In this document: positions 1 through 64,000 of the stretch, piece by piece
Layout: the number at the start of each line of letters is the position of its first letter
Numbering within the stretch: position 1 is the first letter of the stretch
Assembly: GCA_902526005.1 (NCBI GenBank)
Contig: CABZIW010000001.1
Location: forward strand, 3,013-67,012
DNA: 64,000 bases
Direction: 5' to 3'
Source of the DNA: an uncultured Pelagibacteraceae bacterium
GTDB lineage: Bacteria > Pseudomonadota > Alphaproteobacteria > Pelagibacterales > AG-422-B15
Translations under genes and position numbers: made by a program
The notes under the pieces: generated by a model
What the model was told of the DNA's origin: nothing
What the model saw: the letters and a program-made list of their open reading frames with translations, nothing else
Database searches by the model: none

Positions 1-205
1 TATCTTCAGCGAGTTTTTTTGCTACATCAATATCGTAGCCTTCGTACTCATTCGTTTTAGGATTCATAAAGCTCCAGCCTGGAAAATCGCCGGTTGTTCC
101 GACTTTAAGTATACCAGTTTTCATAATTTCATCTAGTGTCGATGCATGTGATAGAGATGAGATAAATAATGCAATAGAAATTAATAGGGCTTGAATGAGC
201 TTCAT
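1..205 (-). CDS. Amino-acid ABC transporter substrate-binding protein (family 3), N-terminal part; runs off the window edge
   Basis: Hand translation MKLIQALLISIALFISSLSHASTLDEIMKTGILKVGTTGDFPGWSFMNPKTNEYEGYDIDVAKKLAED: signal peptide plus LKVG...GYDIDVA motif; GAGGA SD upstream. Confidence 0.85.
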   Translation of the reverse strand, partial: MKLIQALLISIALFISSLSHASTLDEIMKTGILKVGTTGDFPGWSFMNPKTNEYEGYDIDVAKKLAED

Positions 206-278
206 ATGATTTTCCTCTTTTTAATATTTTTTAAAAATTATACGATTATATTTAAATAATATAATTATATTTTTTATC

Positions 279-1037
279 ATGAATTTCAACATGACTGGAA
301 AAATCAATATCTTCCTATTGCTTTTGTCTTTATTTGTATTAGCAGGATGTTCATCAAATTATCAATGGGGTTGGTATGTAATTCTGCCAAATAATAAGAT
401 TGGAATATCGAATATAGAATTCTTAATTGGTGGTTTGGGTTACACCATAATCTTATCGGTAATTTCAATTATAATAGCAATATTTTTGGGCTTAATTGTA
501 TCTGTTGCAAGCATTTCAAGAAATAGAGCTCTTAACTACATAAATGTCGGCTATACAGAAATAATTCGAGCAATACCAGTTTTAGTCATGATTTTGTGGG
601 TTTACTATGGATTACCTGTTTTGCTAAACTTAAATTTTACTGCATTTACTGCAGGGATCATCGCATTAAGTATCTGTGAAAGCCCATTTATAGCAGAGAT
701 TTTCAGATCTGGAATCCAAGCCGTGCCAAAGGGTCAAAAAGAAGCCGGTTCATCTATGGGCATGAATTTTTTTCAAATTTTCTACCACATCACGTTACCT
801 CAAGCGGTTAGAATAATTTTACCTGCATTGGGCAATCAATTTGTGTACATGCTTAAGATGTCATCACTTGTATCGATCATCGGTCTAAATGAGCTTACAA
901 GAAAAGCTAATGAGCTCGTAGTTAGTCAGTATCGACCTTTGGAAATTTATACATTTTTGGTATTAGAATATTTAGTCCTAATTTTAATAGTTTCTTTTTT
1001 AGTAAGACGCCTTGAAAAGAGACTGAAGGTTTATTAA
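279..1037 (+). CDS. Polar amino-acid ABC transporter permease (His/Glu/Gln/Arg/opine family)
   Basis: Hydrophobic helices, EIIRAIP, EAA-like loop AEIFRSGIQAVPKGQKEAGSSMGM, ILPALGNQFV..LKMSSL. Confidence 0.92.
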   Translation: MNFNMTGKINIFLLLLSLFVLAGCSSNYQWGWYVILPNNKIGISNIEFLIGGLGYTIILSVISIIIAIFLGLIVSVASISRNRALNYINVGYTEIIRAIPVLVMILWVYYGLPVLLNLNFTAFTAGIIALSICESPFIAEIFRSGIQAVPKGQKEAGSSMGMNFFQIFYHITLPQAVRIILPALGNQFVYMLKMSSLVSIIGLNELTRKANELVVSQYRPLEIYTFLVLEYLVLILIVSFLVRRLEKRLKVY

Positions 1038-2494
1038 GTCCCACAAAAAGTTTTATAGGGAATATTTGTTTTGCTTGGTGTTTCCAAATATTTGATATTT
1101 ACTTTTTTTAACTGGTAAGGTGAAGAAATGATTTCATTAAGCTCATTAAATTTATCAAACTTTCCGTCTGTTTCTGCTTCACTAAGTGCTTCTTCAACTA
1201 AATAATTTCTTGGAATTAAGGTTGGATTACAGCTAATCATCACATCTAAATATTCCTTACTTTCAACTCTTCTTTTCCATTCTCTTTTCCAATTATTAAA
1301 CTCATCATCCTCAAATTCTTCATCGTCTGCATGATCATAATTCATTAAATTACAAAAAGTATTTGTAAAATCCGGTTTTTTTTGTTGCATCCATTTGATT
1401 AAGTTGTTGATGAGTTCTTCATCATCTTCACTCTGATCTTTAATACCTAGTTTTTTTTTCATCATTTGAAGCCATTTGTCCTTAAACAATGAACTAAAAG
1501 TGTTGATTAAGTTTTGAGCTATTTCAATTGATCTTTTCTCATCTTTATCAATGAGTGGCAATAAGCACTCTGCTAACCTCACTAAGTTCCATTGAATTAT
1601 TGAAGGTTGATTGGCAAAAGAATATCTTCCTTGCGTATCAATTGAACTAAAAACTGTATTTGCATCATAATGATCCATGAAAGCACATGGCCCATAATCA
1701 ATTGTCTCTCCTGATATTGTAGAATTATCTGTATTCATTACCCCATGAATGAATCCAACACGCATCCATTCTACAATCAAATTAATCTGTTTTTGCATGA
1801 CAGCTTTTATGAATTCAATTGCTAAATTTTCTGAAAATTTTAAATTACTGAAATGTCTTTTTATTGAGAAATCCAAAAGAGATTTCATGCCTTCATAATC
1901 TTTATGTGCCGCTAAAAATTGAAAAGTACCAATTCTTATATGGCTACTTGCTACTCGTGTTAAAATAGATCCTTTTAATGGAACTTCTCGGTAGACTTTT
2001 TCGCCAGTCTCAACAACTGCTAAACTTCTTGTTGTTGGAATACCTAAATAATACATTGCTTCACTTATCAAATATTCACGTAACATTGGTCCCAATGCAG
2101 CTTTACCATCTCCGCCTCTTGAATAAGGTGTTCGCCCTGAGCCTTTATACTGGATATCAAATATTTCACCGTCAGGAGTTACTTGCTCACCAACGATGTG
2201 GGCCCTACCGTCTCCAAGAATTGTAAATTGTCCAAATTGGTGTCCTGCATAAGCCTGTGCAAATGGCCTTGAACCATAAGGCAGTGAATTTCCTGAAAAT
2301 AAATTGGATAAGTCTTCTTCTGAGATACCTTTTAAATTTAGGCCAAGCTTTTCGGCCAGTTCATTATTAACAATGACAGTACTTGGATTAGTAACTGCAT
2401 CTGGTTTTAATTCTGAGAAGAGCTTGTCAGATATTTGGGTATAACTGCTTTGTAAATTCCACCCTGAATCAGAAAGGGATACATTATTTTTCAT
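1034..2494 (-). CDS. selO: Protein adenylyltransferase SelO/YdiU family
   Basis: AYAGHQFG, LGDGRA, KGSGRTPYSRGGDG, HGVMNTDN, DYGP motifs; C-terminal TFCGT. Confidence 0.95.
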   Translation of the reverse strand: MKNNVSLSDSGWNLQSSYTQISDKLFSELKPDAVTNPSTVIVNNELAEKLGLNLKGISEEDLSNLFSGNSLPYGSRPFAQAYAGHQFGQFTILGDGRAHIVGEQVTPDGEIFDIQYKGSGRTPYSRGGDGKAALGPMLREYLISEAMYYLGIPTTRSLAVVETGEKVYREVPLKGSILTRVASSHIRIGTFQFLAAHKDYEGMKSLLDFSIKRHFSNLKFSENLAIEFIKAVMQKQINLIVEWMRVGFIHGVMNTDNSTISGETIDYGPCAFMDHYDANTVFSSIDTQGRYSFANQPSIIQWNLVRLAECLLPLIDKDEKRSIEIAQNLINTFSSLFKDKWLQMMKKKLGIKDQSEDDEELINNLIKWMQQKKPDFTNTFCNLMNYDHADDEEFEDDEFNNWKREWKRRVESKEYLDVMISCNPTLIPRNYLVEEALSEAETDGKFDKFNELNEIISSPYQLKKVNIKYLETPSKTNIPYKTFCGT

Positions 2495-2538
2495 TGTTGC
2501 TGTAAACTTAATTTAATTTTACATATATTTATATCAAA

Positions 2539-2961
2539 ATGTTAATTCAAAAAGAACTTGAAATAGTAGTTGAAGGAAAAGGGCTCTATAATATTACAGA
2601 TATTATAAATCAAGCTATTAGCAAACATAGAATATCAAAAGGTATCTGCACTATTTTTATCAAACACACATCCGCATCTCTAATTATTCAGGAAAACGCT
2701 GACCCTAACGTCCTTAAAGATTTAGAAAATTACTTCGACAAAATAGTACCCGAAAACGATAATTATTTACATAGTGAGGAAGGTCCGGATGATATGCCTG
2801 CACATATTAAATCTTCTCTGACAAACACAACGCTAAGTATTCCAATTAAAGAAAAAAAACTTGATCTTGGAATATGGCAGGGAGTATATTTATTTGAGCA
2901 CCGATATAAGAATAATGATCTTGGAATAAAAAGAATTATTTCAATGACAGTGATTGCTTAA
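2539..2961 (+). CDS. YjbQ/UPF0047 family protein (secondary thiamine-phosphate synthase-like)
   Basis: HTSASLIIQENADP, HSEEGPDDMPAHIKS, LGIWQGVYLFEHR. Confidence 0.92.
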   Translation: MLIQKELEIVVEGKGLYNITDIINQAISKHRISKGICTIFIKHTSASLIIQENADPNVLKDLENYFDKIVPENDNYLHSEEGPDDMPAHIKSSLTNTTLSIPIKEKKLDLGIWQGVYLFEHRYKNNDLGIKRIISMTVIA

Positions 2962-3410
2962 TGAGGCATTCTAAATTTATCGTGGCAAGCTTTGCAACTC
3001 GACCAAATTAAATTCTTCTGAGCCTCTTTTAATTCATCTCCTGTAAGGCTAGCAGCAATTTGGGTAAATTTTTTAACTTTATCTGAAGTTTCAATCATCA
3101 AAGCATTAAATTCATCTTTTTGAAGCCAAATAGTGGGCAAAGCTTCTGTATCATAACCCGTTTTTGAATTTTCAGGAAAAAGATCAATGAGTTTATCGTA
3201 ATTTGCGCTCATTTTTTCAGAAAGCTCTATGACTTTATCATTATTGCCTTTTGCTATTTCTGCAGACATTTTTTTTGCATGGCTATAATTTTGCTTAAAT
3301 AATGATTTTCTTTCTTTTATAATTTTTCCATGGTCGTCAGCAAAACCAATAAAGACAAAAAATAAAGATGCTAAGATTGACGAAAGCAGTATTTGAAAAT
3401 TTATTCTCAT
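2958..3410 (-). CDS. Cytochrome c' (class II c-type cytochrome)
   Basis: Signal peptide, ALPTIW motif, single C-terminal CKACH heme motif. Confidence 0.9.
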   Translation of the reverse strand: MRINFQILLSSILASLFFVFIGFADDHGKIIKERKSLFKQNYSHAKKMSAEIAKGNNDKVIELSEKMSANYDKLIDLFPENSKTGYDTEALPTIWLQKDEFNALMIETSDKVKKFTQIAASLTGDELKEAQKNLIWSSCKACHDKFRMPH

Positions 3411-3426
3411 ATTTTAAATATATATT

Positions 3427-3954
3427 ATGAAAATTAAAAATGACAATAGTACTTATGGGGTTCTTGCTCGACTCTTTCATTGGCTCACTTTTTTTATCCT
3501 ATTAATTCAATTACCTCTAGGACTTTATTTGGACAATTTGGAGTTTTCTGAATTTAAATTAACTGTTGAAAATACACACATCATAATTGGTATGAGTATT
3601 TTTTACATAACATTATTAAGAATGATTTGGAAATTTTGGAATCCAAAGCCAATAACTTCAACTGTGAACAAATTACAATTAATAGCATCAAAGGCAGTAC
3701 ATGGACTTTTTTATATTACTCTTCTTTTAATTACAATCAGCGGAGTATTAAAACTTTTACTTTCCGGCGAGGAAGTTAATTTGATTATTTCCACGATATA
3801 CATTGACTATTTTAACTACGAGCTTGCAGACCGATTCCAAACTGTTCATGTTATTTCAGCATATTTTTTGATACTTCTTTTCACTATTCATTTAGGAGCT
3901 GTTGTGTATCATCATCTCATACAAAAAGACCCAATTTTAAAAAAAATGCTGTGA
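3427..3954 (+). CDS. Cytochrome b561 (CybB-like)
   Basis: RLFHW, H..IG, HGLFY, HVISAY, IHLGAVVYHH heme-ligand histidines in four TM helices. Confidence 0.9.
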   Translation: MKIKNDNSTYGVLARLFHWLTFFILLIQLPLGLYLDNLEFSEFKLTVENTHIIIGMSIFYITLLRMIWKFWNPKPITSTVNKLQLIASKAVHGLFYITLLLITISGVLKLLLSGEEVNLIISTIYIDYFNYELADRFQTVHVISAYFLILLFTIHLGAVVYHHLIQKDPILKKML

Positions 3955-3960
3955 TCAAAT

Positions 3961-5478
3961 ATGACCGATAATCCTAATTTGTCTCAATTTCTCGATAGGC
4001 TGGAAAAATTAAGTGACGAAACTCGAACTGAAGCAAAAAACAAAAGGCATAAACTTGGATTAAGAACAGCAAGAGAAAATCTCGATCACTTAGTTGATGA
4101 TCAAAGTTTTTTAGAATACGGCGCCTTTGCGGTAGCAGCACAAAGAAACAGAAGAAAATACGAAGATCTTCAAATTGATACTGCGGCAGATGGTATTATT
4201 ACTGGATTTTGTAAAATCAATTCTGATCTTATTGGTGAGGAAAAGTCTGATGCGGTCTGTATTGTTTACGACTATTCAGTATTGGCAGGTACTCAAGGTT
4301 TTTTTCACCACATGAAACTTGATCGCATCTTTGAAAAAGCAAAAGAGTTTAAACTTCCAATAGTCATTTATACTGAAGGTGGAGGTGGAAGACCTGGTGA
4401 TACAGATGTAACAACATCTGTTGCTGGTTTGCATGTCCCATCTTTCGCACTCTGGGCAAGTTTGTACGGTAGATGTTTAAGAATTGCTGTAAATAATGGA
4501 TTTTGTTTTGCAGGTAATGCAGCTCTTTTTGGAAGCGCAGACATCAGGATTGCTACAAAAAATTCCTGGATAGGAATGGCAGGTCCTGCAATGATTGAAG
4601 GTGGCGGACTTGGAAAGTTTGATCCAAAAGAAATAGGACCGTCAGACATTCAAAAAAATAACGGAGTAATTGACTATGTTGCTGAAGACGAAAAAGAGGC
4701 AACTATTATTGCTAAAAAAATACTCTCATACTTTCAAGGAGATATTAAAAATTGGAAAACTGATGATCAGACTCAACTGTGTGATATTATGCCCAAAGAC
4801 AGAAGATGGTCTTATCCAGTAAGAGACATTATAAAAATTATTTCTGATATTGAAGAATACACCGAAATAAAACCTGAATATGGAAAAGGAATTGTTACGT
4901 GCTTTATTAGAATAGAGGGAAAGCCTTTTGGGTTATTGGCAAATGATAGTCAACATTTAGGGGGGGCAATTGACTCCGAAGGAGCTGACAAAGCATCTTC
5001 TTTTATTGAAATGTGCAGTGAATATGGTTTACCACTTATTTCACTAGTTGATACGCCTGGATTTATGGTGGGGCCAGATAGTGAGAAAGAAGGAGCTGTT
5101 AGAAGAATGTCAAATCTCTTTAAGATAGGTTCGAAAGTAAAAGTACCTTTAACAGCAATTTTTTTAAGAAAAGGTTATGGGCTTGGAGCTCAGGCAATGG
5201 TTGGTGGTAGTCTTCATGAGCCAGTATATACAGCAGCTTGGCCAACAGGTGAGTTTGGAGCAATGGGGTTAGAAGGAGCAGTAAAACTTGGGTTTAAAAA
5301 AGAGTTAGAAAAGATTGAAGATAATTCAAAAAGAGAGGAATTATTCAATAGTCTAGTTGAAAAACTCTATGATAAAGGAAAAGCCATTGAAGCTGCTGCT
5401 CACCTTGAAATCGACGCAGTAATTAATCCATCTGAAACACGAAGTGTTATCTTAAAATCACAAAAGGCCTTTGTATGA
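3961..5478 (+). CDS. Acyl-CoA carboxylase carboxyltransferase subunit
   Basis: DYSVLAGTQG, EGGGGRPGD, GMAGP, LVDTPGFMVGP, WPTGEFGAMGLEGA. Confidence 0.9.
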   Translation: MTDNPNLSQFLDRLEKLSDETRTEAKNKRHKLGLRTARENLDHLVDDQSFLEYGAFAVAAQRNRRKYEDLQIDTAADGIITGFCKINSDLIGEEKSDAVCIVYDYSVLAGTQGFFHHMKLDRIFEKAKEFKLPIVIYTEGGGGRPGDTDVTTSVAGLHVPSFALWASLYGRCLRIAVNNGFCFAGNAALFGSADIRIATKNSWIGMAGPAMIEGGGLGKFDPKEIGPSDIQKNNGVIDYVAEDEKEATIIAKKILSYFQGDIKNWKTDDQTQLCDIMPKDRRWSYPVRDIIKIISDIEEYTEIKPEYGKGIVTCFIRIEGKPFGLLANDSQHLGGAIDSEGADKASSFIEMCSEYGLPLISLVDTPGFMVGPDSEKEGAVRRMSNLFKIGSKVKVPLTAIFLRKGYGLGAQAMVGGSLHEPVYTAAWPTGEFGAMGLEGAVKLGFKKELEKIEDNSKREELFNSLVEKLYDKGKAIEAAAHLEIDAVINPSETRSVILKSQKAFV

Positions 5479-6206
5479 GAAATTATGAATTGGATGACAA
5501 TAGATATTATAAAGCAAGATTAGGGTTGATCGTTCTTCAGAGCGATGAAACTATCGAGCAAGAATTTAGAACTATTCTTGATCAAAGTATATCAATCAAT
5601 CACTCACGCATTTACTGTGACAATATTGTAAGTAATGAAAATCTTGAACTTATGGAAAAAGAATTGCCAGCAGCATCTGCGTTATTACCTGATATTCATT
5701 ATGATAGTATTGGATATGCTTGTACATCAGGCGCAACAGTAATTGGTTCAGACAAAATTGAGAGTCTTATAAATAAAAAACATAAATCGGCATTTGTAAC
5801 TGATCCAATAAGAGCTGTAAAAAAAGCTATGAGTACGTTAGGCTGTAGAAAAATAAATTTTGTATCACCTTATCAAGAGTCGGTAACAAAATCTTTACGT
5901 GATCATTTACATGCTAATAATTTTATAATTCAAAACCAAATTTCTTTTAATGAATCCGATGATAGGAATGTTGCAAGGATTTCAGATAAAGACAGCCTAA
6001 AAGCTATAATAGAAGTTGGTAAACAGGATTGTGAAGCTGTATTTATTTCATGTACAAACCTTAAAACATTTAAGATTATCAATGAAGCAGAGAAAGTATT
6101 GGATAAACCAGTAATCTCATCAAATCAGGCGATTTGCTGGCAAATGTTAAGAGAGGCTGGAATTAATAGTGCGGCTGGTCCAGGAATTCTTTTTTCAAAA
6201 CATTAG
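5475..6206 (+). CDS. Asp/Glu racemase superfamily protein (maleate cis-trans isomerase/EutA-like)
   Basis: LGLIVLQSDETIE, two catalytic cysteine motifs YACTSG and ISCTNL, SSNQA. Confidence 0.85.
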   Translation: MRNYELDDNRYYKARLGLIVLQSDETIEQEFRTILDQSISINHSRIYCDNIVSNENLELMEKELPAASALLPDIHYDSIGYACTSGATVIGSDKIESLINKKHKSAFVTDPIRAVKKAMSTLGCRKINFVSPYQESVTKSLRDHLHANNFIIQNQISFNESDDRNVARISDKDSLKAIIEVGKQDCEAVFISCTNLKTFKIINEAEKVLDKPVISSNQAICWQMLREAGINSAAGPGILFSKH

Positions 6207-6829
6207 CTAAGAGCTAACCAAACACCAACACCCACCATTAAGAAACCTGCTAACCCATTAATAAGTCTGATATTATTTTGTTTTTTTAACATAATGCCTA
6301 AAGCTTGACCTCCTGTTGCGTAAATCATAAGTGAAATAAACTCAATTATAAGAATAATTATCACAAGCGCTGACATTTGCGGTATTAAGTTTACTTCGTA
6401 ATTAATAAATGCAGGTACCATTGCAATAAAAAATGCCCAACCTTTTGGATTCGCAACAGCGGTTATAAAGCCCTGCATTGCTAATTTAAAAAAATTTATT
6501 TCAAATGAATGTGAACCATCCAAATTTAATGCCAATGATCCTCTTGAATTGATCATTTGATACCCAACGAACATTAAATAAAGGCCTCCTCCATATTTGA
6601 AAACTGCAAATGCAATTGGAAAAGATGTAATGATTGCTCCACCTCCTACCACTGCTGTACCTGCCACAATTAAAACTCCGGTTAATTCTCCAACCATCAT
6701 TTTCATTGTGTTTTTTACACCTATTGTAATTCCCATTGTCAAAGCAAGTGTCATGCATAAACCTGGTGTAATGGATATTATAAAAAAAACTGGTATGAAA
6801 AAGTAAAGTAATGAGAAATCAAAAATCAT
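6203..6829 (-). CDS. LysE/RhtB family amino-acid exporter
   Basis: SITPGLCM, NPKGWAFF, hydrophobic, 208 aa. Confidence 0.9.
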   Translation of the reverse strand: MIFDFSLLYFFIPVFFIISITPGLCMTLALTMGITIGVKNTMKMMVGELTGVLIVAGTAVVGGGAIITSFPIAFAVFKYGGGLYLMFVGYQMINSRGSLALNLDGSHSFEINFFKLAMQGFITAVANPKGWAFFIAMVPAFINYEVNLIPQMSALVIIILIIEFISLMIYATGGQALGIMLKKQNNIRLINGLAGFLMVGVGVWLALS

Positions 6830-6857
6830 AAGAACGAGCGGTAGTATTTAAGGGGGC

Positions 6858-6907
6858 AAAAAAAACGGGGCGCAACACAAACCCCTAAAGGTCTCCATTC
6901 CGCCCCG
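6858..6907 (-). terminator. Intrinsic terminator-like hairpin
   Basis: 7-bp GC stem (6866-6872 with 6901-6907) immediately followed by eight T on the minus strand. Confidence 0.6.
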
Positions 6908-6966
6908 AAACTCGGCCTCCCGCCGACAAACTCCCCGAAGGGCTTTCGTTCTTTGTTCGTCCGATG
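6858..6966 (-). ncRNA. Candidate structured RNA (cis-regulatory element or sRNA) upstream of the LysE/RhtB exporter
   Basis: GC-rich patch in AT-rich DNA; stems GACGAAC/GTTTGTC, CCC-TTCG-GGG, CGGC-GGGAG-GCCG, and CGGGGCG/CGCCCCG followed by T8; TATTAT -10-like box just upstream. Confidence 0.65.
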
Positions 6967-7030
6967 CGAAAATAATAGCAAATAGAAAAAATATTTTAAA
7001 TAAGTTTTATAATAAAGACTCCTTATACGA

Positions 7031-7047
7031 TGTGGATAAGTGGATAA
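7031..7047. promoter_or_regulatory. Two overlapping DnaA-box-like motifs
   Basis: TGTGGATAA (7031-7039; perfect reverse complement of TTATCCACA) and AGTGGATAA (7039-7047; one mismatch). Confidence 0.45.
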
Positions 7048-7091
7048 ATAGTTTTTACCATAAGATTCAATATATAATTGAAAATACTTAA

Positions 7092-7316
7092 TTAAGATTC
7101 CATACCCCAAGATAAAGAATTCCATATTCTTTCATGAAAATAATAAATAGTTACCTTTGTCATTACTTCCAATGCAGCAATTAAACCAGCAGTTTCAAGA
7201 ACTGAAAAATCTGATTTTAATATTACTAAGTAACTGATTAAGAATGTATCTGCTGTGGCAGTTACCCTCCAGGTAAGAGCCTTAACTAATGATCTTTTTT
7301 TTGAACTCTGAGGCAC
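7092..7316 (-). CDS. DUF2061 small membrane protein
   Basis: RSLVKALTWR and YYFHERIW signature segments. Confidence 0.85.
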   Translation of the reverse strand: MPQSSKKRSLVKALTWRVTATADTFLISYLVILKSDFSVLETAGLIAALEVMTKVTIYYFHERIWNSLSWGMES

Positions 7317-7406
7317 ACAGAAATAATTAGTTATATTATTTTATATTTCAAACAGTTTTAGATTTAATAAACCAATAAAGTATTGATTTTTCGCTAAAAA
7401 AAAATT

Positions 7407-8183
7407 TTATTTCGAGAGCTCTCTTTTGTTATAAAACTCTTTGGCTACAAAAACTAAATCACAATGTAACCAATTAACTAATTTATAACCATTTTTTAGC
7501 ATAAGTTTATAAATGTCAGATTTAAGTATTTTGTGAATATTTTGAAAATGAAATTCAATTTCTTTTAATTCAAGATCATTAAATTCTATTACAACTATAC
7601 TTGGCGAATACTTTGTAAAATTAAACGAGCTTAATGCATTTAATTCATTACCTTCAATATCTATTGAGAGAAAATCAATTTTTTTTCCTTTGTATGGAGA
7701 TGACTCAATTATGTCGTTTAAGGTTTCACATTGCATCATAAATTTGCGGGTATCTTTTTTATTCATTCTTTTAGCTGATTTTTTATTAACAGTTTGTACA
7801 GCTGACCGTTCATGTGGTGAGTAAACTTTTATTTTTCCCTTTTTATTGGAGACAACTGTTTGCTTATTGAAATCTCTTTTTCTATGGAATTCAAATAATT
7901 CAATTGAAGTTTGATCTAGATCAATATTTATTCCAGACCAACCTCGCTTATATAGTAACAAAGTATTAGATCCCTCATAAGGATGATAACAACCAATATC
8001 TATATAAATACCTCTATCTTTATTTCTAAAAAAATAATTTACCAGTAAATCTATTCCGCCACCTGAATAAGATTTTTTGGGTTTATCTTTAAGTATTTTT
8101 TGTGAATACATATAAATAAATTTAAAAAAGCTTTTTTCTTTTTTAAAAATGAATTTTTCCTTTAGATATTTATCAATTTTCAT
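7407..8183 (-). CDS. FkbM family methyltransferase
   Basis: YIDIGCYHP..GSNT..LY..GWSGINID, IDFLSIDIEGNEL. Confidence 0.9.
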   Translation of the reverse strand: MKIDKYLKEKFIFKKEKSFFKFIYMYSQKILKDKPKKSYSGGGIDLLVNYFFRNKDRGIYIDIGCYHPYEGSNTLLLYKRGWSGINIDLDQTSIELFEFHRKRDFNKQTVVSNKKGKIKVYSPHERSAVQTVNKKSAKRMNKKDTRKFMMQCETLNDIIESSPYKGKKIDFLSIDIEGNELNALSSFNFTKYSPSIVVIEFNDLELKEIEFHFQNIHKILKSDIYKLMLKNGYKLVNWLHCDLVFVAKEFYNKRELSK

Positions 8184-8212
8184 AATTTATATTTTAAATT
8201 TAAAAACCTATG

Positions 8213-9409
8213 TCACACAGCCTGTATTTTTTTTTCATTAATTGGATAATGAACGACTGCTGAAGCAAACCCTAAAACAACGCAAGCCCACCACATAATA
8301 TCATAAGAACCATAATAATCATAAAACCTACCTCCAAACCATGACCCAACAAAAGAGCCGACCTGATGAGATAAGAAAGTAAAACCATATAGCATAGACA
8401 TATACTTTGATCCAAAAATAACCGAAATAATTCCACTAGTAAGAGGCACTGTAGATAGCCACAGAATTCCTAGAAGTGAAGCAAAAATTAATACTGTAAT
8501 TTCAGTTTTTGGCAAAAAGATAAATATCAAAAACAGTAAGGCACGCAAAGTATATAAGATTACTAGAAGGTTTTTTTTAGACCTCAAATCTCCCAAGTGA
8601 CCGAAAACAAGTGTGCCTATTACATTAAATAATCCGATTAATGCTAAGGACCATGATCCAATCCACATTGGTAAAGATAAATCGTCAAGGTATGCTGGTA
8701 GATGAGTTGCTATAAAAGAAATATGAAAACCGCAAACAAAGAATCCAATTGTCAGTAAGACATAGCTCTTATTTGCAAAGGCTTCATTTAAAACAGATGC
8801 TAAAGATCTATTAACTTCATCATCTTTTCTACTTATGGATGAATGTTTTGTTAATACCAGCGAGAATAAAATCATGATGAGTGAAATAAAACAAAGGTAT
8901 AAAATTGATCTTTGCCAATCACTCATTTCAATTAAGAAGCCTGTAAGAGGAACGATCAAAAATTGACCTAGCGAACCTGCAGCCATTACGACGCCAAGAG
9001 ATAATGTTTGATATTTGCCTGTTACAGCCTTACCAACAGCCCCTAATATTACAGCGGTACCACATCCAGCACATCCAAATCCAAAAATTATTTGTGAAAC
9101 GATCAGAAGTATTGAACCTTCGACAAGCGACATTAAGTAAAGTCCAATTAAAAAGAAAATTACTCCTAATAGGCCAGCTATCGATGAACTATATTTATCT
9201 GCTATGGCGCCAAAAATTGGTGATCCGATGCCAATCATAAGAAATTGTATTGCAATGGCAAACCCAAATACTTCTCTACCAGTTTGTATATGTTCAGAAA
9301 TTGGGATCAAATAAAGTCCAGAAGAATGCCTTATACCGAATGAAACAAGCAAGAGTATGCAGCCTCCAATAATCACTAATGTTGAATAAGAATGTCTAAA
9401 TAACTGCAT
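8213..9409 (-). CDS. MFS transporter
   Basis: About 12 TM helices, GAIADKY and GHLGDLRSKK loop motifs, GFFVCGFH. Confidence 0.92.
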   Translation of the reverse strand: MQLFRHSYSTLVIIGGCILLLVSFGIRHSSGLYLIPISEHIQTGREVFGFAIAIQFLMIGIGSPIFGAIADKYSSSIAGLLGVIFFLIGLYLMSLVEGSILLIVSQIIFGFGCAGCGTAVILGAVGKAVTGKYQTLSLGVVMAAGSLGQFLIVPLTGFLIEMSDWQRSILYLCFISLIMILFSLVLTKHSSISRKDDEVNRSLASVLNEAFANKSYVLLTIGFFVCGFHISFIATHLPAYLDDLSLPMWIGSWSLALIGLFNVIGTLVFGHLGDLRSKKNLLVILYTLRALLFLIFIFLPKTEITVLIFASLLGILWLSTVPLTSGIISVIFGSKYMSMLYGFTFLSHQVGSFVGSWFGGRFYDYYGSYDIMWWACVVLGFASAVVHYPINEKKIQAV

Positions 9410-9455
9410 GTTTTAATTTATATACTTCCAACGTCGAATTGATACTATAAATCAC

Positions 9456-9620
9456 ATGATATTTACAATTATATACCTTCTGGTCTTGGTAATGCTTTTA
9501 TCTATGGTGATTTACAAGCAGGCAAAGAAAATTGAGAGTACAAGAGCATTTAATGAAAGAACAATGTTAATCTTATGGCTTGTACTTGGAATGGTTGGTC
9601 TCATCACTGGAGGGTTGTAA
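9456..9620 (+). CDS. Small two-TM hypothetical membrane protein (54 aa), absent from ORF track
   Basis: MIFTIIYLLVLVMLLSMVIYKQAKKIESTRAFNERTMLILWLVLGMVGLITGGL*; fills the gap between MFS and ggt. Confidence 0.6.
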   Translation: MIFTIIYLLVLVMLLSMVIYKQAKKIESTRAFNERTMLILWLVLGMVGLITGGL

Positions 9621-9661
9621 TACCTAAACATTTATTGCACTGGTATGACGATCTGGTTTTT

Positions 9662-11452
9662 ATGCAAAAAATTTTACTTGTATTTTTAATATTATTTTTC
9701 TCACTAAAAAATTCATATTCTGACAATAACATTAAGGATAATTCTCCAGAAGTATTTGAAGGAATCTCAGTAGAGCTTGATAGATTAGAAATTCAAAGGT
9801 CACTCAATCTCAAAGAAAATGGAAAATCTGTTTCAAGTAAAAACTGGATGATTGTTACGGCAAACGCCTATGCTTCAGCTGCTGGGGCAAAAATATTACA
9901 ACTTGGAGGTACAGCAGCAGATGCAATGGTTGCAGCTCAATCTGTGTTAGGCTTAGTCGAGCCTGAGTCATCAGGAATTGGTGGGGGTAGTTTCTTATTA
10001 TGGTATGACGGTGTAACGGGTAAAATAGTTACTTTAGATGGTCGTGAGACTGCACCACAAAACTCAACTTCAAATCAATTTCTAAAAAGTGATGGAACTA
10101 AAATGAAGTTTTTTGATGCTGTCATAGGTGGTCTATCAGTCGGTACACCTGGAACTCTTGCATTAATGTTTGATGCTCAAAAGAAATGGGGTAATCAAAA
10201 CTGGGAAAACCTCTTTGATGAAGCAATTTTCTTGAGTAAACATGGTTTTAAAGTTTCAAAAAAATTATCCTCATCAATTGAAAGAGATAGAGATAGACTT
10301 AGCAAAATAGATAAAACGAAAGAATATTTTTTACCAAATGGGAATAGTTTAAAGCACAAGCAGGTATTGAAGAATTATGCTTATGCAAGCACAATGCAAA
10401 ACATTGCTAACAATAACATTGAAGATTTCTATAAAGGATCAATTGCGCAGGACATTGTTAGCACAGTAAAAAATCACACCAAAAATCCTGGCTTTCTAGA
10501 AGCTGAAGATTTGAGCAACTATAATGTAATAGAAAGAGATCCAGTTTGTGTAAACTATAAGGTATACAAAATATGTGGCATGGGCCCACCATCATCTGGA
10601 GGTGTAGCAGTCGCACAAATATTAAAAATTCTAGAGCCTTATGATATTAAATCTCTAGGCTTATCAAATCCCCTAGCATGGCAAATAATTGGAGATGCGA
10701 CTCGTCTTGCATTTGCTGATCGCGATAGATATTTGGCAGATAGTGATTATATCAGTATTCCTTTGTCTGGTCTCTTAAGTGATGACTATTTGATTGAAAG
10801 ATCAAATCAAATCAAAGCAGGAATTAAAACTGAAAATATAGTCTCAGGTAAACCATATGGCAATGTTGCGCACAATTACGGGATAGATAATTCATTAGAA
10901 TTACAGTCTACAACACATATATCAATTTATGATCAGTATGGAAATGCACTCTCAATGACATCATCAATCGAAAATGCATTTGGATCAAGATTAATGACTG
11001 AAAGTGGATTTTTGCTCAATAATCAACTAACTGATTTTTCATTTAAAGAAAAAGTTGATGGAAAGTTGATTGCAAACAGGTTAGAGCCTGGAAAGAGACC
11101 GAGATCATCAATGGCGCCAACAATAGTGCTAGAAGATGGAAAACCTATAATAATTATTGGCTCACCAGGAGGTAGTAATATTATCAACTTTGTAGTTAAT
11201 TCAATTATCTCATTACTAGAGTGGGATATGGATATTCAAGAAGCAGTCTCTCACCCTCATGCAATTAATAAATGGGGAACATTTGAAATTGAAGAATCTA
11301 ACTTTTCTTCAAATCTTGATACCTCTCTAAAGGCTATGGGTTACGATACCAAAATAAGAAAATACTATTCCGGCTTAAATGGAATATTTATTGATACGAA
11401 GATCTATGGAGGTTCAGATCCAAGACGTGAGGGGATTGCAATAGGAAATTAA
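9662..11452 (+). CDS. ggt: Gamma-glutamyltransferase; start reassigned to MQKILLVF (signal peptide)
   Basis: EPESSGIGGG, DGRETAP, catalytic TTH, LNNQLTDF, RPRSSMAP, GSPGG, DPRREG; the track's start at 9575 overlaps the small ORF. Confidence 0.95.
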   Translation: MQKILLVFLILFFSLKNSYSDNNIKDNSPEVFEGISVELDRLEIQRSLNLKENGKSVSSKNWMIVTANAYASAAGAKILQLGGTAADAMVAAQSVLGLVEPESSGIGGGSFLLWYDGVTGKIVTLDGRETAPQNSTSNQFLKSDGTKMKFFDAVIGGLSVGTPGTLALMFDAQKKWGNQNWENLFDEAIFLSKHGFKVSKKLSSSIERDRDRLSKIDKTKEYFLPNGNSLKHKQVLKNYAYASTMQNIANNNIEDFYKGSIAQDIVSTVKNHTKNPGFLEAEDLSNYNVIERDPVCVNYKVYKICGMGPPSSGGVAVAQILKILEPYDIKSLGLSNPLAWQIIGDATRLAFADRDRYLADSDYISIPLSGLLSDDYLIERSNQIKAGIKTENIVSGKPYGNVAHNYGIDNSLELQSTTHISIYDQYGNALSMTSSIENAFGSRLMTESGFLLNNQLTDFSFKEKVDGKLIANRLEPGKRPRSSMAPTIVLEDGKPIIIIGSPGGSNIINFVVNSIISLLEWDMDIQEAVSHPHAINKWGTFEIEESNFSSNLDTSLKAMGYDTKIRKYYSGLNGIFIDTKIYGGSDPRREGIAIGN

Positions 11453-11483
11453 ATAATAAATAGTTTTCATGCCTACAGCACTT

Positions 11484-12050
11484 TTATTTGACTAATTCAT
11501 CTAATAATTTTGATTGAAACAACTTTGCGCCGAAAGATAGGTTCGCTTTCCATTCAATATTCGCATTCTTATTAGCGTTATCGGAAACAAATTTAAAACA
11601 AATAAATTCAATATTTTCTTTTATACAAACTTTAGCTATTGCATAAGCCTCCATATCTACTAAGTCCGAGTCAATATCTGGATCTTGATTAACAAAATTA
11701 TCTCCAGTACTACAAGAAATTCCATTTCTTCCATTAGAAATAATATTAATATCATCAAATGGAGTTTCACCAATTTCAAATCCAAGCGGAACGGCATTCA
11801 TATCTCTCTGATAAAATTTTGTGACTTCTTGTAACCCTGAGATATTAGGCTTTAATGATCCGGCTGAGCCAAAATTTATAATATACTTGGGTTTAAAGTC
11901 TTTGATCGCTTGCATGGTTTTGTAGGTAGCATTTATTTTGCCAACACCCGTGCATTGAATATTCCATCCAGGTAGTAAAATAGAAGGTAGTTCGTCTTTA
12001 ATAGCAATTAATATAATTGTGTTACTTGTATTAATCATTAAAACATTCAA
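11484..12050 (-). CDS. mtnN: 5'-methylthioadenosine/S-adenosylhomocysteine nucleosidase family
   Basis: GVGKINA, GSAGSL, STGDNFV, DMEAYAIAKVC, KFVSDNA. Confidence 0.75.
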   Translation of the reverse strand: MNVLMINTSNTIILIAIKDELPSILLPGWNIQCTGVGKINATYKTMQAIKDFKPKYIINFGSAGSLKPNISGLQEVTKFYQRDMNAVPLGFEIGETPFDDINIISNGRNGISCSTGDNFVNQDPDIDSDLVDMEAYAIAKVCIKENIEFICFKFVSDNANKNANIEWKANLSFGAKLFQSKLLDELVK

Positions 12051-12054
12051 ATAA

Positions 12055-13044
12055 TTATCTTTTTAATTTAGCATCCAAGAAATTAGATAAATTTTTTGCA
12101 ACTAATTGATTGCCTAAACTATTGAGATGACTATCTATCGTGAAATGAACTCTTTTGTGTTCTTTGAATTTTGGCCAGTCAGGAGCCAAACAGTCAATTT
12201 TTAATCTTAAGCAAATTTTTTTAATATTTTTTTCAAAATATAAATGTGACTTTTCATTATCTTTTTTTGATAGAATAGTTTGAATTTGCTGGGGAATAAT
12301 TACCACTATCAATTTTTGTTTTATTTCAGCGGGTAAGTTATTGATCATAAGTTCAAATTTACTATATGCCATTTTCCATTCATTGCTTAGATCCTCTTTT
12401 AAATAGTCTTTAACCTTACCTCTTCTTAGATATGCTAAAATATATTGGTCATCATTCTTTAAGATAAGATTAATTGTAAATTTTAAAATGGAGGACTTAT
12501 AAACCAGATTTTTTATTGATAACTTTTCAAAATTTTTTTTATCATGATCAAGTAAAGGATATAAATCATTTGCTGTTAAACCATACAAGATGTATTTATA
12601 TTCATTGTGATCAACATTTTCTATTTTTGAAATTATTTGCTCAGCATCCTGAGCAGCAACTCCATAATTATGTAATGAGACCAATTCATTATTTAAATAC
12701 TTAATTGCAAGATAGTTATAATTTTCTTGAATATCAGACATTGCTCCAAATGTAAAACTATCACCAAAAGATGCTATCATGATTTCATTTGCTTGCGCAT
12801 ATTGTGCATAATCTCTTCTTCCATGCTCATTGATAAAATATTTAACTGGCTCTTTTTTTTCCCTACTCTTATAGATTAATTGACAATTTGGTCTTAAAAC
12901 AAAATAAATTTCATTAGCATCTTTTTCTCTACAGTTTTCACCTTCACTCCATTCCTTAAAATAAAAAAATTTAAGCGATAACTCTAAAAAAATAATTAAA
13001 GCTATAAATATCAATAGATTACTCAGTAATATTTTCTTCATCAT
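12055..13044 (-). CDS. SGNH/GDSL hydrolase-like membrane-anchored protein
   Basis: N-terminal TM, INEHGRR, FGDSFTFG, NYGV, DSHLN.LGN. Confidence 0.8.
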   Translation of the reverse strand: MMKKILLSNLLIFIALIIFLELSLKFFYFKEWSEGENCREKDANEIYFVLRPNCQLIYKSREKKEPVKYFINEHGRRDYAQYAQANEIMIASFGDSFTFGAMSDIQENYNYLAIKYLNNELVSLHNYGVAAQDAEQIISKIENVDHNEYKYILYGLTANDLYPLLDHDKKNFEKLSIKNLVYKSSILKFTINLILKNDDQYILAYLRRGKVKDYLKEDLSNEWKMAYSKFELMINNLPAEIKQKLIVVIIPQQIQTILSKKDNEKSHLYFEKNIKKICLRLKIDCLAPDWPKFKEHKRVHFTIDSHLNSLGNQLVAKNLSNFLDAKLKR

Positions 13045-13057
13045 AAATCATTTTTAT

Positions 13058-13147
13058 TGGCGGAAAGGATGGGATTCGAACCCACGATACGGTCACCCGC
13101 ATACACGCTTTCCAAGCGTGCGCCTTCAACCACTCGGCCACCTTTCC
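13058..13147 (-). tRNA. tRNA-Ser (GGA)
   Basis: 90-nt cloverleaf GGAAAGGTGGCCGAGTGG...CACGC-TTGGAAA-GCGTG...GGTTCGAATCC...CCA; long variable arm; CCA encoded. Confidence 0.97.
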
Positions 13148-14947
13148 TTATTCAACTTTTAAAGCAGCGATAAAAGCTTCTTGTGGAATATCGACCTTAC
13201 CATAAGTTCTAAGCCTCTGTTTTCCTTTTTTCTGCTTATCAAGTAATTTTCTTTTTCTATCAGTAGCTCCGCCACCATGTATTCTTTCAATAACATTTTT
13301 TCGATATCCTCTGACAGTTTCGCGGGCAATAATTTTTCCACCAATTGCTGCTTGAATTGGAATATGGAATTGATGACGAGGAATTAATTCTTTTAGTTTT
13401 TCACAAACAGCGCGACCTTTTTTTTCAGAAAAATTTCTGTGAACAATAATTGACAGAGCATCAACTGACTCATCATTTACTAATATACTAAGTCTTACCA
13501 AATCACTTTCAATATACTCATCAATTTCATAATCAAAACTTGCATATCCACTAGAAATTGACTTCAAGCGATCATAAAAATCAAAAACAATTTCATTTAG
13601 AGGTAACTTATAATTTAAAATTACTCTTGATCCAGAATAAGATAATTCTGTCTGCATTCCTCTCTTATCTTCACAGAGAGATATGATACTACCTAAATAT
13701 TCATCAGGACAAATAATTGTTGCTTTAATCCAAGGCTCAGAAATACTTTTAATTTTCATAACTTCAGGCATATCTGCTGGATTATGTAATTCAAGTGAAC
13801 TTCCGTCATTTAAAACTAAATTATAAATAACACTTGGAGCTGTGGTTATTAGATCTAAATTAAATTCTCTATCAAGTCTTTCAACAATAATTTCTAAGTG
13901 TAATAATCCAAGGAAACCACATCTAAAACCCATTCCAAGAGCCGCTGAGGTTTCTTGTTCGAAATGAAAACTAGAGTCGTTAAGCTTTAACTTGGCTAAC
14001 GCATCTTTTAGGAATTTAAAATCAGCAGCATTTGTCGGAAATAATCCACAAAATACTACCGGCTGACTTGGCTTGAAGCCAGGTAATGGCTCTGTTTGTT
14101 TATCATTAGCTAGTAGTATTGTATCTCCAACCTTAGTTTGGGCTACTTCTTTAATTGCAGCAGTTATAAAACCTAATTCACCAGTATTAATATACTCGTT
14201 ATCAATCATTTTTGGAGTAAAACAGCCAATTCTCTCTATTAAATGTTTTGTATTAGTTTGATGAAAACGAACCTCCATACCCTTTTTTAGAACTCCATCT
14301 ATCACACGAACCAATATCACAACACCCAGGTAGGCATCATACCAACTATCTACTAACATTGCTTTTAATTGTTTACTTTCATCACCTACAGGAGATGGTA
14401 ATTCCTTTACAATATTTTCTAAGACTTCTTCAATGCCGAGACCTGATTTAGCAGAAATTTCAATTACATTACTGGTATCAATACCTAAAATATCTTCTAT
14501 CTGTTTTTTTACTCTCTCGGGATCCGCTGCTGGTAAATCTATTTTATTTAAAACGGGTATAATTACATGATCATTTTCTACAGCTTGATATAAATTAGCT
14601 AATGTTTGAGCTTCAACGCCCTGACTTGCATCAACAACCAATAGCGATCCCTCGCAAGCAGATAATGATCTGTTAACTTCATAGCTGAAGTCAACATGGC
14701 CAGGTGTATCAATAATATTTAGTGTGTACGTTTCGCCATTTTTTGCTTTGTATTTTAATTGTACAGTTTGAGCCTTGATTGTTATTCCACGTTCTCTCTC
14801 AATATCCATAGAATCAAGCACCTGTGCTTTCATTTCTCTTTCAGAAAGCCCTCCACAAAATTGAATCAATCTGTCAGCTAAAGTAGATTTTCCATGATCA
14901 ATATGAGCTATAATAGAAAAATTTCTTATGTTTTTAGTGCCAGTCAT
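13148..14947 (-). CDS. lepA: Elongation factor 4 (LepA)
   Basis: [54 protein letters not shown]. Confidence 0.99.
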
Positions 14948-14959
14948 AATATTTTTAAT

Positions 14960-17347
14960 TTAGGATCTAACAGTTCCGGAAGTAGACTTTTCCACAGATT
15001 CAATTATTTTTGAACTTATTTCAGAAATGTCGTTATCAGCAAGAGTTTTTTCGTTAGATTGTAATGTAACCTTAATAGCAATAGACTTTTTGTCTTTTCC
15101 AAGACTATCATCTTCAAATAAATCAAAGATTTCAACATTTCTAATTAATTCCTTATCTACCTTAAAGGCTGAAGTAACAACTTCCTCGCTTTTTACTTTT
15201 TTATCAATAACAAAGGCAAAGTCTCTTGTGACAATCTGAAAATCACTTAAGTTAAGTACAGGCTTGTTGGTAGTTTTCTTTTCTATGTTTGGCAGTTCAT
15301 CAAGGTATAACTCAAATATATTTATTTTATTCTTAATCTTAAATTGATTTGCAACTCTTGGATGTAACTCTCCAAAATATCCAGCAATTACCGAATTATT
15401 AATTTTTATCGAACCAGATCTTCCTGGATGATACCAGGAAGGACAGTCATTAGAGACAGATATTTTTTTGTTACCTGGCATTAAATAGTCAATTAAGGAA
15501 GTTAAATCTTGTTTTACGTCATATATATCAAATTCCGTCTGCATATTCTTCCAAGACTTTTCTGTCTTAATTCCAGATTTAATTCCACATGCAACGTTCA
15601 ACTGATCCTCAGGAGAGGTTGATCTGTACTGACTACCTATCTCAAAGATCGAGAATGAGTCAAAGTTTCTATTCTTATTTTTTTTAATTGCTTGAAGAAG
15701 ATTGGGCAGAAGATTAGGTCTTAATATATCCAGCTCCTCTGAGATGGGATTTACAATTTTTAAGTTATTTATATCGCCAAATACTTCACAATTTTTTGAG
15801 TCTGTGAATGAAAATGTTACTAATTCATCATATTCAATTGAAGCAATAAAGTGTCTAGCTTTCATCAGCTTCTTTTGTGCGTAATTTAAGATATTTTTAT
15901 TAATTTTACTTTTTAATCTAATATTACTTGTCGGAATATTTTCATATCCTTTAATACGAATAACTTCTTCACTTATGTCAGCTTCGCCGTGAATATCTTG
16001 TCTCCAAGAAGGTATTGAACATTTGATAACATCACCTGTTTGGCTCGTTTCAATTCCTAAAGAACTAAGTATTGATATCAATTCTTTGTCAGATACTTCA
16101 AAACCAAGTCTTCTCGAAATATAACTACTAGAAGTTGATACCTCATTTTTATTTTCTTTTATATTTCCAGCCAACTCAACCTCACTGCACTCACCACCAC
16201 ATATTTCAAGAATTAATTGTGTTGCAAGGTCTATCCCTTTTAAAGTTGAATTTGGATCAATGCCTCTTTCAAAACGATATCTTGCATCACTTAGAATTGA
16301 CAAGTTTCTTCCCGTCTTGGCTGTATTAATCTCATCAAATAATGCTGATTCAAGTAAAACGTTCTTTGTCTCAGTGCTGCAACCTGTACTTTCGCCCCCC
16401 ATGATCCCCCCTAAGCCTAGTACTTTTTTTTCATCCGCTATTACGCACATACCATTTTTTAGGTGATAATCTTTTTCATCTAGCGCTTGGAAACTTTCTC
16501 CATCATTTGCTGCGCGTACTATAATTTTGCCATTTATTTTGTCTGCATCGTAAACGTGAAGTGGCCGGTTCTCGTCATACATTACAAAATTAGTTATATC
16601 TACCAGCGCAGATATTGGCCTTAAACCTATTGACTTAAGTTTGTTTTTAAGCCACTCGGGGCTTTCAGTATTTTTTACATTTCTAAAATATCTTCCAGCA
16701 AAAGCCGAGCATATTTTATTATCTTGTATTTCAATTTTAATTGGTGATTTAAAGGAGCCTTTTTCTTTAGATATTTTTCTCTCTAACAATTCCCCCATAC
16801 CAGCTGAAGCAAGATCTCGGGCAATTCCTTTTACACCTAGACAATCCTGTCGATTAGGAGTGATACCAATTTCTATTACAATATCATTAAGGCCATAGAT
16901 CTCTGAAAAAGGTCTTCCAATAGTCTCTTTTTCCTCAAGTCGAATTATTCCGTCATGCTCATTTGAGATACCAAGCTCGTATTCAGAACACATCATTCCA
17001 TAGGACTCAACTCCCCTAATCTTGGCAGCTTTAATTTTCATTTGATTAACCGGAATAGTTGAACCAACCGGCGCATAAACTACCTTCATGCCTTTCTCTA
17101 CATTTGGCGCACCACAAACTACATCAACCTTTTCCTTGCCAATATCAACTTTGCATAGTTTTAATTTATCCGCATTTGGGTGTTTTTTTTCTTCAAGTAC
17201 CTGTCCAACAATAAAATCTTGGTATGCTTTTCCTGTGTCTTGAATATCTTCAACTTCAAGGCCAATAGAAGTGAGCTTCTTTTCAATCTCTTCGAAATGA
17301 ACATTTGTCTTAAGATGCTCAGTTAACCACGAATAACTAAATTTCAT
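14960..17347 (-). CDS. pheT: Phenylalanine-tRNA ligase beta subunit
   Basis: HPNADKL, CGAPN, ITPNRQDCL, RFERG, GELHP, RDFAF. Confidence 0.98.
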   Translation of the reverse strand: MKFSYSWLTEHLKTNVHFEEIEKKLTSIGLEVEDIQDTGKAYQDFIVGQVLEEKKHPNADKLKLCKVDIGKEKVDVVCGAPNVEKGMKVVYAPVGSTIPVNQMKIKAAKIRGVESYGMMCSEYELGISNEHDGIIRLEEKETIGRPFSEIYGLNDIVIEIGITPNRQDCLGVKGIARDLASAGMGELLERKISKEKGSFKSPIKIEIQDNKICSAFAGRYFRNVKNTESPEWLKNKLKSIGLRPISALVDITNFVMYDENRPLHVYDADKINGKIIVRAANDGESFQALDEKDYHLKNGMCVIADEKKVLGLGGIMGGESTGCSTETKNVLLESALFDEINTAKTGRNLSILSDARYRFERGIDPNSTLKGIDLATQLILEICGGECSEVELAGNIKENKNEVSTSSSYISRRLGFEVSDKELISILSSLGIETSQTGDVIKCSIPSWRQDIHGEADISEEVIRIKGYENIPTSNIRLKSKINKNILNYAQKKLMKARHFIASIEYDELVTFSFTDSKNCEVFGDINNLKIVNPISEELDILRPNLLPNLLQAIKKNKNRNFDSFSIFEIGSQYRSTSPEDQLNVACGIKSGIKTEKSWKNMQTEFDIYDVKQDLTSLIDYLMPGNKKISVSNDCPSWYHPGRSGSIKINNSVIAGYFGELHPRVANQFKIKNKINIFELYLDELPNIEKKTTNKPVLNLSDFQIVTRDFAFVIDKKVKSEEVVTSAFKVDKELIRNVEIFDLFEDDSLGKDKKSIAIKVTLQSNEKTLADNDISEISSKIIESVEKSTSGTVRS

Positions 17348-18367
17348 CTAGCTTAAGTCTCCTATGATCGAAGGTATGTTCAAAGGTGAGAAGCCATAGT
17401 GCTTATTCCATCTAAGATCACTATCAAAGAAAGTTCTTAAATCACTAATTCCATATTTGAGCATTGCAAGCCTCTCTATGCCCATACCAAATGCATAACC
17501 TTGATATTCATTTGAATTGATATTCACATTTTCAAGCACGTTTGGATGAACCATTCCGCATCCTAAAATTTCCAACCAATCCTCACCCTCTCCGATAATT
17601 AATTGGTTTCCTTTCTTTGTATATCCAATATCAACTTCTGCAGATGGTTCAGTAAAAGGAAAATGACTAGGTCGAAATCTCATATTTAATTTATCAGTCT
17701 CAAAAAAAGTCTTGAGGAATATTTCTAAACATCCTTTGAGATGGCTCATATTGCTTTCTTGATCTATTACCAAACCCTCAACTTGATGGAACATAGGAGA
17801 GTGCGTTTGATCATTATCACATCTAAACGTTTTTCCAGGAGCTATTAATCGAATTGGTGGTTTCTGCTTTAACATACTTCTTATTTGAACTGGCGAGGTA
17901 TGAGTTCGCAAAACATTTGGCATTCCATCAGTCTCAGTTTCAACATAAAAAGTATCATGCATTTGTCGTGCAGGGTGATGTTCAGAAGTATTTAAAGCAG
18001 TAAAATTATTGTAATCAGTTTCAACTTCAGGTCCTTCAGCTACAAAAAAATCTAAGTCGCCAAATATAGTTATAACTTCCTCTATAACCTGACTGATTGG
18101 GTGAATAGTTCCGTATGACTTTGAAGTAGATAGAGTGATATCTAAAGTTTCAGAGTTAAGTTTTTTTTCTAATTCCTCGCTATTTAACTCTTCAGTCTTT
18201 GAAGCTATTATTTCATCACCAGAAAGGCTGGCAAGCTCTTTCATTTCGAGAGAAATAATACCTTTCTTACCTAGAAATTTTATCCTAAATTCATTTATGC
18301 TTTCGATATTTGTAAATTTATCTGAAGCTTTTTTAATTTCAGTTTCTAACTCTCTAAAATCTTTCAT
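17348..18367 (-). CDS. pheS: Phenylalanine-tRNA ligase alpha subunit (N-terminal coiled coil appears about 17 aa short)
   Basis: HHPARQMHDTFY, LRTHTSPVQIR, FHQVEGL, FPFTEPSAE, GMGIERLAM. Confidence 0.97.
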   Translation of the reverse strand: MKDFRELETEIKKASDKFTNIESINEFRIKFLGKKGIISLEMKELASLSGDEIIASKTEELNSEELEKKLNSETLDITLSTSKSYGTIHPISQVIEEVITIFGDLDFFVAEGPEVETDYNNFTALNTSEHHPARQMHDTFYVETETDGMPNVLRTHTSPVQIRSMLKQKPPIRLIAPGKTFRCDNDQTHSPMFHQVEGLVIDQESNMSHLKGCLEIFLKTFFETDKLNMRFRPSHFPFTEPSAEVDIGYTKKGNQLIIGEGEDWLEILGCGMVHPNVLENVNINSNEYQGYAFGMGIERLAMLKYGISDLRTFFDSDLRWNKHYGFSPLNIPSIIGDLS

Positions 18368-18438
18368 CGTAGAACAACAATATCAGATTTAGTTTTTTCT
18401 GTAATAATAATATGCTTGAGAATATGATACTAACTGAA

Positions 18439-18795
18439 TTATTTGGCTGAGGACTGAACCTGTTTTGCTAAATGCTCAAAAGAAGTAGGTTCATTCATAG
18501 CAAGATCAGCTAAAATTTTACGATCTAATTCGATGTTTAATTTTTTAAGACCATTCATGAAAACTGAATAAGAAATTCCATGTAATCTAGCTCCAGCATT
18601 TATTCTTTGGGTCCAAAGTGATCTGAACTCTCTTTTTTTCACTCTTCGATCACGATAGGCATACTGCATTGATTTTTCTACAGCTTGCTTTGCGACTTTA
18701 AAAGTATTCTTTCTTCTGCCTCTATATCCTTTGGCTTGCTTAATTACTTTTTTGTGTCTCGCGTGTGCAGTAACTCCTCTTTTAACTCTTGCCAT
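18439..18795 (-). CDS. rplT: 50S ribosomal protein L20
   Basis: MARVKRG...AKGYRGRR...[15 protein letters not shown]. Confidence 0.99.
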
Positions 18796-18811
18796 TATAT
18801 CTTCCTATTTA

Positions 18812-19009
18812 TTAAGCGTAGGGTAAAAACTTTTTAACTATTCGGGCATCTTGATCAGATAAAATTGTAGAACCTCTTTGATTTCTTATCTGATTATTTG
18901 TTCTTTTAATCATACCGTGTCTTTTTCCACTTTGATATGATTTAACTTTACCAGAAGCTGTAAGCCTAAATCTTTTATTAGCGCCTTTTTTTGTTTTTAA
19001 TTTACTCAT
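18812..19009 (-). CDS. rpmI: 50S ribosomal protein L35 (start at MSKLKTKK)
   Basis: [26 protein letters not shown]. Confidence 0.97.
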
Positions 19010-19087
19010 ATTGGATGAACGGTTTATAGACCCTAGGTAAGAAAAAATCAAAAGTTTTTTATTAATGATAAGAATTAACTACTGCTG

Positions 19088-19636
19088 CTAATTTGCAGCG
19101 AAAATCATGGTAAATTGGCGACCTTCAAGTTTTGGCTCTTGCTCGATTTTACTTGTCGTGCCCATTGTTTCTCGAATTCTTTCCATCAAATTTTCAGCAA
19201 TATCATGATGTTCAAACTCTCTACCTTTAAATCGGATAGTAAATTTTACTTTATCGCCTGCAGCGATAAATTTTTGAGCAGCCTTTACCTTGAAGTCGTA
19301 ATCGTGAACATCAATTCCCGGCCTCATCTTAATTTCTTTTATTGTAATTTCTTTTTGTTTTTTCTTGGACGTACTAGCTTTTTTTTGGGCCTCATATTTA
19401 AATTTACCAAAATCAAGAATTTTGCACACAGGGGGGTCAACTTGTGGAGATACCTCAACTAAATCAAGACCTGCGTCTGAAGCTTTTTGCATTGCCTCAT
19501 CAGTGTTAACAACTCCTAAGTTGTTACCTTTTTCATCAATTAATCTTACAGTGGAAGAAGTTATAAATTCGTTTATGCGAAACTTTGGACCTTTAGTAGA
19601 TAGCTGGGCTCTATTGTTTTTTCTTTGAAGTGCTAT
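19088..19636 (-). CDS. infC: Translation initiation factor IF-3 with non-canonical ATA start
   Basis: Open frame extends 48 codons above the track's ATG through RINEFIT..VRLID; GGAG SD 6 nt before ATA; DLVEVSP..DPPVCKILDFGK, KEIKMRPGID. Confidence 0.95.
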   Translation of the reverse strand: MALQRKNNRAQLSTKGPKFRINEFITSSTVRLIDEKGNNLGVVNTDEAMQKASDAGLDLVEVSPQVDPPVCKILDFGKFKYEAQKKASTSKKKQKEITIKEIKMRPGIDVHDYDFKVKAAQKFIAAGDKVKFTIRFKGREFEHHDIAENLMERIRETMGTTSKIEQEPKLEGRQFTMIFAAN

Positions 19637-19651
19637 TTTAATCTCCTTTGT

Positions 19652-21391
19652 CTATTGATGAGACGGCATCATACATTTTTTTTGAAAAAAATCATTTAAT
19701 TTTTCAAATTTAATTTTTTCTTGTTTATCATTACCAAACTCCCTCAATGTTATAGTATTGTCTTCCATTTCGTTCTTACCTAGGATCAATTGATAAGGTA
19801 TTTTTTTTAGAGAGTTTTCTCTTATTTTGTAGCTTATCTTCTCATTTCTTAAGTCCTTTTCAACTCTAATACCTTTGTTTTTAAGAGATAAAAATACTCT
19901 CTCTGCGTATTCGTTTATGTCAGATGTAATTGGTGCAACCACAGCTTGTATTGGCGCTAACCAAAGTGGTAAATTGCCAGCATAATGTTCTATCAGAATT
20001 CCTGTAAACCTCTCTAAAGATCCAAACAATGCTCGATGTAACATTACCGGGTTATGCTTTTGACCATCTTCTGCAACATAATGACCGCCAAGTCTCTCAG
20101 GCAAGTTAAGATCAACTTGCAATGTTCCACATTGCCACTCTCTACCAATGGCGTCCTTTAGAATAAATTCTAATTTTGGTCCATAAAATGCTCCTTCACC
20201 TGGATTTAAAGTATATTCTAATCCTGTAGCTTCCATTGCCTCACGAAGAGCAGCCTCAGATTTATCCCATACATCATCATTGCCGACTCTTTTTTCAGGA
20301 CGGTCGGAAAATTTAATTGATACATTTTCAAATCCAAAATCTTTATAAATACTTAAAACTAAATCGCATACCTTTTTGCTTTCTTCAGTAATTTGGTCTT
20401 CAGTACAAAATATATGTGCATCATCTTGTGTAAATGCCCTGACTCTCATTAAACCATGAAGGGCACCCGATGGCTCATATCTGTGAACTTTTCCAAACTC
20501 AGCAACCCTTAACGGTAAATCTCTATAGCTCTTAAGTCCTTGCTTGTATACTTGTACGCATCCAGGACAATTCATTGGTTTTAGAGCATAAACACGTTCT
20601 TCCCTTGCTTCTGTGGTAAACATATTGTCACCGAATTTTTCAAGGTGTCCTGATCTTTCCCATAATGACTTATCCATAATATCGGGAGTGTTAATTTCTT
20701 CATACCCAGCCTCTTCTTGTCGGTGACGCATATAATCAATAAGTGTTCTAAATAATGTCCAACCTTTTGCGTGCCAGAAAACTGAACCTGGAGCCTCTTC
20801 TTGAAAATGAAATAAATCGAGCTCTTTACCAAGTTTTCTATGATCTCTTTTTTCAGCTTCCTTCAACAAATTCAGATAATTTTCAAGATCTTCTTGTGTT
20901 TCCCAAGCTGTGCCATAAATTCTTTGAAGCATTGGGTTATTTGAATCACCTCGCCAGTAAGCTCCTGCTACTTTGGTTAATTTAAATGCTTTTCCAATTT
21001 TACCTGTTGACTCTAAATGTGGTCCCTTGCAAAGATCAAACCATTCACCGTGATAATATACTTTAAGTTCTTCACTTTCAGGCAAGTCTCTAATGATCTC
21101 TACTTTATAGTTTTCACCTTTATCAGAAAATAGCTTAATCGCATCTTCCCTGCTCATGACTTTAAATGAAGTCTTTTCGTCCCGATTTACAATTTCTTTC
21201 ATTTTCTTTTCGATCGTTCCGAGGTCTTTTTCAGTAAACGGCTCTTTTCGGTCAAAATCATAATAAAAACCATTTTCAATTACAGGACCAATGGTAACCT
21301 GTGCATCAGGAAATAACTCCTGAACAGCCATAGCCAAAACATGGGCTGTATCATGCCTTAAAATATCAATAAATGGTTCATTGTTACTCAT
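19652..21391 (-). CDS. thrS: Threonine-tRNA ligase (no N-terminal TGS domain)
   Basis: [41 protein letters not shown]. Confidence 0.98.
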
Positions 21392-21416
21392 AGAATTTAA
21401 GTATTATATCATGTAT

Positions 21417-22340
21417 CTATAAATGAGAATCTATTTTATCGAAGACTTCTTCTATACTTATATTACTTATATTCTTGGAAGAAATTGATAAAAAACTGCC
21501 TGTTTCAATGCTTACCTTCTCTGGTGTAGTATGGCCGCCAAATATTGCTAAACCTCTGCAACCTAAGTGGGCAGCTAAGTGGGCAGGTCCTGTATCATTT
21601 GAAATTACATATTTTGCACCTATAAGCAATTTTGCTAATTGAAAAAAATTTGTTGGCTGTTTGTTATGTAAACACAACTTTACATTATATTTTCTTGCTG
21701 CCTTTATTTCTCCTGGTCCTGGAGCAATAACAATATCCATATCAGAAAACTTTAATTTAAACTTTGAAATGAGCTTTTCATAGTAAGGCCAGATTTTTTG
21801 ATGGTGTTTAGGAGAGCAAAAAGGAAACAAGACTATGTAGTTTTTTTTGATTTCAGAAGAAATTTGAAAGTCATTATCAACCATCCAAGAGACTTGTGGT
21901 TTTTCTGAAAACTTAGTATCTATTTTTGCTCTTGATAGCTGTATTTTAAATCGCTCTAAGATACTTTTTTTATCAAAATCTTCTTTTGTCTCGTTCAATC
22001 TTAAAATTGTTCTCGAAGAAATCCACTCAGATGATGACAGATACTTTCGATAAAATTCAGTTCGATAAGAATTTTGTAAATCAAAAACTCTTTCAAATTT
22101 ATATTTAGTGAATAATTGCTTTAACCGATATAAATAGATGAAATTCCACCGAGACTTTCTCTTATCTAATATTACTTCATCAACAAAAGGGCACTTACTA
22201 AAATAATTATTAAATGCCGGTGTCGTTAAAATATATATTTTATATTTTGAGTAATGCTCTCGGATATCTCTTAAACATCCATTTATTTGAATAATATCTC
22301 CAAAAGAACCGTGTTTAATAACCAAAATATTTTTTACCAT
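21417..22340 (-). CDS. Glycosyltransferase family 9 (LPS heptosyltransferase-like)
   Basis: ILVIKHGSFGDII, FDLQ, SNDTGPAHLAA. Confidence 0.9.
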   Translation of the reverse strand: MVKNILVIKHGSFGDIIQINGCLRDIREHYSKYKIYILTTPAFNNYFSKCPFVDEVILDKRKSRWNFIYLYRLKQLFTKYKFERVFDLQNSYRTEFYRKYLSSSEWISSRTILRLNETKEDFDKKSILERFKIQLSRAKIDTKFSEKPQVSWMVDNDFQISSEIKKNYIVLFPFCSPKHHQKIWPYYEKLISKFKLKFSDMDIVIAPGPGEIKAARKYNVKLCLHNKQPTNFFQLAKLLIGAKYVISNDTGPAHLAAHLGCRGLAIFGGHTTPEKVSIETGSFLSISSKNISNISIEEVFDKIDSHL

Positions 22341-23480
22341 TTAATTTATAACTTCTTCGTAAAAATTTATTGTCTCCTCGCACATTTTAATTTTTGAATA
22401 TTTTTCTCTAACATGTGAAATGCATGCTTCTGAAGTCTTATCTGATTTATGTTTTTCATAAGAAATTGCATCAATTATTTTTTCACATAGATCCTCAGAG
22501 TTATTGTTTTCAAATAAGTAGCCTGTTTCGCCATCTTTCACAGTCTCGACTGACCCTCCATGATTTGACGCTATTACAAATTTACCCATTGCTTGGGCCT
22601 CGACAGAAATTCTGCCAAAAGCTTCTGGATCTGTTGACGCAGATATTACTAAATCAGCCAGACTATAAAAATTATTTAAATCATTCCTGGGGCCCACAAA
22701 ATGAAGAGATTTTGCAAGGTTATGTTCGTTTGCAAAATTTTTTAATGAAGTCTTAAGTTTATGGTTTTCATCGGGACCAACAAAAATTATCTCGAATTTA
22801 TGATTTGTTTTTTTAAGAATACTAGAAATCGCTTGAAGAAGAAGTTTATGTCCCTTCCATCCCGTTATTCTTCCAGCAAGAAGAATCTTTATTGCATCAT
22901 TATCAATATTGAATTCTTTTATAATTAATTCTACTTGCTGAGTTTTACAGTTATTTGGATCAAAAAAATCCAGATCTACTCCTCTAGCAATAGTTCTAAT
23001 ATTATTATTTTTAGTTTGGTAACAATTATTTATATGATCATTAATAAATTCTGAAATTGCAATTGTTCCATTTGTTTTTAGCATAATAGAGTTATAGTAT
23101 TTTTTTAGTGGGTTACTAAAATTGTATGTGCCATGAAATGTTGTAATAAATTTTGCGCCAGTTAAAGCACATGCAAAGTATGAGCTCCATGCGGGTGCTC
23201 TACTTCTAGCGTGAACAATTGTTATATTTAGTTTTTTAATAAGTTGTATAATTTTAATTGCATTCAAAAAAATTTTAAGTGGGTTTTTAGAGTTAACGGG
23301 GGCATAAAAAACTTTTTCATTAGAGTCTTTTACTTCTATTGATTTAGGCCCTGAATGAGTAAGAATATATGAATTATAGTTCTTCTCTGACAAAAAATTT
23401 GCAACATCAACACATCCTTGAGAAGCACCACTTACATCAAGATTAGGTATTACTTGTAATACGCAAATTTTTGATTGCAT
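22341..23480 (-). CDS. Glycosyltransferase family 4
   Basis: HARSRAPAW, GRITGWKGH, EAFGRISVEAQAMG. Confidence 0.92.
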   Translation of the reverse strand: MQSKICVLQVIPNLDVSGASQGCVDVANFLSEKNYNSYILTHSGPKSIEVKDSNEKVFYAPVNSKNPLKIFLNAIKIIQLIKKLNITIVHARSRAPAWSSYFACALTGAKFITTFHGTYNFSNPLKKYYNSIMLKTNGTIAISEFINDHINNCYQTKNNNIRTIARGVDLDFFDPNNCKTQQVELIIKEFNIDNDAIKILLAGRITGWKGHKLLLQAISSILKKTNHKFEIIFVGPDENHKLKTSLKNFANEHNLAKSLHFVGPRNDLNNFYSLADLVISASTDPEAFGRISVEAQAMGKFVIASNHGGSVETVKDGETGYLFENNNSEDLCEKIIDAISYEKHKSDKTSEACISHVREKYSKIKMCEETINFYEEVIN

Positions 23481-23520
23481 ATAGTATTTCTAATAGTTAA
23501 ATGATTAATAGTAAATCATT

Positions 23521-24267
23521 ATGCAAAATAAAATTAATTACATCAATTCTTCTTTTGATGAACAAATCGCTTATTCAAAAGATGATCTAAAATCTCAAAC
23601 AACAATTTTCTTTTTTGGAGGGTACAGCTCAAGCATGGATGGAACAAAGGCAACCGCTTTGAGTAAATGGTGCATTGAAAATAAATTAAATTTTTTGAGA
23701 TTTGACTATTCTGGTCATGGCGTGTCAAAGGGTAGATTTGAAGATGGTGGAATTAGTAAATGGTCAATTGAAGCGAGTGAAATATTTGAAAAATTTAAAT
23801 CAAATAAAAATATTATTATCGGTTCGAGTATGGGTGGATGGATTTCTTTGATCGTATCTAAGCAAAAATCAAATTATGTGCATGGTCTAGTAGGCATAGC
23901 ATCTGCACCAGATTTTGTTGTAGGTGAATGGAATAGACTAAGTGTTGAACAAAAAGAACAAATTAAGTCTGAAGGTAAAATTATAATCAATTGGGATAAG
24001 TACGCTGAGGATTACACCATAACTTATAAATTTCTAGAAGATGGAAAAAAAAATATGCTCTTAACAAAGCCAATAAATATCTCTTGTCCTGTAAGGCTTC
24101 TTCATGGAAGGAAAGATCAGGTAGTAAGTTTTACAATCTCTGAGAAAATTATTGAATTATTGAAAAGTAAAAATAAAAAACTGACAATTATTGAAGATGG
24201 AGATCATAGTCTTTCAAGAGAAACTGATCTAAATACTTTATACAAAAATATCGAAGAATTATTGTAA
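23521..24267 (+). CDS. Alpha/beta hydrolase
   Basis: GTKA, RFDYSGHG, GSSMGG nucleophile elbow, GDH. Confidence 0.9.
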   Translation: MQNKINYINSSFDEQIAYSKDDLKSQTTIFFFGGYSSSMDGTKATALSKWCIENKLNFLRFDYSGHGVSKGRFEDGGISKWSIEASEIFEKFKSNKNIIIGSSMGGWISLIVSKQKSNYVHGLVGIASAPDFVVGEWNRLSVEQKEQIKSEGKIIINWDKYAEDYTITYKFLEDGKKNMLLTKPINISCPVRLLHGRKDQVVSFTISEKIIELLKSKNKKLTIIEDGDHSLSRETDLNTLYKNIEELL

Positions 24268-25157
24268 TGAATTCAACTCTTAATAATTATTCACTTTTGG
24301 TATTTCTTGGTGCTGTTTGGGGAGCCTCTTTTGTAGCAATAAAGTTTTGCAACTTTATGTTTAATCCAATTGAAATAGGGTTTTTTAGAACATTTATTGG
24401 GGCGATTTTTCTTCTTTTAGCAGTTCTATATAGAGCAGGAAACCTTCAGCTTTTTAAAGAAAATACTTTTACTTACGCAATCATTGGATTATTTAACGCC
24501 GCTATCCCTTTTACTTTGATCCCTTACGGATTATTAAATCTACCTAGCAACATAGGTGTTATTATAATGTCAGCTAACCCTTTTCTTGCATTGATATTGG
24601 CACATTATTTTACAGATGATGAAAAATTAAACCTTAGAAAAATGATAGGAACTGTAATTGGTTTTTCTGGAGTTGTGTTCGCGGTTGGCGTGCAAGTTTT
24701 TGTAACTGATATGTCAAGTTTTATCGGCGCTCTAGCGATCTATTTAGCGGGTTGTTCATATGTGGTATCAAATTTAATTATTCGAAAAGTTTCAAACTTG
24801 CCTTCTGATATGGTTACGATGAATACGCTCGCATGGGGAAGTATATGGCTTATTCCATTGATGCTATTATTTGCTGAACCAATAAATTATGAAATGAATC
24901 TTACGGCGATTTCTGCATTGTTTTATTTAGGCATAATTCCAACTGGCTTAGCATTTAGTCTGAGACAAATATTGATTAGAACTGCGGGAACAACTTTCAT
25001 GATGCAGGTGGCATATTTAATTCCTGTATTTGGAATATTTTATGGCTGGGCATTATTGAATGAACCACTGAAATTCTCATTATTAATCGGTGTTATACTT
25101 GTAGTAATTGGGATCGCAATTAGTAGATTACAAGTTGAGTCAAATACAGGAATTTAA
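24267..25157 (+). CDS. EamA/DMT family transporter
   Basis: Ten TM helices in two repeats, WGASF, YLIPVFG. Confidence 0.9.
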   Translation: MNSTLNNYSLLVFLGAVWGASFVAIKFCNFMFNPIEIGFFRTFIGAIFLLLAVLYRAGNLQLFKENTFTYAIIGLFNAAIPFTLIPYGLLNLPSNIGVIIMSANPFLALILAHYFTDDEKLNLRKMIGTVIGFSGVVFAVGVQVFVTDMSSFIGALAIYLAGCSYVVSNLIIRKVSNLPSDMVTMNTLAWGSIWLIPLMLLFAEPINYEMNLTAISALFYLGIIPTGLAFSLRQILIRTAGTTFMMQVAYLIPVFGIFYGWALLNEPLKFSLLIGVILVVIGIAISRLQVESNTGI

Positions 25158-26002
25158 TTATTTAAATTAATGATTTGATTATAACCTTCTTTATATGAGG
25201 GATATTCTAAAATAATACCAAATTCTTCTTTGATAAGCCTGTTGTTCACTTTTTTATTTTCAGAAAAAAAACTTTCTATTTGTTCTTTTTTACTTAACTT
25301 TTCATAAAGAACTTCATTGGGCATGGTAATTGAAATCTTTTTTGAAATATAGTCAATCACATCATCAAGAGACGAAGGACAGTCGTCAGCAATATTGTAT
25401 ATAGAAATAGGATTCGGTTTGTTCATTGAAGCTAAAATAATATTTGTTAAATCATTGATGTATATTCTTGAAAAAAAATGTCCCTTTTTTATTATTCTTG
25501 TGAAATTTCGAGATTGAATTCTCCCAAGAATATTTCTTTCTGGTCCATATATGCCCGCAATTCTAAAAATATGTAAGGGTAGATTATATTGTTTAGATAA
25601 CTGACTCCACTGATCCTCTGCAAGTTGGCGGCTAATTCCTCTTTTAGACTTAGTAAGTAATCTAGAGGTTTCACTCACAAATTGACCGTCATGATCGCCA
25701 TAAACACTGGTAGCAGATAAGTAGCCAATCCATTTAAGATTAATTAATTCATGTAAATTAAAATTTATATTTTTTAAAAAAATATCACCACTTTGATCTG
25801 GTGGCACAGATATAACTAAATGTGTTATTTCATTTTTATATTTTTCGAGAATATTTGGGGTCTTCGAAGGGTCAATAATTCTAATGTTTTTTTGATTAAT
25901 TTCTAAACTATTTAGCTTTCGAGAAGTGGCAAAAATTTCTTTATCACTTACCTTGCTTGCAAGATGTTTGGCTGTATATCCATAACCAAATATAAAAATC
26001 AT
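25154..26002 (-). CDS. NAD-dependent epimerase/dehydratase (atypical SDR)
   Basis: FGYGYTA, YLSATSVYGD, FRIAGIYGP, FSRIYINDL. Confidence 0.85.
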   Translation of the reverse strand: MIFIFGYGYTAKHLASKVSDKEIFATSRKLNSLEINQKNIRIIDPSKTPNILEKYKNEITHLVISVPPDQSGDIFLKNINFNLHELINLKWIGYLSATSVYGDHDGQFVSETSRLLTKSKRGISRQLAEDQWSQLSKQYNLPLHIFRIAGIYGPERNILGRIQSRNFTRIIKKGHFFSRIYINDLTNIILASMNKPNPISIYNIADDCPSSLDDVIDYISKKISITMPNEVLYEKLSKKEQIESFFSENKKVNNRLIKEEFGIILEYPSYKEGYNQIINLNN

Positions 26003-26006
26003 AATT

Positions 26007-27182
26007 TTAATTTAACCACTCTTCTTTGACATTTTCATTTTTTTCAAGCGCAAAATATTTTTTCTTATAAATTTCAATATGATTTCGATCAATCAATTGC
26101 TTTAATGACCAAACAGCCATTGCTCTTACAGTAGAAGATTTATCTTCTAAAAGTGCCTCAATATCTTTCTTGTATTTTTTTTCTTTACTATTTCCAACTG
26201 CGATCAATACATTTCTTAAAAATCTATCTCTACCAATCCTTTTAATGCTCGATTTAGCAAACTTTTTTCTGAAATCTTCGTCTGTTAAACTTAAAAAATC
26301 ACCTAAATCAGGTTTGATAAGATCATCCCTTGGATAAAAACTAATTTCATTAGATTTTTTTGCAAATTTATTCCATGGACAAACTGCTAAACAATCATCA
26401 CAACCATAAATTCTATTTCCAATTAGTTTTCTCAAATTTTTATCTATAATACCTTTATGTTCTATTGTGAGATATGAAATACATTTAGTAGCATCTAATT
26501 TATAAGGCTCAACTATTGCATTAGTTGGGCATATATCAATACAGCTTGAACATGAACCACAATGATCAATCTCTGGGCGAGTATTATTAATTTTTTTATC
26601 AACAAAAATTGAAGCAAGGAATATCCATGACCCAAAGTCTTTTGAAACAAGATTTGTATGTTTGCCTTGCCAACCAATGCCACCTTTCATAGAAATAGGC
26701 TTTTCCATAACAGGTGCTGTATCCACAAAGTATTTAAAACTACAATTAAGCAACTTTGAAATTTCAAATGAAAGACTTTTCAATTTTTTTTTAATTATTT
26801 TATGATAATCAGAATTTCTTGAATAAACAGAAATTATACCCTTATTTTTTTCAGACAATAACTCAAGCGAATTACATTCAAAGTGATAGTTGATTCCAAG
26901 AACAATTATTGACTGAGCTTCATCCCACAAAATATTTGGATTTGATCTACAATTAGATCTTTTCTCCATCCATGCCATTTCACCATGATGATTTTTTTCC
27001 AAGAACTCATCTAGTTCTTTTTTAAAATCCAAGTTCGGGTTTATATCTACAACACCAAAAGTATCAAAACCATGCTGTTCTATTAATTTTTTTAGTTCAT
27101 TACTTTTATCTAGTTGACCTTCTTCAACTGATCTTTGAAGCCTAATGGCTGAGGAAGAATGTTTACTATCTCTTTTGGACAT
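26007..27182 (-). CDS. queG: tRNA epoxyqueuosine(34) reductase QueG (start uncertain)
   Basis: DYH, FVDTAPVMEK, GWQGKHT, CGSCSSCIDICPT, CISYLTIEH, GCDDCLAVCPWN. Confidence 0.95.
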   Translation of the reverse strand: MSKRDSKHSSSAIRLQRSVEEGQLDKSNELKKLIEQHGFDTFGVVDINPNLDFKKELDEFLEKNHHGEMAWMEKRSNCRSNPNILWDEAQSIIVLGINYHFECNSLELLSEKNKGIISVYSRNSDYHKIIKKKLKSLSFEISKLLNCSFKYFVDTAPVMEKPISMKGGIGWQGKHTNLVSKDFGSWIFLASIFVDKKINNTRPEIDHCGSCSSCIDICPTNAIVEPYKLDATKCISYLTIEHKGIIDKNLRKLIGNRIYGCDDCLAVCPWNKFAKKSNEISFYPRDDLIKPDLGDFLSLTDEDFRKKFAKSSIKRIGRDRFLRNVLIAVGNSKEKKYKKDIEALLEDKSSTVRAMAVWSLKQLIDRNHIEIYKKKYFALEKNENVKEEWLN

Positions 27183-30100
27183 ACGTGTATAAATTTTTGT
27201 ATTTCAGTTTCCCAATTGTCTAATATGCTCTTCGCGTGAAGACTTCCCGTATTTTGATAATGTGAAAGAATAATTTGGTTAAGTTCATTTGTCCAATATT
27301 CAGATGCTATAGTATCGAAAATTAGAGTTTCAGCGTTAACTCTCTGATTAAATTTTTTATCCTCATCATAAATAAAAGCCATACCTCCTGTCATTCCCGC
27401 TCCGAAATTATCTCCAGTTTTTCCAAGCACAACAACAGTGCCGCCAGTCATGTACTCGCAGCCGTTAGAGCCACATCCTTCTACAACTGTAATCGCCCCT
27501 GAATTCCTTACAGCAAACCGCTCACCTGCTTGCCCAGCAGCATATAACTCTCCTGAAGTAGCACCGTAAAGAACTGTATTTCCGATTATTGTATTTTCAT
27601 TTGTTACTAAATTACTATTCTTATGAGGTCGAATTGAAATAGTTGCACCAGATAAACCTTTACCAACATAATCATTTGAATCTCCATAAAGATTTATTTT
27701 TAGTCCTTTAATAGCAAAAGCTCCTAGCGACTGACCCGCTGACCCAGTCAGATTAATAGTCAGATGTTCTTTATTAACTTTCTTATCTTTGAAAGTTCTG
27801 TATATAGTTGACGATAATCTTGTACCAACAGCTCTATCGGTATTTTTAATGGGATAGTTTAGTTCAGTTTTTTGACCTGTTTGTAAAAATTTAGATGCAT
27901 CCTCAATAATTTTTTGGTCAAGTGTTGACCCAACGTCATTGATAATGGAGTGGCTAAAGTATTCTACGTTTGGATCCTTTTCCGCTTGAATGAGCAATGA
28001 ATTAAGGTCTAAGTCATCTAAATGAGTTGATCCCCTTGATATTTGATATAAAAGGTCAGTTCTTCCAATGATTTCGTTTAGGCTTTTGAATCCTAGTTTT
28101 GCTAAGATTTCTCTTACCTCTTCAGCTATATAACTAAAAAGGTTAACCACTTTTTCAGGACTACCTGAAAATCTCGCTCTTAAGTCCTCATCTTGAGTAC
28201 AAACTCCAACTGGACATGTGTTTGAGTGACATTGCCTTACCATTATACAGCCCATCGCAACCAGTGAAGTAGTGCCAACACCAAACTCCTCGGCACCCAT
28301 AATTGCAGCAATTACAACGTCACGACCTGTTTTGATACCTCCATCAGTTCTAAGCACAACGTTTTGCCTTAAGCCGTTAAGTGTCAAAACTTGATTCACT
28401 TCTGTTAAGCCCATTTCCCATGGGATACCCGCGTATTTAATACTTGTTTGAGGACTTGCTCCAGTTCCGCCATTATGTCCTGAAATTAAAATGACGTCAG
28501 CTTTAGCCTTCGCAACACCTGCCGCTATTGTTCCAATTCCAGATGACGCTACAAGCTTTACACAAACTCTGGCATCTGGGTTTGCCTGTTTAAGATCATA
28601 AATAAGTTGAGCAAGATCTTCTATTGAATAAATATCGTGATGTGGTGGAGGGCTTATTAGTGTAACACCTTCTGTTGAGTGGCGAAGCTTGGCTATTTCA
28701 GCGGTTACTTTAAATCCGGGAAGCTGACCACCCTCACCAGGCTTAGCTCCTTGTGCTATCTTAATTTCTATTTCCTCACAATTATTCAAATATTCAGTTG
28801 TTACACCAAACCTAGCTGAAGCTACTTGTTTCACTCTTGAGTTGGCACTGTCTCCATTATTAAGAGGTTTTGATCTTTCTATTGACTCACCACCTTCGCC
28901 TGAACAAGAAGCGCCTCCAATCCGGTTCATTGCTATTGCTAGTGTTTCATGGGCCTCCTTTGAAAGTGCTCCATGTGACATACTTCCTGTACCAAAGCGC
29001 TTTCTGATAGAAGTTATTGACTCGACTTCACTTAATTCAATTGAACTTTCACTTTCTTTAAACTCGAGCAAATCTCTAATATTGATTGGAGCAAAGTTGC
29101 TCATGGAGTTTGAATATTTTTTAAACATCTCATAAGAGTCATCTGCCACTGCTGTTTGTAGAAGGTGTATCAACTTACCTTCATAAGCATGAGTTTCACC
29201 ACCGTTTCTGTACCGATATATACCACCAATTGGCAATGTTTGTACGCTATTCGAATACGCATAATTATGTAGATCGGTTAGTTTTTTTTCAATTCCGGAT
29301 AAACCAATGCCAGACATACGACTTTGTACACCTAGGAAATATTCATTAACCATTGAACGGCTTAAGCCAACAGCTTCAAAATTAAATCCGCCCCTGTAAG
29401 CACTGATAACTGAAATTCCAAGCTTAGACATAACCTTGAGTAAGCCTTGGTCTACTGCTTTTTTATATCGCTCAACACATTCCTCGTAAGATAGATTTCC
29501 AAAGAGTCCTTTTTGTTGTCTTTCATAAATACAGTCCAATGCTAAGTAAGGGTTTACGGTCGTGGCACCAACACCAATAAGTACAGCAAAGTAATGAGTA
29601 TCCAGACACTCTGCAGACCTTACGTGCAATGATACAAAAGATCTTATACCTTTACGTGTCAAATCTGTGTGAACTGCAGCGGTGATCAATATCATTGGTA
29701 AAGATAATTTGTCGTGATCCGCACTAATGTCAGACAGTACGATATGAGACTTCCCGCTTAAAACTGCAGTCTCAGACTCGAATTGAATACGCTTTATTTC
29801 CTCTTTTAAATTAAAATTATCCTTATGAACTGTACAATCAATTACAGTTGTAGACTCTTGTCCCCGAGCAGAAATCTTTTTGAACAACCCATTTGTTATA
29901 AATGGACTATCAATTACAAAAACATTTTCTTCATAAGGATTAGGAGATAGAATATCTTGTAAATTTCCAAATCGAGTTTTTAAACTCATTCTGCTTTGCT
30001 CTCTTAGACTATCAATTGGAGGGTTTGTTACCTGACTAAACTTTTGTCTAAAAAAATGAGATAATGGCCGATACTTGTCCGATAATACTGCAACAGGAGT

Positions 30101-31630
30101 ATCATCACCCATGCTTCCAGTAGATTCCTTGGCATCACTCACCATTGGATGAAGAATAAGTTCTAGTTCTTCCATTGTGAAACCAGCCGCGATCATTCTT
30201 TTTCTTAATTTTTCAGTTTCTATAACTGTCGACTCTCTTGAAACTGTTACTCTTTTATCTAATCGAATTATTTTTTTGACATACTCTTCATAAGGAGCTT
30301 CTTTCGCAAGATAGTCTTTTAAATCAGAGTTACGATAAATTTTTCCTTCCTTCAAATTTATTCCAATTATATCTCCAGGGCCCAGTCTGCCTTTTTCAAC
30401 TATCTTTGACTCATCAACCCTGACCATTCCTGTTTCAGAACCAACGTATATTATGTTGTCATTTGATACAGAGTACCGCATTGGCCTTAAGCCATTTCGA
30501 TCCATACCACCAATAATCCAATTTCCGTCAACTGCAGCTATTGCTGCGGGTCCATCCCATGGTTCTACAATAGCATTAGAAAACTCATACATATTTCTAT
30601 GCTCAATTGGCATTAGTTCACTTCTTTTTGACCACGCCTCTGGTATTAGAAGAGTTTTAACGAGGGGAACTGATCTTCCAGCTCTAACATATAATTCAAA
30701 TGCGGCATCTAAGGCAGCAGAGTCAGAAACATTTTTTTCTATAATTGGTTTAACTTGTTCACTATCATCACCAAAAATTTCTGATGTAATTCTTGTTTGA
30801 TGATTTCTCATCCAGTTTGTATTTCCGGAAATTGTATTTATCTCCCCATTGTGAGCCAACATTCTAAATGGTTGCGCCAAACCCCAGGATGGAAAGGTAT
30901 TTGTAGAATATCTCTGATGAAACACTGCATAAGAAGAAACAAAATTATTATTAGCTAAATCAGGATAGAATATGGAAAGTTGTTCAGCTAAAAATAGTCC
31001 CTTATAAATGATTGACTCAAAACTTAGAGAGCATACATAAAATCCATTAATTTGCTGTTTTGCTATTCTCTTTTCAAGTCGACGTCTTACTAGATATAAT
31101 TCTTTTGAATAATCAAAATTACTTTCTCTTTCAATGTTATTAACAAACATAACCTGCTCAATCTCAGGTCTAGTTGAATTAGCTTTTTCACCAATAACAC
31201 TGTTATTAATAGGCACTTGTCTCCAGCCATATATATAGTATCCATGATCAAGAAGTTCAGACTCAATTATTGTTCGACATTTTTCTAATGCTGCATAGTC
31301 GTTTCTTGGCAAAAACATCATACCAATGCCTAGAGGTTCGTCTCTTTTTTCATGGCCTGTTTTAGCAATTTCGTCATCAAAGAAGTTTATAGGTATTTGA
31401 GTAAGTATGCCGGCACCATCCCCTGTCTTACCATCAGCATCAACAGCACCTCTGTGCCACACAGCTTTTAGCGCATCGATACCACCTTCTACAACTTCTC
31501 TTCTTTGCTTACCATCAACTGATGCTACAAAGCCAACACCGCATGCATCGTGCTCTTGTTTAGGACTATAAAGGTGCCCTTCTTCCAAGACTTGCTTATT
31601 TTTTCTGTATCTATTTAAATCTGAACTCAT
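27110..31630 (-). CDS. gltB: Glutamate synthase large subunit
   Basis: HDACGVGF, HQRYSTNTFP, AHNGEINT, IKIAQGAKPGEGGQLPG, NDYVGKGLSG. Confidence 0.99.
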   Translation of the reverse strand: MSSDLNRYRKNKQVLEEGHLYSPKQEHDACGVGFVASVDGKQRREVVEGGIDALKAVWHRGAVDADGKTGDGAGILTQIPINFFDDEIAKTGHEKRDEPLGIGMMFLPRNDYAALEKCRTIIESELLDHGYYIYGWRQVPINNSVIGEKANSTRPEIEQVMFVNNIERESNFDYSKELYLVRRRLEKRIAKQQINGFYVCSLSFESIIYKGLFLAEQLSIFYPDLANNNFVSSYAVFHQRYSTNTFPSWGLAQPFRMLAHNGEINTISGNTNWMRNHQTRITSEIFGDDSEQVKPIIEKNVSDSAALDAAFELYVRAGRSVPLVKTLLIPEAWSKRSELMPIEHRNMYEFSNAIVEPWDGPAAIAAVDGNWIIGGMDRNGLRPMRYSVSNDNIIYVGSETGMVRVDESKIVEKGRLGPGDIIGINLKEGKIYRNSDLKDYLAKEAPYEEYVKKIIRLDKRVTVSRESTVIETEKLRKRMIAAGFTMEELELILHPMVSDAKESTGSMGDDTPVAVLSDKYRPLSHFFRQKFSQVTNPPIDSLREQSRMSLKTRFGNLQDILSPNPYEENVFVIDSPFITNGLFKKISARGQESTTVIDCTVHKDNFNLKEEIKRIQFESETAVLSGKSHIVLSDISADHDKLSLPMILITAAVHTDLTRKGIRSFVSLHVRSAECLDTHYFAVLIGVGATTVNPYLALDCIYERQQKGLFGNLSYEECVERYKKAVDQGLLKVMSKLGISVISAYRGGFNFEAVGLSRSMVNEYFLGVQSRMSGIGLSGIEKKLTDLHNYAYSNSVQTLPIGGIYRYRNGGETHAYEGKLIHLLQTAVADDSYEMFKKYSNSMSNFAPINIRDLLEFKESESSIELSEVESITSIRKRFGTGSMSHGALSKEAHETLAIAMNRIGGASCSGEGGESIERSKPLNNGDSANSRVKQVASARFGVTTEYLNNCEEIEIKIAQGAKPGEGGQLPGFKVTAEIAKLRHSTEGVTLISPPPHHDIYSIEDLAQLIYDLKQANPDARVCVKLVASSGIGTIAAGVAKAKADVILISGHNGGTGASPQTSIKYAGIPWEMGLTEVNQVLTLNGLRQNVVLRTDGGIKTGRDVVIAAIMGAEEFGVGTTSLVAMGCIMVRQCHSNTCPVGVCTQDEDLRARFSGSPEKVVNLFSYIAEEVREILAKLGFKSLNEIIGRTDLLYQISRGSTHLDDLDLNSLLIQAEKDPNVEYFSHSIINDVGSTLDQKIIEDASKFLQTGQKTELNYPIKNTDRAVGTRLSSTIYRTFKDKKVNKEHLTINLTGSAGQSLGAFAIKGLKINLYGDSNDYVGKGLSGATISIRPHKNSNLVTNENTIIGNTVLYGATSGELYAAGQAGERFAVRNSGAITVVEGCGSNGCEYMTGGTVVVLGKTGDNFGAGMTGGMAFIYDEDKKFNQRVNAETLIFDTIASEYWTNELNQIILSHYQNTGSLHAKSILDNWETEIQKFIHVCPKEIVNILPQPLGFKDQLKKVN

Positions 31631-33066
31631 GATGCTCTAACCTTACTAACCTCTGCCAGTTTTTTAGCTTCAATATAACTGTGAATTGAATTAGCCACAT
31701 CTCGACCATCCCTTATTCCCCAAACTACTAATGAAGCCCCTCTAACAATATCTCCTGCAGCAAAGACTCCATCAATATCAGTCATCATAGTATTGAAACC
31801 AACTCTTACTGTGCCCCACTTTGTCACTGGTAAGTCTTTAACATTAAAAAGTGTGGGTAAATTTTCAGGAGAAAAACCTAGAGCAGCTATGACCATATCA
31901 GCCTTCAAATTAAAATCAGATCCTTCTATTTGTTGCGGTGTTCTTCTTCCATCGACATCAGGCTCACTCAATCTCATTTTGACACATTCAATTTGGTAAC
32001 CATTTTTTAAAACATTCATATTAATTGGGAGAGATTGCCACATGAATTCGACACCTTCCTCTTCAGCATTATTTACCTCTCTTGCAGAACCGGGCATATT
32101 TTCTTTATCTCTACGGTATAAACATTTTACAGATTTAGCTTTTTGTCTTACAGCAGTTCGTACACAGTCCATTGCCGTGTCACCACCACCAATGACCACA
32201 ATGTCTTTACCTTTTGCATCCAACTCACCTTCATCAAATTTCTTAACTTCGTCTCCAAGTCCTTTTCGATTAGATGCGGTTAAGTATTCTAATGCTGGAA
32301 TTATGTTACTTGTACTTTCACCCAGGTTAATTTCTTTAGCTTTATAGACACCTGTAGCTATTAAAACTGCATCATGTTTTTTTTGAAGGTCTTCAAATTT
32401 TATATCTTTTCCAATTTCAACATTAAGATGAATATTAATTCCAGAATCTTTTAAGTATTGCATTCTCCTTTGAACGATATCTTTTTCTAATTTAAAATTT
32501 GGAATACCGTAAATTAATAATCCACCGGCTCTGTCGTAACGATCGTAAACATGAACCTTGTAACCTTTTTTTCTAAGTTCTTCTGCCGCTGCTAGTCCTG
32601 CTGGTCCTGCACCAATTACACCTATGCTATTTTCTTTTTCTATGCTCTTTTCAACCTTGAGAGGAGTAATCCATCCATTCTCAAATGCATTATCTGTTAA
32701 ATATTTCTCTACTGAGCCAATTGTTACGGATCCATGTCCTGATTGCTCGATTACGCAATTACCTTCACATAATCTATCTTGTGGACATATCCTGCCACAT
32801 ATCTCAGGCATATTATTTGTACTTGATGAAATTTCATAAGCCTCTTCCAGCCTGTCCTCTGCAGCAAGCTTTAGCCAATCAGGTATATGGTTATGAAGTG
32901 GACAGTGAACTGTGCAATATGGAACGCCACATTGGGAGCATCTGCTAGACTGCTCTTTTGCACTATTTTTAATGAAATTATCATAGATTTCTCGAAAGTC
33001 TTTTTTTCTATCTTTTGATAATCTCTTATCAGGATACTCTTGATTTAGATCAGTAAATTTAAGCAT
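31627..33066 (-). CDS. gltD: Glutamate synthase small subunit
   Basis: RCSQCGVPYC, CGRICPQDRLCEGNC, GAGPAG, GGGDTAMDC, GASLVVW. Confidence 0.98.
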   Translation of the reverse strand: MLKFTDLNQEYPDKRLSKDRKKDFREIYDNFIKNSAKEQSSRCSQCGVPYCTVHCPLHNHIPDWLKLAAEDRLEEAYEISSSTNNMPEICGRICPQDRLCEGNCVIEQSGHGSVTIGSVEKYLTDNAFENGWITPLKVEKSIEKENSIGVIGAGPAGLAAAEELRKKGYKVHVYDRYDRAGGLLIYGIPNFKLEKDIVQRRMQYLKDSGINIHLNVEIGKDIKFEDLQKKHDAVLIATGVYKAKEINLGESTSNIIPALEYLTASNRKGLGDEVKKFDEGELDAKGKDIVVIGGGDTAMDCVRTAVRQKAKSVKCLYRRDKENMPGSAREVNNAEEEGVEFMWQSLPINMNVLKNGYQIECVKMRLSEPDVDGRRTPQQIEGSDFNLKADMVIAALGFSPENLPTLFNVKDLPVTKWGTVRVGFNTMMTDIDGVFAAGDIVRGASLVVWGIRDGRDVANSIHSYIEAKKLAEVSKVRAS

Positions 33067-33073
33067 AATTTTT

Positions 33074-33172
33074 AATTATGTCATAATTATTGACATATAT
33101 AGAATCTCATTAATAATTTAAGTAGTTTTATATCAGTCTAATAATATATTAATAGTCATACATTATGACATA
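33074..33172. promoter_or_regulatory. Two TGTCA-N7-TGACA-like palindromes plus a sigma70 -35 box in the gltD/uppP divergent promoter region
   Basis: TATGTCA-N7-TGACATA (33077-33097), ATAGTCA-N7-TGACATA (33152-33172); TTGACA at 33090-33095. Confidence 0.5.
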
Positions 33173-33226
33173 AATAGAACTTTTGCTTGCCTATTTGGCG
33201 TAAAACTCTATTTTTTCATATCTGTT

Positions 33227-34024
33227 ATGCATTTTTTTCCTGTAATTATTTTAGCAATTATTCAAGGAATTACTGAATTCCTACCAATTTCAAGTTCAGC
33301 TCACTTGCTTATTACTGCAGAAATGATGAATATAAGAGAAAATTTATCTCTCGATATAAGCCTACATTTAGGCACTTTGATAGCTGTATTGATCTATTTT
33401 AGAACTGAGGCACTTAACTTCTTTAAATTCATAATGCCTTTCTTTTCGTCGAACAAAATATCTAAAACAAAGATAAATCAAAATTTGATCGTTGCATCAT
33501 TACCTATAATTTTTATTGGTGGCTTAGCTTATATGTCTGGTTTTGCTGAAATCTTCAGAGATCTACATTTTATAGGTCTATCAACAATAGTCTTTGGTTT
33601 AGCGCTTTATTTTGCGGATATCAGATCTAATGAGGACAGTCTTAAAGTGGATAATCTATCTTATAAGAAATCTCTTGTAGTTGGTTTTTTTCAAATTTTC
33701 GCGATTATTCCAGGTGCTTCAAGAGCAGGTGTTGTTTATACAGGTTCAAGAATAGTTGGTTTAAATAGAGTCGAGGCTGCAAAATTTTCAATGCTCTTAT
33801 CAATACCTGTAATACTAATATCAACCTCAATTCCAGCTATTGAAATAGCGAATGACTCAATTGCAATAAATTTTTTGTATTTATTTTCTGGTTTTATTAT
33901 TTCTTTTATTACCGCATACTTATCAATAAGTATATTGCTAAATTGGGTAAAAAATAATTCGATGATACCATTTGTAATTTACCGAATAGTACTTGGGTCG
34001 ATAATTTTGATTTATTTCACTTAA
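33227..34024 (+). CDS. uppP: Undecaprenyl-diphosphate phosphatase
   Basis: QGITEFLPISSSAHL, HLGT, PGASRAG, FSMLLSIP. Confidence 0.96.
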   Translation: MHFFPVIILAIIQGITEFLPISSSAHLLITAEMMNIRENLSLDISLHLGTLIAVLIYFRTEALNFFKFIMPFFSSNKISKTKINQNLIVASLPIIFIGGLAYMSGFAEIFRDLHFIGLSTIVFGLALYFADIRSNEDSLKVDNLSYKKSLVVGFFQIFAIIPGASRAGVVYTGSRIVGLNRVEAAKFSMLLSIPVILISTSIPAIEIANDSIAINFLYLFSGFIISFITAYLSISILLNWVKNNSMIPFVIYRIVLGSIILIYFT

Positions 34025-34028
34025 ACAA

Positions 34029-34931
34029 TCAAATATATGTACTTATAATACTTCTTGGCGAACTTGGTTCAATTCCTAATTTTTCTAAATTAAATTCAGT
34101 TTTAGAGATGATGTTATCTTTTCTTAGAAGTTTTACTTGATCAAAAGTTATTAGTGGAGAGGGTAAGGGCAGCATAATAAACGCAATAAAGTTCGCAAAA
34201 GACAATGGAACTGGAACTATTAGTCTTTTAATTTTTAAAGTGTCTAAGATCAACTGGTATATTTCTTTTAGACTCATTTTTTCTGGTCCACCAAATTCAA
34301 ATATCTTACCATTATATTTATCATCCAAAATAAGTCTGTTTATAGCTGTGGCGATATCTTTAACATAAACACATTGGTATTTGTTATTAGCGAATAACGG
34401 TACAACTGGTAAACTTTTTAATAATTTGGCTTGAACTGAAAAGAAACCGTCACCAGGTCCAAAAACTATCGATGGTCTAATTATAATTGTGTTGGGATAA
34501 CTTTTTTGAATATTTTGCTCTCCTAAGCCTTTTGATTGTTGATATTTTGAGTCGCTTTCGATATCAGCTCCAATGGATGAAAAATGAATAAATTTCTCAA
34601 CCTTATATTTTGCACATAAATCTGCGATATTTTTGGGCCCTAAAGAATGACAATTTTCGAAAGATTGACCACCAGAACTATCATTTAAGACACCTACAAA
34701 ATTAATAACAACATCAGAGTTTTTTATATATGGCTCAATTGTGTGCTTAAGCATAATGTTGCCTTTTACAATATCTAATTGTTCTATTGGCGCCATCATT
34801 CTCAAGTGACCAGCCAAATGAGGATTTCTGCATACAATTTTCAAATTGTGGCCCTCTTTAAGAAGTTCGGAAATACAATATTTAGCCAAAAACCCAGATC
34901 CGCCAATTAATGTGATCGTTTTTTTCTTCAT
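34029..34931 (-). CDS. Complex I NDUFA9-like NAD-dependent SDR (start likely MKKKTITLIGGSG)
   Basis: GGSGFL, VINFVG, FIHFSSIGA, SKYQQSKG, RPSIVFGPGD. Confidence 0.88.
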   Translation of the reverse strand: MKKKTITLIGGSGFLAKYCISELLKEGHNLKIVCRNPHLAGHLRMMAPIEQLDIVKGNIMLKHTIEPYIKNSDVVINFVGVLNDSSGGQSFENCHSLGPKNIADLCAKYKVEKFIHFSSIGADIESDSKYQQSKGLGEQNIQKSYPNTIIIRPSIVFGPGDGFFSVQAKLLKSLPVVPLFANNKYQCVYVKDIATAINRLILDDKYNGKIFEFGGPEKMSLKEIYQLILDTLKIKRLIVPVPLSFANFIAFIMLPLPSPLITFDQVKLLRKDNIISKTEFNLEKLGIEPSSPRSIISTYI

Positions 34932-34984
34932 ATTTTTTAAATATACCTTTATGTACAGTTTTGAAATAGAGTAAATCTTACACA

Positions 34985-35596
34985 ATGCAAACTATTTTAC
35001 ACAAAAATGATTTGAGTAACGGCATTAATTTTTCAGGCATTGTTGCAGCTGATTGCGAAATGATGGGACTGCAACCTAATAGGGACCCGCTTTGCTTAAT
35101 ACAACTTTATGATGGAAAAGGTGACTGTCATTTAGTTCAATTTATAGATCAAAATTTTGATGCTCCAAATCTTAAAAAATTATTAAGTAGTGATAAAACA
35201 TTTATATTTCACTATGCCCGACATGATTTAGCGGCAATTAAACATGATTTAAACATCATGATAAAAAACGTTTATTGCACAAAAATTAGTTCAAAGATAG
35301 CAAGAACTTATTCGCAAGGGCATGGCTATAAAGATTTATGCAAAGAACTTTTGAATATTGATATTTCAAAAAAACAGCAATCAAGTGATTGGTCAAATCC
35401 AAATTTGTCAAAAGAACAAATTAATTACGCTGCAACAGATGTAATTCACTTACACGAGATTAGAGAAAAATTAGACGAAATTTTAGAGAGACAAAATAGA
35501 AGAAAGCTTGTTCAGGCTTGTATAGAATTTTTACCTACACGAGTTGAATTAGATTTGAGGGGCTGGAATAATGATATATTCTCACATTCTAGTTAG
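34985..35596 (+). CDS. rnd: Ribonuclease D (short 3'-5' exonuclease)
   Basis: DCEMMGL..RDPLCLIQL, FHYARHD, CTKISSK, QQSSDW, YAATDV. Confidence 0.9.
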   Translation: MQTILHKNDLSNGINFSGIVAADCEMMGLQPNRDPLCLIQLYDGKGDCHLVQFIDQNFDAPNLKKLLSSDKTFIFHYARHDLAAIKHDLNIMIKNVYCTKISSKIARTYSQGHGYKDLCKELLNIDISKKQQSSDWSNPNLSKEQINYAATDVIHLHEIREKLDEILERQNRRKLVQACIEFLPTRVELDLRGWNNDIFSHSS

Positions 35597-35599
35597 AAA

Positions 35600-36565
35600 A
35601 TGAAAATAAATAAAATAATCAACGACGGTAAAGAAGTTATTAATACTGAGTTACAAGGTATAAAAAAACTTAATAAGATTATAGATAAGAATTTTGATAA
35701 AGCTGTTAGGGTCCTCGCAAAAGTAAAAGGAAGAGTTATTATCACTGGAGTAGGAAAATCAGGTCATATTGCTAGCAAAATATCTAGCACAATGAGCTCA
35801 ACCGGAACCCCATCGCAATATTGTTCTCCAACCGACATGAGTCACGGAGACTTAGGCATTATTTCAAAAAAAGATGCACTTATTATAATTTCTAATTCAG
35901 GAAACAGTAATGAATTGGTAAATCTTTTAAATTTTGCCAAAAAATACTCAATCTCAATTATAGGAATTTCCTCAAATTCTGAAAGTGAGCTTATTAAAGC
36001 TTCAAATATTAGCTTAATTATACCAAATGCAGCTGAGGCATGTTCAATAGGAATGGCGCCAACAACCTCAACAACTATGGCACTGATTGTAGGAGATGCT
36101 TTATGTGTTTCTCTAATGAAATTGAAAAAGTTCAAAATTTCAGACTATAAGAAGTTACATCCTGGTGGATCGCTGGGAATACAGATGCTTCAAGTTAAAG
36201 ACATCATGCATACTAAAAAGAAAATGCCAATTGTAACAGAGAATGCAAATATGAAATCTGTAATTATTGAAATGACAAAAAAATCATTTGGTCATGTAGG
36301 TGTAAAAAATAAAAAAAGTGAGTTAATTGGAATAATTACCGACGGTGATTTGAGAAGAAATATAAATAATCATTTAATTGAAAGTAAAGCCAAAATGATA
36401 ATGACACAGAGACCTAAATTAGTTAATCAAAACATACTTGTTATTGATGCGTTGAATATAATGAATAAAAATAAAATTACTTGTTTATTTGTAGTAGAAA
36501 AAGAAAAAAATAAGTCTCCTATAGGTATTGTACACATTCACGATTGCATAAGATATGTTAATTAA
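35600..36565 (+). CDS. kdsD: KpsF/GutQ family arabinose-5-phosphate isomerase
   Basis: GVGKSGHI, HGDLG, SNSGNS, APTTST, HPGGSLG, paired CBS domains. Confidence 0.93.
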   Translation: MKINKIINDGKEVINTELQGIKKLNKIIDKNFDKAVRVLAKVKGRVIITGVGKSGHIASKISSTMSSTGTPSQYCSPTDMSHGDLGIISKKDALIIISNSGNSNELVNLLNFAKKYSISIIGISSNSESELIKASNISLIIPNAAEACSIGMAPTTSTTMALIVGDALCVSLMKLKKFKISDYKKLHPGGSLGIQMLQVKDIMHTKKKMPIVTENANMKSVIIEMTKKSFGHVGVKNKKSELIGIITDGDLRRNINNHLIESKAKMIMTQRPKLVNQNILVIDALNIMNKNKITCLFVVEKEKNKSPIGIVHIHDCIRYVN

Positions 36566-37067
36566 GTTATTGAATCTAGATAATCTATTATCGTCTCTTA
36601 TTATTTTATTAATATTAACTTCCCTTACATATAGTGAGGAAGTGTTTATTGAAATTGATAATCCAAGATTTTCCGAAAAAGGTTTAAGCGATAAAACCTA
36701 TGAGATAAAAGCGGAGAAGGGTTTAAAATCTGATAATGAACTGAAACTATTTGCTATTGAGGGTAAATTTAAAACTGTTAAAGATGGCAAATGGATTTAC
36801 TTAGAGGCTGACAAGGGAAATTATTCTCAAGATAATAATTTTATAGAATTACGAGAAAATATTATTTTTTATACTGATGATGGAGAAAAACTTAGTTCAA
36901 ATTATGCAACATTTGATATACAAAATGATATTATTGAATTAGCAGAAAATGTTAGTCACGAGAGTATGAGGGGATTAATTTTGTCTGACAGTTCTATTAT
37001 TACAAATAACTTTAATAAAATTACTTATTTTGGAAATGTTGAATCATTAATTAACACTTCAGAGTGA
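36555..37067 (+). CDS. lptC: LPS export protein LptC
   Basis: N-terminal TM and beta-jellyroll-like repeats; position between kdsD and lptA. Confidence 0.75.
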   Translation: MLIKLLNLDNLLSSLIILLILTSLTYSEEVFIEIDNPRFSEKGLSDKTYEIKAEKGLKSDNELKLFAIEGKFKTVKDGKWIYLEADKGNYSQDNNFIELRENIIFYTDDGEKLSSNYATFDIQNDIIELAENVSHESMRGLILSDSSIITNNFNKITYFGNVESLINTSE

Positions 37068-37516
37068 TGTTTAAAAAATCTTTTAATATTGTTATTATAA
37101 ATTTATTTCTAATAATAAATAGTTATTCAAATGAACTAAAAATTACTTCGGAGAATCTTGAAGTTGATCGTGAGAATAAGATTACAGTTTTTTTAGGCGA
37201 TGTGTATGCATATAACAAAGATATAAAGATTTGGTCTGAGAAACTAATTGTTAAGTTTGATAATAAAGAGAATGAGATAGAGCAATTGAACGCTGAGAAT
37301 TCTGTTAAAATAATAAGGGAGGAAATTACTGCAACAGGTGATATAGGCTTATATTACCCAAAATCAGAAATACTTAACTTATTGGGTAATGTAGAAGTTA
37401 TTGAAAACAATAATTATGTTAAATGCGACGAATTATATCTAGATATAAAAAACTCTACCAGTATAATGAAAAGTAATTCATCAAATAGGGTTGAAGCATA
37501 CATAACTAATAATTAA
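37064..37516 (+). CDS. lptA: LPS transport periplasmic protein LptA (OstA family)
   Basis: Signal peptide, ITSENLEVD, FLGDV, A.G.V-type repeats; upstream of lptB. Confidence 0.8.
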   Translation: MMFKKSFNIVIINLFLIINSYSNELKITSENLEVDRENKITVFLGDVYAYNKDIKIWSEKLIVKFDNKENEIEQLNAENSVKIIREEITATGDIGLYYPKSEILNLLGNVEVIENNNYVKCDELYLDIKNSTSIMKSNSSNRVEAYITNN

Positions 37517-37525
37517 TATTTAAAG

Positions 37526-38278
37526 ATGACAATAAAACCTAAACTAGTTTCATCCAATAATGGTCTTGTAGTTAATAAACTTAGAAAAACTCTCTCACAA
37601 AAACAAATAGTGAGAGATGTGAGTCTAAAGCTTGAACGAGGGAAGACGATCGGATTACTCGGTCCAAACGGTGCTGGAAAAACGACAACATTCTATATGA
37701 TCATGGGCTTAATTGATTGTGATGGAGGTGAAATATTACTAGACGATATTCATCTTACATCTCTTCCGATGTATAAGAGGGCTAAATTAGGCATAGGGTT
37801 TTTACCGCAACAGCCCTCAATTTTCAGAGGCATGTCAGTTGAAGACAACCTGCTATCGATACTAGAAACTCAAGACCTTCCAAAAGATCAAAAGCAAAAC
37901 ATGTTAGAAGAATTACTTACTGAGTTTTCACTCACACATTTAAGAAGAGCAATGCCTCACATGCTTAGTGGTGGAGAAAGAAGAAGAACAGAAATTGCAA
38001 GATGTCTTTGTTCTAATCCAAGCATAATACTTATGGATGAACCTACCGCTGGCGTTGACCCAATAGGCATAGATGATATCAAATTTCTCATAAAGCAATT
38101 AATGAATAAAAATATTGGAGTTTTAATTACCGACCACAATGTCAGGGAAGTTTTAGATATTTGCGACTATTCCTATGTAATGCATTCAGGAGAAATAATT
38201 GCTGAAGGTGAAAGTGATATAATACTTGGTAATAAGGAAGCTCGTAAATTTTACTTAGGAGATTCATTTAAATATTAG
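37526..38278 (+). CDS. lptB: LPS export ABC transporter ATP-binding protein
   Basis: GLLGPNGAGKTTTFYM, LSGGERRRTEIAR, MDEPTAGVDP, ITDHNVRE. Confidence 0.97.
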   Translation: MTIKPKLVSSNNGLVVNKLRKTLSQKQIVRDVSLKLERGKTIGLLGPNGAGKTTTFYMIMGLIDCDGGEILLDDIHLTSLPMYKRAKLGIGFLPQQPSIFRGMSVEDNLLSILETQDLPKDQKQNMLEELLTEFSLTHLRRAMPHMLSGGERRRTEIARCLCSNPSIILMDEPTAGVDPIGIDDIKFLIKQLMNKNIGVLITDHNVREVLDICDYSYVMHSGEIIAEGESDIILGNKEARKFYLGDSFKY

Positions 38279-38354
38279 TGGTGGAGCTAGTCGGACTTGA
38301 ACCGACCACCTCGTCACTGCCAGCGACGCGCTCTCCCAGATGAGCTATAGCCCC
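38279..38354 (-). tRNA. tRNA-Ala (GGC)
   Basis: 76-nt GGGGCTATAGCTCA...CGTCG-CTGGCAG-TGACG...GGTTCAAGTCC...CCACCA. Confidence 0.97.
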
Positions 38355-38356
38355 AA

Positions 38357-38725
38357 TTATTGTTCTTCAATATTTTCGTGATCACCGTCACTGATATCTA
38401 AGTCATCAACCTCATCTGAAATGACTTGAACATCACTCTCTGAATCTTCAAGACTAATTGTATCGTCATCAATAGCATCATCTATCTCTAACTCTTCAAC
38501 CCCTGCGATGGACTCCGATGCATCACTTCCTACTAAATTTGTGTCAGTAACTGTATCAACTTCATCTGTAAATACTTGTTTAGCATTTGAGGGGGTTGAT
38601 TCTAAAGCTGGTTCGATATATTCAGTACCGCAATTAGGACAAACAGCAGGTTTTCTATTCAAGTCATAAAACTTAGTTTCACAATTAGTACAAACTACTT
38701 TTTTCCCCCACTCAACTTTTGACAT
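38357..38725 (-). CDS. TIGR02300/FYDLN-acid family protein
   Basis: WGKKVVCTNCETKFYDLNRKPAVCPNCG plus acidic tail. Confidence 0.93.
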   Translation of the reverse strand: MSKVEWGKKVVCTNCETKFYDLNRKPAVCPNCGTEYIEPALESTPSNAKQVFTDEVDTVTDTNLVGSDASESIAGVEELEIDDAIDDDTISLEDSESDVQVISDEVDDLDISDGDHENIEEQ

Positions 38726-38822
38726 GATTATTCCTCGAATATTTATGGTGTAAAATTTTGATACAACTCAAAAATAAATAATATATAACTTTAGACTAAG
38801 AAGATAAATTGACAATATAAAA

Positions 38823-40103
38823 GTGCTAAAATTAAAAGGTTCATTAAAGATCTCAGGAGATAAATCTATTTCACACAGGGCTCTGATATTATCAGCCATG
38901 AGTACAGGTAAATCTAGGATAACCAATTTGTTAGAGTCAGAAGATGTTATGAATACATTGAATATTTTAAAAGAATTAGGGATTATAATAATTAAAAATG
39001 ACAATAGCTGGATTGTTTACGGTAATGGTACCGGGGGATTTATTGAACCTAAAAGACCTTTAGATTGTGGCAACAGCGGAACGACCGCTCGATTAATGAT
39101 AGGAGCGGTATCTTCAAATCCAATCAACTGTACTTTTGTTGGAGATAATTCGCTGAGTAAAAGATCGATGTCAAGAGTAACTAAGCATTTAGAAGAAATT
39201 GGAGCAATTGTTCACCTTACAAAAAAGGATTATTTACCTCTAATTATATCTGGTAGTGAAACATTATTACCTATAAAGCATAATATTCGGAAAGCTTCAG
39301 CCCAAATCAAATCAGCATTAATTATTGCAGCTTTAAATATACATGGAAAAACAAAAATTGTTGAAAATATAGCAACCAGAGATCATACTGAAAGACTTTT
39401 GAAATTTTTAAATGTCAAATTTAAAATTAAAAAGACAAAGAAAAAAACATCACAAATTGAATTAAACGGGCCATACGAATTCAAAGCGAAAAATATTGAT
39501 GTTGCAGGAGATCCGTCAAGTGCATCTTTTTTTATTGTAGGAGCATTAATTTTGCCTAAGTCAAAGATTACACTAAAAGATGTTATGCTTAATCCATCAA
39601 GAACTGCTTTTATAAAGGTACTAAAAAGTATGGGTGGAAAAATTAAACTAAAAAAGACAAAACAAATTTGTGGTGAGGATGTTGGTAATATAACAGCTGA
39701 GTATAGTAAATTAAAAGGAATTAATATTCCAGCTAATCAGTCAGCATATTTAATTGATGAATATCCAATTTTATCAATAGCTGCTTCTCAAGCAAAAGGT
39801 AAGACGATAATGAAAGGTTTAGATGAATTGAGACATAAAGAGAGCGATAGAATACATAGTATTCTTTTTAATTTAAAAAAAGTTGGTTTTGAGGTTTACG
39901 AAGAAAACAGCAATTTACATATTTTTGGTAAAAAAATAAAACTTAATAAAAATATAAAAATTAAATCTTTTGGGGACCACAGAATAGCTTTGTCATTTTC
40001 TATTCTTAATATGCTCTACGACAATAAACTTAAAATCGATAATAAGAAATGTATCAATATAAGTTATCCTGATTTCACGAAACACCTAAATTATCTGCTA
40101 TAA
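38823..40103 (+). CDS. aroA: 3-phosphoshikimate 1-carboxyvinyltransferase
   Basis: GDKSISHR, DCGNSGTT, SAQIKSA, RDHTE, DEYP, KESDR, DHRIA. Confidence 0.97.
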   Translation: MLKLKGSLKISGDKSISHRALILSAMSTGKSRITNLLESEDVMNTLNILKELGIIIIKNDNSWIVYGNGTGGFIEPKRPLDCGNSGTTARLMIGAVSSNPINCTFVGDNSLSKRSMSRVTKHLEEIGAIVHLTKKDYLPLIISGSETLLPIKHNIRKASAQIKSALIIAALNIHGKTKIVENIATRDHTERLLKFLNVKFKIKKTKKKTSQIELNGPYEFKAKNIDVAGDPSSASFFIVGALILPKSKITLKDVMLNPSRTAFIKVLKSMGGKIKLKKTKQICGEDVGNITAEYSKLKGINIPANQSAYLIDEYPILSIAASQAKGKTIMKGLDELRHKESDRIHSILFNLKKVGFEVYEENSNLHIFGKKIKLNKNIKIKSFGDHRIALSFSILNMLYDNKLKIDNKKCINISYPDFTKHLNYLL

Positions 40104-40111
40104 TACTAATC

Positions 40112-40741
40112 ATGGTCGAGATAATAGCAATTGATGGCCCCGCTTCAGTTGGAAAATCAACTCTTGCAAAAAAAATATCACGTTATTATGAAGTGCCATT
40201 GTTGAATAGTGGAAGACTTTATCGTGCAGTAGCATTAAAAATAATTAATAAAAAAATTAATATTAATAATAAATATAAAATACTTCAGTGTGCCAAATCT
40301 TTGACAGATGAAAACATAAAATCAGAGAGTTTATTTTCAAGCAAAGTAGATAAAATTGCTTCTCAAATTTCGAAAAAAAAATATCTAAGAAAGCAATTAA
40401 TGGCCTACCAAAGAGAGTTTCCAAGAAAATATGCTAAGGGCAAGAAATTCGCAGTTATTGAAGGAAGAGATATTGGAACTGAAATATTTCCACGAGCAAA
40501 TATTAAAATTTTCATGTGGGCAGATGCAAAAGTTCGAGCTAAAAGAAGACACCTGCAAATTAAAAAAAAGGGCCAAAAAACTAGTTTAAAGCGCATTTAT
40601 GATGAAATAGTAGCTCGTGATATGAATGATTTAAATAGAAAAATAGCACCGCTGAGACCCGCTGTAAATTCGGTATTGCTAGATACAAGTTATCTTGATA
40701 TAGAACAGGCTTTTAATGCAATTAAAAGATTATTTAGTTAA
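40112..40741 (+). CDS. cmk: Cytidylate kinase
   Basis: IAIDGPASVGKST, SGRLYRA, EGRDIGT. Confidence 0.95.
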   Translation: MVEIIAIDGPASVGKSTLAKKISRYYEVPLLNSGRLYRAVALKIINKKININNKYKILQCAKSLTDENIKSESLFSSKVDKIASQISKKKYLRKQLMAYQREFPRKYAKGKKFAVIEGRDIGTEIFPRANIKIFMWADAKVRAKRRHLQIKKKGQKTSLKRIYDEIVARDMNDLNRKIAPLRPAVNSVLLDTSYLDIEQAFNAIKRLFS

Positions 40742-40749
40742 TTAAACAT

Positions 40750-42447
40750 ATGAATGAAGTGCCCCTAAATGAAAGCAACTCAACTGAGTTCGACTCATTA
40801 TTAGCTGAATCCATAAATAACAATAATATTAAAGAAGGAACTATTATCAAAGGTACAATTGCTGAAATCGAAGACGACGCAATTATAGTTGATATTGGTG
40901 CCAAAGTAGAAGGAAGAATATCTAAAAGAGAATTTGCATTTCAAAAAGATCAAAAAGAATTATCAATTGGCGATACTATAGATGTATATCTGGATAAAAT
41001 AGAGAATCACAATGGAGAATGTATTCTCTCAAGATCAAAAGCTAAATCAAAAGAAATTTGGAGTGAAATTGAGAAATCTTTTGAAGCAGGAGAGCTAGTT
41101 GAAGGTGTAATCACTGGAAAGGTTAAAGGCGGCCTATCTTGCGAAATTGGAGTGACTGCTTTTTTACCTGGAAGTCAAATCGACACAAGGCCCGTTAGAG
41201 ACGTCAGTCATCTTATAGGCGTGCCACAGAAATTTAAGCTTCTTAAGCTCGATCAAAAAAGGAATAATATTGTTGTCAGTAGACGAGCTGTTCTTGAAGA
41301 AATGAACAAAGAAGTAAGGGAAGAAAGATTCTTGCAATTAAAGCTCGGGGACGTAGTTGATGGTAAAATTAAAGCAATTACAGACTATGGAGCTTTCGTG
41401 GATTTAGGAAGTTACGACTCTTTACTTCATAGTAGTGACATTACTTATAAAAGAATTGGACATCCTTCAGAAGTTCTTAAAATTGATCAGCAAGTAAAAG
41501 TAAAAATTATTAAAGTTGATCCTGAAAAAAATAGAGTCTCTGTTGGAATGAAACAACTTGAAGATGATCCATGGAACAATGTAAAAGATAAGTTTAATGT
41601 AAACGATAGAGTAACAGGCGTCGTAACAAATGTTGCTGATTATGGAATATTTATTGAAATCGAAAATGGCGTTGAAGGGTTATGCCATAAAGATATGCTA
41701 ACTTGGAGTGCAAAACAAAATTCTAAACCTGGTAATTTATATGCGAGGTCTCAATCAGTTGATTGTCAAATACTTGAAGTTGATCATGAAAAAAGAAGGT
41801 TAAGTTTAGGTATTAAACAATTAACGCCTAATCCTTGGCAAAAGTTTAACGATGAAAATCCAATCGGAAAGATATTAGATACATCAATCACAAGCATTAA
41901 AGATAATATATTATTTTGTAATCTTGATGGAGAAATAGATGGCGCTGTCTTTAGTAAAGATCTTTCGTGGGAAGCAGACCCAAAAGAAGAAATGAAAAAA
42001 TATAAGGTTGGTGATCAAATTAAAGTAAAGATAATTTCTAATGATAATGAAAAGATAGCCCTTTCTGTAAGAGAGGTCGATGGAAATCCATACGATGAAA
42101 TAAAAGAAAAAGTCAAAGGAGATATTGTCACTTGTAGTGTTATTGAAACAGGTGATTATGGGGTTAAAGTTAGAGTTGGCGATAAGGGGCCAATTACTTT
42201 GATAAAGAAATCAGAACTAGCTTTGAGAAAATCTGACGCAAGACCTGATAGATTTGGAAAGAATGATAAGCTAGATGCATCAATAACAAATATAGACGTT
42301 GCTAATTATAAAATAAATTTATCAATACGGGTTATGGAAGAAGAAATTGAAAAAGATGCCATGGCTAAATACGGATCTAAAGACTCTGGTGCTTCCTTAG
42401 GCGCTATTCTAGGAAAAGCTCTTGGCAGAGACAAAAAAGAAGATTAA
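40750..42447 (+). CDS. rpsA: 30S ribosomal protein S1
   Basis: Multiple S1 repeats, AFLPGSQID, NNIVVSRR, RVSVGMKQL. Confidence 0.98.
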   Translation: MNEVPLNESNSTEFDSLLAESINNNNIKEGTIIKGTIAEIEDDAIIVDIGAKVEGRISKREFAFQKDQKELSIGDTIDVYLDKIENHNGECILSRSKAKSKEIWSEIEKSFEAGELVEGVITGKVKGGLSCEIGVTAFLPGSQIDTRPVRDVSHLIGVPQKFKLLKLDQKRNNIVVSRRAVLEEMNKEVREERFLQLKLGDVVDGKIKAITDYGAFVDLGSYDSLLHSSDITYKRIGHPSEVLKIDQQVKVKIIKVDPEKNRVSVGMKQLEDDPWNNVKDKFNVNDRVTGVVTNVADYGIFIEIENGVEGLCHKDMLTWSAKQNSKPGNLYARSQSVDCQILEVDHEKRRLSLGIKQLTPNPWQKFNDENPIGKILDTSITSIKDNILFCNLDGEIDGAVFSKDLSWEADPKEEMKKYKVGDQIKVKIISNDNEKIALSVREVDGNPYDEIKEKVKGDIVTCSVIETGDYGVKVRVGDKGPITLIKKSELALRKSDARPDRFGKNDKLDASITNIDVANYKINLSIRVMEEEIEKDAMAKYGSKDSGASLGAILGKALGRDKKED

Positions 42448-42467
42448 ATATTCTTTACAATCAATCG

Positions 42468-42495
42468 TTTACAATAAAATTTAATGTCATATAAT
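42468..42495 (+). promoter_or_regulatory. Sigma70-like promoter of ihfB
   Basis: TTTACA (42468-42473), 16 bp, TATAAT (42490-42495). Confidence 0.55.
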
Positions 42496-42502
42496 TATTT
42501 AT

Positions 42503-42811
42503 ATGAGTTTAATAAAATCAAAACTTATTCAAAATATTACTGAAGCGAACCCTCATCTTTTTGTAAGAGATGTTGAGAGAATTGTTAATACAATTTTCAA
42601 TGAAATAACTCAATCTTTAGCTGACGGTAAAAGAGTTGAATTAAGAGGCTTTGGAGCATTTTCAGTTCAACACAGAAAACAACGTACTGGTAGAAACCCA
42701 AGAACTGGGGAGGCTGTAAATGTTGAGGAGAAATATATCCCGCGTTTTAAGACCGGAAAAGAACTTAGATTAAAACTAAATAAACAAGAAAACTCTTCTA
42801 ACGAGAGTTAG
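42503..42811 (+). CDS. ihfB: Integration host factor subunit beta
   Basis: [27 protein letters not shown]; conserved position after rpsA. Confidence 0.95.
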
Positions 42812-42834
42812 AAAGATTTCATAAAACAAAAATT

Positions 42835-43527
42835 TTGACTAAAAACCCAATTTACTGCGCTATTGATACAAGTTGTATTGATGATGCAGATAGAATTATT
42901 AATGAAATTTCACCTCATATTGGCGGGATCAAATTAGGTCTCGAATTCTTTACATCTTGTGGGGTCAAGGGCATTGAAAAAATTTCAAAATATGAACTTC
43001 CATTATTTCTCGATTTTAAACTATACGACATACCAAATACAGTAAAAAAATCACTTCAAAATATTCTCTCTTACAACCCTACATATACAACACTTCACGT
43101 TTCGGGGGGTTCCCGCATGTTAAAAGAATGTGTCGATTTAAAAAAAGAATTAAATAGTAATACAAATTTAATTGGTGTTACAATGCTAACAAGTTTTGAT
43201 GATGACTCAATAAATGAAATTGGCATGAGCGGCACAGTTGATAGGAATGTAGATAATCTATCTTCACTGGCATTTGACTGTGGAATGGATGGTATTGTTT
43301 GTAGCCCAATGGAGATAAGAAAAGTTAGAGAAAAATTCGGATCTAAATTAAAAGTTATTGTGCCTGGTATAAGAGAAAATACAAATAACTCAGATGATCA
43401 AAAAAGAACACTTTCTGCAAAAGAGGCTATTATTGCTGGCGCAGATATTATCGTTGTAGGAAGACCAATTGTTGAATCTGACTCACCAGCTGATGCAGCT
43501 GCATCTATTTTAAAAAGCTTACAGTGA
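42835..43527 (+). CDS. pyrF: Orotidine-5'-phosphate decarboxylase
   Basis: KLGLEFF, DFKLYDIPNT, VTMLTS, VPGIR, VGRPI. Confidence 0.97.
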   Translation: MTKNPIYCAIDTSCIDDADRIINEISPHIGGIKLGLEFFTSCGVKGIEKISKYELPLFLDFKLYDIPNTVKKSLQNILSYNPTYTTLHVSGGSRMLKECVDLKKELNSNTNLIGVTMLTSFDDDSINEIGMSGTVDRNVDNLSSLAFDCGMDGIVCSPMEIRKVREKFGSKLKVIVPGIRENTNNSDDQKRTLSAKEAIIAGADIIVVGRPIVESDSPADAAASILKSLQ

Positions 43528-44144
43528 ACCAATATAAAATCAAAATCTGTGGGGTGATGACTGAAAAAATCGCAAAACATTGTATCAAGTCGAACGTTGA
43601 CTATCTTGGCTTCATATTTAATGTTACAGAATCTCCTCGAAATATTGATTTTTATTTAGCAAGTAAAATACTTAACTCAGTAAGTAAAGAAATTCAGACA
43701 GTAGCTGTAACAAAAAATCCAAGTAAAGAGACAATTCTATCAATTAAAGAACTCCCATTTTCATATATTCAAGTTCATGGAGATCTTACTCCTGATGAAA
43801 TTAAACAAATAAAAAAACTATCTAATAAAAAAATAATAAAAGCATTTAATCTACAAAATGACATAAATAGGGATCACATAGAAAAATATTCTAAATTTTC
43901 AGATTACTATTTATTTGATTCAATATCCTCTGGTTCTGGAAAATCTTTTAATTGGTCATTATTAAAAAATATTACGTTTAGCAGAGATTTTTTTCTATCT
44001 GGAGGGCTTAATATAGAAAACATAAAAGAGGCTATTTCATCAGTTAAAACAAATTATTTTGATTTAAGTAGTGGCGTAGAAGATAAAAACCATGTAAAAA
44101 ACGAATCTAAAATTACAGATTTGTTGGATAAAATTAAAAATTAA
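43524..44144 (+). CDS. trpF: Phosphoribosylanthranilate isomerase
   Basis: KICG, QVHG, LFDS, GSGKSFNW, LSGGL, DLSSGVE. Confidence 0.93.
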   Translation: MNQYKIKICGVMTEKIAKHCIKSNVDYLGFIFNVTESPRNIDFYLASKILNSVSKEIQTVAVTKNPSKETILSIKELPFSYIQVHGDLTPDEIKQIKKLSNKKIIKAFNLQNDINRDHIEKYSKFSDYYLFDSISSGSGKSFNWSLLKNITFSRDFFLSGGLNIENIKEAISSVKTNYFDLSSGVEDKNHVKNESKITDLLDKIKN

Positions 44145-44145
44145 G

Positions 44146-45369
44146 ATGTCGATAAAAAAAGGAGTACCTTTATACGATCAAGCTGATGAGAATGGTTTTT
44201 GGGGCAAGTTTGGAGGGAATTATTTACCTGAACCACTTCTTAAGCCAGCTGATGACTTGCATGCTGCTTTTCAAGAATTAAGACATGATAAAGATTTTCT
44301 CAAAGATCTAGAAAAATTGAGATCAGAATATATTGGTCGACCTACACCTTTTTTTAAACTGGAAAACTTAACAAAAGAACTTGGCGGTGCAGAAATTTGG
44401 ATTAAGCATGAAGCCCAATGTCATGGTGATAGCCATAAATTAAACGGAGCAATAATTAGTTGCCTTATTGCTAAGTATCGTGGTCAGACAGAGATTATAG
44501 GAGATACTGGAGCTGGAATGGCCGGTACGGGTTTGGCTATGGCGGCCAGTAGACTAGGTCTTAAGTCGCGTGTTTTTATGGGTAAAGTAGACTATGAACG
44601 TCAAAAGTTAAATGTAATGAGAATGAAAACTCTTGGCTGTGAAGTAGTGCCAGTAACGTCAGGTTCACAAACACTTGTTGAGGCAGTTTCTGAAACAATG
44701 CGGTATTGGCTTGCAAACTGTGATACGACAGCAATTTGTGTTGGCTCTATTGTTGGAGCTTCTGTTTTTGTTAAACTCTGTGCATTTGGACAGCACGTAA
44801 TCTCTAGGGAAATGTCATCGCAAATGATCAATATATTTGGTGAAATACCAAAAGCTACTTTAGTAGCCGCTGTAGGGGGAGGATCAAGTTCATTTGGTTT
44901 TTTCTGTGATTTTATAGATCATGATCAAATATCTATGCGAGGTGTTGAAGCGGGTGGTCCTGAAAACGATGATAAACTGCATGCGGCACCCCTAACTAAT
45001 GACAGTCCAATTGGAATCCTACACGGAGCTAAACAATATGTTATCCAATCCCCTGACGGTCAAATTCAAGAAACTTCTTCTATAGCAGCTGGGTTGGACT
45101 ATCCCGGGGTTTCTCCGATGCATTGTTATTTGAAAGATGAAGGCCGTGTAACATACACTTCAGCTTCAGATGAAGAGGCTGTTAAAGGTTTTGAAATTCT
45201 TGCGAAAACTGAAGGAATTCAATGCTCAATTGAACCAGCACACGCCATTGCTGACATATGTCGTATTGCTCCTAAAATGGGAAAAGATGAAAAAATTATT
45301 GGTTTAGTATGTGGAACATTAAGTAAAGATGCCCCATTGCTTGCTCAACGTTTGAATATTGAATTATAA
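44146..45369 (+). CDS. trpB: Tryptophan synthase beta chain (divergent active site)
   Basis: IGRPTP, PLP lysine in HKLN, VGGGSS, AGLDYPGVSP, EPAHA; lies between trpF and trpA. Confidence 0.9.
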   Translation: MSIKKGVPLYDQADENGFWGKFGGNYLPEPLLKPADDLHAAFQELRHDKDFLKDLEKLRSEYIGRPTPFFKLENLTKELGGAEIWIKHEAQCHGDSHKLNGAIISCLIAKYRGQTEIIGDTGAGMAGTGLAMAASRLGLKSRVFMGKVDYERQKLNVMRMKTLGCEVVPVTSGSQTLVEAVSETMRYWLANCDTTAICVGSIVGASVFVKLCAFGQHVISREMSSQMINIFGEIPKATLVAAVGGGSSSFGFFCDFIDHDQISMRGVEAGGPENDDKLHAAPLTNDSPIGILHGAKQYVIQSPDGQIQETSSIAAGLDYPGVSPMHCYLKDEGRVTYTSASDEEAVKGFEILAKTEGIQCSIEPAHAIADICRIAPKMGKDEKIIGLVCGTLSKDAPLLAQRLNIEL

Positions 45370-45371
45370 AA

Positions 45372-46172
45372 ATGAGTTTAATAAAAAATGCATTTGAGAC
45401 GAAATCTGAGCAAAACGAAGCTGCTCTTTTAAGTTATACTGTTGCATGCGATCCAAATTTTGAGACAAGCTTAAAAATAATGCATGAGATAGCTAAAAAT
45501 GGAGCAACAGCGCTAGAGATAGGAATTCCTCATAATTGTTGCATCGGAGAAGGAGACAAAATTCAAAATGCTGTTGATCGAGTGCTCAGAAATGATACGA
45601 AAATTGAAGATATTTTCAAATTGATAATAGAGTTTAGAAAGTCAAATAAAGTAACTCCTCTTATATTCATGTTATATTATAATTCAGCACTTCAATACGG
45701 TGAGGATAATTTTATAAGAAAATGCAATGAGATAGGTATCAATGGTCTTATTATTGTTGACTTCCCCTACCCTCAAAATTTTGATTTTGCAAAAAAATGT
45801 AAAGCATCGAATATTACTTTTATACAACTTCTATCACCTACGACAAATGAAGATAGAATGAAAAAGGTAATCAATGACTCTGATATGATTTATTATATTT
45901 CTATGTTAAGTACAACTGGCGGAAAACTTAAAGTTGTACCTGAAGAAATTTTAGAAAAATATAAATTAATAAAGTCCATCAAAAAAGATGTTAATGTGAT
46001 AATCGGTTTTGGAATAACTCCTGAAAATATTAATCAATTTAAACAATCTGATTCAGTGGTAGTTGGAAGTTTCCTTTGTAATAAAATTGAGGAATCAATT
46101 CGTGATGGTAAAGATCCATCAATTGAAATAGGGAAAATTATTTCAGAACTCAACACTGGGCTTTTAAGATGA
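45372..46172 (+). CDS. trpA: Tryptophan synthase alpha chain (divergent)
   Basis: LEIGIP, IQNA, MLYYN, PTT, TTGG, GFGI, VVVGS. Confidence 0.9.
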   Translation: MSLIKNAFETKSEQNEAALLSYTVACDPNFETSLKIMHEIAKNGATALEIGIPHNCCIGEGDKIQNAVDRVLRNDTKIEDIFKLIIEFRKSNKVTPLIFMLYYNSALQYGEDNFIRKCNEIGINGLIIVDFPYPQNFDFAKKCKASNITFIQLLSPTTNEDRMKKVINDSDMIYYISMLSTTGGKLKVVPEEILEKYKLIKSIKKDVNVIIGFGITPENINQFKQSDSVVVGSFLCNKIEESIRDGKDPSIEIGKIISELNTGLLR

Positions 46173-47029
46173 ATTGGATTACACGTCAGCTAAAAAAGAT
46201 TTTACCACAAAAAAAGAAGTCATTAGACATACCTGTAGATAGTTGGCAAACTTGTAAACGCTGTAAGTCAGCAAATTATATAGATGATTTACGTAAAAAT
46301 TTTTACTTATGCAGCTGTGGAAGTCCATTCTCTTGCCCGCCAAGAGAGCGATTTAAATATTTGTTTGACAATTCTAAGTGGGAAGAAGTTCCGTACGATA
46401 CTTCTTTCAAAGATTTCTTAAATTGGAAAGACCGTATCTCCTATAAAGAAAGGGTTCAAAAAAGTATTGAGGCAACTGGTCAGGATGAGGTGGGAATAAT
46501 TGCAAAAGGAGAAATTAATGGAACTAAAGTTTGTTGTATATCAATGAATTTTTTGTGGGCTGGCGGGTCTGTCGGGCATAATTTTGGTGAGTGTGTTATT
46601 AAAGCGGCTGAAACAAGCAGAGAAGAAAACTTACCACTTGTTATTTTTACTGAGTCTGGTGGAGCTCGAATGATGGAGGGAGCGATATCACTAATGCAAC
46701 TCCCACGAATGACAGTTGCTATACAAATATTTAAAGACATGGAACAAAGACAACCATCAATTCTTTTTTCGTGCTCACCAACCACTGGAGGTCTATCAGC
46801 ATCATTAGCAAATATTTGTGATTTCACACTTGCTGAACATGAAACAGATTTGATTGCGTTCGCTGGAAAAAGAGTGCTTGACGGATTTAACGATGAAACA
46901 ATTCCTGAGGATTTTCAAACTGCTATTAGCCTAAAACGAAATGGATTTCTGGACGACATTATTGAAAGACCAAACCAAAAAGAGAAAATATCAACTTTAA
47001 TATCTCTATTACAAAAAAAAGTAGCCTAA
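46169..47029 (+). CDS. accD: Acetyl-CoA carboxylase carboxyltransferase beta subunit
   Basis: C4 zinc finger, GGSVG, ESGGARMMEG, PTTGG, AFAGKRV. Confidence 0.93.
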   Translation: MNWITRQLKKILPQKKKSLDIPVDSWQTCKRCKSANYIDDLRKNFYLCSCGSPFSCPPRERFKYLFDNSKWEEVPYDTSFKDFLNWKDRISYKERVQKSIEATGQDEVGIIAKGEINGTKVCCISMNFLWAGGSVGHNFGECVIKAAETSREENLPLVIFTESGGARMMEGAISLMQLPRMTVAIQIFKDMEQRQPSILFSCSPTTGGLSASLANICDFTLAEHETDLIAFAGKRVLDGFNDETIPEDFQTAISLKRNGFLDDIIERPNQKEKISTLISLLQKKVA

Positions 47030-48322
47030 TTGTCAATCTCTGATCAACAAATCAAAAAAATTTTGGATGAATTTATGAGTCTTCATCCTAAAAAAATTGA
47101 TATGTCGCTTGACCGAATTAGGTCGATATTAGATAAATTGGGAAGCCCTCATAGATCTATTAACAACTGTATTGCTTTTGTTGCTACAAATTCCAAATTT
47201 AGTGTATTAAGATTCCTCCAAGAGATACTTCGTTATAACAATAAATCTACTTCAGCACATATAAGTCCTCATTTAATAAAATATAATGAGCGATTTGAGC
47301 TCCAGGACAATCAAGTATCAAATGAAAAGTTTTATGAATCACTAAAAAAAATTCGCAGATTGATTGGATCTGATAATATTACATTTTTTGAGGCACTTTC
47401 AGCATGTTTTTTTGATATGTTGTCTAGTGTTGAGAGTGATTATACGCTTATAGAGGCTGGCCTTGGAGCCAGACTCGATTGTTCAGTGGGAGACATAGAC
47501 CCGCTCATTTCAGTTATTGGACCAATTTCTTATGACCATATGGATTTCCTATCAGATAAAATTGAGCTCATTGCCTACGAAAAAAGTGCAATTATCAAAA
47601 GGAATAAATTCGCAATCATTGGTTATCAACCATATCCTGAAGCACTTCAAATCCTTTTGGATCAAGCTGAATTTAGGGAGGCAAAAACCTTCACGTATGG
47701 TATCGATTGGATTATTCAAGAAAGAAATAATTATTACATTTATACTGATGAAACAAAATCATTTGAGTTCCCACGTTTTAAAAAACATGGAGGGTTTCAG
47801 ATGTATAATCTTGGCCTGGCTATAGCTTCAGCATCAAAACTCAAAGATATTAAAATTGATGATTTTCTAAAAAAAGAAAAATACCAAGATGTAATCATTC
47901 CAGGTAGATTTCAAAAACTGGAAAATACAAAACTAAACGAAATATCAAATAATAAATTAGAGATTATATTAGATGGTGGGCATAACCCGGGAGCTTCTGT
48001 AGCCCTCAATGAAACTATAAAAAAAATGCCAAAAAAAGATTTATGTATTGTATTGGGTATGCAGCGACAAAAAGATCCTATAGCATTTATAAACAATATA
48101 GAAAATATAAGTTGTATAAAGACGGTAAATATTCCTGAAGAAGAAAATAGCTATGATGCAAACGTTTTAAAGAAAAAACTCTTAGGTTTTAATTATAACG
48201 TTAAAAATTCAACTTCAGTCGAGTCAGCAATCTCAGATATTAACGACGAATATCCTGAGGCAAGGGTTTTGATAGTTGGAAGTTTATATTTAGCGGGAAA
48301 AGTAATAGAATTATTCAGCTAA
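47030..48322 (+). CDS. folC: Folylpolyglutamate synthase/dihydrofolate synthase
   Basis: SPHL..YNERF, TFFEA, EAGLGARLD, YDH, IAYEK..IIK, PGRFQ, DGGHN, GSLYLAG. Confidence 0.92.
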   Translation: MSISDQQIKKILDEFMSLHPKKIDMSLDRIRSILDKLGSPHRSINNCIAFVATNSKFSVLRFLQEILRYNNKSTSAHISPHLIKYNERFELQDNQVSNEKFYESLKKIRRLIGSDNITFFEALSACFFDMLSSVESDYTLIEAGLGARLDCSVGDIDPLISVIGPISYDHMDFLSDKIELIAYEKSAIIKRNKFAIIGYQPYPEALQILLDQAEFREAKTFTYGIDWIIQERNNYYIYTDETKSFEFPRFKKHGGFQMYNLGLAIASASKLKDIKIDDFLKKEKYQDVIIPGRFQKLENTKLNEISNNKLEIILDGGHNPGASVALNETIKKMPKKDLCIVLGMQRQKDPIAFINNIENISCIKTVNIPEEENSYDANVLKKKLLGFNYNVKNSTSVESAISDINDEYPEARVLIVGSLYLAGKVIELFS

Positions 48323-48643
48323 ATTATCTTCAATCCATTGGCGAAGTTTATCTTCCGAGACAGCGCCTACCTGCTGACTAATCACTTCTCCATCTTTAAA
48401 TATAAGTAACAGAGGTATCCCCCTTACGCCATAAAAAGTTGGTTTCTGAGGATTATCATCAATATTACATTTAACAATTGATACTTTGTCTGAGAGACTC
48501 TCACTCAATCTTTCGAGTGGCTCTGAAATCATTTTACATGGTCCACACCACGGAGCCCACCAATCTACGACCACCGGTTTCACCTTAGATGCTTCCAATA
48601 CGTCTCTATCAAAATCTTGATCGTTTGTTTCAATTGTAGCCAT
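48311..48643 (-). CDS. trxA: Thioredoxin
   Basis: WAPWCGPCK, YGVRGIP. Confidence 0.98.
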   Translation of the reverse strand: MATIETNDQDFDRDVLEASKVKPVVVDWWAPWCGPCKMISEPLERLSESLSDKVSIVKCNIDDNPQKPTFYGVRGIPLLLIFKDGEVISQQVGAVSEDKLRQWIEDNLAE

Positions 48644-48760
48644 AGTTTGAACCTTCCTATATATTAAATTAATTCAAAAAATAGTGTTTATTAACGATAA
48701 GTCAACGACTAAGACCGTTCATTTTTATTGAAAATTGTGGATTTTCTAAATTTTTAGACT

Positions 48761-49648
48761 TTATAAAAGACCGCGCTTTTGATATTGCTGCACAGATGTT
48801 TTACCTACTTTAAAACCTTTTTCCTGAAGTTCCCGAGCAATTGCTCTTTGAGACAATCCTTTAGCACGGAGTGCTTTAGCTGTAGGTAACCATTCTTTTG
48901 CTTTTTCCAAGGCTAGTTCTTGTGCTTTTTCTGTCCCAGTTTTTTCTTCATAAGAATATAATGTTTTCATAACTCTACCATCAGCATACTTTATATATCC
49001 TTTTTTGATAGCTTCATTAACGTTATTGGCGATTGTCAGATTTGAGTCGATAAATGTTTTATTATTTTCATACGTAATTCCTCTAAGCCTATCATTTAAG
49101 TTTTTCACTCTTTCATTTATTAAATTTATATCTTTTTTATCATTTGCATCTAAGCTTCCTTCTTCCTCAATAAAAATCTTACTTATTTCTAAAAATGATT
49201 TTTTATTACAATTTTCAATAAAAAATAAAATTTGATCATTTGTAAATGTTGTTCTGCTTCCTGTTGGTCTTTCAGTTGGATTAAAACTTTGATCTTTGTT
49301 TTTATAATCCTCTTTTAGGTAATCCTGTGATGCAGTATCGGATGGTTTTTTTCCGGCAAGTATGTCTTTAATTATGCTGTCTTCTCTTTCAAGAAACCTG
49401 AGCACATGTCTCACAGTTTGCTCACCAACTATTTTCATCTTTCTTGAAATATCAAGTGCTGAGAGTCCCTCATTTTCTCGAATTTGCCAAATTCTTATAA
49501 GTTGATTTTGGTCTAATTTAGTAGATCCGTATCCTCCTAAACTTAAATATTCTTTATATTTAATTTTAAGTTGTGAATCGCTATATCTAATTTTGTTAAA
49601 TTCATTTGCTCTGCTCCTTGTAGCACTTCCTGCTTTCAAATATTTCAT
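48761..49648 (-). CDS. Hypothetical protein with three putative HTH segments
   Basis: GLSALDISRKMKIVGEQTVRHVL; FTNDQILFFIENCNKKSFLEISKIF; KGLSQRAIARELQEKGFKVGKTSVQQY. Confidence 0.6.
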   Translation of the reverse strand: MKYLKAGSATRSRANEFNKIRYSDSQLKIKYKEYLSLGGYGSTKLDQNQLIRIWQIRENEGLSALDISRKMKIVGEQTVRHVLRFLEREDSIIKDILAGKKPSDTASQDYLKEDYKNKDQSFNPTERPTGSRTTFTNDQILFFIENCNKKSFLEISKIFIEEEGSLDANDKKDINLINERVKNLNDRLRGITYENNKTFIDSNLTIANNVNEAIKKGYIKYADGRVMKTLYSYEEKTGTEKAQELALEKAKEWLPTAKALRAKGLSQRAIARELQEKGFKVGKTSVQQYQKRGLL

Positions 49649-50700
49649 AATTTTTTTATATTATTATCTTCGATTTTAATTTCATTGTCACCTGTAACAG
49701 ATGGGAAAACTTCTATTCGTTTGAGCTTATCCTCAATTTTTTCAGATTTATCGGTCATTTGAATATCTTCAAGTTGAGATACTTTTGGTATTAGCTTTGA
49801 AGTCCAACTACTAACAGCTTTATTATAAGCTCCTGTAGCTGTACTTAATCCACTTCCAACTCTGTTTAAATGTTTAGTAAAGGTATTCAATCTATTATGT
49901 ATTTCATATCCAATTTTGCTAATTTTCTTAGCATTTTGTTCCATATCTTTTTGAACATTAAATAATTTGATCGTTTTAAGCACAGCATAAAGGATTGGTG
50001 GTGTACAAATAATAACACCCATATTTCTAGCTTTTGTATCCAAATCAGGCATCTGAGACAGAGCAAGTAAATATAAATTTATATTATACATATACATTAG
50101 TGTAAACTCTGGACTGCCCTCGAAGTATTGATGATATTTTTTTTTATGCAGGGCTTCGGCATGCTTTAATACATCCTCTGCATGTTGTTTTAAAAAACGA
50201 TGTTTGTCATCTTCACTTTCTACATTTTGTGATTGCGCAAATGAGGCAATACTCACTTTTGAGTCAATTACAATTGTACCCCCACGTGTTGAGTCAAGAT
50301 AGACGTCTGGTTTAACTTTTTGATCAAAACTACCAACAGTATCTTCCCATTTATAATTAACACCTTCAAGCAAGCCCACATCATCTAGCATTTCTCTAAG
50401 ACTTTCTTCACCCAAATCACCTTGTAAACTTTTATTTGTTAGGGCTTCAGTCCATTTATGATAATTTTTTGATAAGTAATCTAGTGAGTTGCTTGTTTTT
50501 TCCTGACCTGATTTCACCGTACTACTTAGACCATCAACCGCACTTTTAACACCTGCGATTTGATTAAGTAAATTATCAAGATCATTATGCTCTGCAGATG
50601 ATTGATGTTTTTTTTCCGAGTGAATATTATTAAATAAATAAGCTACTACTGCGATCGCAAGGAAAGATATTATTAGTGATATTATAGTTATGACTTCCAT
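49645..50700 (-). CDS. rmuC: RmuC family DNA recombination protein (PD-(D/E)XK nuclease)
   Basis: N-terminal TM and coiled coil, QGDLGEESL, KPDV....IVIDSKVS, HAEALHKKKY, ICTPPILYAVL, YNKAVSS. Confidence 0.88.
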   Translation of the reverse strand: MEVITIISLIISFLAIAVVAYLFNNIHSEKKHQSSAEHNDLDNLLNQIAGVKSAVDGLSSTVKSGQEKTSNSLDYLSKNYHKWTEALTNKSLQGDLGEESLREMLDDVGLLEGVNYKWEDTVGSFDQKVKPDVYLDSTRGGTIVIDSKVSIASFAQSQNVESEDDKHRFLKQHAEDVLKHAEALHKKKYHQYFEGSPEFTLMYMYNINLYLLALSQMPDLDTKARNMGVIICTPPILYAVLKTIKLFNVQKDMEQNAKKISKIGYEIHNRLNTFTKHLNRVGSGLSTATGAYNKAVSSWTSKLIPKVSQLEDIQMTDKSEKIEDKLKRIEVFPSVTGDNEIKIEDNNIKKL

Positions 50701-50703
50701 TGA

Positions 50704-52392
50704 TTATATAATTCTATATTTTTCCCAATCATTTTTAAATAATTTTAATTTTTCTGGATGATCTATCATTATTTTAAGCAAAATTGTTAGACCGTCTGAA
50801 AAAGCTCTTTGACCGTCTGCAAGTCCAAAAGCATGCTGTAACTCATGCGTAAGCGTTGACAGGATTGATCCAAAGCTATGAGAAAAAAGTTTTTCATTGA
50901 GTAATACAGTTTTTTCATCAAATTGACTTTGTGAGTCTTTTAATTCGCCTAAAACTTTATCAGACTTTAAAACCTTAAATTGGATATTATACAGTGCTCC
51001 ATATTCGGACTCTACTTGCACAAGATCAACAGCTTCTAAACAATAAAAAACACCGGCAAAACCAGGTGCAACTTCGCGCAGACATTGTAAAAGGAAATTT
51101 ATAGCCTTTGTTTCTTTGGAATTGAGCAATCTAATTGCCTCTTTTTTGGCTTTTTCCTCTGCCTTTTTCTTTTTTTCCTGCAAAATCTCAACGCTTGATT
51201 TAATGCCCAATCTGCTGAAGTAACTTGGTAACTTTTTATACCCCTTCTTCTCAAAGTGTCTGTCTTGACTATATATCTTTGGTTCAAGTTCCCAGTACAA
51301 CCTTCCATAAATGCTGCTGTAACGAGGTGAGCTTTCGGAATAGTAACCTTTGATACGTCCAATAGGTGAAAATAACTTTTCAAGATAATCTTTTGACTCT
51401 TCCGATTTTAAATTCCAGACATTATTACATATACTGCTTAATAGTGGGTGCCCTTGTCCTTTTAACCACAATGGCTTCAATTCTTCCAAAATAAATTTTA
51501 TTGCAGGATTTAATGCACTATCTCTATAGTGCAGTCCAGACTGAGCGACAATATTAAAAAGCTGAGATCTTAAGTCTTGCGTAAACGAATTTCTATCGCG
51601 ATCACTTGCAACTTTGTTTTCAATCTTTTTATATTTTTTTTCAATTACAAGAATGAGAGGTAAGTCAATTTCACCTCTATTTAGTCCATTGTAAAAAATT
51701 ATTCCGTTTTCTTTATTAGATTTATAAAAAGATATATGATTATATGAATGTAGTAATTCACCTAAATGTGGATTTTCTGGCCAGAAAAAATGATCTTCTA
51801 GACCACACTTAAATGCATCGCGTATATTTTCTTTAAATGTGTTAATAACAAACTTTGAACCAGTTTCAGAATTAGAAATTTTAAAAAAATTATAAATTAA
51901 TGGTCTTAATCCAACCTCATTTTCTTCAGGTGAAACAGAGACAGCTACAGCTTCATTCCCTGATATAAATATTGGATATTCAATTCCTAATTTAATTAGA
52001 CTAACTACTGAGATCAGGCTGCCTTCCCCAAATTTTCCAAGTTGGGTTTCATCATTTGCTTTTGTTCCTCCTATATAAAACAGTAACTTCAAGTTGTAAT
52101 CAGAAGGGCCTTGTACAATAATTTGTCCAGATTTAATTGATGTTTTAATATCAGAAATACTAAACCCTTGTGAGATAGCACCATCCCTTGCATTTTGAAG
52201 AACTTCTCTACAAATAAAAGATGGGGAATAATCAACACCCCAATCCAATGAAACGCTGCTCTCAAATGAGTAATCATATTGAACTTTTTTTAAACCTGGG
52301 ACTTTTTTAAGCAATTTAGAAATTTCATTAATTTCATTTTTAGCAATTAGTGCTGTATCTTTTTTTATTGAATTTTTTATTTGTTTTCTCAT
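50704..52392 (-). CDS. GHKL-type ATPase fused to a C-terminal zinc-metallopeptidase motif
   Basis: REVLQNARDG (N-box), QLGKFGEG (G2 box), and HELQHAFGLAD (HExxHxxGxxD) near the C terminus. Confidence 0.75.
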   Translation of the reverse strand: MRKQIKNSIKKDTALIAKNEINEISKLLKKVPGLKKVQYDYSFESSVSLDWGVDYSPSFICREVLQNARDGAISQGFSISDIKTSIKSGQIIVQGPSDYNLKLLFYIGGTKANDETQLGKFGEGSLISVVSLIKLGIEYPIFISGNEAVAVSVSPEENEVGLRPLIYNFFKISNSETGSKFVINTFKENIRDAFKCGLEDHFFWPENPHLGELLHSYNHISFYKSNKENGIIFYNGLNRGEIDLPLILVIEKKYKKIENKVASDRDRNSFTQDLRSQLFNIVAQSGLHYRDSALNPAIKFILEELKPLWLKGQGHPLLSSICNNVWNLKSEESKDYLEKLFSPIGRIKGYYSESSPRYSSIYGRLYWELEPKIYSQDRHFEKKGYKKLPSYFSRLGIKSSVEILQEKKKKAEEKAKKEAIRLLNSKETKAINFLLQCLREVAPGFAGVFYCLEAVDLVQVESEYGALYNIQFKVLKSDKVLGELKDSQSQFDEKTVLLNEKLFSHSFGSILSTLTHELQHAFGLADGQRAFSDGLTILLKIMIDHPEKLKLFKNDWEKYRII

Positions 52393-52419
52393 TATTTTTT
52401 CCTTATTCGATTAAATTTA

Positions 52420-52617
52420 TTAATATGGCGAAATGGAGACCCAAAAGCACTCAGATTCATCGTCCGGCCCTTTAGCTAAGCCTTTGATATCAAATACTCT
52501 CTCATCCTCATAATGAGTAATCTTCAATTCATTCGCATAAACAGCTAATTCTGAATAATCTCTAAACTTATAATCCTCAAGAGGAGCGCAGAGTAATACT
52601 ATAATAGTTTCGATCAT
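52420..52617 (-). CDS. Small hypothetical protein (65 aa)
   Basis: Fills the operon gap, 10 nt after the previous stop; no motif recognised. Confidence 0.55.
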   Translation of the reverse strand: MIETIIVLLCAPLEDYKFRDYSELAVYANELKITHYEDERVFDIKGLAKGPDDESECFWVSISPY

Positions 52618-52627
52618 CTAAATTTTT

Positions 52628-52852
52628 CTAATTAATAAGGTTCTTATTTTCATGAAACCATTTCCAAACCTTATTTTTGGTTTTAAAATATTTGATAGCT
52701 CTATCTAGGCTTTCATTAAGAAAATCTCTAAAATCTTGTTTCTGACCTTCAAGAGCAAGCAACTCACTTAACTCATTAATTTTTTCAATTGTATCCTCAT
52801 TAAGAAGTAATACTTTTTTGATATTAGGATCATTTTCTTTTTTTAATTTCAT
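52628..52852 (-). CDS. Small protein, possible ribbon-helix-helix DNA-binding fold (74 aa)
   Basis: KKVLLLNEDTIEKINELSE...FRDFLNESLDRAI strand-helix-helix pattern; 4-nt overlap with upstream gene. Confidence 0.55.
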   Translation of the reverse strand: MKLKKENDPNIKKVLLLNEDTIEKINELSELLALEGQKQDFRDFLNESLDRAIKYFKTKNKVWKWFHENKNLIN

Positions 52853-54372
52853 CTCATTGCCTCTAACTCTTTTTCTTTATTTTCAATATATGTCCGCGCT
52901 GAAACCAAGAGTTGAAATTTTTCATTTGGAAGATCTGGGTTACTATTCTTATTATTATTTAGATCGTCATTATCAATTTCGTTGGCTTTGCAAATCTTTT
53001 CTAATTCATCTTTGGCAGTTTCAATTGTTAAATAGTTTCTGTATTCATAATTTTCACTTAGCAATCTGTTGGCTATTTGATGTTCTATATCTCTAATATC
53101 TGATTGGGACATGACAGATGGTTCATTATCATAAATTATTTTTTTTGCTATATGTACCATACGCATATCTGTGAAAGCTTTTATTTTTTTATACTTATCT
53201 TTGTACTCATCTAATTGGTGAAATTCACGCGCAAGTGCCTTATCTGAATTAGTAAAAAAACTTTCATAAATCATATCTTCGTAATACTCAGATTTTTTTT
53301 TAGCAAACATTTCATCGTTATCGACAGTGAATGCCGAAACAACCTTATTTTTGTATTGATTATTATTCTCTAAATTCTCATGCATTTTTTGTATTTCTTC
53401 TAAATTACCAAGACTGCCTATTTGTTCTTTGGATAGGTTTGCAACCTTAGGATCGATCAAAATTGGATTTTTGTTTAAATAAATTTTTCTAAATATTCTA
53501 TTTTTTCGATCATCTTTTCTTTTAGATATTTCTGCAGGGGATAATAAAAAATCATCCTCTGTAAAATTTTTCAGATCAACAAATATAGCAGAACCGTCAT
53601 TACCCATCCCGCAGTAGGAATATGTATACAAATATTCATTTCCTCTCATGAAAAAAGTCGACAAAAAATAATTTTTTGAATTACTCAGTAAATCAGAAAC
53701 TCTCTCTTTATGTGCAGTCTGTTGCATTTGTTTCCATATTTCTGGATCTTGTTTTGAGTATTTTTTGACAAAATTCATCATTAGTTTTGTATCAACAATT
53801 GCTGTATGCAATTCACCTTCAGCTTTAATAGAATTTTCATCACAAATAAGGCCAAGTTGAAAACTAGGTTTGCCAGTATTTGGATGTAAAGGAACTTTTA
53901 AATCACTTTTACCAAAACTTTGTAAGGCATGCGCAAAGCTTAGTGCATCGATTTCGTAATTAAAGTTACCGGACGGAGATTTGGTATTCATGAAGTATAA
54001 ATCATCGAGCTGAAGGTTCATATAGGCATTGGCAACTCTAAATATGCCTCTGTCAAAGTTGTTGTTCCATGCTATCCAGTAAATATTGTATTTTTGCCGC
54101 CACTCACTAAATTTTTTATTAATCACTCTACTTAACTCATAGCTTGACATATTTTGTCGTAAATTTTCTTCTGTTAAATTATTTGTGAAACTTGCTCCTG
54201 GGCTTAAAAAATTTGTCTTATTTAAACGACATTTTTCATCGAGGACGTCTTCAATTTCAAAGTTTTCTGGATCAACGAGGATTGCAGTTATTTCCAACAG
54301 CTGTGTAAAGCCTGTATTTGGAATATTGTGTGAACTTTCCGTATCAAAAAAACAATATCTAATATTTGTCAT
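52849..54372 (-). CDS. sbcB: Exodeoxyribonuclease I-like DEDDh 3'-5' exonuclease
   Basis: ExoI FFDTES, ExoII WNNNFDR, GKPSFQLGLIC..N, ExoIII HTAIVD; long ExoI-like C-terminal extension. Confidence 0.75.
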   Translation of the reverse strand: MTNIRYCFFDTESSHNIPNTGFTQLLEITAILVDPENFEIEDVLDEKCRLNKTNFLSPGASFTNNLTEENLRQNMSSYELSRVINKKFSEWRQKYNIYWIAWNNNFDRGIFRVANAYMNLQLDDLYFMNTKSPSGNFNYEIDALSFAHALQSFGKSDLKVPLHPNTGKPSFQLGLICDENSIKAEGELHTAIVDTKLMMNFVKKYSKQDPEIWKQMQQTAHKERVSDLLSNSKNYFLSTFFMRGNEYLYTYSYCGMGNDGSAIFVDLKNFTEDDFLLSPAEISKRKDDRKNRIFRKIYLNKNPILIDPKVANLSKEQIGSLGNLEEIQKMHENLENNNQYKNKVVSAFTVDNDEMFAKKKSEYYEDMIYESFFTNSDKALAREFHQLDEYKDKYKKIKAFTDMRMVHIAKKIIYDNEPSVMSQSDIRDIEHQIANRLLSENYEYRNYLTIETAKDELEKICKANEIDNDDLNNNKNSNPDLPNEKFQLLVSARTYIENKEKELEAMR

Positions 54373-54375
54373 AAT

Positions 54376-54762
54376 TTAATATAAAAATTTCTTTGTTTTT
54401 TTATTTAATTCATTTTTTTTAGTAAAGGGCCTTAAGTATCTTTGCTTAAGGAAACGATCTAATCTTTCATTTCTTATTTTTGATAATTCGTTTGAGTAAT
54501 TTTTCCAATGAAATGTAAAGGCATTTTCATATAATATTTCATGAGCAGTTTTTAATTTGTAAGACAATAATTCAACTCGTTCTCTGGTTTCTTTATAGAT
54601 TTTTAATTTTTTATTAAAAATTTTTTTTTGTCTCCAATACATAAATAATTTATTTCTTATGTCACTATCTAGAGCCAGGCAAGAAAGGAAAGAAAAAAAT
54701 GTAAGAACAAACCTAGCTCTAGAAGCAATCGACGCCGAAACTTTTTTTACAATATGTATCAT
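54376..54762 (-). CDS. Basic hypothetical protein (128 aa)
   Basis: 4-nt overlap with XRE gene and 3-nt gap to the exonuclease; no motif recognised. Confidence 0.6.
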   Translation of the reverse strand: MIHIVKKVSASIASRARFVLTFFSFLSCLALDSDIRNKLFMYWRQKKIFNKKLKIYKETRERVELLSYKLKTAHEILYENAFTFHWKNYSNELSKIRNERLDRFLKQRYLRPFTKKNELNKKTKKFLY

Positions 54763-55406
54763 ATATCCTCATCTCTTAACCATGTATTTTGATATTCAAT
54801 TTCATCACTAATTTTAACAACATTATTGGATGAGATTATTTCAGTATTTTTAATGAAACGATTTCTACTTTGCAAAATGACAATAACCTGGTTGATATGA
54901 TTTCCCTTTTTTAAAAAGTAGTTGATGTTTTCATAATTTAACTGTCTAACAATTTCCTTAAGATTTACTTCGTACTCTGTTTTTTTATTCTCAAGTATTT
55001 GATATTCGTTATGGTCAAAATCATAAATAGATTTTTTTTCCCACATTTTTTCAATCTCTATTAAAGCCTGACTTAGTTTAAAAAGATTTTCTTTAAAACT
55101 AACCGTAACCACAGTTTTTAGATATTCACTAGCTTCATGCCAAGTATCATCATATTCGATGTAAGGAATTTTTGATTTCAGGACAGCACAAAGACTTCTT
55201 ATGTCTTGGTAGGCCTGATTTGTATCTCGTAACGACTCCATTCTTGACTCGAGAATAATTCGTTTATCATTTGGTATTGGATGCTCCCCTCTTTCATAAG
55301 CCTCATATGTTCTAAGTGGCAAATCTAATTTTAGAGACATGTCGCGTTGCGTTATTTTTAATTCCCTTGTTCTTAAAATCTTTAACTTTTCAGAAAAATC
55401 ATTCAT
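54759..55406 (-). CDS. XRE-family HTH transcriptional regulator (start reassigned to MNDFSEKLK)
   Basis: KLKILRTRELKITQRDMSLKLDLPLRTYEAYERGE; the track's TTG at 55415 overlaps the -10 box. Confidence 0.85.
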   Translation of the reverse strand: MNDFSEKLKILRTRELKITQRDMSLKLDLPLRTYEAYERGEHPIPNDKRIILESRMESLRDTNQAYQDIRSLCAVLKSKIPYIEYDDTWHEASEYLKTVVTVSFKENLFKLSQALIEIEKMWEKKSIYDFDHNEYQILENKKTEYEVNLKEIVRQLNYENINYFLKKGNHINQVIVILQSRNRFIKNTEIISSNNVVKISDEIEYQNTWLRDEDI

Positions 55407-55413
55407 GCTAGGC

Positions 55414-55442
55414 AATTTATCGAAATTCTAGCGACATGTCAA
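55414..55442 (-). promoter_or_regulatory. Sigma70 promoter of the XRE-led operon, with palindromic operator candidate
   Basis: TTGACA (55442-55437), 17 bp, TAAATT (55419-55414); GACATGTC palindrome overlaps the -35 box. Confidence 0.65.
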
Positions 55443-55447
55443 CATAT

Positions 55448-55469
55448 AATCCGCAATAAATCCGCAATA
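55448..55469. repeat. Tandem 11-bp direct repeat AATCCGCAATA x2
   Basis: 55448-55458 and 55459-55469 are identical. Confidence 0.8.
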
Positions 55470-55506
55470 ATATTTTATCAAATATATCAATGCTTTACAT
55501 GGATAA

Positions 55507-55674
55507 TTAGCTTTGGATAATTGATTTATATTTTAAAATCTGAGGTTCTTTTTTAGATTCTAAAATATTTATTAATCGTTCTTCTTCATTAATAATCACC
55601 CGAAAAAATTTTTTTTGACCCACATGATCTTCTACCTGCTCAATCCGTATGGATATGAGATTATTATTTTTCAA
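55507..55674 (-). CDS. Small hypothetical protein (55 aa), absent from ORF track
   Basis: AAGGAGGT SD 5 nt before TTG; MKNNNLISIRIEQVEDHVGQKKFFRVIINEEERLINILESKKEPQILKYKSIIQS*. Confidence 0.6.
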   Translation of the reverse strand: MKNNNLISIRIEQVEDHVGQKKFFRVIINEEERLINILESKKEPQILKYKSIIQS

Positions 55675-55736
55675 TTTTTACCTCCTTTTTTTAAATTCAA
55701 CATTAAATAAAACGAGTCTCTTAAGCTTTTCAATCA

Positions 55737-56405
55737 TCATATTTCACTGAGATCAAAAAGATTGTGCCTGCATTTTCTTTGAGCTTCATTAAAATATTTC
55801 CTAAATTCTTTTATATTCCAATTGTTATGCATTATATCAAAGTATATAGAAGGATCCTTGCCGTATTGTGTTTTTTGTAACTCAATTTCAAAGCTATCCT
55901 TGTCTCCTAAAAATGCGATGACTTCTTCAGCAGTAAGTAAGTTTTCAAACATGAACTGTGTAAAATAATATCCGTCTTGAATTCGAGTTCCTATAATACC
56001 AACTTTAGATAAGTACTCATCACCTGGAACATATTTTACTAAAACTTCAAATATATCATCACTCTGTGGAATTGACTCCATAATACTTGTAATTTGAAAT
56101 GTGAGACCCACCTCATCGCAATTATCACTATCCAGCATGAAGGTAAGGTAATCTTCTTTTTGAATTTGTCCTTTTGTAGCAATAAATATTATTGGTGCAG
56201 TTTCTGATTTATGAATATACCAAATACTGTTGACAGATTCATTATTTGAGGAATTCTCAATGCTATAATCTTCGGCCAATAATTGTTTTTGAAACACTAT
56301 GACTAAATTTAATAATATTAAAAAAATAAGTAATTTTTTAATTTTTAAAAAATTTATCGTATTTTTTTTATACTTACTTTGTATAAATTTTTTTAGTTGA
56401 ATCAT
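55737..56405 (-). CDS. Exported or membrane-anchored hypothetical protein (222 aa)
   Basis: AAGGAG SD; basic N-region then hydrophobic stretch LLIFLILLNLVIVF. Confidence 0.7.
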   Translation of the reverse strand: MIQLKKFIQSKYKKNTINFLKIKKLLIFLILLNLVIVFQKQLLAEDYSIENSSNNESVNSIWYIHKSETAPIIFIATKGQIQKEDYLTFMLDSDNCDEVGLTFQITSIMESIPQSDDIFEVLVKYVPGDEYLSKVGIIGTRIQDGYYFTQFMFENLLTAEEVIAFLGDKDSFEIELQKTQYGKDPSIYFDIMHNNWNIKEFRKYFNEAQRKCRHNLFDLSEI

Positions 56406-56480
56406 GCATTCTCCTTGTTTTTATTTAGAATACAATGATCATATGTTTTAAATTTGATATTCTTTTGTCAGAATTATGTT

Positions 56481-57425
56481 CTAGAACAAATCATCAAGCG
56501 TGATTGTGCTTGGTCGAGCGTGACTCATATCTACTGAGTATTCTATATTGTGAATACCTTCTTTTGCTTCAGTAATTCTTGGAACGTCTACATTTTCATA
56601 TATTAGAAGGCTTTTTTGAGCTGTTTGATAATCAAACTTCGTTTTAGTTATGTCAGTTTTTTCAGTTATCATATCTACTATTGTATCCAACTTAAAAATT
56701 AGATAGTTATCATCAACCTTTTCTCTAATTTTATTAATTAACTCCTCTAAGGAACATCCATCACTTACTTTTTTTGCAATGATTGAAACAATAAATATTT
56801 TATCGGACTTACTGTGAAGTTGTTGATACTTAAATCTATGGATCCTACTATTATTTTTTGATGATTTGATTTCAACAGCCTTATCTAATGAGTAAAAGTC
56901 CCAAATATCTCTTGCTTTTTCTGATTGATAAGAAGTAAGCGCTTCCAACGTATTTGAAGTATTATCTATAACGAACAGTTCACTCCATAATCCTTGTAAT
57001 CCCTTAGTGTTATTTTTCTTTTCAATAAAGATACTTTTTAGTGTAAATAGATATTTAGAAAGTGTCTTATTTGAAGTTATACTTTCTAAATCATCAATAA
57101 TTTGATTGACTATTTTTAAAAATGCACTTTGCTCATTAACGTTGTCACTAAAAAATTCTAAGACAGTATACTGATCTTTGGTTATTTGATTATTTTTTTC
57201 TATTGTTTCGTAGGTATTAGTATCATTGACTCGCCATAACTCTAGTAAATTTATTCTTTCACTAATTACATTATTATCATTAACCTTGAATAGGATTACC
57301 GGCTTGTTTGTCAACGATTTTGCAATATAATGTTCTTTTTTTATTTGAATTTTTTCTACTATATACTTACCGTCTTTCTCACTTTTTGATGGTTCAATAT
57401 TGTAAAACAAATCAATTAAATTCAT
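56481..57425 (-). CDS. PD-(D/E)XK motif protein, DUF4420 family
   Basis: GLQGLWSELF, WDFYSLDKAVEIKSS; directly after the Z1 gene with a 4-nt overlap. Confidence 0.85.
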   Translation of the reverse strand: MNLIDLFYNIEPSKSEKDGKYIVEKIQIKKEHYIAKSLTNKPVILFKVNDNNVISERINLLELWRVNDTNTYETIEKNNQITKDQYTVLEFFSDNVNEQSAFLKIVNQIIDDLESITSNKTLSKYLFTLKSIFIEKKNNTKGLQGLWSELFVIDNTSNTLEALTSYQSEKARDIWDFYSLDKAVEIKSSKNNSRIHRFKYQQLHSKSDKIFIVSIIAKKVSDGCSLEELINKIREKVDDNYLIFKLDTIVDMITEKTDITKTKFDYQTAQKSLLIYENVDVPRITEAKEGIHNIEYSVDMSHARPSTITLDDLF

Positions 57426-60004
57426 CTTTCGATTTGCCAGCTATCTGAAATTTTTTCTGATGGTAAGAATCTAAAAACTGGATAATTTTCATGTAATAAT
57501 TTTTTATTCTTTTCCCCATAATCATCTACGGTTTCTAAATTTACTCTTTTTAGTTTCATGCACTGCAATACTGGATGAACTTTTAATATATTTGATCTTG
57601 GTAAATTTTTAAGTCTATCATCTTTTAGATATTCATAATGAAATTTACTATAACTTGGTCGGCTATCTGTCACACCACTTCCTCCTCCTCCAGAGTCAAA
57701 ACTGATACTCCCAAATGCTCCCTTAATTGTTCTTTCTTTAGTAGTTTCAGGATCTATCATAACAATAGGGCAATTAATATCTTCATTTTCTTCAAGATAT
57801 TCCTCAATTGTTTTAAAAAGTGGAAATACTTCAAGATCATCAAAAAGTTCTTTTATGTATTCTTCAAATACAAAACTCAACTTTAAATCAACTTTGATTT
57901 TGGATAAATTATTATGAATCCACTTTTCATTTCTTCCTGGCTCTAGATCTCTAAACAAATAACTACTTTGATTAAATTTATCTAAGATATCATTATATAT
58001 TTCATTATTTTTTTGCTCTTGAACTATATCTTTTTGCCACTGATTATTCTGTCTTGCAGCTGAACCTTTTGGTATCATGATTAGGCTTCTTCTTGATTTA
58101 GAGCTTGATGTTAATCTTGAACGCGAACGAAAAGCCCTTGGCCAGTCTCTAATTAATTTTCCATCATTAAGATGATTTGAAATATCTTTTCTAAACTGCT
58201 TTTCAAGTTTTGCATTCTTTTCAAAATCATCTATGAGGGACTCATGTAAATATATTTTAGTAAAAGGCAGTGTATCTTTTCTATATCCAAAAAATCTTGC
58301 TCTTTGTTGTTGCGTATCTACTTGGTTTGCTGCTTTTCTAGGCATATATGAGACACTCAAACCCTCAATTGTATAACCTCTATCTAAGCCGTCTCCACCA
58401 ATTAGAATTCTTGACATCGTTCCCTCTTTTTCCCATGGAATATCGGGTATTCTTCCCTGAGATGCATTAAATAAAATTATATTTCTTTTGATTTCGTTTA
58501 AAGCCCTAGTTATATACGTTCGAAATTCTTTATTGAATTCAGGGATATTTTCAATATCTTTTTGTTCAACCAACTCATCATACGTAACCTTAAAGTCATC
58601 TATATCATTATTTAAATGGGGAACTGGTCTGTTGGTGTTTTCAGAATTGAATGAGTGGTGCCAATTATTTATTTGGTTTGTAATATCTCTTCTATAATTT
58701 TCATGCTGATCTCTTTCTCTATGAGTATGTATCATCATTGAAAGTTTGTAATTTTCTAAGTGCTTTTTTTGATGATAGCAAATAGCATTAGTAAGCACAA
58801 AGTATCTTAATGCATGATTTAGTGAGTAATCTTCTAATTCATCTTTATTATCAATTTCATCATTTTCAATTGTATCGTTTTGTTCTTCGGTATCATTAAT
58901 AATTTTTTGATTTATTAATTTATCTATGTTTGTTATGTAGCGAGCTTTATTTTTATCATTAAGAAAAAAAAATCCTGAACCAGTGTAATCTTGTCCTGGT
59001 TTGAGTATCTCACCAAACTCAGGATTTAAATTTTCAATTGCTTGTTGCAATAAATTTGCATAAGGAGTAGCTGTATATCCAATATAAGAATGAAATGGAA
59101 TTGCTTCTCGCAAACTTTCAATGCATCTGTTTGTTGTAGATCTAACCTCCTCCAGTAAAATGATTTCGCCATGCTCGGGTGACCACTTGACTAATGGAGA
59201 TTTTGCGTTCCATAAATATAGTTGATCTATATCAATTTCATTGTTTAAAGCAATTTCATCGAGATTGTCTCCCTCTTGAAATTGATAATAATGGATCCTA
59301 AAAGATCGTGGTGCTCTTCCCTGCTCTATATTTCGTTTAATATTAGATTTTTGATTTCGTATCGCGTCTGAAGAATTAAGTGAGTAATGATCTGACTCAT
59401 CATCTATGATTAATACTGGACATTCATTAAGATTATGACTATTAGCTAATTCTCTAAACAAATCAGTGATCATCTCAATTCTATTGTGTAGTTTGAATGA
59501 AGTTATAACTATGGTCTTTCTTTCTTCTTCGTCATAACTTTTTGTCCATGTCTCAAGCGCTGATTGACAATTATTAATTGTAGTTTCATCAATGGACTCC
59601 TTGTCATCATTTCTTATTTTTTCCCAACCCCATGATAATTCTAAATCATCAAACCTAAATGCTGTTTGTCGAGCTAAACTTCCAACATTTCCTGACAAAA
59701 TTACTATAATTTTGAAATTATTATCATGTGCTAAATGAGTTAGCGCTGTCATGGAGGTAGTTTTTCCCGATTGAACATCTCCTATGACTAATCCAGTTGA
59801 CCTATTATTTGATTGTTCTTCATAATTTTTAAAAGGGTCGATGCATTGCGATAAAATGCTAGATGTAGATTTTATGGTATTATTTGTGTCCTCTTCATAT
59901 TTCTTAGGATCTTCAGAAAATTTTTTTTTCAATTTATTGAAGTAAACTCCATCAGTAAAAGGTTTCCATAAATTTCTGTTAAGAGGTCTTATAATTGTGC
60001 TCAT
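57422..60004 (-). CDS. Z1-domain protein with SF2-helicase-like ATPase and a LysM-like insertion
   Basis: GDVQSGKT, LIIDDESD, GYTATP, MMIHT, GG..LDRGYTIEGL.VSY, DTQQQRARFFGYR; LysM-like segment at aa 238-285. Confidence 0.9.
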   Translation of the reverse strand: MSTIIRPLNRNLWKPFTDGVYFNKLKKKFSEDPKKYEEDTNNTIKSTSSILSQCIDPFKNYEEQSNNRSTGLVIGDVQSGKTTSMTALTHLAHDNNFKIIVILSGNVGSLARQTAFRFDDLELSWGWEKIRNDDKESIDETTINNCQSALETWTKSYDEEERKTIVITSFKLHNRIEMITDLFRELANSHNLNECPVLIIDDESDHYSLNSSDAIRNQKSNIKRNIEQGRAPRSFRIHYYQFQEGDNLDEIALNNEIDIDQLYLWNAKSPLVKWSPEHGEIILLEEVRSTTNRCIESLREAIPFHSYIGYTATPYANLLQQAIENLNPEFGEILKPGQDYTGSGFFFLNDKNKARYITNIDKLINQKIINDTEEQNDTIENDEIDNKDELEDYSLNHALRYFVLTNAICYHQKKHLENYKLSMMIHTHRERDQHENYRRDITNQINNWHHSFNSENTNRPVPHLNNDIDDFKVTYDELVEQKDIENIPEFNKEFRTYITRALNEIKRNIILFNASQGRIPDIPWEKEGTMSRILIGGDGLDRGYTIEGLSVSYMPRKAANQVDTQQQRARFFGYRKDTLPFTKIYLHESLIDDFEKNAKLEKQFRKDISNHLNDGKLIRDWPRAFRSRSRLTSSSKSRRSLIMIPKGSAARQNNQWQKDIVQEQKNNEIYNDILDKFNQSSYLFRDLEPGRNEKWIHNNLSKIKVDLKLSFVFEEYIKELFDDLEVFPLFKTIEEYLEENEDINCPIVMIDPETTKERTIKGAFGSISFDSGGGGSGVTDSRPSYSKFHYEYLKDDRLKNLPRSNILKVHPVLQCMKLKRVNLETVDDYGEKNKKLLHENYPVFRFLPSEKISDSWQIER

Positions 60005-60098
60005 GATTTCTAGTTAAATATTAAATGGTATTATTCAAGTTTTTTGTTGTTCATTATACAACGTAGAACTAACTATATGAAAAGTATAATTTTTATTT

Positions 60099-61724
60099 TT
60101 ATTTAAAGTTAAGTTCTGGAGGTAATATTCTGAGAATATCATTAAGTTTTTCTCTCACACGAGCAGGTTTTTCACTTCTTGAACCGGTGCGCATTGTTTG
60201 TACTTCTGCAATAGATAGCCATGTACATAATTGGCTTAAAAGTTCTTGCCCTGTATCTCCTGAGGGCAATATATATGCCCTAGTAAATTTGTGATTCAAA
60301 CTAATATCAATAATGATATCATATGATTTTAAATATCTATCATTTGGATATGATACAGAGTACCAGAAGTCATTAACTGGCTCTGTATTTATAAAGTTAA
60401 CAGTAATCTTAAATTGTACTTTATCTTTTCCAGCGCCTTGAACAAATGATCTTGAGAATTTTTTTTCTATATTTTCATGGATTTTTTTCTCTACTAACTT
60501 TGGATAACTCGATTTTAGCATTTCTTTACTTGCTGCTTCAACCGCAGCCTTAAGAGTGTTTTTTGATTTTTCTAGAGGCGCATCATCTGTAGAATCATCA
60601 TCCTCAAGTTCAATATGAGGTTTTAAATTTCTTGTACTTTCTTGCCAACTTTTACATTGTTTAAAAAGATTAAATTCATCTTTGCTTATTTCTTCTTTTA
60701 TTAAACTTTCAAATTTTTCTTTTGTTCCATCCCACTGTAAGTCATCTTTTGTATGTGTTGCTTCTATATTAGAGATAAATAATTCTCCCACCATTGTTTG
60801 CTCTACTCTACCTCCTTCTTCACCCGTAAATTTTGAGCGATATCTGAACTCTTTTTCAGGTGATCCACCCAGAATTAGCCTATCTCTTCTAAATATTGCT
60901 ATACCGTCATTCTTTTTTCTCCCAGTCAAACCAGTTTCTTCATCTAGTCGACCAATCCAACCATAAACTGACATTTCATTTTTTTTATTGAACTCAAGAT
61001 CAATTTTTTTCTTCCATACAACACTTTTAGGTTTTTTTAAAATTTCACCCTCAAGATACTTATCCCATTGATCAACTGGTGGTGCCATAGATAATTTTGG
61101 ATTTTCATATTTTAAAATTTCTCCATTATATTTAAGCTGTAATTCATTTCTTCTTATAAAAACTCTATACATAGATGCTAAAAACTTTTTAAGTGTATTA
61201 ATGTCAGCTGGTGTTATATTCCTACATTTTGTTAAATTAACTATTGTGAATCCCCTATTTTTTGGAGATGAAGATAATTTGTCTATATTGATATCATCGA
61301 TACTTTTTTCAATTTTATTTGCATCAAAGACCATTTTTCTTACTGCGGTCTCACCTAAAGCAGTTGTGGTTACATCCCAGTAATCTGAGAGCCATATACC
61401 TGCTGTTTTCATTCCCATTCCAAACTGTGAAAGACCTGTTCCCTTCTTGGGTTTTTGACCTGCTGTTAAAGCCCTTTCAAGATCTGATGAGTGAATACCT
61501 GCAGCATTATCTCTTATATTAATATTTTTCCCTTGTATATTAATCTCAATTTTAAGCTTATAACTACTATAACTTGAATTTAATTTTTTTTTATTATCTA
61601 TATAACTTTGAACTGCATTATCAACAAACTCTGCTATTGCATAAGGGACCTTGTAAGGTAAGTTTTTAAAAGTCAGTAAAACATTTGAATAAGGCCTAAT
61701 GTTTATTTTTTCTAATTCTCGCAT
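60099..61724 (-). CDS. MORC/MutL-like GHKL ATPase
   Basis: AIAEFVDNAVQS, IRDNAAGI, SQFGMGMKTA, GFTIVNL. Confidence 0.9.
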   Translation of the reverse strand: MRELEKINIRPYSNVLLTFKNLPYKVPYAIAEFVDNAVQSYIDNKKKLNSSYSSYKLKIEINIQGKNINIRDNAAGIHSSDLERALTAGQKPKKGTGLSQFGMGMKTAGIWLSDYWDVTTTALGETAVRKMVFDANKIEKSIDDINIDKLSSSPKNRGFTIVNLTKCRNITPADINTLKKFLASMYRVFIRRNELQLKYNGEILKYENPKLSMAPPVDQWDKYLEGEILKKPKSVVWKKKIDLEFNKKNEMSVYGWIGRLDEETGLTGRKKNDGIAIFRRDRLILGGSPEKEFRYRSKFTGEEGGRVEQTMVGELFISNIEATHTKDDLQWDGTKEKFESLIKEEISKDEFNLFKQCKSWQESTRNLKPHIELEDDDSTDDAPLEKSKNTLKAAVEAASKEMLKSSYPKLVEKKIHENIEKKFSRSFVQGAGKDKVQFKITVNFINTEPVNDFWYSVSYPNDRYLKSYDIIIDISLNHKFTRAYILPSGDTGQELLSQLCTWLSIAEVQTMRTGSRSEKPARVREKLNDILRILPPELNFK

Positions 61725-61729
61725 AGATT

Positions 61730-63085
61730 TTATATTAAATTTTTTGCAATTAAATGCACAACTTTAACATTTACGGCATTTCCAACTGCTGGTAAAAAGT
61801 AAGACTTATATTTTTCTTTAAAACGCAGATCAGACAAGGCAAATCCTTGAAGTCTCAAAGCTTCTTCGAATGTTATAAATCTATATTTTTTCTCTAACTT
61901 TGAACTTCCGTTGCCTATAATCGGCGTTTGTGTAGTAGTCATTGAAATTAATGTTGGCGCGACGTTTGATCTTTTTACTCTTATACCAGATGGTCTAAAA
62001 GATATTAGCTTATTTTTAAGATTTAAGTTTTCTCCATGAGCATTCCATTCAAATTTTTGGTAACTCGGCATCATCGCGTCAACTTTGTAATCTTTTATCC
62101 AATTCTTAAAATCTCTTCTGTATTTCTTTAAATATTCTCTATTTCTATTTATGAAATTTATTTTCCAGCTGGGAAATTTTTTCTTTGTTTTGGCATATGC
62201 TGGAAGGTTAATAAGTTCTCCGTTTTTCATTTTAATTCTTTTGCCAAAACTGCCTTTATAGCCAATAAAATTTTTTAAATTTTTATTAAATGTATTTGTT
62301 CCATTTATTGGATAATTTGCATCAAATTCCATCAACCATAATGGCGACATAAATTCGTTACTAATAATTTTTCTTCCATATTTTTTTTCTAAACGATTTA
62401 AAAGATCCTGAAACATTTCTATCTTTTCAGCTTTTGCTTTAAAAACATATTCAACATTTTTAGGATTCTTGCTTAAAAACTTTCCTATATTTTTATGATT
62501 ATAATCTTTTTTTAAGTTTATCTTTCTGAGTGGAAATTCAAAAGAGTCATGCTTTTTATTTTTTTTCTTATTAATCCCTACAATATATAACCGCTGTCTT
62601 GTTTGAGGATAGCAAAAATCAATAGGGGCAAGTTGTTTTTCTTTTATGGTATATCCAATTTGCTCAAGGTTCATTTTCATTTTTCTATATGTTTTTTTTG
62701 AATTATGAAAAAATAAATTTGGGACATTCTCAAGAAAAATATACTCAGGTCTCACATATTTGATAATTGAAAATAAGTATTGAAACATATCTCCAGCTAT
62801 TTTGTGATCAAATCCATTTTGAGAACCGGCTTTGGAGAATGGCTGGCATGGAAAACCTGCGCAAATCAAATCTGCATTTTTTTTCATAAAATCTAAATGT
62901 ATTTTAGGGATTGTTCTAATGTCATTCCATATGTATTCTTTTTTGAGCTTAAAATTTTTCTTATAGAGATCTCTCAGTCGTTCATCAATTTCACAAGCAT
63001 AAATACAATCATGCCCCTCTTTTCTCAATGCTATATGAAATCCTCCAAGACCAGCAAATAGATCTATGAATTTAAGTTTTTTCAT
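61730..63085 (-). CDS. DNA (cytosine-5)-methyltransferase
   Basis: DLFAGLGG, AGFPCQPFS, ENV, Q.RQR, RLQGF, GNAV. Confidence 0.96.
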   Translation of the reverse strand: MKKLKFIDLFAGLGGFHIALRKEGHDCIYACEIDERLRDLYKKNFKLKKEYIWNDIRTIPKIHLDFMKKNADLICAGFPCQPFSKAGSQNGFDHKIAGDMFQYLFSIIKYVRPEYIFLENVPNLFFHNSKKTYRKMKMNLEQIGYTIKEKQLAPIDFCYPQTRQRLYIVGINKKKNKKHDSFEFPLRKINLKKDYNHKNIGKFLSKNPKNVEYVFKAKAEKIEMFQDLLNRLEKKYGRKIISNEFMSPLWLMEFDANYPINGTNTFNKNLKNFIGYKGSFGKRIKMKNGELINLPAYAKTKKKFPSWKINFINRNREYLKKYRRDFKNWIKDYKVDAMMPSYQKFEWNAHGENLNLKNKLISFRPSGIRVKRSNVAPTLISMTTTQTPIIGNGSSKLEKKYRFITFEEALRLQGFALSDLRFKEKYKSYFLPAVGNAVNVKVVHLIAKNLI

Positions 63086-63145
63086 TTTTGTAATTTTCTC
63101 AGATTCCTAACGAGAATCAAGTTTAGTTGCTACTAATATTTAATT

Positions 63146-63427
63146 TCAATCGTTAATTTTTTTTTCTAAGCATCTAAAGTCTTTTTCCAATCTGTTTCCA
63201 TCAAAATTGATGTGGCAAATATTCAACTGATGCCTTTGGCACCAAATTTGAAGACCTCTATCGGTGAAGCCTACATCAATTCTTGAATAATCCTGTAGAG
63301 ATTTTGCATCTGTCTGACCGCTGATAAATTCATCAGAACATTTAACACAAACAATTGGCTCTTTGATTTGATTTAACAAATAACTAAGTTTTTCTATATC
63401 TTTCTCTAGATAATTGTCTTCACTCAT
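63146..63427 (-). CDS. Hypothetical protein with CxxC...CxxH (93 aa)
   Basis: CVKC and WCQRH motifs; 4-nt overlap with the nuclease gene. Confidence 0.75.
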   Translation of the reverse strand: MSEDNYLEKDIEKLSYLLNQIKEPIVCVKCSDEFISGQTDAKSLQDYSRIDVGFTDRGLQIWCQRHQLNICHINFDGNRLEKDFRCLEKKIND

Positions 63428-63825
63428 TCACACCAGTCTTTCTTATTATTTTTATCATACACAACTCCTAAACCGTTTAAGACCATTATTTTTGAAACGT
63501 TTTCACCATCTACAATGATATAAGCTAAGATTCTATCAAAAAAATCTCTATTGTATTCAGTTTCAAATTCAATTTTTTTCCCGTCAGAAATATATTTATT
63601 AATATAGTTACGTGCTTCAATGCCAAGCGTATATTCTTTTTCACATTTAGGATGTGAAATTTCAGGTGTATCAAGATCGAGTAGTCTAACTTTATCATTA
63701 TTTTCTTGATATGTTACATAGCATGTATCGCCATCATAACAAAACAAGTCATTTTGTTTTCTTATTTGTATGTCTGCAAATGAATTAGAGATTAATAAAA
63801 TTAGAACAGAGAAAATTCTTATCAT
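63424..63825 (-). CDS. Thermonuclease (SNase-like) with signal peptide
   Basis: YDGDT, VRLLDLDTPE, RDFFDRILAY. Confidence 0.9.
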   Translation of the reverse strand: MIRIFSVLILLISNSFADIQIRKQNDLFCYDGDTCYVTYQENNDKVRLLDLDTPEISHPKCEKEYTLGIEARNYINKYISDGKKIEFETEYNRDFFDRILAYIIVDGENVSKIMVLNGLGVVYDKNNKKDWCE

Positions 63826-63834
63826 TAATAAATA

Positions 63835-64000
63835 TTAATTGATAATTTCGTGAGGGTATACTCCTAGTAAATTATTTTTTTCGATCCAGACTTTAATTTC
63901 TTTCTCATTATCTGTAATTGTAATCCTACACCAACTTGAGTCACACTTATTAATTTTTGCATGAACAAAAGGGTCTATTTTAGCAAGTATCTTATTTTTG
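63835..64000 (-). CDS. C-terminal end of a bacterial SH3-domain protein (partial)
   Basis: Hand translation KNKILAKIDPFVHAKINKCDSSWCRITITDNEKEIKVWIEKNNLLGVYPHEIIN*; C..WC...W..K..L.GVYP pattern. Confidence 0.7.
   Translation of the reverse strand, partial: KNKILAKIDPFVHAKINKCDSSWCRITITDNEKEIKVWIEKNNLLGVYPHEIIN

Follow-up and report, generated by a model that had tools for sequence, protein, structure and literature searches.

Tryptophan synthase is the textbook example of substrate channelling and allostery, and its beta subunit, TrpB, is a workhorse of enzyme engineering. To our knowledge, beta-Glu109 is treated as invariant and essential in both of these fields. Brzovic and colleagues are said to have found in 1992 that the Salmonella beta-E109D enzyme is badly impaired with indole, and engineered TrpBs with an altered Glu109 accept other nucleophiles. 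The alpha-Asp56/beta-Lys167 salt bridge is a classic inter-subunit contact, and in the enteric enzyme the alpha-subunit change D60E reportedly lowers alpha activity, as Nagata and co-workers are said to have observed in 1989. The TrpB2 and TrpB-like enzymes, divergent tryptophan synthase beta homologues that share the same fold, are O-phosphoserine-dependent in the cases studied. The SAR11 bacteria, to which the gene described here belongs, are the most abundant heterotrophs in the sea.

A carboxylate at TrpB position 109 has been described as essential for indole activation, and the indole sub-site as made up of E109 and H115 (PMC9512447). K167 and alpha-D56 have been located at the tunnel and interface (PMC8187860); K167, D56, S377 and G181 are unmentioned in the 2022 review (PMC9512447). 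Kagan et al. (2008, Genome Biol 9:R20, PMC2395257) reported a SAR11 TrpB cluster distant from other TrpB_1 sequences, noted that the trpB of P. ubique is the sole copy, and suggested an early split of the SAR11 TrpB. That study addressed phylogenetic distance only, without a residue-level analysis of the active site. Our search of the literature returned no biochemistry of a SAR11 tryptophan synthase or assay of its TrpB, and nothing on TrpB E109D.

Here we describe the trpB of an uncultured SAR11 bacterium, contained in a stretch of 64,000 nucleotides that was analysed as a whole (the window). The textbook TrpB1 of Salmonella typhimurium (PDB 1k8x and others) has the same fold and length as the window TrpB and likewise pairs with TrpA; the two are about 40% identical, and the window protein differs by E109D, Q114M, H115A, K167V, N236S, R379T and a changed PHPYP stretch. 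The distance of the SAR11 cluster was already known (PMC2395257), and the residue-level changes are reported here.

Results

The window trpB is intact, with zero internal stops or frameshifts (Table 1), in agreement with the first-pass annotation, which was made from the letters alone and had called the gene full length. Its product scores 406.5 bits against TIGR00263, the TrpB1 equivalog model, a marginal result at a cut-off of 392.45; SAR11 TrpBs score 393-406 bits, compared with 562-660 for other alphaproteobacterial families. Residues 17-402 align end to end with solved TrpB1 structures in the PDB (E 1e-104), and an AF2 model (pTM 0.84, with low confidence at residues 288-320 and modelled without ligand geometry) matches PfTrpB and others over its whole length in Foldseek, at TM 0.86-0.90 and an rmsd of 2.2-2.8 A. 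The product falls below the cut-offs of both TrpB2 models (TIGR01415, 132.1 against 518.85; NF009057, 123.5 against 366), and the CysK/CysM, threonine synthase and Ser/Thr dehydratase models all gave at most 43 bits against cut-offs of 266-550. In contrast to the TrpB2 and TrpB-like enzymes, the window TrpB clusters with TrpB1, and its gene is linked to trpA.

Table 1. Positions in the window of the genes, motifs and boundaries discussed in the text (St, Salmonella TrpB numbering; G001, a same-genus genome).
Feature	Positions	Strand	Remarks
Left breakpoint, pyrF/trpF junction	43400..43588	.	nucleotide identity to G001
trpF, phosphoribosylanthranilate isomerase	43524..44144	+	PF00697 E 8.5e-38; first gene of divergent block
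trpB, tryptophan synthase beta	44146..45369	+	407 aa; SAR11 D109-clade, rare 'type II' sub-lineage
HGDSHKLN	44422..44445	+	H97-K98 = St H86-K87, PLP Schiff-base lysine, retained; D95 for St G84
HKLN	44434..44445	+	residues 97-100, with K98
Substrate-carboxylate/indole-site loop GDTGAGMAG	44500..44526	+	residues 119-127; canonical AETGAGQHG
V178 = St K167, helix H6, alpha/beta interface	44677..44679	+	Lys to Val
GSIVGASVFV, St 189-198	44743..44772	+	canonical GSxxGPHPYP; PxPxP stretch (194-198) lost
PLP-phosphate loop GGGSS	44875..44889	+	residues 244-248; N236S; canonical GGGSN
CGTLSKD	45310..45330	+	residues 389-395; canonical SGRGDKD; S377C, R379T, G380L, D381S
trpA, tryptophan synthase alpha	45372..46172	+	266 aa; starts 2 nt past trpB stop; co-oriented
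TrpA loop 2, LEIGIPHNCCIGEGD	45513..45557	+	E49 retained, D56C, D60E
accD	46169..47029	+	divergent core-gene block
folC	47030..48322	+	divergent core-gene block
trxA	48311..48643	-	divergent core-gene block
accD-folC-trxA, rest of divergent core-gene block	46169..48673	.	identity to G001
Right edge of divergent region	63153	.	similarity to G001 resumes

Salmonella numbering was taken from a Salmonella TrpB sequence identical to PDB 1k8x_B at 397/397 positions; in these terms K87, E109, Q114, H115, N236 and S377 correspond to K98, D120, M125, A126, S248 and C389 of the window TrpB. K98 and the DTGAGMAG, GGGSS and CGTLSKD motifs read in the first-pass annotation lie exactly where it placed them. 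Its list of replaced canonical residues stands for D120, M125, A126 and S248 and has to be shortened by C389: of 30 canonical alphaproteobacterial TrpBs, 56% have Cys and 43% Ser at position 377, and S377C is ordinary in the Alphaproteobacteria. Missing from that list were K167V (V178), R379T, G84D (D95) and the lost PxPxP stretch (194-198). The indole-site loop carries A108G, E109D, Q114M and H115A, and the PLP-phosphate loop retains its glycines and Ser235 with Asn236 replaced by Ser. The serine- and PLP-binding residues H86, K87, T110, R141, N145, D305, E350, S235 and K382 are all retained, and these include the closed-state and serine-site residues T110, R141, D305 and E350.

The comparison set comprised 88 canonical TrpBs, namely 58 library representatives and the 30 alphaproteobacterial sequences; since the library representatives had been picked for E109, Q114 and H115, only the 30, a set not chosen on these residues, test those positions independently. 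The replacements exceed what chance would produce: E109 and H115 are 100% conserved across the 30, and D109, A115, S236 and V167 occur in none of the 88. Position 236 is N in 98-100% of canonical sequences and S in 100% of the SAR11 D109-clade (D-clade), and position 167 is K in 100% of the 30, with V or I there in every D-clade sequence (100%); among the library representatives it is less strictly conserved (K in 75%). Some replacements distinguish the SAR11 types from one another. At position 114, 97% of type I sequences have Y and type II has M. Only type II carries G84D (98% of canonical and 95% of type I sequences have G there), and P194A is likewise confined to it, with P196V/I and P198V common to the D-clade. 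R379, present in 91-100% of canonical sequences, gives way to D in type I and to T in type II. R379T, G380L and D381S are derived.

D120, A126 and S248 (E109D, H115A and N236S), together with V178 (K167V), are fixed across the SAR11 TrpBs, which form a monophyletic clade. The first three states were found in 100% of about 100 SAR11-clade sequences, GDTGAG[YM]AG and GGGSS are present at 80/80 Pelagibacterales loci, and among 301 Pelagibacterales genomes 244 carry GDTGAGxAG exactly once, with zero occurrences in a reversed control. The first-pass annotation had allowed that the substitutions might be private to this assembly; they are instead clade-wide. The window TrpB groups with 14 SAR11 sequences, including that of genome G060, apart from other TrpB_1 (SH-aLRT 100), and the D-clade is itself monophyletic (SH-aLRT 100) on a stem of 0.8-1.1 substitutions per site. 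About 14 of 86 otherwise near-invariant positions were replaced on this stem and then frozen, including A108G, E109D, Q114Y/M, H115A and N236S, with K167V fixed as well. Faster evolution of type II than of the main SAR11 type is ruled out, as branch lengths from the clade node are similar in all three sub-lineages (about 0.45-0.5) and the near-invariant positions changed number 19/86 in type II and 18/86 in type I. Over the 14 shared replacements, the side chains hold 8 nitrogen atoms in canonical TrpBs, 3 in type I and 0 in the window allele, a removal that, speculatively, fits nitrogen thrift in SAR11 proteomes.

The TrpB of HTCC1062 ('Candidatus Pelagibacter ubique') and the Sargasso Sea trpB_1 cluster belong to the same clade as the window TrpB. 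Both the HTCC1062-type and the window protein have D109, A115, S236, V167 and C377, but they are only 52-56% identical, and the window protein differs from this main type in having M rather than Y at 114 and in G84D, P194A and R379T. In SAR11 genomes a 'type III' TrpB (for example at loci L099-L101 and L159) shares the chromosomal site of the window trpB and is likewise strongly divergent, on a separate long branch at 37-40% identity. Unlike the window TrpB it keeps E109, Q114, H115, N236 and K167, and it carries T110S, G116Y, Q142V, D305Q/T and H353A. The window at 42503-48322 also agrees with the description of the Kagan cluster (PMC2395257).

The SAR11 TrpB clade might also derive from an ancient horizontal transfer from a non-alphaproteobacterial donor that already carried D109 and A115, rather than from fast-evolved vertical descent. 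Canonical TrpBs of the Alphaproteobacteria group among themselves (SH-aLRT 93) and leave the SAR11 clade outside, which together with the early split suggested by Kagan et al. (PMC2395257) is consistent with such an event. However, a library of 1.8 billion representatives yielded a single full-length carrier of the motif, which is itself SAR11-like, and the placement of the clade relative to the Alphaproteobacteria has a support of only 30 and comes with a long-branch-attraction warning. We regard a transfer of this kind as unlikely.

Within SAR11, the window trpB is a rare, deep-branching type II allele. It encodes a protein only 52-55% identical to same-genus TrpBs, and the trpF-trpB-trpA-accD-folC-trxA block around it shares only 40-54% identity with same-genus genomes. 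TrpF is 40-45% identical to same-genus TrpF, compared with 87% for pyrF directly upstream, and accD, folC and trxA share 43-53% identity with G001, whereas genes lying upstream of trpF reach 80-100%. Counted per 100 nt, nucleotide identity to G001 runs at 84-97% as far as 43399 and drops to 68% at 43400-43499, and the alignment stops at 43588; beyond the right edge, blastn finds 87% identity over 63153 to 64000, and an ORF at 63427-63834 is 85% identical. The window allele is outlying even among same-genus genomes, a feature beyond the sequence-only view of the first-pass annotation. The divergent trpF-to-trxA block adjoins a variable island.

As the genome is a draft of 23 contigs and identity falls abruptly at a gene boundary, a chimera of two SAR11 populations introduced in assembly or binning could in principle explain this divergence. 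We consider this extremely unlikely, given that similarity to G001 resumes on the same contig, that G+C differs little between the block (0.338) and the sequence outside it (0.327) and that other same-genus genome pairs are also mosaic at the pyrF/trpF junction. In addition, an independent metagenome scaffold from Tara (L108) reads pyrF-trpF-trpB-...-trxA-RmuC with the same pyrF-trpF junction at 91% nucleotide identity, and locus L104 has the same gene order from trpB through the RmuC/GHKL genes. Most likely, homologous recombination imported the block, or maintained it as an ancient allele, along with the variable island beside it.

The trpA product scores 187 bits against TIGR00262 (cut-off 102) and retains E49, T183, Y175, G211, G213, G234 and S235; with E49, T183 and the phosphate-binding glycines kept, indole is probably still made beside TrpB. 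Asp56 is present in 100% of canonical TrpAs and is T, A or C in SAR11. TrpA has changed at interface positions that match those of TrpB, with alpha-D56T/A/C and also alpha-G181S co-varying with beta-K167V. At position 60, Asp is found in 96% of canonical and in 100% of type I sequences, and types II and III have E there in 100%; the window and type III TrpAs thus share D60E, in contrast to the main, HTCC1062-like type. A coupled 'mirror' swap of beta-E109D and alpha-D60E as a rule is ruled out, since all four combinations of beta109/alpha60 occur (canonical E/D, type I D/D, type II D/E and type III E/E).

Discussion

A search of the 23-contig draft genome found no second trpB, the window gene being the sole match; all seven trp genes are present (trpE-G-D-C on contig C10), and 1-2 nt separate trpF from trpB and trpB from trpA. 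Genome G060, a single contig of 1,308,759 bp that we take to be HTCC1062, has as its only TrpB a protein reading VVGDTGAGYAG, GGGSSA and NSCGDAKKD. HTCC1062 and HTCC7211 have been cultured in an artificial seawater medium to which pyruvate, glycine, methionine and vitamins alone were added (PMC8437039). This prototrophy refers to type I strains, the type II allele being known from uncultured cells only. From the sole copy and the prototrophy of cultured SAR11, the window TrpB would be expected to catalyse the conversion of indole and L-Ser to L-Trp. Since most of the unusual residues are the normal SAR11 state and SAR11 makes its own tryptophan, we think it probable, and hold this with some confidence, that the window TrpB is a functional, lineage-specific rewired synthase, the organism's one working beta subunit in a form typical of SAR11, rather than a decaying or repurposed enzyme. 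Points against a functional reading include a TIGR00263 score barely over the cut-off and the D60E carried by the type II TrpA, along with the impairment with indole reported for Salmonella beta-E109D.

The first-pass annotation had also raised the possibility of a non-indole beta-substitution enzyme. A TrpB repurposed in this way would act mainly on serine and a non-indole nucleophile, such as a thiol, heterocycle or phenol, with tryptophan synthesis secondary or lost. PDB 8egy, an engineered TrpB serving as a tyrosine synthase, is among the structure matches of the window TrpB. The changed residues E109 and H115 are moreover those of the indole sub-site, which set nucleophile use in laboratory work (PMC9512447). 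The genomic evidence runs the other way, and we find repurposing very unlikely: this TrpB stands alone in a genome with all seven trp genes, its gene packed tightly between trpF and a trpA whose product points to continued indole synthesis; the same motif set makes up the sole TrpB of G060, and HTCC1062, with which we equate that genome, grows without tryptophan; and the change from Glu to Asp preserves the carboxylate.

Decay under relaxed selection, with catalytic residues drifting in a streamlined or tryptophan-scavenging lineage, would fit the low TIGR00263 score (406, against about 640 in other alphaproteobacteria), the 19/86 near-invariant TrpB positions changed and the D60E of TrpA. The selection data contradict it. 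The dN/dS of trpB is 0.023 (dS 0.225) in comparison with independent Tara contigs and 0.06 in comparison with relatives that are 87% identical, with overall ranges of 0.02-0.07 for trpB and 0.03-0.09 for trpA. TrpB is the most conserved protein of the block between type II relatives (87%, compared with 66-75% for TrpA and 49% for TrpF), trpB is free of stops and frameshifts, and identical replacements are fixed in hundreds of genomes. We therefore judge decay to have next to no probability. This strong purifying selection, which an analysis of dN/dS suggested by the first-pass annotation brought out, together with the clade-fixed changes, the single trpB and the complete trp pathway, supports that annotation's second reading, a lineage-specific rewired synthase rather than decay.

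In such a rewired synthase the textbook beta reaction would be unchanged: PLP bound on K98 would convert L-Ser to the aminoacrylate, which would be attacked by indole delivered from TrpA. The carboxylate of D120 would stand in for Glu109 at the indole N1-H, and A126 and M125 (Y in most SAR11) would form the wall of the indole pocket in place of His115 and Gln114. The beta-E109D mutant made from the Salmonella enzyme in the laboratory likewise has Asp in place of the indole-activating Glu, but as a single change in a canonical background, whereas the Asp of SAR11 is natural, clade-fixed and, unlike that of the mutant, accompanied by changes at 108, 114, 115, 186, 196 and 198 around the pocket. 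As the laboratory mutant is reportedly impaired with indole, Asp109 in SAR11 probably requires compensation. The alpha-Asp56/beta-Lys167 contact would be missing on both subunits, and alpha-beta signalling is therefore probably wired differently. It is tentatively possible, although we would not favour it on present evidence, that SAR11 tryptophan synthase uses a different catalytic and allosteric set-up, with an Asp and Tyr/Met-Ala pocket that activates indole instead of the supposedly universal Glu-Gln-His, a deleted alpha-Asp56/beta-Lys167 switch and, in types II and III, alpha-Glu60 replacing the catalytic alpha-Asp60. Should those changes affect the kinetics, the enzyme would differ measurably in nucleophile scope, subunit dependence or channelling, and the clade would put to the test, in nature, how many of the 'essential' residues are truly needed and which ones.

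SAR11 TrpBs lie only 1-14 bits over the NCBIfam cut-off, so that annotation pipelines can readily mistake SAR11 for a tryptophan auxotroph. The mosaic at the pyrF/trpF junction would mean that essential core genes travel with a variable island. An ecologically dominant clade has replaced beta-Glu109 and its pocket neighbours and dropped an inter-subunit contact, and yet is prototrophic. The SAR11 TrpA and TrpB are as such a ready natural experiment, and may offer new starting points for biocatalysis.

Active-site residues of the SAR11 TrpB

The TrpB encoded in the window is probably a functional, clade-specific tryptophan synthase beta subunit in which the indole pocket and the alpha/beta interface have been rebuilt. 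With Salmonella TrpB (397/397 identical to PDB 1k8x_B) as numbering reference, K87, E109, Q114, H115, N236 and S377 correspond to K98, D120, M125, A126, S248 and C389 of the window protein. This is in agreement with the first-pass annotation, which had described altered active-site residues in an intact gene retaining its PLP lysine, and whose start and end match our motif coordinates exactly. Conservation was judged against two canonical sets: 58 full-length sequences representing a library of 1.8 billion proteins clustered at 50%, which were chosen for E109/Q114/H115 and so provide no independent test of those three positions, and 30 TrpBs from 30 other alphaproteobacterial families, selected without reference to any residue. 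E109, Q114 and H115 are each present in 100% of the latter, and N236 in 98-100% over both sets. Position 377 is Cys in 56% of the 30 alphaproteobacterial TrpBs, and C389, initially listed as an oddity, is therefore struck from the list; the other residues and their fixation across the clade stand.

Further changes that had not been flagged are K167V (V178), R379T, Y186I, G84D (D95, two residues ahead of the PLP histidine) and the loss of prolines 194, 196 and 198. Residues for PLP and serine binding and site closure are kept (H86, K87, T110, R141, N145, S235, D305, E350 and K382). At 86 positions conservation reaches 90% or more in each canonical set; the SAR11 (Pelagibacterales) TrpBs with Asp at position 109 (the D109 clade) all differ at 14 of these, with five more changed only in the window's allele (type II) and four only in the main SAR11 form (type I). 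At the 14 clade-wide positions, side-chain nitrogens number eight in canonical TrpB, three in the main type and none in the window's allele, which may reflect nitrogen thrift or coincidence. In a review by Ghosh et al. (2022), the interaction made by the carboxylate at position 109 is called essential to indole activation, the indole sub-site is walled by beta-His115 and beta-Phe306, and beta-Gln114 stabilises the closed state via Asn145 and Arg148 (PMC9512447). In the window enzyme Asp120 would take over the role of Glu109, the pocket changes may offset the shorter side chain of Asp, and allostery would probably be altered relative to the canonical enzyme.

The protein has only the general PALP domain in Pfam, but scores 406.5 bits with the trpB equivalog model TIGR00263 (cut-off 392.45), against 132 and 124 bits with TrpB2 models (cut-offs 519 and 366). 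Solved TrpB1 structures align with residues 17-402 (E 1e-104, ~42-44% identity), and the AlphaFold2 model, for which 53 relatives were used (mean pLDDT 81, pTM 0.84, weak at 288-320), superposes on the TrpBs of P. furiosus, S. pneumoniae and M. tuberculosis (TM 0.86-0.90).

Features of the trpB locus in the window, with identity to G001, the nearest same-genus genome
Feature	Position	Identity to G001	Remarks
ORFs up to pyrF	17351 to 43524	80-100%	full-length ORFs; protein identity
ihfB/himD	42503		first in gene order around trpB
pyrF	42835		between ihfB/himD and trpF
trpF	43524-44144	40%	between pyrF and trpB
trpB	44146..45369 (+)	54%	one ORF, 407 aa, no internal stop; contains the flagged motifs
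trpA	45372-46172	49%	directly after trpB
TrpA loop 2, residues 48-62	45513-45557		reads LEIGIPHNCCIGEGD; E49 kept, D56 = Cys, D60 = Glu
accD		43%	beyond trpA
folC		48%	beyond trpA
trxA		52%	beyond trpA; opposite strand
Island	48.7-63.1 kb	barely any match	
Right flank	from 63153	85-87%	matches again

Distribution in the Pelagibacterales

The substitutions are not private to this assembly but are seen across the Pelagibacterales. Among 5.8 billion proteins, searched by word index, there were three close clusters (99, 87 and 87% identity to the window TrpB) and, after a gap, thousands of matches at 52-56%, from Pelagibacteraceae where named; D120, A126, GGGSS and C389 are invariant in the alignment of these matches. 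With each GTDB species represented by a single genome, a scan recovered more than 535 stretches encoding a relative, where candidates had to match at least one of two peptide patterns, [VI]GDTGAG[YM]A among them; of the 80 listed, all 80 are from Pelagibacterales, cultured Pelagibacter strains included, and all 80 carry GDTGAG[YM]AG and GGGSS. Written as a degenerate DNA pattern, GDTGAGxAG has one and only one match in each of 244 genomes out of the 301 in the order (176/214 of high-quality genomes), and its reversed control has no occurrences. When 1.8 billion representatives were searched exhaustively with HMMER, a single full-length relative emerged, at 55% identity, the remainder being at most 44% identical bar a few fragments of just 213-311 aa (47-60%), several with GDTGAGYAG; AETGAGQHG is present in 100 of 118 matches with a readable motif region. 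The TIGR00263 scores of the window TrpB (406) and of the TrpB from one complete SAR11 genome (393) compare with 562-660 bits for full-length TrpBs across 119 other alphaproteobacterial families. In maximum-likelihood trees all D109 sequences form one clade (SH-aLRT 100), on a stem of 0.8-1.1 substitutions per site that exceeds most canonical TrpB diversity, with 18 synapomorphies including A108G, E109D, H115A, K167V, V201C, N236S, G310S and A348S.

That SAR11 has a TrpB cluster of its own was recognised in 2008, when Kagan et al. described Sargasso Sea trpB_1 sequences similar to that of P. ubique as distant from other TrpB_1 and reasoned that the trpB of P. ubique, as a single copy, has to be functional; catalytic residues were not part of that analysis (PMC2395257). 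Our literature searches on TrpB in SAR11 or Pelagibacter, and separately on E109D, returned nothing beyond that study, and the catalytic-residue content of the cluster, the co-loss of K167 and alpha-D56, types II and III, and the mosaic locus were not found in the searchable literature.

The TrpA partner

In 129 aligned TrpAs (Salmonella reference identical to PDB 1a50_A), the canonically conserved E49, Y175, T183, G211, G213, G234 and S235 are kept in every SAR11 form. Beside D109 TrpBs, D56 (100% in canonical TrpA) becomes T, A or C (C in the window), G181 (also 100%) becomes S, and F54 becomes H. Alpha-Asp56 and beta-Lys167 pair in enteric tryptophan synthase. Both residues have been placed at helix H6 and the tunnel (PMC8187860). 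The loss of both points to a co-evolved, working SAR11 alpha/beta complex with different inter-subunit wiring. Alpha-Asp60 and alpha-Glu49 act as a catalytic pair at the alpha site (PMC9512447). The main SAR11 type retains Asp at position 60, types II and III have Glu (codon 45549-45551 in the window), and Glu also occurs in 1 of 27 canonical alphaproteobacterial TrpAs. Swaps at beta-109 and alpha-60 do not behave as a coupled pair, since all four residue combinations exist.

Evidence for function

The gene encodes the sole TrpB of the window's genome (1.23 Mb, 92% complete), in which trpE, trpG, trpD and trpC lie together on another contig (C10), so that all seven trp genes are present. A dN/dS check, proposed with the original observation, revealed strong purifying selection on trpB: 0.023 (dS 0.225) against two independent metagenome contigs (91% nucleotide, 99% protein identity) and 0.06 against the homologous locus L102 (~73% and 87%), with 0.03-0.09 for trpA and 0.19-0.43 for trpF. 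In G060, a single-contig genome of the order (1,308,759 bp) that we take to be HTCC1062, the only TIGR00263 match is a 412-aa TrpB with VVGDTGAGYAG, GGGSSA and NSCGDAKKD, and the TrpA that comes next carries PHNTPIADG. HTCC1062 and HTCC7211 grow in artificial seawater with only pyruvate, glycine, methionine and vitamins (PMC8437039). The sole D109 TrpB of G060 and this growth medium together imply that a D109/A115/S236/V167 TrpB supports tryptophan prototrophy, and we infer that this function would carry over from the main type to the window's type II allele.

A rare allele in a divergent block

TrpBs from the same GTDB genus are just 52-55% identical to that of the window. Nucleotide alignment to G001 fades over 43400-43588, the pyrF/trpF junction, and the divergent or replaced segment (43400-63153, ~19.7 kb) runs from trpF to trxA and through an accessory island, the G001 equivalent being ~7.6 kb; its six core genes are 40-54% identical to G001. 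Spacing is 1-2 nt in trpF/trpB/trpA, and trpA and accD overlap. We reject a chimeric assembly: an independent Tara scaffold (L108), extending from pyrF as far as RmuC, reproduces the junction, a second locus (L104) has trpB-trxA-RmuC/GHKL genes in matching order, and G+C is alike within and beyond the block. The short TrpA gene call in L108 is due to a 100-N scaffold gap (2207-2306) in trpA and is no real truncation.

The best explanation of the window copy is that a recombined block carries it as a rare, deep-branching allele. Other same-genus pairs are mosaic at the pyrF/trpF junction as well, in the reverse sense: G001 and G008 are 96-99% identical in trpB-accD-trxA and only 51-69% in aroA-pyrF. 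The D109 tree has three deep sub-lineages: the main type, the window's allele, and a form from single-cell genomes AG-365-D07 and AG-390-C19 (QSHKLNNA, GDTGAGMAG, LICGNAMKD) that has several features in common with the window's allele, yet is only ~54% identical. Root-to-tip lengths are alike in all three, indicating an old, rare allele in the window and not a fast-evolving one. We infer that homologous recombination moves the trpF-to-trxA core genes together with the variable nuclease/defence-like island beside them, and such recombination would have delivered the allele to the window's genome. This would resemble the hitch-hiking of core genes beside O-antigen loci. The FolC P-loop of the block (47183-47203) reads ATNSKFS, against GTNGK[FYGN][SG] at the same site in six other SAR11 FolCs, and this two-glycine loss is thus special to the window's block allele.

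The D-type motif is missing from approximately 18% of the order's high-quality genomes. In at least four genomes negative for the pattern (G027, G029, G039 and G092, with loci L099, L101, L100 and L159), those that we checked, the syntenic position holds a further, highly divergent TrpB/TrpA pair, type III, which supplies their sole TrpB; G092 (1,343,202 bp) is presumably HIMB5. Type III TrpB lies on a separate long branch and keeps E109, Q114, H115 and N236, with T110S, G116Y, Q142V, D305Q/T and H353A (motifs CESGAGQHY, GGGSN and LCGRGEKD), and its TrpA has D60E. A further divergent pair at the same site means that the SAR11 trpBA locus is unusually plastic, and interest in SAR11 TrpB would grow if its kinetics or allostery prove different.

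What the first reader, a model, noticed from the sequence alone, without database searches (positions are those of the whole stretch)
48761..55442. Candidate undescribed system: XRE - hypothetical - ExoI - RHH - small protein - GHKL/peptidase - RmuC - triple HTH operon
Seen: eight co-oriented genes with junctions of -4, +3, -4, +10, +27, +3 and -4 nt behind one strong promoter. They combine a ssDNA 3'-5' exonuclease, a membrane-anchored PD-(D/E)XK nuclease, an ATPase-protease fusion and three DNA-binding proteins. I know no named defence or repair system with this composition. Inference: an ATP-gated protease switch that cleaves a repressor or inhibitor and unleashes nucleases at the membrane where phage DNA enters, or a DNA-uptake/degradation module.
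Basis: partly seen in the sequence, partly recalled or inferred. Interest (0 to 1): 0.75.

Follow-up and report, generated by a model that had tools for sequence, protein, structure and literature searches.

The report
Conserved SAR11 RmuC–ExoI–GHKL nuclease operon
The eight-gene operon is real, and its core (exonuclease I, a membrane-anchored RmuC nuclease and an unannotated Hsp90/sacsin-like protein with a zinc-protease motif) is kept at one chromosomal site across the abundant marine SAR11 bacteria, so it looks like an inherited DNA-end-degrading module rather than a mobile defence island.

Summary
All eight minus-strand ORFs and their junctions are exactly as described. ExoI is confirmed: a family profile matches E. 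coli ExoI end to end (E 4e-46) and the DEDDh residues are conserved. The membrane-anchored RmuC is confirmed (Pfam 6e-58). The 562-aa protein has a GHKL fold closest to Hsp90/TRAP1, but its G1 box is sacsin-like, not DxGxG. Its C-terminal HExxH motif is near-invariant, though the peptidase fold is only weakly supported. XRE and the terminal HTH protein have weak support; RHH was not tested.

Co-occurrence is strong. In 17 of 17 loci with at least 4.5 kb on both sides, GHKL, RmuC and ExoI lie together next to trx-folC-accD-trpA. All assigned loci are Pelagibacteraceae. Most also carry ARPP-1, and many carry a WGR protein, a RecB-like nuclease-helicase or a Cas4-like nuclease. GHKL and ExoI divergence tracks neighbouring folC (Mantel r 0.72), and GHKL is more conserved than folC, so inheritance looks vertical.

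The GHKL-HExxH family has over 1,300 representative clusters and no Pfam or PADLOC model. Outside SAR11 it sits in defence-island or mobile-element-like arrays without RmuC or ExoI.

The closest known logic is Shield II (RmuC nuclease plus metallopeptidase-like regulator) and GHKL-controlled nucleases. Defence versus repair is unresolved.

The parts
55448..55469 (-). Perfect 11-nt tandem direct repeat (TATTGCGGATT x2 on the coding strand), 5 nt upstream of the -35. It is a candidate operator.
   Evidence: family D1, 100% identity, spacing 11. Both exact copies in the window are at this site. Function is inferred.
55414..55442 (-). Sigma-70-like promoter TTGACA-17-TAAATT. The ATG at 55406 lies 7 nt after the -10, so the XRE mRNA is probably leaderless.
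   Evidence: The same geometry (TTGACA-17-TATTTT, ATG 6 nt later) occurs in sister lineage L017. Promoter-like matches are not enriched over shuffles.
54759..55415 (-). g1: XRE-type HTH protein. The ORF is 218 aa from TTG 55415, but the likely real start is ATG 55406 (215 aa).
   Evidence: HTH_3 E 3.9e-4, below the gathering score. The positional counterpart in L017 is HTH_3 at 1.3e-11. The two are not detectably similar pairwise.
54376..54762 (-). g2: 128-aa hypothetical protein, specific to this lineage.
   Evidence: No family hit. Absent from sister lineages L002 and L017. Its status as a gene rests on the 4-nt overlap only.
52849..54372 (-). g3: exonuclease I (SbcB-like), a 3'-5' ssDNA DEDDh exonuclease with the full three-domain length.
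   Evidence: PADLOC RTasSbcB 1.7e-40. Profile A4 matches E. coli ExoI 1FXX with E 4e-46. D10, E12, D107, H189 and D194 are conserved.
52628..52852 (-). g4: 74-aa conserved small protein.
   Evidence: 69% identical (E 4e-31) in L104, where ExoI is 52% identical. No HMM hit.
52420..52617 (-). g5: 65-aa ORF, of doubtful status or lineage-specific.
   Evidence: No hits. Absent in L104, where the g4 homologue is followed directly by the GHKL gene.
50704..52392 (-). g6: GHKL-fold protein (Hsp90/sacsin-like N-terminal plus middle domains) with a C-terminal HExxH zincin-like domain. It is the most conserved component of the module.
   Evidence: AF2 model with pLDDT 81.7; Foldseek hits TRAP1/HtpG at E 5e-7, then MORC and MutL. 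Invariant residues are R62, N67, D70, K111, GxxGEG 119-124, DRDR 264-267, E517 and D533; H516, H520 and D526 are kept in 37 of 38. No Pfam or PADLOC model. Weak NCBIfam sacsin hit.
49645..50700 (-). g7: RmuC-family PD-(D/E)XK nuclease with an N-terminal membrane anchor.
   Evidence: PF02646 E 5.9e-58. Hydrophobic N-terminus with Kyte-Doolittle score 2.7, present in 39 of 39 homologues. P131-D132...D146-x-K148 conserved.
48761..49648 (-). g8: 295-aa protein with weak HTH signals, at the tail of the operon.
   Evidence: Weak hits to HTH_12, HTH_38 and the IS21 N-terminal HTH. A homologue sits at the same position in L002 (E 3e-14).

Best explanation
This is the window lineage's version of a chromosomally fixed, vertically inherited DNA-end and DNA-break degrading module of SAR11-type (Pelagibacterales) bacteria.

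Shown:
- The conserved core is a membrane-anchored RmuC endonuclease, exonuclease I, and a GHKL-fold (Hsp90/sacsin-like) protein carrying an invariant HExxH motif.
- In most SAR11 genomes the core is joined by ARPP-1, often by a small WGR protein, in about half of well-flanked loci by a TM0106 RecB-like nuclease fused to an SF1 helicase, and sometimes by a Cas4-like nuclease.
- Every identifiable partner acts on, or recognises, DNA ends or breaks.

Inferred mechanism:
- RmuC cuts DNA at the membrane.
- ExoI, and the helicase-nuclease where present, digest the resulting 3' ends.
- The GHKL-HExxH protein is the regulator. It would act as a dimerising clamp whose zincin domain either trims or releases RmuC, as ShdB is proposed to do to ShdA in Shield II, or removes a protein that blocks DNA ends.
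- In the window's sub-lineage a leaderless XRE-type repressor gene at the head and an HTH protein at the tail add transcriptional control.
- The fixed position and strong conservation suggest a constitutive, RecBCD-like dual role: degrading linear foreign DNA and processing the cell's own breaks.
For: - Gene structure.
- ExoI identity and catalytic residues.
- RmuC identity, membrane anchor and nuclease motif.
- GHKL fold.
- Motif invariance over 38 diverse family members.
- Co-occurrence: 17 of 17 well-flanked loci carry GHKL, RmuC, ExoI and trx; 34 of 39 loci have RmuC within 4 kb downstream.
- Same chromosomal site in 11 Pelagibacteraceae genomes.
- Co-divergence with folC: Mantel r 0.72 for GHKL and ExoI (p 0.001) and 0.36 for RmuC. 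Mean identity is 65% for GHKL against 46% for folC.
- Partners: ARPP-1 2e-59, RNase_H_2 plus AAA_11/12, Cas4-like; WGR 5e-11; TIGR03491 at 208 bits.
- ARPP is linked in the literature to the 3'-end-binding HIRAN domain, REases and helicases (PMC9503650).
- Shield II precedent of a TM-RmuC nuclease with a metallopeptidase-like regulator (PMC10270631).
- GHKL-controlled nuclease precedent, VcSduA (PMC12137116).
- A Dcm-HATPase-Z1-DUF4420 module lies immediately upstream in the window.
- Non-SAR11 family members sit beside GmrSD, UvrD and ERCC4 nucleases.
Against: - No experiment bears on function.
- Vertical inheritance, a fixed site and high conservation are atypical for defence systems and fit a housekeeping repair role equally well.
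- The GHKL domain lacks the DxGxG adenine-binding box, so ATP dependence is doubtful.
- The peptidase fold of the C-terminal domain has only non-significant support (best Foldseek E 0.02).
- GHKL-HExxH also occurs without RmuC or ExoI, both in other SAR11 contexts with CHAT or DUF4116 neighbours and in all five sampled non-SAR11 loci. It is therefore not a dedicated RmuC partner.
- ShdB and g6 are not homologous.
- No physical interaction was modelled.
- No phage, plasmid or viral-contig copies were found.
Confidence: 0.4

Rival explanations
1. Pure housekeeping. The module is SAR11's own recombination and repair toolkit, for example processing of breaks, abasic sites or DNA-protein crosslinks. 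The HExxH domain would act like a SprT/Wss1-type DNA-dependent protease and ARPP like SRAP. There would be no role against foreign DNA.
For: - Fixed site between housekeeping operons.
- Co-divergence with folC, and GHKL more conserved than folC.
- High abundance in marine metagenomes: 229 hits, and one 90% cluster with 180 members.
- RmuC and ExoI are classic housekeeping enzymes.
- ARPP has been proposed to crosslink sugars, by analogy with SRAP.
- Top fold neighbours of the HExxH domain include minimal zincins such as abylysin.
Against: - Family members outside SAR11, and paralogous copies in SAR11, lie in conflict-type contexts with CHAT, GmrSD, Mom and methylases.
- RmuC evolves fast: 39% mean identity, and only weak correlation with folC.
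- Accessory content is modular and variable between close lineages.
- A restriction-like module lies next door in the window.
Confidence: 0.3
2. An ATP-gated protease (g6) cleaves the XRE repressor or an inhibitor on phage attack, in the manner of ImmR/ImmA or CapH/CapP. This induces or unleashes the nucleases at the membrane.
For: - An XRE-type gene heads the operon in the window and in the sister lineage, with a conserved leaderless promoter.
- A tandem repeat lies beside the -35.
- HExxH is invariant.
- CapP appears among the weak fold neighbours.
Against: - XRE is absent from the great majority of SAR11 loci that keep GHKL, RmuC and ExoI.
- g6 has no Peptidase_M78/ImmA hit.
- The G1 ATP-binding box is missing.
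- The g1 proteins of the two lineages are not detectably similar.
Confidence: 0.12
3. DNA scavenging. The nucleases degrade imported DNA for nucleotides or phosphorus.
For: The nuclease is membrane-anchored and paired with an ssDNA exonuclease. The rest is inference from what is generally known of SAR11 nutrient limitation.
Against: No uptake or competence gene, transporter, nucleotidase or phosphatase lies in or beside the module in any locus. RmuC's catalytic domain follows a single N-terminal anchor, as in cytoplasmic RmuC proteins.
Confidence: 0.05
4. Chance neighbourhood. The genes are unrelated and simply packed tightly in a streamlined genome.
For: SAR11 genomes have very short intergenic spacers everywhere (PMC5069961). 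The order of ExoI relative to GHKL and RmuC differs between lineages.
Against: The trio stays together through rearrangements, inversions and accessory-gene turnover across genomes whose housekeeping proteins are only 25-45% identical.
Confidence: 0.05

Closest known systems
Shield II/III anti-phage system (ShdA + ShdB; Macdonald et al. 2023, PMC10270631)
   Same: The effector is an N-terminally membrane-anchored RmuC-domain nuclease. It is encoded next to a protein with predicted metallopeptidase character. That partner binds the nuclease, lowers its level and may release it from the membrane.
   Different: - ShdB is M15-like, small and encoded downstream. Here the partner is an unrelated HExxH zincin-like domain fused to a GHKL-fold module, and it is encoded upstream.
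- This module adds ExoI, and in most SAR11 also ARPP-1 and often a RecB-like helicase-nuclease.
- Shield is sporadic, lies in defence islands and is known only from Pseudomonas. This module is fixed and vertically inherited in SAR11.
GHKL-regulated nucleases: type I-D Shedu VcSduA (PMC12137116) and MORC/MutL homologues in restriction-modification systems (Iyer, Abhiman and Aravind 2008, cited within PMC12137116)
   Same: A Bergerat-fold module with a clamp-like middle domain is coupled to PD-(D/E)XK nucleases.
   Different: There the GHKL domain keeps motifs I-IV and is fused to the nuclease or paired with a helicase. Here the G1 box is sacsin-like, the fusion partner is an HExxH domain, and the nucleases are separate proteins.
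ImmR/ImmA and CapH/CapP repressor-protease switches
   Same: An XRE-type HTH gene and an HExxH protein share one operon. CapP is among the weak structural neighbours.
   Different: There is no M78/ImmA family membership. XRE is missing from most loci. The HExxH domain is appended to a 420-residue GHKL module.
Housekeeping RmuC and exonuclease I (SbcB) of Proteobacteria
   Same: Same families, same catalytic motifs and same RmuC membrane anchor.
   Different: To my knowledge (not checked here) the two genes are not linked to each other, or to a GHKL-HExxH gene, in E. coli. Neither SAR11 protein reaches NCBIfam equivalog scores; RmuC scores 74 bits against a cut-off of 810.
RecBCD/AddAB as combined repair and innate-immunity hubs
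   Same: The module combines helicase-nuclease and exonuclease activities aimed at DNA ends. It is chromosomal and vertically inherited.
   Different: There is no homology of architecture. No Chi-type regulation is known. The window's version lacks the helicase-nuclease altogether.

Membership tests
Exonuclease I (SbcB) family | DEDDh exonuclease motifs (D-x-E, D, H-x4-D) | tested here: met
   D10, E12, D107, H189 and D194 are invariant or at least 95% conserved.
Exonuclease I (SbcB) family | Full-length three-domain architecture matching solved ExoI | tested here: met
   Profile A4 matches 1FXX over residues 10-476 of 482, E 4.4e-46. The window protein alone gets no Pfam or PDB hit.
RmuC family (PF02646) | Pfam model above the gathering score | tested here: met
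   196.7 bits against a cut-off of 26, covering model positions 11-289 of 291.
RmuC family (PF02646) | PD-(D/E)XK catalytic residues | tested here: met
   P131-D132 and D146-x-K148 are conserved in 34 to 39 of 39 sequences.
Shield (ShdA-based) defence system | N-terminal transmembrane helix plus RmuC domain in the core protein | tested here: met
   The feature is shared with housekeeping RmuC, so it does not discriminate.
Shield (ShdA-based) defence system | Accessory genes shdB-E, homologous and encoded downstream of shdA | tested here: not met
   The downstream gene is an HTH protein. The peptidase-like partner is upstream. By domain description it is an HExxH zincin-like domain on a GHKL module, whereas ShdB is M15-like. 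No ShdB-E sequences were available for direct comparison.
Shield (ShdA-based) defence system | Sporadic occurrence in defence islands | tested here: not met
   The site is fixed between hisG and trx, and the module co-diverges with folC. A restriction-like module is adjacent in the window only.
Shield (ShdA-based) defence system | Protection against phage | not testable with these tools
   Needs experiment.
GHKL (Bergerat-fold) ATPase superfamily | Bergerat fold with a following middle domain | tested here: met
   Foldseek hits TRAP1 and HtpG N+M domains at E 5e-7 to 1e-4, and also MORC, topoisomerase ATPase domains and MutL.
GHKL (Bergerat-fold) ATPase superfamily | Motif I (N-box: acidic-x3-N-x2-D) and motif III (G2 box) | tested here: met
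   D/E63, N67, D70 and G119-x2-G122-E-G124 are invariant in 38 sequences.
GHKL (Bergerat-fold) ATPase superfamily | Motif II (G1 box, DxGxG, adenine-binding Asp) | tested here: not met
   The position reads A-P-x-E-F. The resemblance to sacsin rests on memory plus weak NCBIfam hits at 0.021 and 0.002.
GHKL (Bergerat-fold) ATPase superfamily | ATP binding and hydrolysis | not testable with these tools
   Needs biochemistry.
Zincin metallopeptidases | HExxH plus a third metal ligand | tested here: met
   H516 in 37 of 38, E517 in 38 of 38, H520 in 37 of 38. Candidate third ligands are D526 (37 of 38) and D533 (38 of 38).
Zincin metallopeptidases | Zincin fold | tested here: inconclusive
   Domain model has pLDDT 80. 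The top neighbours are Zn peptidases (3c37 at E 0.02, Ste24, abylysin with TM 0.57, CapP), but none reaches E<=0.001. The best sequence match is a metzincin at E 0.33.
ImmA/IrrE (M78)-XRE repressor switch | M78 peptidase domain next to an XRE repressor | tested here: not met
   No M78 hit in 38 members. XRE is present only in the window's sub-lineage.
Defence-associated reverse transcriptase systems (source of the PADLOC models RTasSbcB and RTasRmuC) | A reverse transcriptase gene in the locus | tested here: not met
   No RT domain in any operon or neighbouring protein.

The most novel reading that the evidence does not exclude
The SAR11 clade carries, as part of its inherited genome, a previously undescribed DNA-end surveillance machine. 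A sacsin/Hsp90-like GHKL clamp with a zincin protease domain controls a membrane-tethered RmuC nuclease, exonuclease I and, in many lineages, a RecB-like helicase-nuclease. Break or end sensors (WGR, ARPP-1) would feed into it. The machine would serve as a combined immunity and repair hub, a functional counterpart of RecBCD. The GHKL-HExxH protein would also found a new, widespread family (over 1,300 representative clusters) of conflict-system components.
Probability: 0.25. Interest if true: 0.8.

Novelty: new variant of a known kind. Interest (0 to 1): 0.6.

Why it matters
- SAR11 genomes are extremely streamlined. To my knowledge (not checked here) they are among the most abundant bacteria in the ocean, are heavily preyed on by pelagiphages, and have few recognised defence systems.
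- A nuclease module that they keep at one site, more conserved than a folate enzyme, is likely to be important. It could explain how these cells handle foreign or broken DNA.
- The GHKL-HExxH protein is a large family with no annotation. It also appears in defence-island and mobile-element-like contexts in unrelated bacteria.
- Working out its role would extend two emerging themes: protease-type control of RmuC nucleases (Shield) and GHKL control of nucleases (Shedu, MORC).

Tried and rejected
- PADLOC's names (RTasSbcB, RTasRmuC) suggested a reverse-transcriptase system. No RT is present. The source paper only links RmuC to a UG2 variant and SbcB to UG17 genetics, and its supplements were not available.
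- Mobile-element origin of the window's copy. There were no matches in IMG/VR viral contigs, GenBank phages or PLSDB plasmids.
- Sequence-only search of g6 and its C-terminal domain against the PDB gave nothing significant.
- Equating the locus with SAR11 hypervariable region HVR3, which lists a 'possible exonuclease' and a 'recB-like' gene (PMC2217521). The flanks described for HVR3 (ordL, osmC, bhmT) differ from the hisG and trx flanks found here, and the HTCC1062 genome could not be fetched. This is left as an unverified lead.
- Looking for a statement that SAR11 lacks RecBCD or AddAB. None was found, so no such claim is made.
- Homology between the two XRE-type head genes is not detectable.
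- Promoter significance by counting is at chance level. Support comes only from conservation of the geometry.
- Domain fusions in longer family members gave only TPR repeats and one weak EAD11 hit.

Full report

Yes. The region is AT-rich (29-33% GC), like the rest of the window. No Rfam family reached its gathering score in the operon, and no tRNA was found there.

Promoter-like matches are no commoner here than in shuffled sequence: 45 found against 44.8 expected. However, the -10 overlaps the listed TTG start, and an ATG follows 7 nt after it. The sister lineage L017 shows the same layout: TTGACA-17-TATTTT, with the ATG 6 nt later. I therefore accept the promoter. I move the start of gene 1 to ATG 55406 and infer a leaderless mRNA. 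A perfect 11-nt tandem repeat lies 5 nt upstream of the -35, at 55448-55469.

**2. What the genes are**

- **g3 is exonuclease I.** It matches PADLOC RTasSbcB at 1.7e-40. A profile of 12 family members matches E. coli ExoI end to end at E 4e-46. The DEDDh residues are conserved. The window protein alone misses both Pfam and the PDB, so it is a divergent member.
- **g7 is an RmuC nuclease.** It matches PF02646 at 5.9e-58. It has a strongly hydrophobic N-terminus, which all 39 homologues keep, and a conserved PD...D-x-K motif.
- **g6 has no Pfam, PADLOC or NCBIfam assignment.** The only hits are weak matches to the sacsin ATP-binding-like model.
  - Its AlphaFold model (pLDDT 81.7) is a Bergerat fold with a middle domain. 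The closest structures are TRAP1/HtpG (E 5e-7), followed by MORC, topoisomerase ATPase domains and MutL.
  - Across 38 diverse relatives the N-box (D/E63, N67, D70), K111, the G2 box (GxxGEG), a DRDR motif and E517/D533 are invariant. H516, H520 and D526 are kept in 37 of 38.
  - The canonical G1 box is replaced by A-P-x-E-F.
  - Modelled alone (pLDDT 80), the C-terminal domain has zinc peptidases as its nearest neighbours, but none is significant.
- **g1** has a sub-threshold HTH_3 hit. Its positional counterpart in L017 is a clear HTH_3 at 1.3e-11. The two are not alignable pairwise.
- **g8** has only weak HTH signals, but it has a homologue at the same position in L002 at 3e-14.
- **g4** is a real gene. 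It is 69% identical in L104, where ExoI is 52% identical. Its fold was not tested.
- **g5** is missing from L104, and **g2** is missing from L002 and L017. Both remain doubtful or lineage-specific.

**3. Context in the window**

- Downstream lie trx and, on the other strand, folC, accD and trpA.
- Upstream lies a separate module: a C-5 cytosine methylase, an HATPase_c_3 protein, a Z1-domain protein and a DUF4420 PD-(D/E)XK protein. A staphylococcal-nuclease homologue lies beyond it.

**4. Conservation elsewhere**

A word-indexed search found only 18 clusters for g6. An exhaustive profile search found 1,316 representatives at E<=1e-3, about 45 of them full-length.

All 11 genomic hits are Pelagibacteraceae. 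Together with 80 metagenomic loci, they give a clear picture:
- Among loci with at least 4.5 kb on both sides, 17 of 17 carry GHKL, RmuC, ExoI and trx. Of these, 14 also carry ARPP-1 and 9 carry the long helicase gene.
- 34 of 39 loci with at least 2.5 kb downstream have RmuC within 4 kb.
- The typical order is small ORF, GHKL, ARPP-1, RmuC, small ORF, ExoI, then (where present) the long helicase-nuclease, C9 and trx.

The partner proteins are:
- ARPP-1, at 2e-59.
- A small WGR protein, at 5e-11.
- A 1,120-aa TM0106-type RecB-like nuclease with an RNase_H_2 domain and an IGHMBP2-type SF1 helicase.
- In some loci, a Cas4-like nuclease.

The far flank is hisD, hisS, hisZ and hisG. The window has none of these extra partners anywhere in its 64 kb.

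Its own sub-lineage (L002, L017 and L104, at 54-65% GHKL identity) shares the order XRE, ExoI, small ORF, GHKL, RmuC, then (seen in L002) a small ORF, the HTH protein and trx.

**5. Inherited or mobile?**

- Pairwise identities of GHKL and ExoI correlate with those of the neighbouring folC (Mantel r 0.72, p 0.001). RmuC correlates more weakly (r 0.36).
- Mean identity is 65% for GHKL, 46% for ExoI, 39% for RmuC and 46% for folC.
- There are no copies in viral contigs, phages or plasmids.
- Together this indicates vertical descent under purifying selection, or at least co-inheritance with the flanks. RmuC is the fastest-evolving part.

**6. The family outside this module**

- Other contigs, whose Dcm and u93 genes resemble the window's, place a 38%-identical GHKL-HExxH gene in a different setting. 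There it follows a sigma-70 region 4-type HTH gene and a 208-aa gene, precedes a DUF4116 protein, and lies next to large CHAT proteins.
- Non-SAR11 members sit beside GmrSD, UvrD, HATPase_c_3, ERCC4-HhH, PcfJ, PAPS reductase, Mom and methylase genes.
- The GHKL-HExxH protein is therefore a portable component of conflict-type loci. SAR11 has fixed one copy next to the nucleases.

**7. Mechanism**

Shown: the enzyme families, the conserved catalytic residues, the membrane anchor, the GHKL fold, the invariant HExxH, and the linkage and inheritance pattern.

Inferred:
- RmuC cuts, and ExoI and the helicase-nuclease resect.
- GHKL-HExxH regulates, by analogy with two precedents. In Shield II, the metallopeptidase-like ShdB binds the membrane RmuC nuclease ShdA, lowers its level and may release it from the membrane (PMC10270631). 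In VcSduA, a GHKL domain controls a nuclease (PMC12137116).
- WGR and ARPP-1 point to recognition of DNA ends or breaks. The ARPP link to HIRAN, REases and helicases comes from PMC9503650. The WGR-break link rests on general knowledge of PARP enzymes.
- The missing G1 box makes 'ATP-gated' uncertain.

**8. Comparison and novelty**

No PADLOC model covers g6 or any relative. A literature search found no system combining RmuC with a GHKL protein or ExoI.

The module works like Shield II, but it fails Shield's membership tests on accessory genes and on distribution. It also fails the GHKL motif II test, and the ImmA/XRE and RT-system tests.

I class it as a new variant of a known kind: an RmuC nuclease with a protease-like or GHKL regulator. 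The component family is unannotated, and the vertically inherited setting in SAR11 is unusual.

Noticed in passing
window 56481-63085 (minus strand): A separate four-gene module lies directly upstream of the operon: a C-5 cytosine methylase (451 aa), an HATPase_c_3 protein (541 aa), a Z1-domain ATPase (860 aa) and a DUF4420 PD-(D/E)XK protein (314 aa). It looks like a Dcm-linked restriction-type system.
   Followed up: partly
window 63146-63825; L001 10664-10882; L003 1-695: The 93-aa ORF and the Dcm gene of the window recur at 84% and 73% identity on TARA contigs, where the adjoining genes are quite different: CHAT proteases, trypsin, BRCT and a paralogous GHKL-HExxH operon. The stretch upstream of the nuclease module therefore appears to be a variable island. 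A staphylococcal-nuclease homologue (133 aa) sits at 63424-63825.
   Followed up: partly
L001, L003-L005, L018-L024, L068-L069: Second-type contexts of the GHKL-HExxH gene lack RmuC and ExoI. One is sigma-70 region 4 HTH (183 aa), a 208-aa gene, GHKL, then DUF4116 (751 aa), beside 980-1300-aa CHAT proteins. The others are 111 aa, GHKL, 226 aa, 76 aa; and GHKL, 260, 96, 98, 139 aa. These may be distinct conflict systems built on the same protein.
   Followed up: partly
window 55448-55469: A perfect 11-nt tandem direct repeat (AATCCGCAATA x2 on the + strand) lies 5 nt upstream of the -35. Both exact copies in the window are here. It is a possible operator.
   Followed up: partly
window 55404-55415: The mechanical TTG start of gene 1 overlaps the -10 hexamer. 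ATG 55406 lies 7 nt after the -10, implying a leaderless transcript. The same layout occurs in L017 at 70-107.
   Followed up: yes
L099 4188-4832; L102 12561-13238; L093 2046-6004; L097 6557-7159: Non-SAR11 members of the GHKL-HExxH family lie near an ERCC4-HhH nuclease gene in two unrelated loci (directly downstream in L102). They also lie next to GmrSD_N (twice) and a UvrD helicase. The recurring nuclease partnership was not analysed further.
   Followed up: no
SAR11 loci L006-L016 and others (RmuC genes): Within one module RmuC evolves much faster (39% mean identity, Mantel r 0.36) than GHKL-HExxH (65%, r 0.72) or ExoI (46%, r 0.72). The cause, whether an arms race, relaxed constraint or local replacement, is unexplained.
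   Followed up: no
window 55507-56405 (minus strand): Two unannotated ORFs lie between the restriction-like module and the operon. One is 222 aa with a hydrophobic N-terminal segment, and one is 55 aa. Neither has a family hit, and neither was found in related loci.
   Followed up: no
PMC2217521 Table 8 (HTCC1062 HVR3): SAR11 hypervariable region 3 is listed as mostly unknowns, including a 'possible exonuclease' (SAR11_1165) and a 'recB-like' gene (SAR11_1169). This may or may not correspond to this module. The described flanks differ, and the genome could not be fetched.
   Followed up: partly
window 27110-31630 (minus strand): A 1,506-aa ORF, the largest in the window. It was not examined.
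   Followed up: no

Follow-up and report, generated by a model that had tools for sequence, protein, structure and literature searches.

A GHKL-fold protein family with a putative zincin-like HExxH domain, encoded next to an RmuC-family nuclease gene in a marine bacterium

The window, the whole stretch of 64,000 nucleotides analysed here from an uncultured Pelagibacteraceae bacterium, contains on its reverse strand a gene for a protein of 562 amino acids, situated in a defence-type island among defence and nuclease genes (Table 1). The open reading frame proposed in the first-pass annotation proved to be real: the protein has 18 close homologues and many more distant ones, and its AlphaFold2 (AF2) model reached a pLDDT of 81.7. 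The RmuC-family gene follows directly downstream after a gap of 3 bp and is the probable operon partner of the target gene; PADLOC matched it only to the RT-associated RmuC model. The last gene of the string overlaps the RmuC gene by 4 bp and has a homologue downstream of RmuC in the related locus L002 (cluster c16). Upstream, the exonuclease gene is conserved in the loci L002 and L048, and its homologue in L002 carries ExoI_C. The two small genes between it and the target, of 74 and 65 codons, are also present in L048, and they had no matches among the family models of Pfam and PHROGs. The RmuC gene adjoins the target homologue in L048 and L002 and in L006 comes after an intervening ARPP-1 gene, so that it lies downstream of the target gene in three independent marine operon versions (window/L048, L002 and L006). 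Both ExoI and RmuC are known from ordinary DNA repair as well. The scan for promoters and terminators remained at chance level and was uninformative.

Table 1. Genes of the string and features of the target protein, in window coordinates.
Feature	Coordinates	Strand	Evidence
295-aa protein with HTH-like C-terminal end, last gene of the string	48761..49648	-	Weak HTH matches only
RmuC-family nuclease gene, hydrophobic N-terminal helix	49645..50700	-	Pfam RmuC, E 5.9e-58
Target gene, 562 aa: GHKL-fold, transducer, linker helix and zincin-like parts	50704..52392	-	ORF call, homologues, AF2 model
Two small ORFs, 74 aa and 65 aa, between exonuclease and target	52420..52852	-	ORF list
ExoI/SbcB-like 3'-5' exonuclease gene of the string, upstream of the target	52849..54372	-	PADLOC RTasSbcB, E 1.7e-40
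GHKL (Bergerat-fold) nucleotide-binding-like domain, ~residues 50-135	51988..52245	-	Foldseek, sub-threshold NCBIfam, phrog_6077
Motif I / N-box, R62-E63-VLQ-N67-AR-D70 (family consensus RDxxQNFxDA)	52183..52209	-	Column conservation
Motif II (DxGxG) position, degenerate: VQGPS in target, [STYQ][AG]P in family	52102..52116	-	Column frequencies
Motif III / G2 lid box, GKFGEGSL (family GxYGEGFK, MORC-like), with LGSxK at 107-111 ahead	52015..52038	-	Columns invariant in 51/51
Middle (transducer-like) domain, ~residues 140-395	51208..51975	-	Foldseek to TRAP1 N+M and HtpG over ~480-500 columns
DRDR motif, residues 264-267	51592..51603	-	R265, D266, R267 invariant; D264 in 47/51
Charged linker helix, residues 400-418, EKKKKAEEKAKKEA	51139..51195	-	Single long helix in both AF2 models
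Zincin-like domain, residues 420-562: helix, beta-hairpin and strand, HExxH helix, two helices	50707..51135	-	Domain-only AF2 model
Putative metal site, H516-E517-xx-H520-AFGLA-D526 (family HExxHxFGxDGSRxFTDxLT)	50815..50847	-	H516, E517, H520, D526, F531 invariant in 51/51

Profile search collected 1316 cluster representatives at E ≤ 1e-3 and 125 at E ≤ 1e-30. The related-locus search, which was made with an alignment of the planctomycete clade, placed members in Planctomycetota, Verrucomicrobiota, Chlamydiota, Chloroflexota, Spirochaetota, Firmicutes and one Asgard MAG, while a word-indexed search for widening the homologue set recovered the close clade alone. The distribution is patchy and sparse, and the family is accessory and not core. 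Its representatives are covered by no model of Pfam, NCBIfam or PADLOC and carry no source name; one database entry names a member as a "predicted metal-dependent hydrolase". The target protein did not match any model in these three collections either, and its sole PHROGs match was to phrog_6077, of unassigned function (residues 38-185, E 4e-7). Sequence searches of the PDB with the single protein, with a 19-sequence profile and with a 51-sequence profile gave nothing meaningful. A phage or plasmid origin was rejected, as tblastn found no match among 50,697 phage records with the window protein and none among 72,556 plasmid records with the relative P0041.

Conservation was calculated from 51 diverse full-length homologues with 22-73% identity. 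Thirteen residues were invariant in all of them: G119, G122, E123, G124, R265, D266, R267, H516, E517, H520, D526, F531 and L535. Also R62, Q66, N67 and D70 were at least 90% conserved. This degree of constraint shows that the motifs did not arise by chance. The HExxH motif, whose conservation in homologues the first-pass annotation had made a point to be checked, was retained by 189 of the 202 full-length members collected. Translation of the coordinates placed REVLQNARD, GKFGEGSL and HELQHAFGLAD where they had been reported, with HExxH exactly at 50847-50833. The proposed fusion of a GHKL fold with an HExxH motif was likewise confirmed: almost every full-length member keeps it, and the first two thirds of the protein have a fold like that of the N-terminal and middle parts of Hsp90, TRAP1, MORC and MutL.

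The family varies in architecture around this core. Distant relatives carry TPR or WD40 repeats of sensor type appended after the HExxH domain. In Firmicutes, tandem paralogue pairs occur in which one copy keeps the N-box and has lost HExxH and the other keeps HExxH; the N-box acid is lost in the HExxH-keeping paralogue of locus L044 and in a lone HExxH-type gene on the short contig of L045. These complementary losses, read from sequence, may give an indirect hint at dimerisation and at coupling between the two ends of the protein.

Foldseek searches with the AF2 model gave as top matches the N-terminal and middle regions of TRAP1, HtpG and Hsp90 (E 4.6e-7, probability 1.0), followed by MORC4, MORC2 and MutL, with E values for the Hsp90-family, MORC and MutL matches ranging from 4.6e-7 to 1e-3. 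Since the matches covered both the Hsp90-type N-terminal plus middle regions and MORC/MutL, they support the GHKL fold, and the predicted structure supports a Bergerat fold at the N-terminus followed by a transducer or middle domain. Profile methods gave much less: the target was unmatched by Pfam HATPase_c and HATPase_c_3 even at E ≤ 1, three of ten relatives matched the sacsin N-terminal ATP-binding-like model NF047352 below threshold (E 0.003-0.02; cut-off 50 bits), and hhalign against the window's own HATPase_c_3 protein returned a probability of 7%.

The N-box is well preserved, with N67 in 48 and D70 in 49 of the 51 homologues and Asp or Glu at position 63 in 48; in the wider set, "RD" or "RE" precedes QN..D in 224 of 226 members. 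Also the G2 box of the ATP lid, GxxGxG, is present, its G119, G122 and G124 being accompanied by a Glu (E123) that is equally invariant within the glycine-rich GxxGEG. The lid of the family, LGSxK...GxYGEGFK, resembles the MORC signature SxK...GxYGNGFK. Motif II is different. When its register was set by the hhalign alignment to the window's HATPase_c_3 protein together with model strand 90-95 and helix 101-108, positions 94-96 read [S/T/Y/Q]-[A/G]-P and lacked the Asp in all 51 aligned members, so that the DxGxG box was rightly described as degenerate. To our knowledge, this Asp contacts adenine in every characterised GHKL ATPase. Because it is missing throughout the alignment, ATPase activity is unproven and nucleotide gating may not apply, and the description of the protein as ATP-regulated is not yet supported.

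The middle domain was modelled mostly at pLDDT 85-97. Its DRDR motif would, judged from its conservation, be a candidate catalytic or sensor loop. The charged string EKKKKAEEKAKKEA preceding the C-terminal domain was confirmed at approximately residues 405-418, and what had been called a coiled coil corresponds to one predicted helix covering residues 400-418, poorly conserved in sequence.

In the AF2 model, both His residues of HExxH are placed on one helix (residues 507-520; 113-129 in the domain-only model, pLDDT 80.8). Two residues are candidates for the third ligand of the putative metal site: D526, invariant and situated in the loop straight after the helix, and D533, present in 48 of the 51 homologues and situated on the next helix. 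The HExxHxxGxxD signature that had been reported is literally present in the window protein, but its spacing is not conserved, the Asp being at +5 after HExxH in 196 of 212 members and at +6 in only nine, all within the subclade of the window protein. The motif conserved in the family is thus HExxHxFGxD. Because the HExxHxxGxx[HD] spacing is not kept, a metzincin or snapalysin signature was rejected; the extended zinc signature with Asp does not hold in that sense, and the closest look-alikes are Wss1 and Zincin_1.

The order of secondary structure elements in the modelled C-terminal domain is compatible with a zincin fold, and Foldseek found no significant match for it. Against the PDB the best E value was 3 (aspzincin 1g12: E 5.2, TM 0.32), and among the predicted viral structures of BFVD it was 0.12, with M10 and IrrE entries at E 1.1-4.3. 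This non-significant M10 entry (E 1.1) was the only metzincin among the weak matches. No curated peptidase family reached its Pfam gathering score among 70 members; the sub-threshold matches were to YgjP-like (five members), WLM (five), SprT-like (four), M48 (two) and Zincin_1 (two), at most five of the 70 for any family, with best E values of 0.0015 for SprT-like, 0.0024 for YgjP-like and 0.034 for WLM. A profile of the C-terminal domain searched against the PDB found, also below threshold, 3e11, a "predicted zincin-like metalloprotease" (HEIAHHFGIDD), and Wss1p (HELTHNLFGPHD), both aligned on HExxH. As there is no significant structural neighbour and no profile match above threshold, the zincin assignment rests on the motif and on weak matches. 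These are mostly zincins, yet calling the protein a protease is not yet supported. That the Glu of HExxH is invariant speaks for a catalytic role and against a purely structural metal.

Neighbourhoods of the homologues were compared by clustering 591 ORFs from 47 loci in an all-against-all BLAST and by a Pfam and PADLOC census of 137 neighbours. No partner gene was found family-wide in these loci and neighbours, and an obligate two-gene system for the whole family was therefore rejected. Many members stand alone between divergently oriented genes, most are without a nearby RmuC, and no nuclease linkage is conserved outside the marine clade. The genes nearby include CHAT, trypsin, ARPP-1, AbiE, type III and type IIG restriction-modification, mad2 and integrase genes, defence genes thus being occasional and not systematic, and PADLOC found no match for the target or its family. 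HTH_3 was present in just three of the 137 flanking genes, and the XRE gene of the window lies four genes away from the target. Because there is no systematic pairing with XRE genes, a repressor protease of ImmA/IrrE type was rejected, and the idea that neighbouring XRE, RHH and HTH proteins are cleaved has no comparative support in these flanking genes.

The reading that we prefer, and hold to be about evenly balanced between right and wrong, is that the family consists of metallopeptidases gated by their GHKL part and working in conflict systems, as a form of GHKL-effector fusion. The protein would be cytoplasmic and consist of a GHKL head with transducer, a charged helix and a minimal zincin-like HExxHxFGxD domain, and, like other GHKL proteins, it would dimerise into a clamp. 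Closure of the N-terminal part, driven by a ligand or a client, would position or unmask the C-terminal metallopeptidase, which would then cut a target protein. What the analysis establishes is the gene with its conservation and its operon, the GHKL fold, the invariant His/Glu/His/Asp set and the variable context; metal binding, peptidase activity, nucleotide dependence, dimerisation and the role in defence are inferred. The window protein would most probably be a protease that can be switched and that is directed against invading DNA; the earlier suggestion that it acts on DNA-bound or phage proteins remains a reasonable conjecture. The family as a whole may form an accessory module in anti-phage or anti-mobile-element defence or in its regulation, with most members acting solo. 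In the marine clade, the gene would have been recruited into an operon with the RmuC nuclease, in the operon type of the window also with the ExoI-like exonuclease, and might serve there in sensing or regulation, the RmuC nuclease or a phage protein being examples of what it could process. A more specific version is tentative: a single-protein immune or surveillance device in which a clamp lacking canonical adenine recognition would sense a foreign protein, a nucleic-acid structure or a non-adenine nucleotide and switch on a Wss1-like metalloprotease, with RmuC and ExoI as add-ons in marine bacteria, TPR and WD40 repeats elsewhere and split active/inactive heterodimers in Firmicutes.

Four other explanations were weighed against a gated metallopeptidase. 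The strongly matched RmuC gene with its hydrophobic N-terminus, immediately behind the target and recurring in the three marine operon versions, would fit a Shield-like arrangement at this locus, in which RmuC is the effector and the GHKL-zincin protein a dedicated regulator restraining it or activating it by proteolysis, as ShdB controls ShdA; RmuC nucleases with a peptidase-like regulator have a precedent in defence (PMC10270631). This is rather unlikely, given that ShdB is of M15 fold and lacks a GHKL domain, that the gene order is opposite to that of Shield, and that PADLOC ties the RmuC only to the RT-associated model; moreover, because RmuC is missing near most family members and many are solitary, the core function of the family cannot depend on RmuC. 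Unlikely to a greater degree is a role in DNA repair, where a MutL- or MORC-like DNA clamp would bring a crosslink protease of Wss1/SprT type to trapped proteins, together with the ExoI-like and RmuC nucleases. Its motif look-alikes Wss1p, WLM and SprT-like are indeed crosslink-protease families, the GHKL part resembles the DNA-clamping MORC/MutL branch in its lid, and two DNA nucleases are present in the operon; however, the zincin matches are all sub-threshold, the family is patchy and accessory, the nuclease link is not conserved outside the marine clade, and the TPR and WD40 fusions and defence-type neighbours suit immunity or signalling better.

The remaining two explanations doubt either the gating and the protease or the connection to conflict. 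Hydrolysis of nucleotides or small molecules has been reported for some YgjP-like proteins of zincin fold. If the GHKL part were a nucleotide-free scaffold or client binder and HExxH served other chemistry or held a structural metal, the family-wide loss of the motif II Asp, the invariant Glu inside the lid, the C-terminal domain without a significant peptidase match and the entry annotated as a metal-dependent hydrolase would all be accommodated. The retention of the N-box acid, Asn and Asp and of the lid glycines under strong constraint makes a dead nucleotide site hard to explain, though, and with the invariant HExxH Glu favouring catalysis this alternative is improbable. A housekeeping chaperone-protease, with an Hsp90-like head feeding misfolded proteins to the fused protease, is the most improbable of all: the sparse and patchy spread, the variable positions including ones beside integrase, restriction-modification and Abi genes, and the defence-type island of the window gene speak against it, as does the finding that Foldseek aligned no Hsp90 C-terminal dimerisation domain, even if TRAP1 and HtpG of the Hsp90 family are the best structural matches, these being fragments of N-terminal and middle domains.

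GHKL clamps drive nucleases (MutL, VcSduA/Shedu), topoisomerases, chromatin compaction (MORC) and chaperoning (Hsp90), while a GHKL head wired to a protease was not found described in the literature searched, and the present family, large and spread over many phyla, is still without a name. If it is a gated protease, it would be a new effector type for GHKL-based conflict systems and a tractable single-gene system for studying how a Bergerat fold is switched when it lacks the canonical Asp for adenine binding. Should the likeness to Wss1 and SprT hold up and the trigger be DNA, the protein might be a bacterial equivalent of the DNA-protein-crosslink proteases of eukaryotes. The conserved operon of RmuC, ExoI-like and GHKL-zincin genes is also flagged here in abundant marine bacteria, about whose defence repertoires little is known.

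In comparison to known systems, the snapalysin-type metzincins (HExxHxxGxxD) share with the window protein a literal reading that the family does not keep. Shield consists of an RmuC-domain nuclease, ShdA, controlled by the metallopeptidase-like ShdB, with ShdC-E as further partners and shdA first in the operon, and is reported only in Pseudomonas (PMC10270631). The window resembles it in having an RmuC nuclease with a hydrophobic N-terminus beside a predicted metallopeptidase in a defence-island setting; it differs in that the peptidase-like gene lies upstream of RmuC, the Shield partner genes being downstream of shdA, and in that the partner is a GHKL-zincin protein without Pfam or PADLOC relation to M15 peptidases.

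With the Hsp90 family (TRAP1, HtpG) and with MORC and MutL the target shares the fold of the N-terminal and middle domains and the N-box [DE]xxxNxxD. Unlike these, the target family has no DxGxG and no HATPase_c or HATPase_c_3 match, carries the invariant lid Glu, and ends in a zincin-like domain instead of a dimerisation or endonuclease domain. The GHKL survey of Iyer, Abhiman and Aravind (2008) does not mention a peptidase fusion (PMC2292703), and no description was found in the literature searched of GHKL combined with a metallopeptidase, zincin, protease or RmuC. The C-terminal domain is comparable to the minimal zincins, Wss1/WLM, SprT-like, YgjP-like (DUF45) and Zincin_1/3e11, in its small size (~140 aa), its order of helix, beta-sheet, active-site helix and helix, and its HExxH helix with a close FG and an acidic or His ligand, as seen in the segments HELTHNLFGPHD of Wss1p and HEIAHHFGIDD of 3e11. 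It differs from them in the candidate third ligand, Asp at +5 in the family as compared with His at +6 in Wss1, in the downstream motif DGSRxFTDxLT, which is peculiar to the family, and in reaching no family threshold and no significant structural match.

The best architectural analogue of the family is VcSduA, the Shedu type I-D protein of Vibrio cholerae, in which one polypeptide combines a GHKL domain at its N-terminus with a clamp-like middle domain and a C-terminal effector; it is modelled as a dimer and acts as a stand-alone phage defence (PMC12137116). The target had no match to DUF4263 or to any other Pfam or PADLOC model, so that it falls outside Shedu type I-D, and no sequence relationship to VcSduA was detected. 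VcSduA keeps GHKL motifs I-IV and has as its effector a DUF4263 nuclease of the PD-(D/E)xK type, whereas in the present family the motif II Asp is absent and the place of the nuclease is taken by the HExxH domain.

The motifs quoted in the first-pass annotation, including HExxH at 50847-50833, were obtained by translation of their coordinates, and their positions are therefore exact (table below). The N-terminus of the target is hydrophilic and, judged directly from the sequence, without a signal peptide. A word-indexed search found 18 relatives with 38-98% identity, none with a Pfam domain or a name. With a profile, 1.84 billion cluster representatives were searched; 1316 proteins passed E<=1e-3, of which 539 also passed <=1e-10 and 125 <=1e-30. 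Many of them are about 550 aa long and align over the full length. When a planctomycete member was used as seed, 250 further proteins were found, all of them "hypothetical protein" except one "predicted metal-dependent hydrolase", and none with a Pfam domain. NCBIfam and PADLOC hold no model of the family.

The homologue loci were from Planctomycetota, Verrucomicrobiota (including Akkermansia), Parachlamydiaceae, Anaerolineaceae, Holophagales, Treponema, Latescibacterota, Clostridia and one Hodarchaeota MAG, the nearest relatives being from marine assemblies, TARA Oceans among them. The phage and plasmid collections searched yielded no relatives, tblastn of the whole protein against 50,697 phage genomes giving no match. 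A match to the GHKL core (residues 38-185, E 4e-7) came from phrog_6077, a phage family of unknown function.

When 51 diverse members of full length were aligned (identity to the window protein 22-73%), the invariant positions were G119, G122, E123, G124, R265, D266 and R267 in the N-terminal two thirds and H516, E517, H520, D526, F531 and L535 in the C-terminal domain, while R62, Q66, N67 and D70 were at least 90% conserved. The first-pass reading had been made to depend on conservation of HExxH among homologues, and this holds in all 51 aligned members and in 189 of the 202 full-length members collected; kept across such divergence, the motif is not a chance one. The GHKL-HExxH fusion is real, widespread and without a name.

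The AlphaFold2 model of the target (mean pLDDT 81.7) was most similar in the PDB to N+middle fragments of TRAP1 (Foldseek E 4.6e-7, prob 1.0), followed by full-length HtpG, Hsp90 N domains, MORC4, MORC2, MutL and viral topoisomerase II ATPase domains. The global TM was low (0.2-0.3), as expected of multi-domain superpositions; against N-domain-only targets TMt was about 0.4. Motif I, which in GHKL proteins provides the catalytic acid and the Mg-binding Asn, reads [D/E]63-x3-N67-x2-D70 in the family, and the lid LGSxK (107-111) with an invariant GxYGEGFK; a sub-threshold match to the NCBIfam sacsin N-terminal ATP-binding-like domain covered exactly this stretch in three relatives. Motif II (DxGxG), placed at the end of strand 90-95 by hhalign and the model, is replaced by [S/T/Y/Q]-[A/G]-P, with no Asp in any of the 51 members. 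To our knowledge, all characterised GHKL ATPases bind adenine through this Asp. The family thus lacks the adenine-binding residue but retains the lid glycines along with the catalytic acid and the Mg-binding Asn, and so the predicted GHKL fold is accepted for the N-terminal two thirds while the label "ATPase" is withheld; the first-pass annotation had been right on both the fold and the degenerate DxGxG. Other GHKL proteins place the gamma-phosphate sensor in the middle domain, and by analogy the invariant DRDR loop of this domain is a candidate sensor.

The model of the C-terminal domain alone (residues 395-562, 70-sequence alignment, pLDDT 80.8) consists of a linker helix, a short strand, a helix, a beta-hairpin with a strand, the HExxH helix, a loop with D526 and two helices, a predicted order compatible with a minimal zincin. 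Foldseek found nothing significant for it in the PDB (best E 3; aspzincin 1g12 E 5.2, TM 0.32) or in BFVD (best E 0.12; M10 and IrrE-like entries E 1.1-4.3). Also the Pfam scans of 51 and 70 members gave no above-threshold match; the recurrent sub-threshold ones were nearly all zincins, namely YgjP-like and WLM (five members each), SprT-like (four, best E 0.0015), M48 and Zincin_1 (two each). The domain profile matched three PDB chains, all sub-threshold, two of which align on HExxH: 3e11, a "predicted zincin-like metalloprotease" (HEIAHHFGIDD), and Wss1p (HELTHNLFGPHD). By motif the domain is putatively zincin-like, Wss1/SprT/Zincin_1-type minimal zincins appearing as the nearest look-alikes.

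The extended signature HExxHxxGxxD proposed earlier is literally present in the target, but its spacing is not conserved. The family signature is HExxHxFGxDGSRxFTDxLT, in which the Asp follows the second His at +5 in 196/212 members and at +6 in only 9/212, including the window protein, where it results from a one-residue insertion. The match is therefore a subclade accident, and a metzincin relationship was rejected.

Some distant relatives carry repeats after the HExxH domain, either TPR (P0120, P0122, P0141) or WD40 (P0135). Such a "switch-effector-repeat sensor" layout is typical of conflict and signalling proteins in prokaryotes. Some repeat-bearing relatives, P0122 and P0141 among them, and some of about 620-650 aa have kept the C-terminal domain and lost HExxH. 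Two distant members (P0143, P0157) reach 1300 aa; P0157, in which the GxYGEG box is present twice, may have arisen by tandem duplication. In two Firmicutes loci (L043, L044) paralogues lie in tandem, the first type with the N-box and without HExxH, the second with HExxH and DRDR and, in L044, without the N-box acid. On the short contig L045 only one gene was found, of the HExxH type and without the N-box acid. Such complementary decay is the pattern expected of an obligate heterodimer and suggests that the paralogues divide labour, and that the HExxH site works in one functional unit with the residues of the nucleotide site.

Coordinates of the motifs, window genes and homologue loci (L numbers)
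Feature	Sequence	Position	Strand	Remark
REVLQNARD	window	52183-52209	(-)	translation of coordinates
GKFGEGSL	window	52015-52038	(-)	translation of coordinates
DRDR	window	51592-51603	(-)	translation of coordinates
HELQHAFGLAD	window	50815-50847	(-)	translation of coordinates
XRE-type HTH	window	54759-55415	(-)	
128-aa ORF	window	54376-54762	(-)	
Putative ExoI/SbcB-like exonuclease	window	52849-54372	(-)	507 aa; PADLOC RTasSbcB E 1.7e-40
74-aa ORF	window	52628-52852	(-)	
65-aa ORF	window	52420-52617	(-)	
Target	window	50704-52392	(-)	562 aa
RmuC	window	49645-50700	(-)	Pfam E 5.9e-58
295-aa HTH-like protein	window	48761-49648	(-)	
SNase-like protein	window	63424-63825	(-)	133 aa; SNase E 1.2e-11
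93-aa ORF	window	63146-63427	(-)	
ARPP-1 domain protein after target homologue	L006; L049	2596-3543; 2040-2990		PF20208, E 3.8e-63
Large CHAT proteins + trypsin-like protease	L001; L003	5323-9525; 881-4792		981, 1303 aa (CHAT); adjoining third-clade operon
Tandem paralogues	L043; L044	6297-9458; 3435-7108		
Single HExxH-type gene	L045	1093-2664		

The target lies in a tight string of genes on the same strand, with gaps of -4 to +27 bp. The 507-aa protein had no Pfam or NCBIfam match, the PADLOC model that it matched being RT-associated SbcB; its homologue in L002 carries ExoI_C, and by sequence it is a divergent, putative ExoI-like exonuclease. No reverse transcriptase was matched among the locus proteins scanned. 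The window RmuC starts with a strongly hydrophobic stretch (MEVITIISLIISFLAIAVVAYLF), resembling, as read from sequence, membrane-anchored ShdA of the anti-phage system Shield. An SNase-like protein and an unassigned 93-aa ORF lie at the island's far edge, the boundary itself being past the window end.

This operon type recurs in L048 (target 98% identical) and L002 (54%). A second marine clade has the order small ORF, target, ARPP-1 and RmuC, the last seen in L006, whose contig is longer than that of L049. A third has 183-aa and 208-aa proteins, the target and a DUF4116 protein of about 750 aa, with CHAT and trypsin genes close by. Outside the marine clades, all-against-all clustering (591 ORFs, 47 loci) and a survey of 137 flanking genes with Pfam and PADLOC found no conserved neighbour; many homologues were solitary between divergently oriented genes, and AbiE, type III and IIG R-M, mad2, integrase and XRE were occasional neighbours. 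It follows that the family's core function is autonomous, the partnership with RmuC/ExoI being lineage-specific. An ImmA/IrrE-type reading was rejected, the family being without systematic XRE pairing.

The architecture of the target is very probably GHKL plus HExxH domain, and the chances are about even that it is a gated metallopeptidase of a conflict system. It would dimerise into a clamp of the GHKL type, which a nucleotide or client would drive shut, thereby controlling the fused minimal metallopeptidase; its role would be that of an accessory conflict module, coupled in the window genome to the RmuC nuclease and the ExoI-like exonuclease. This logic is supported by VcSduA, a Shedu protein of Vibrio cholerae that combines GHKL, clamp and PD-(D/E)xK nuclease in single-protein defence (PMC12137116), and by Shield, where the RmuC-domain nuclease ShdA is under negative control by the metallopeptidase-like ShdB (PMC10270631).

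The reading as a Shield-like RmuC regulator, specific to this locus, would fit the adjoining genes of the window and not the solitary homologues elsewhere, and is unlikely. A Wss1-like DNA-protein-crosslink repair protease, slightly less likely still, has the Wss1p alignment and the likeness of the GHKL head to MORC and MutL on its side and the repeat-sensor layout against it. The atypical pocket would suit a non-ATPase scaffold with non-peptidase chemistry, an improbable reading beside the retained HExxH and motif I residues; a housekeeping chaperone-protease, suggested by the likeness to TRAP1 and HtpG, is very improbable given the scattered, variable loci.

The target would work in the manner of GHKL-effector fusions, yet falls outside each particular family with which it was compared. 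No curated GHKL model and, above threshold, no peptidase family matched it, and it lacks DxGxG. Shedu has DUF4263, which is absent from the target, Shield has an M15 partner, of which the target has none, and metzincins have a conserved spacing that its family does not share. The literature, searched largely outside subscription journals, yielded no description of a GHKL-HExxH fusion. What is new here is a putative GHKL-controlled effector, of a new effector type, combined with an atypical nucleotide pocket.
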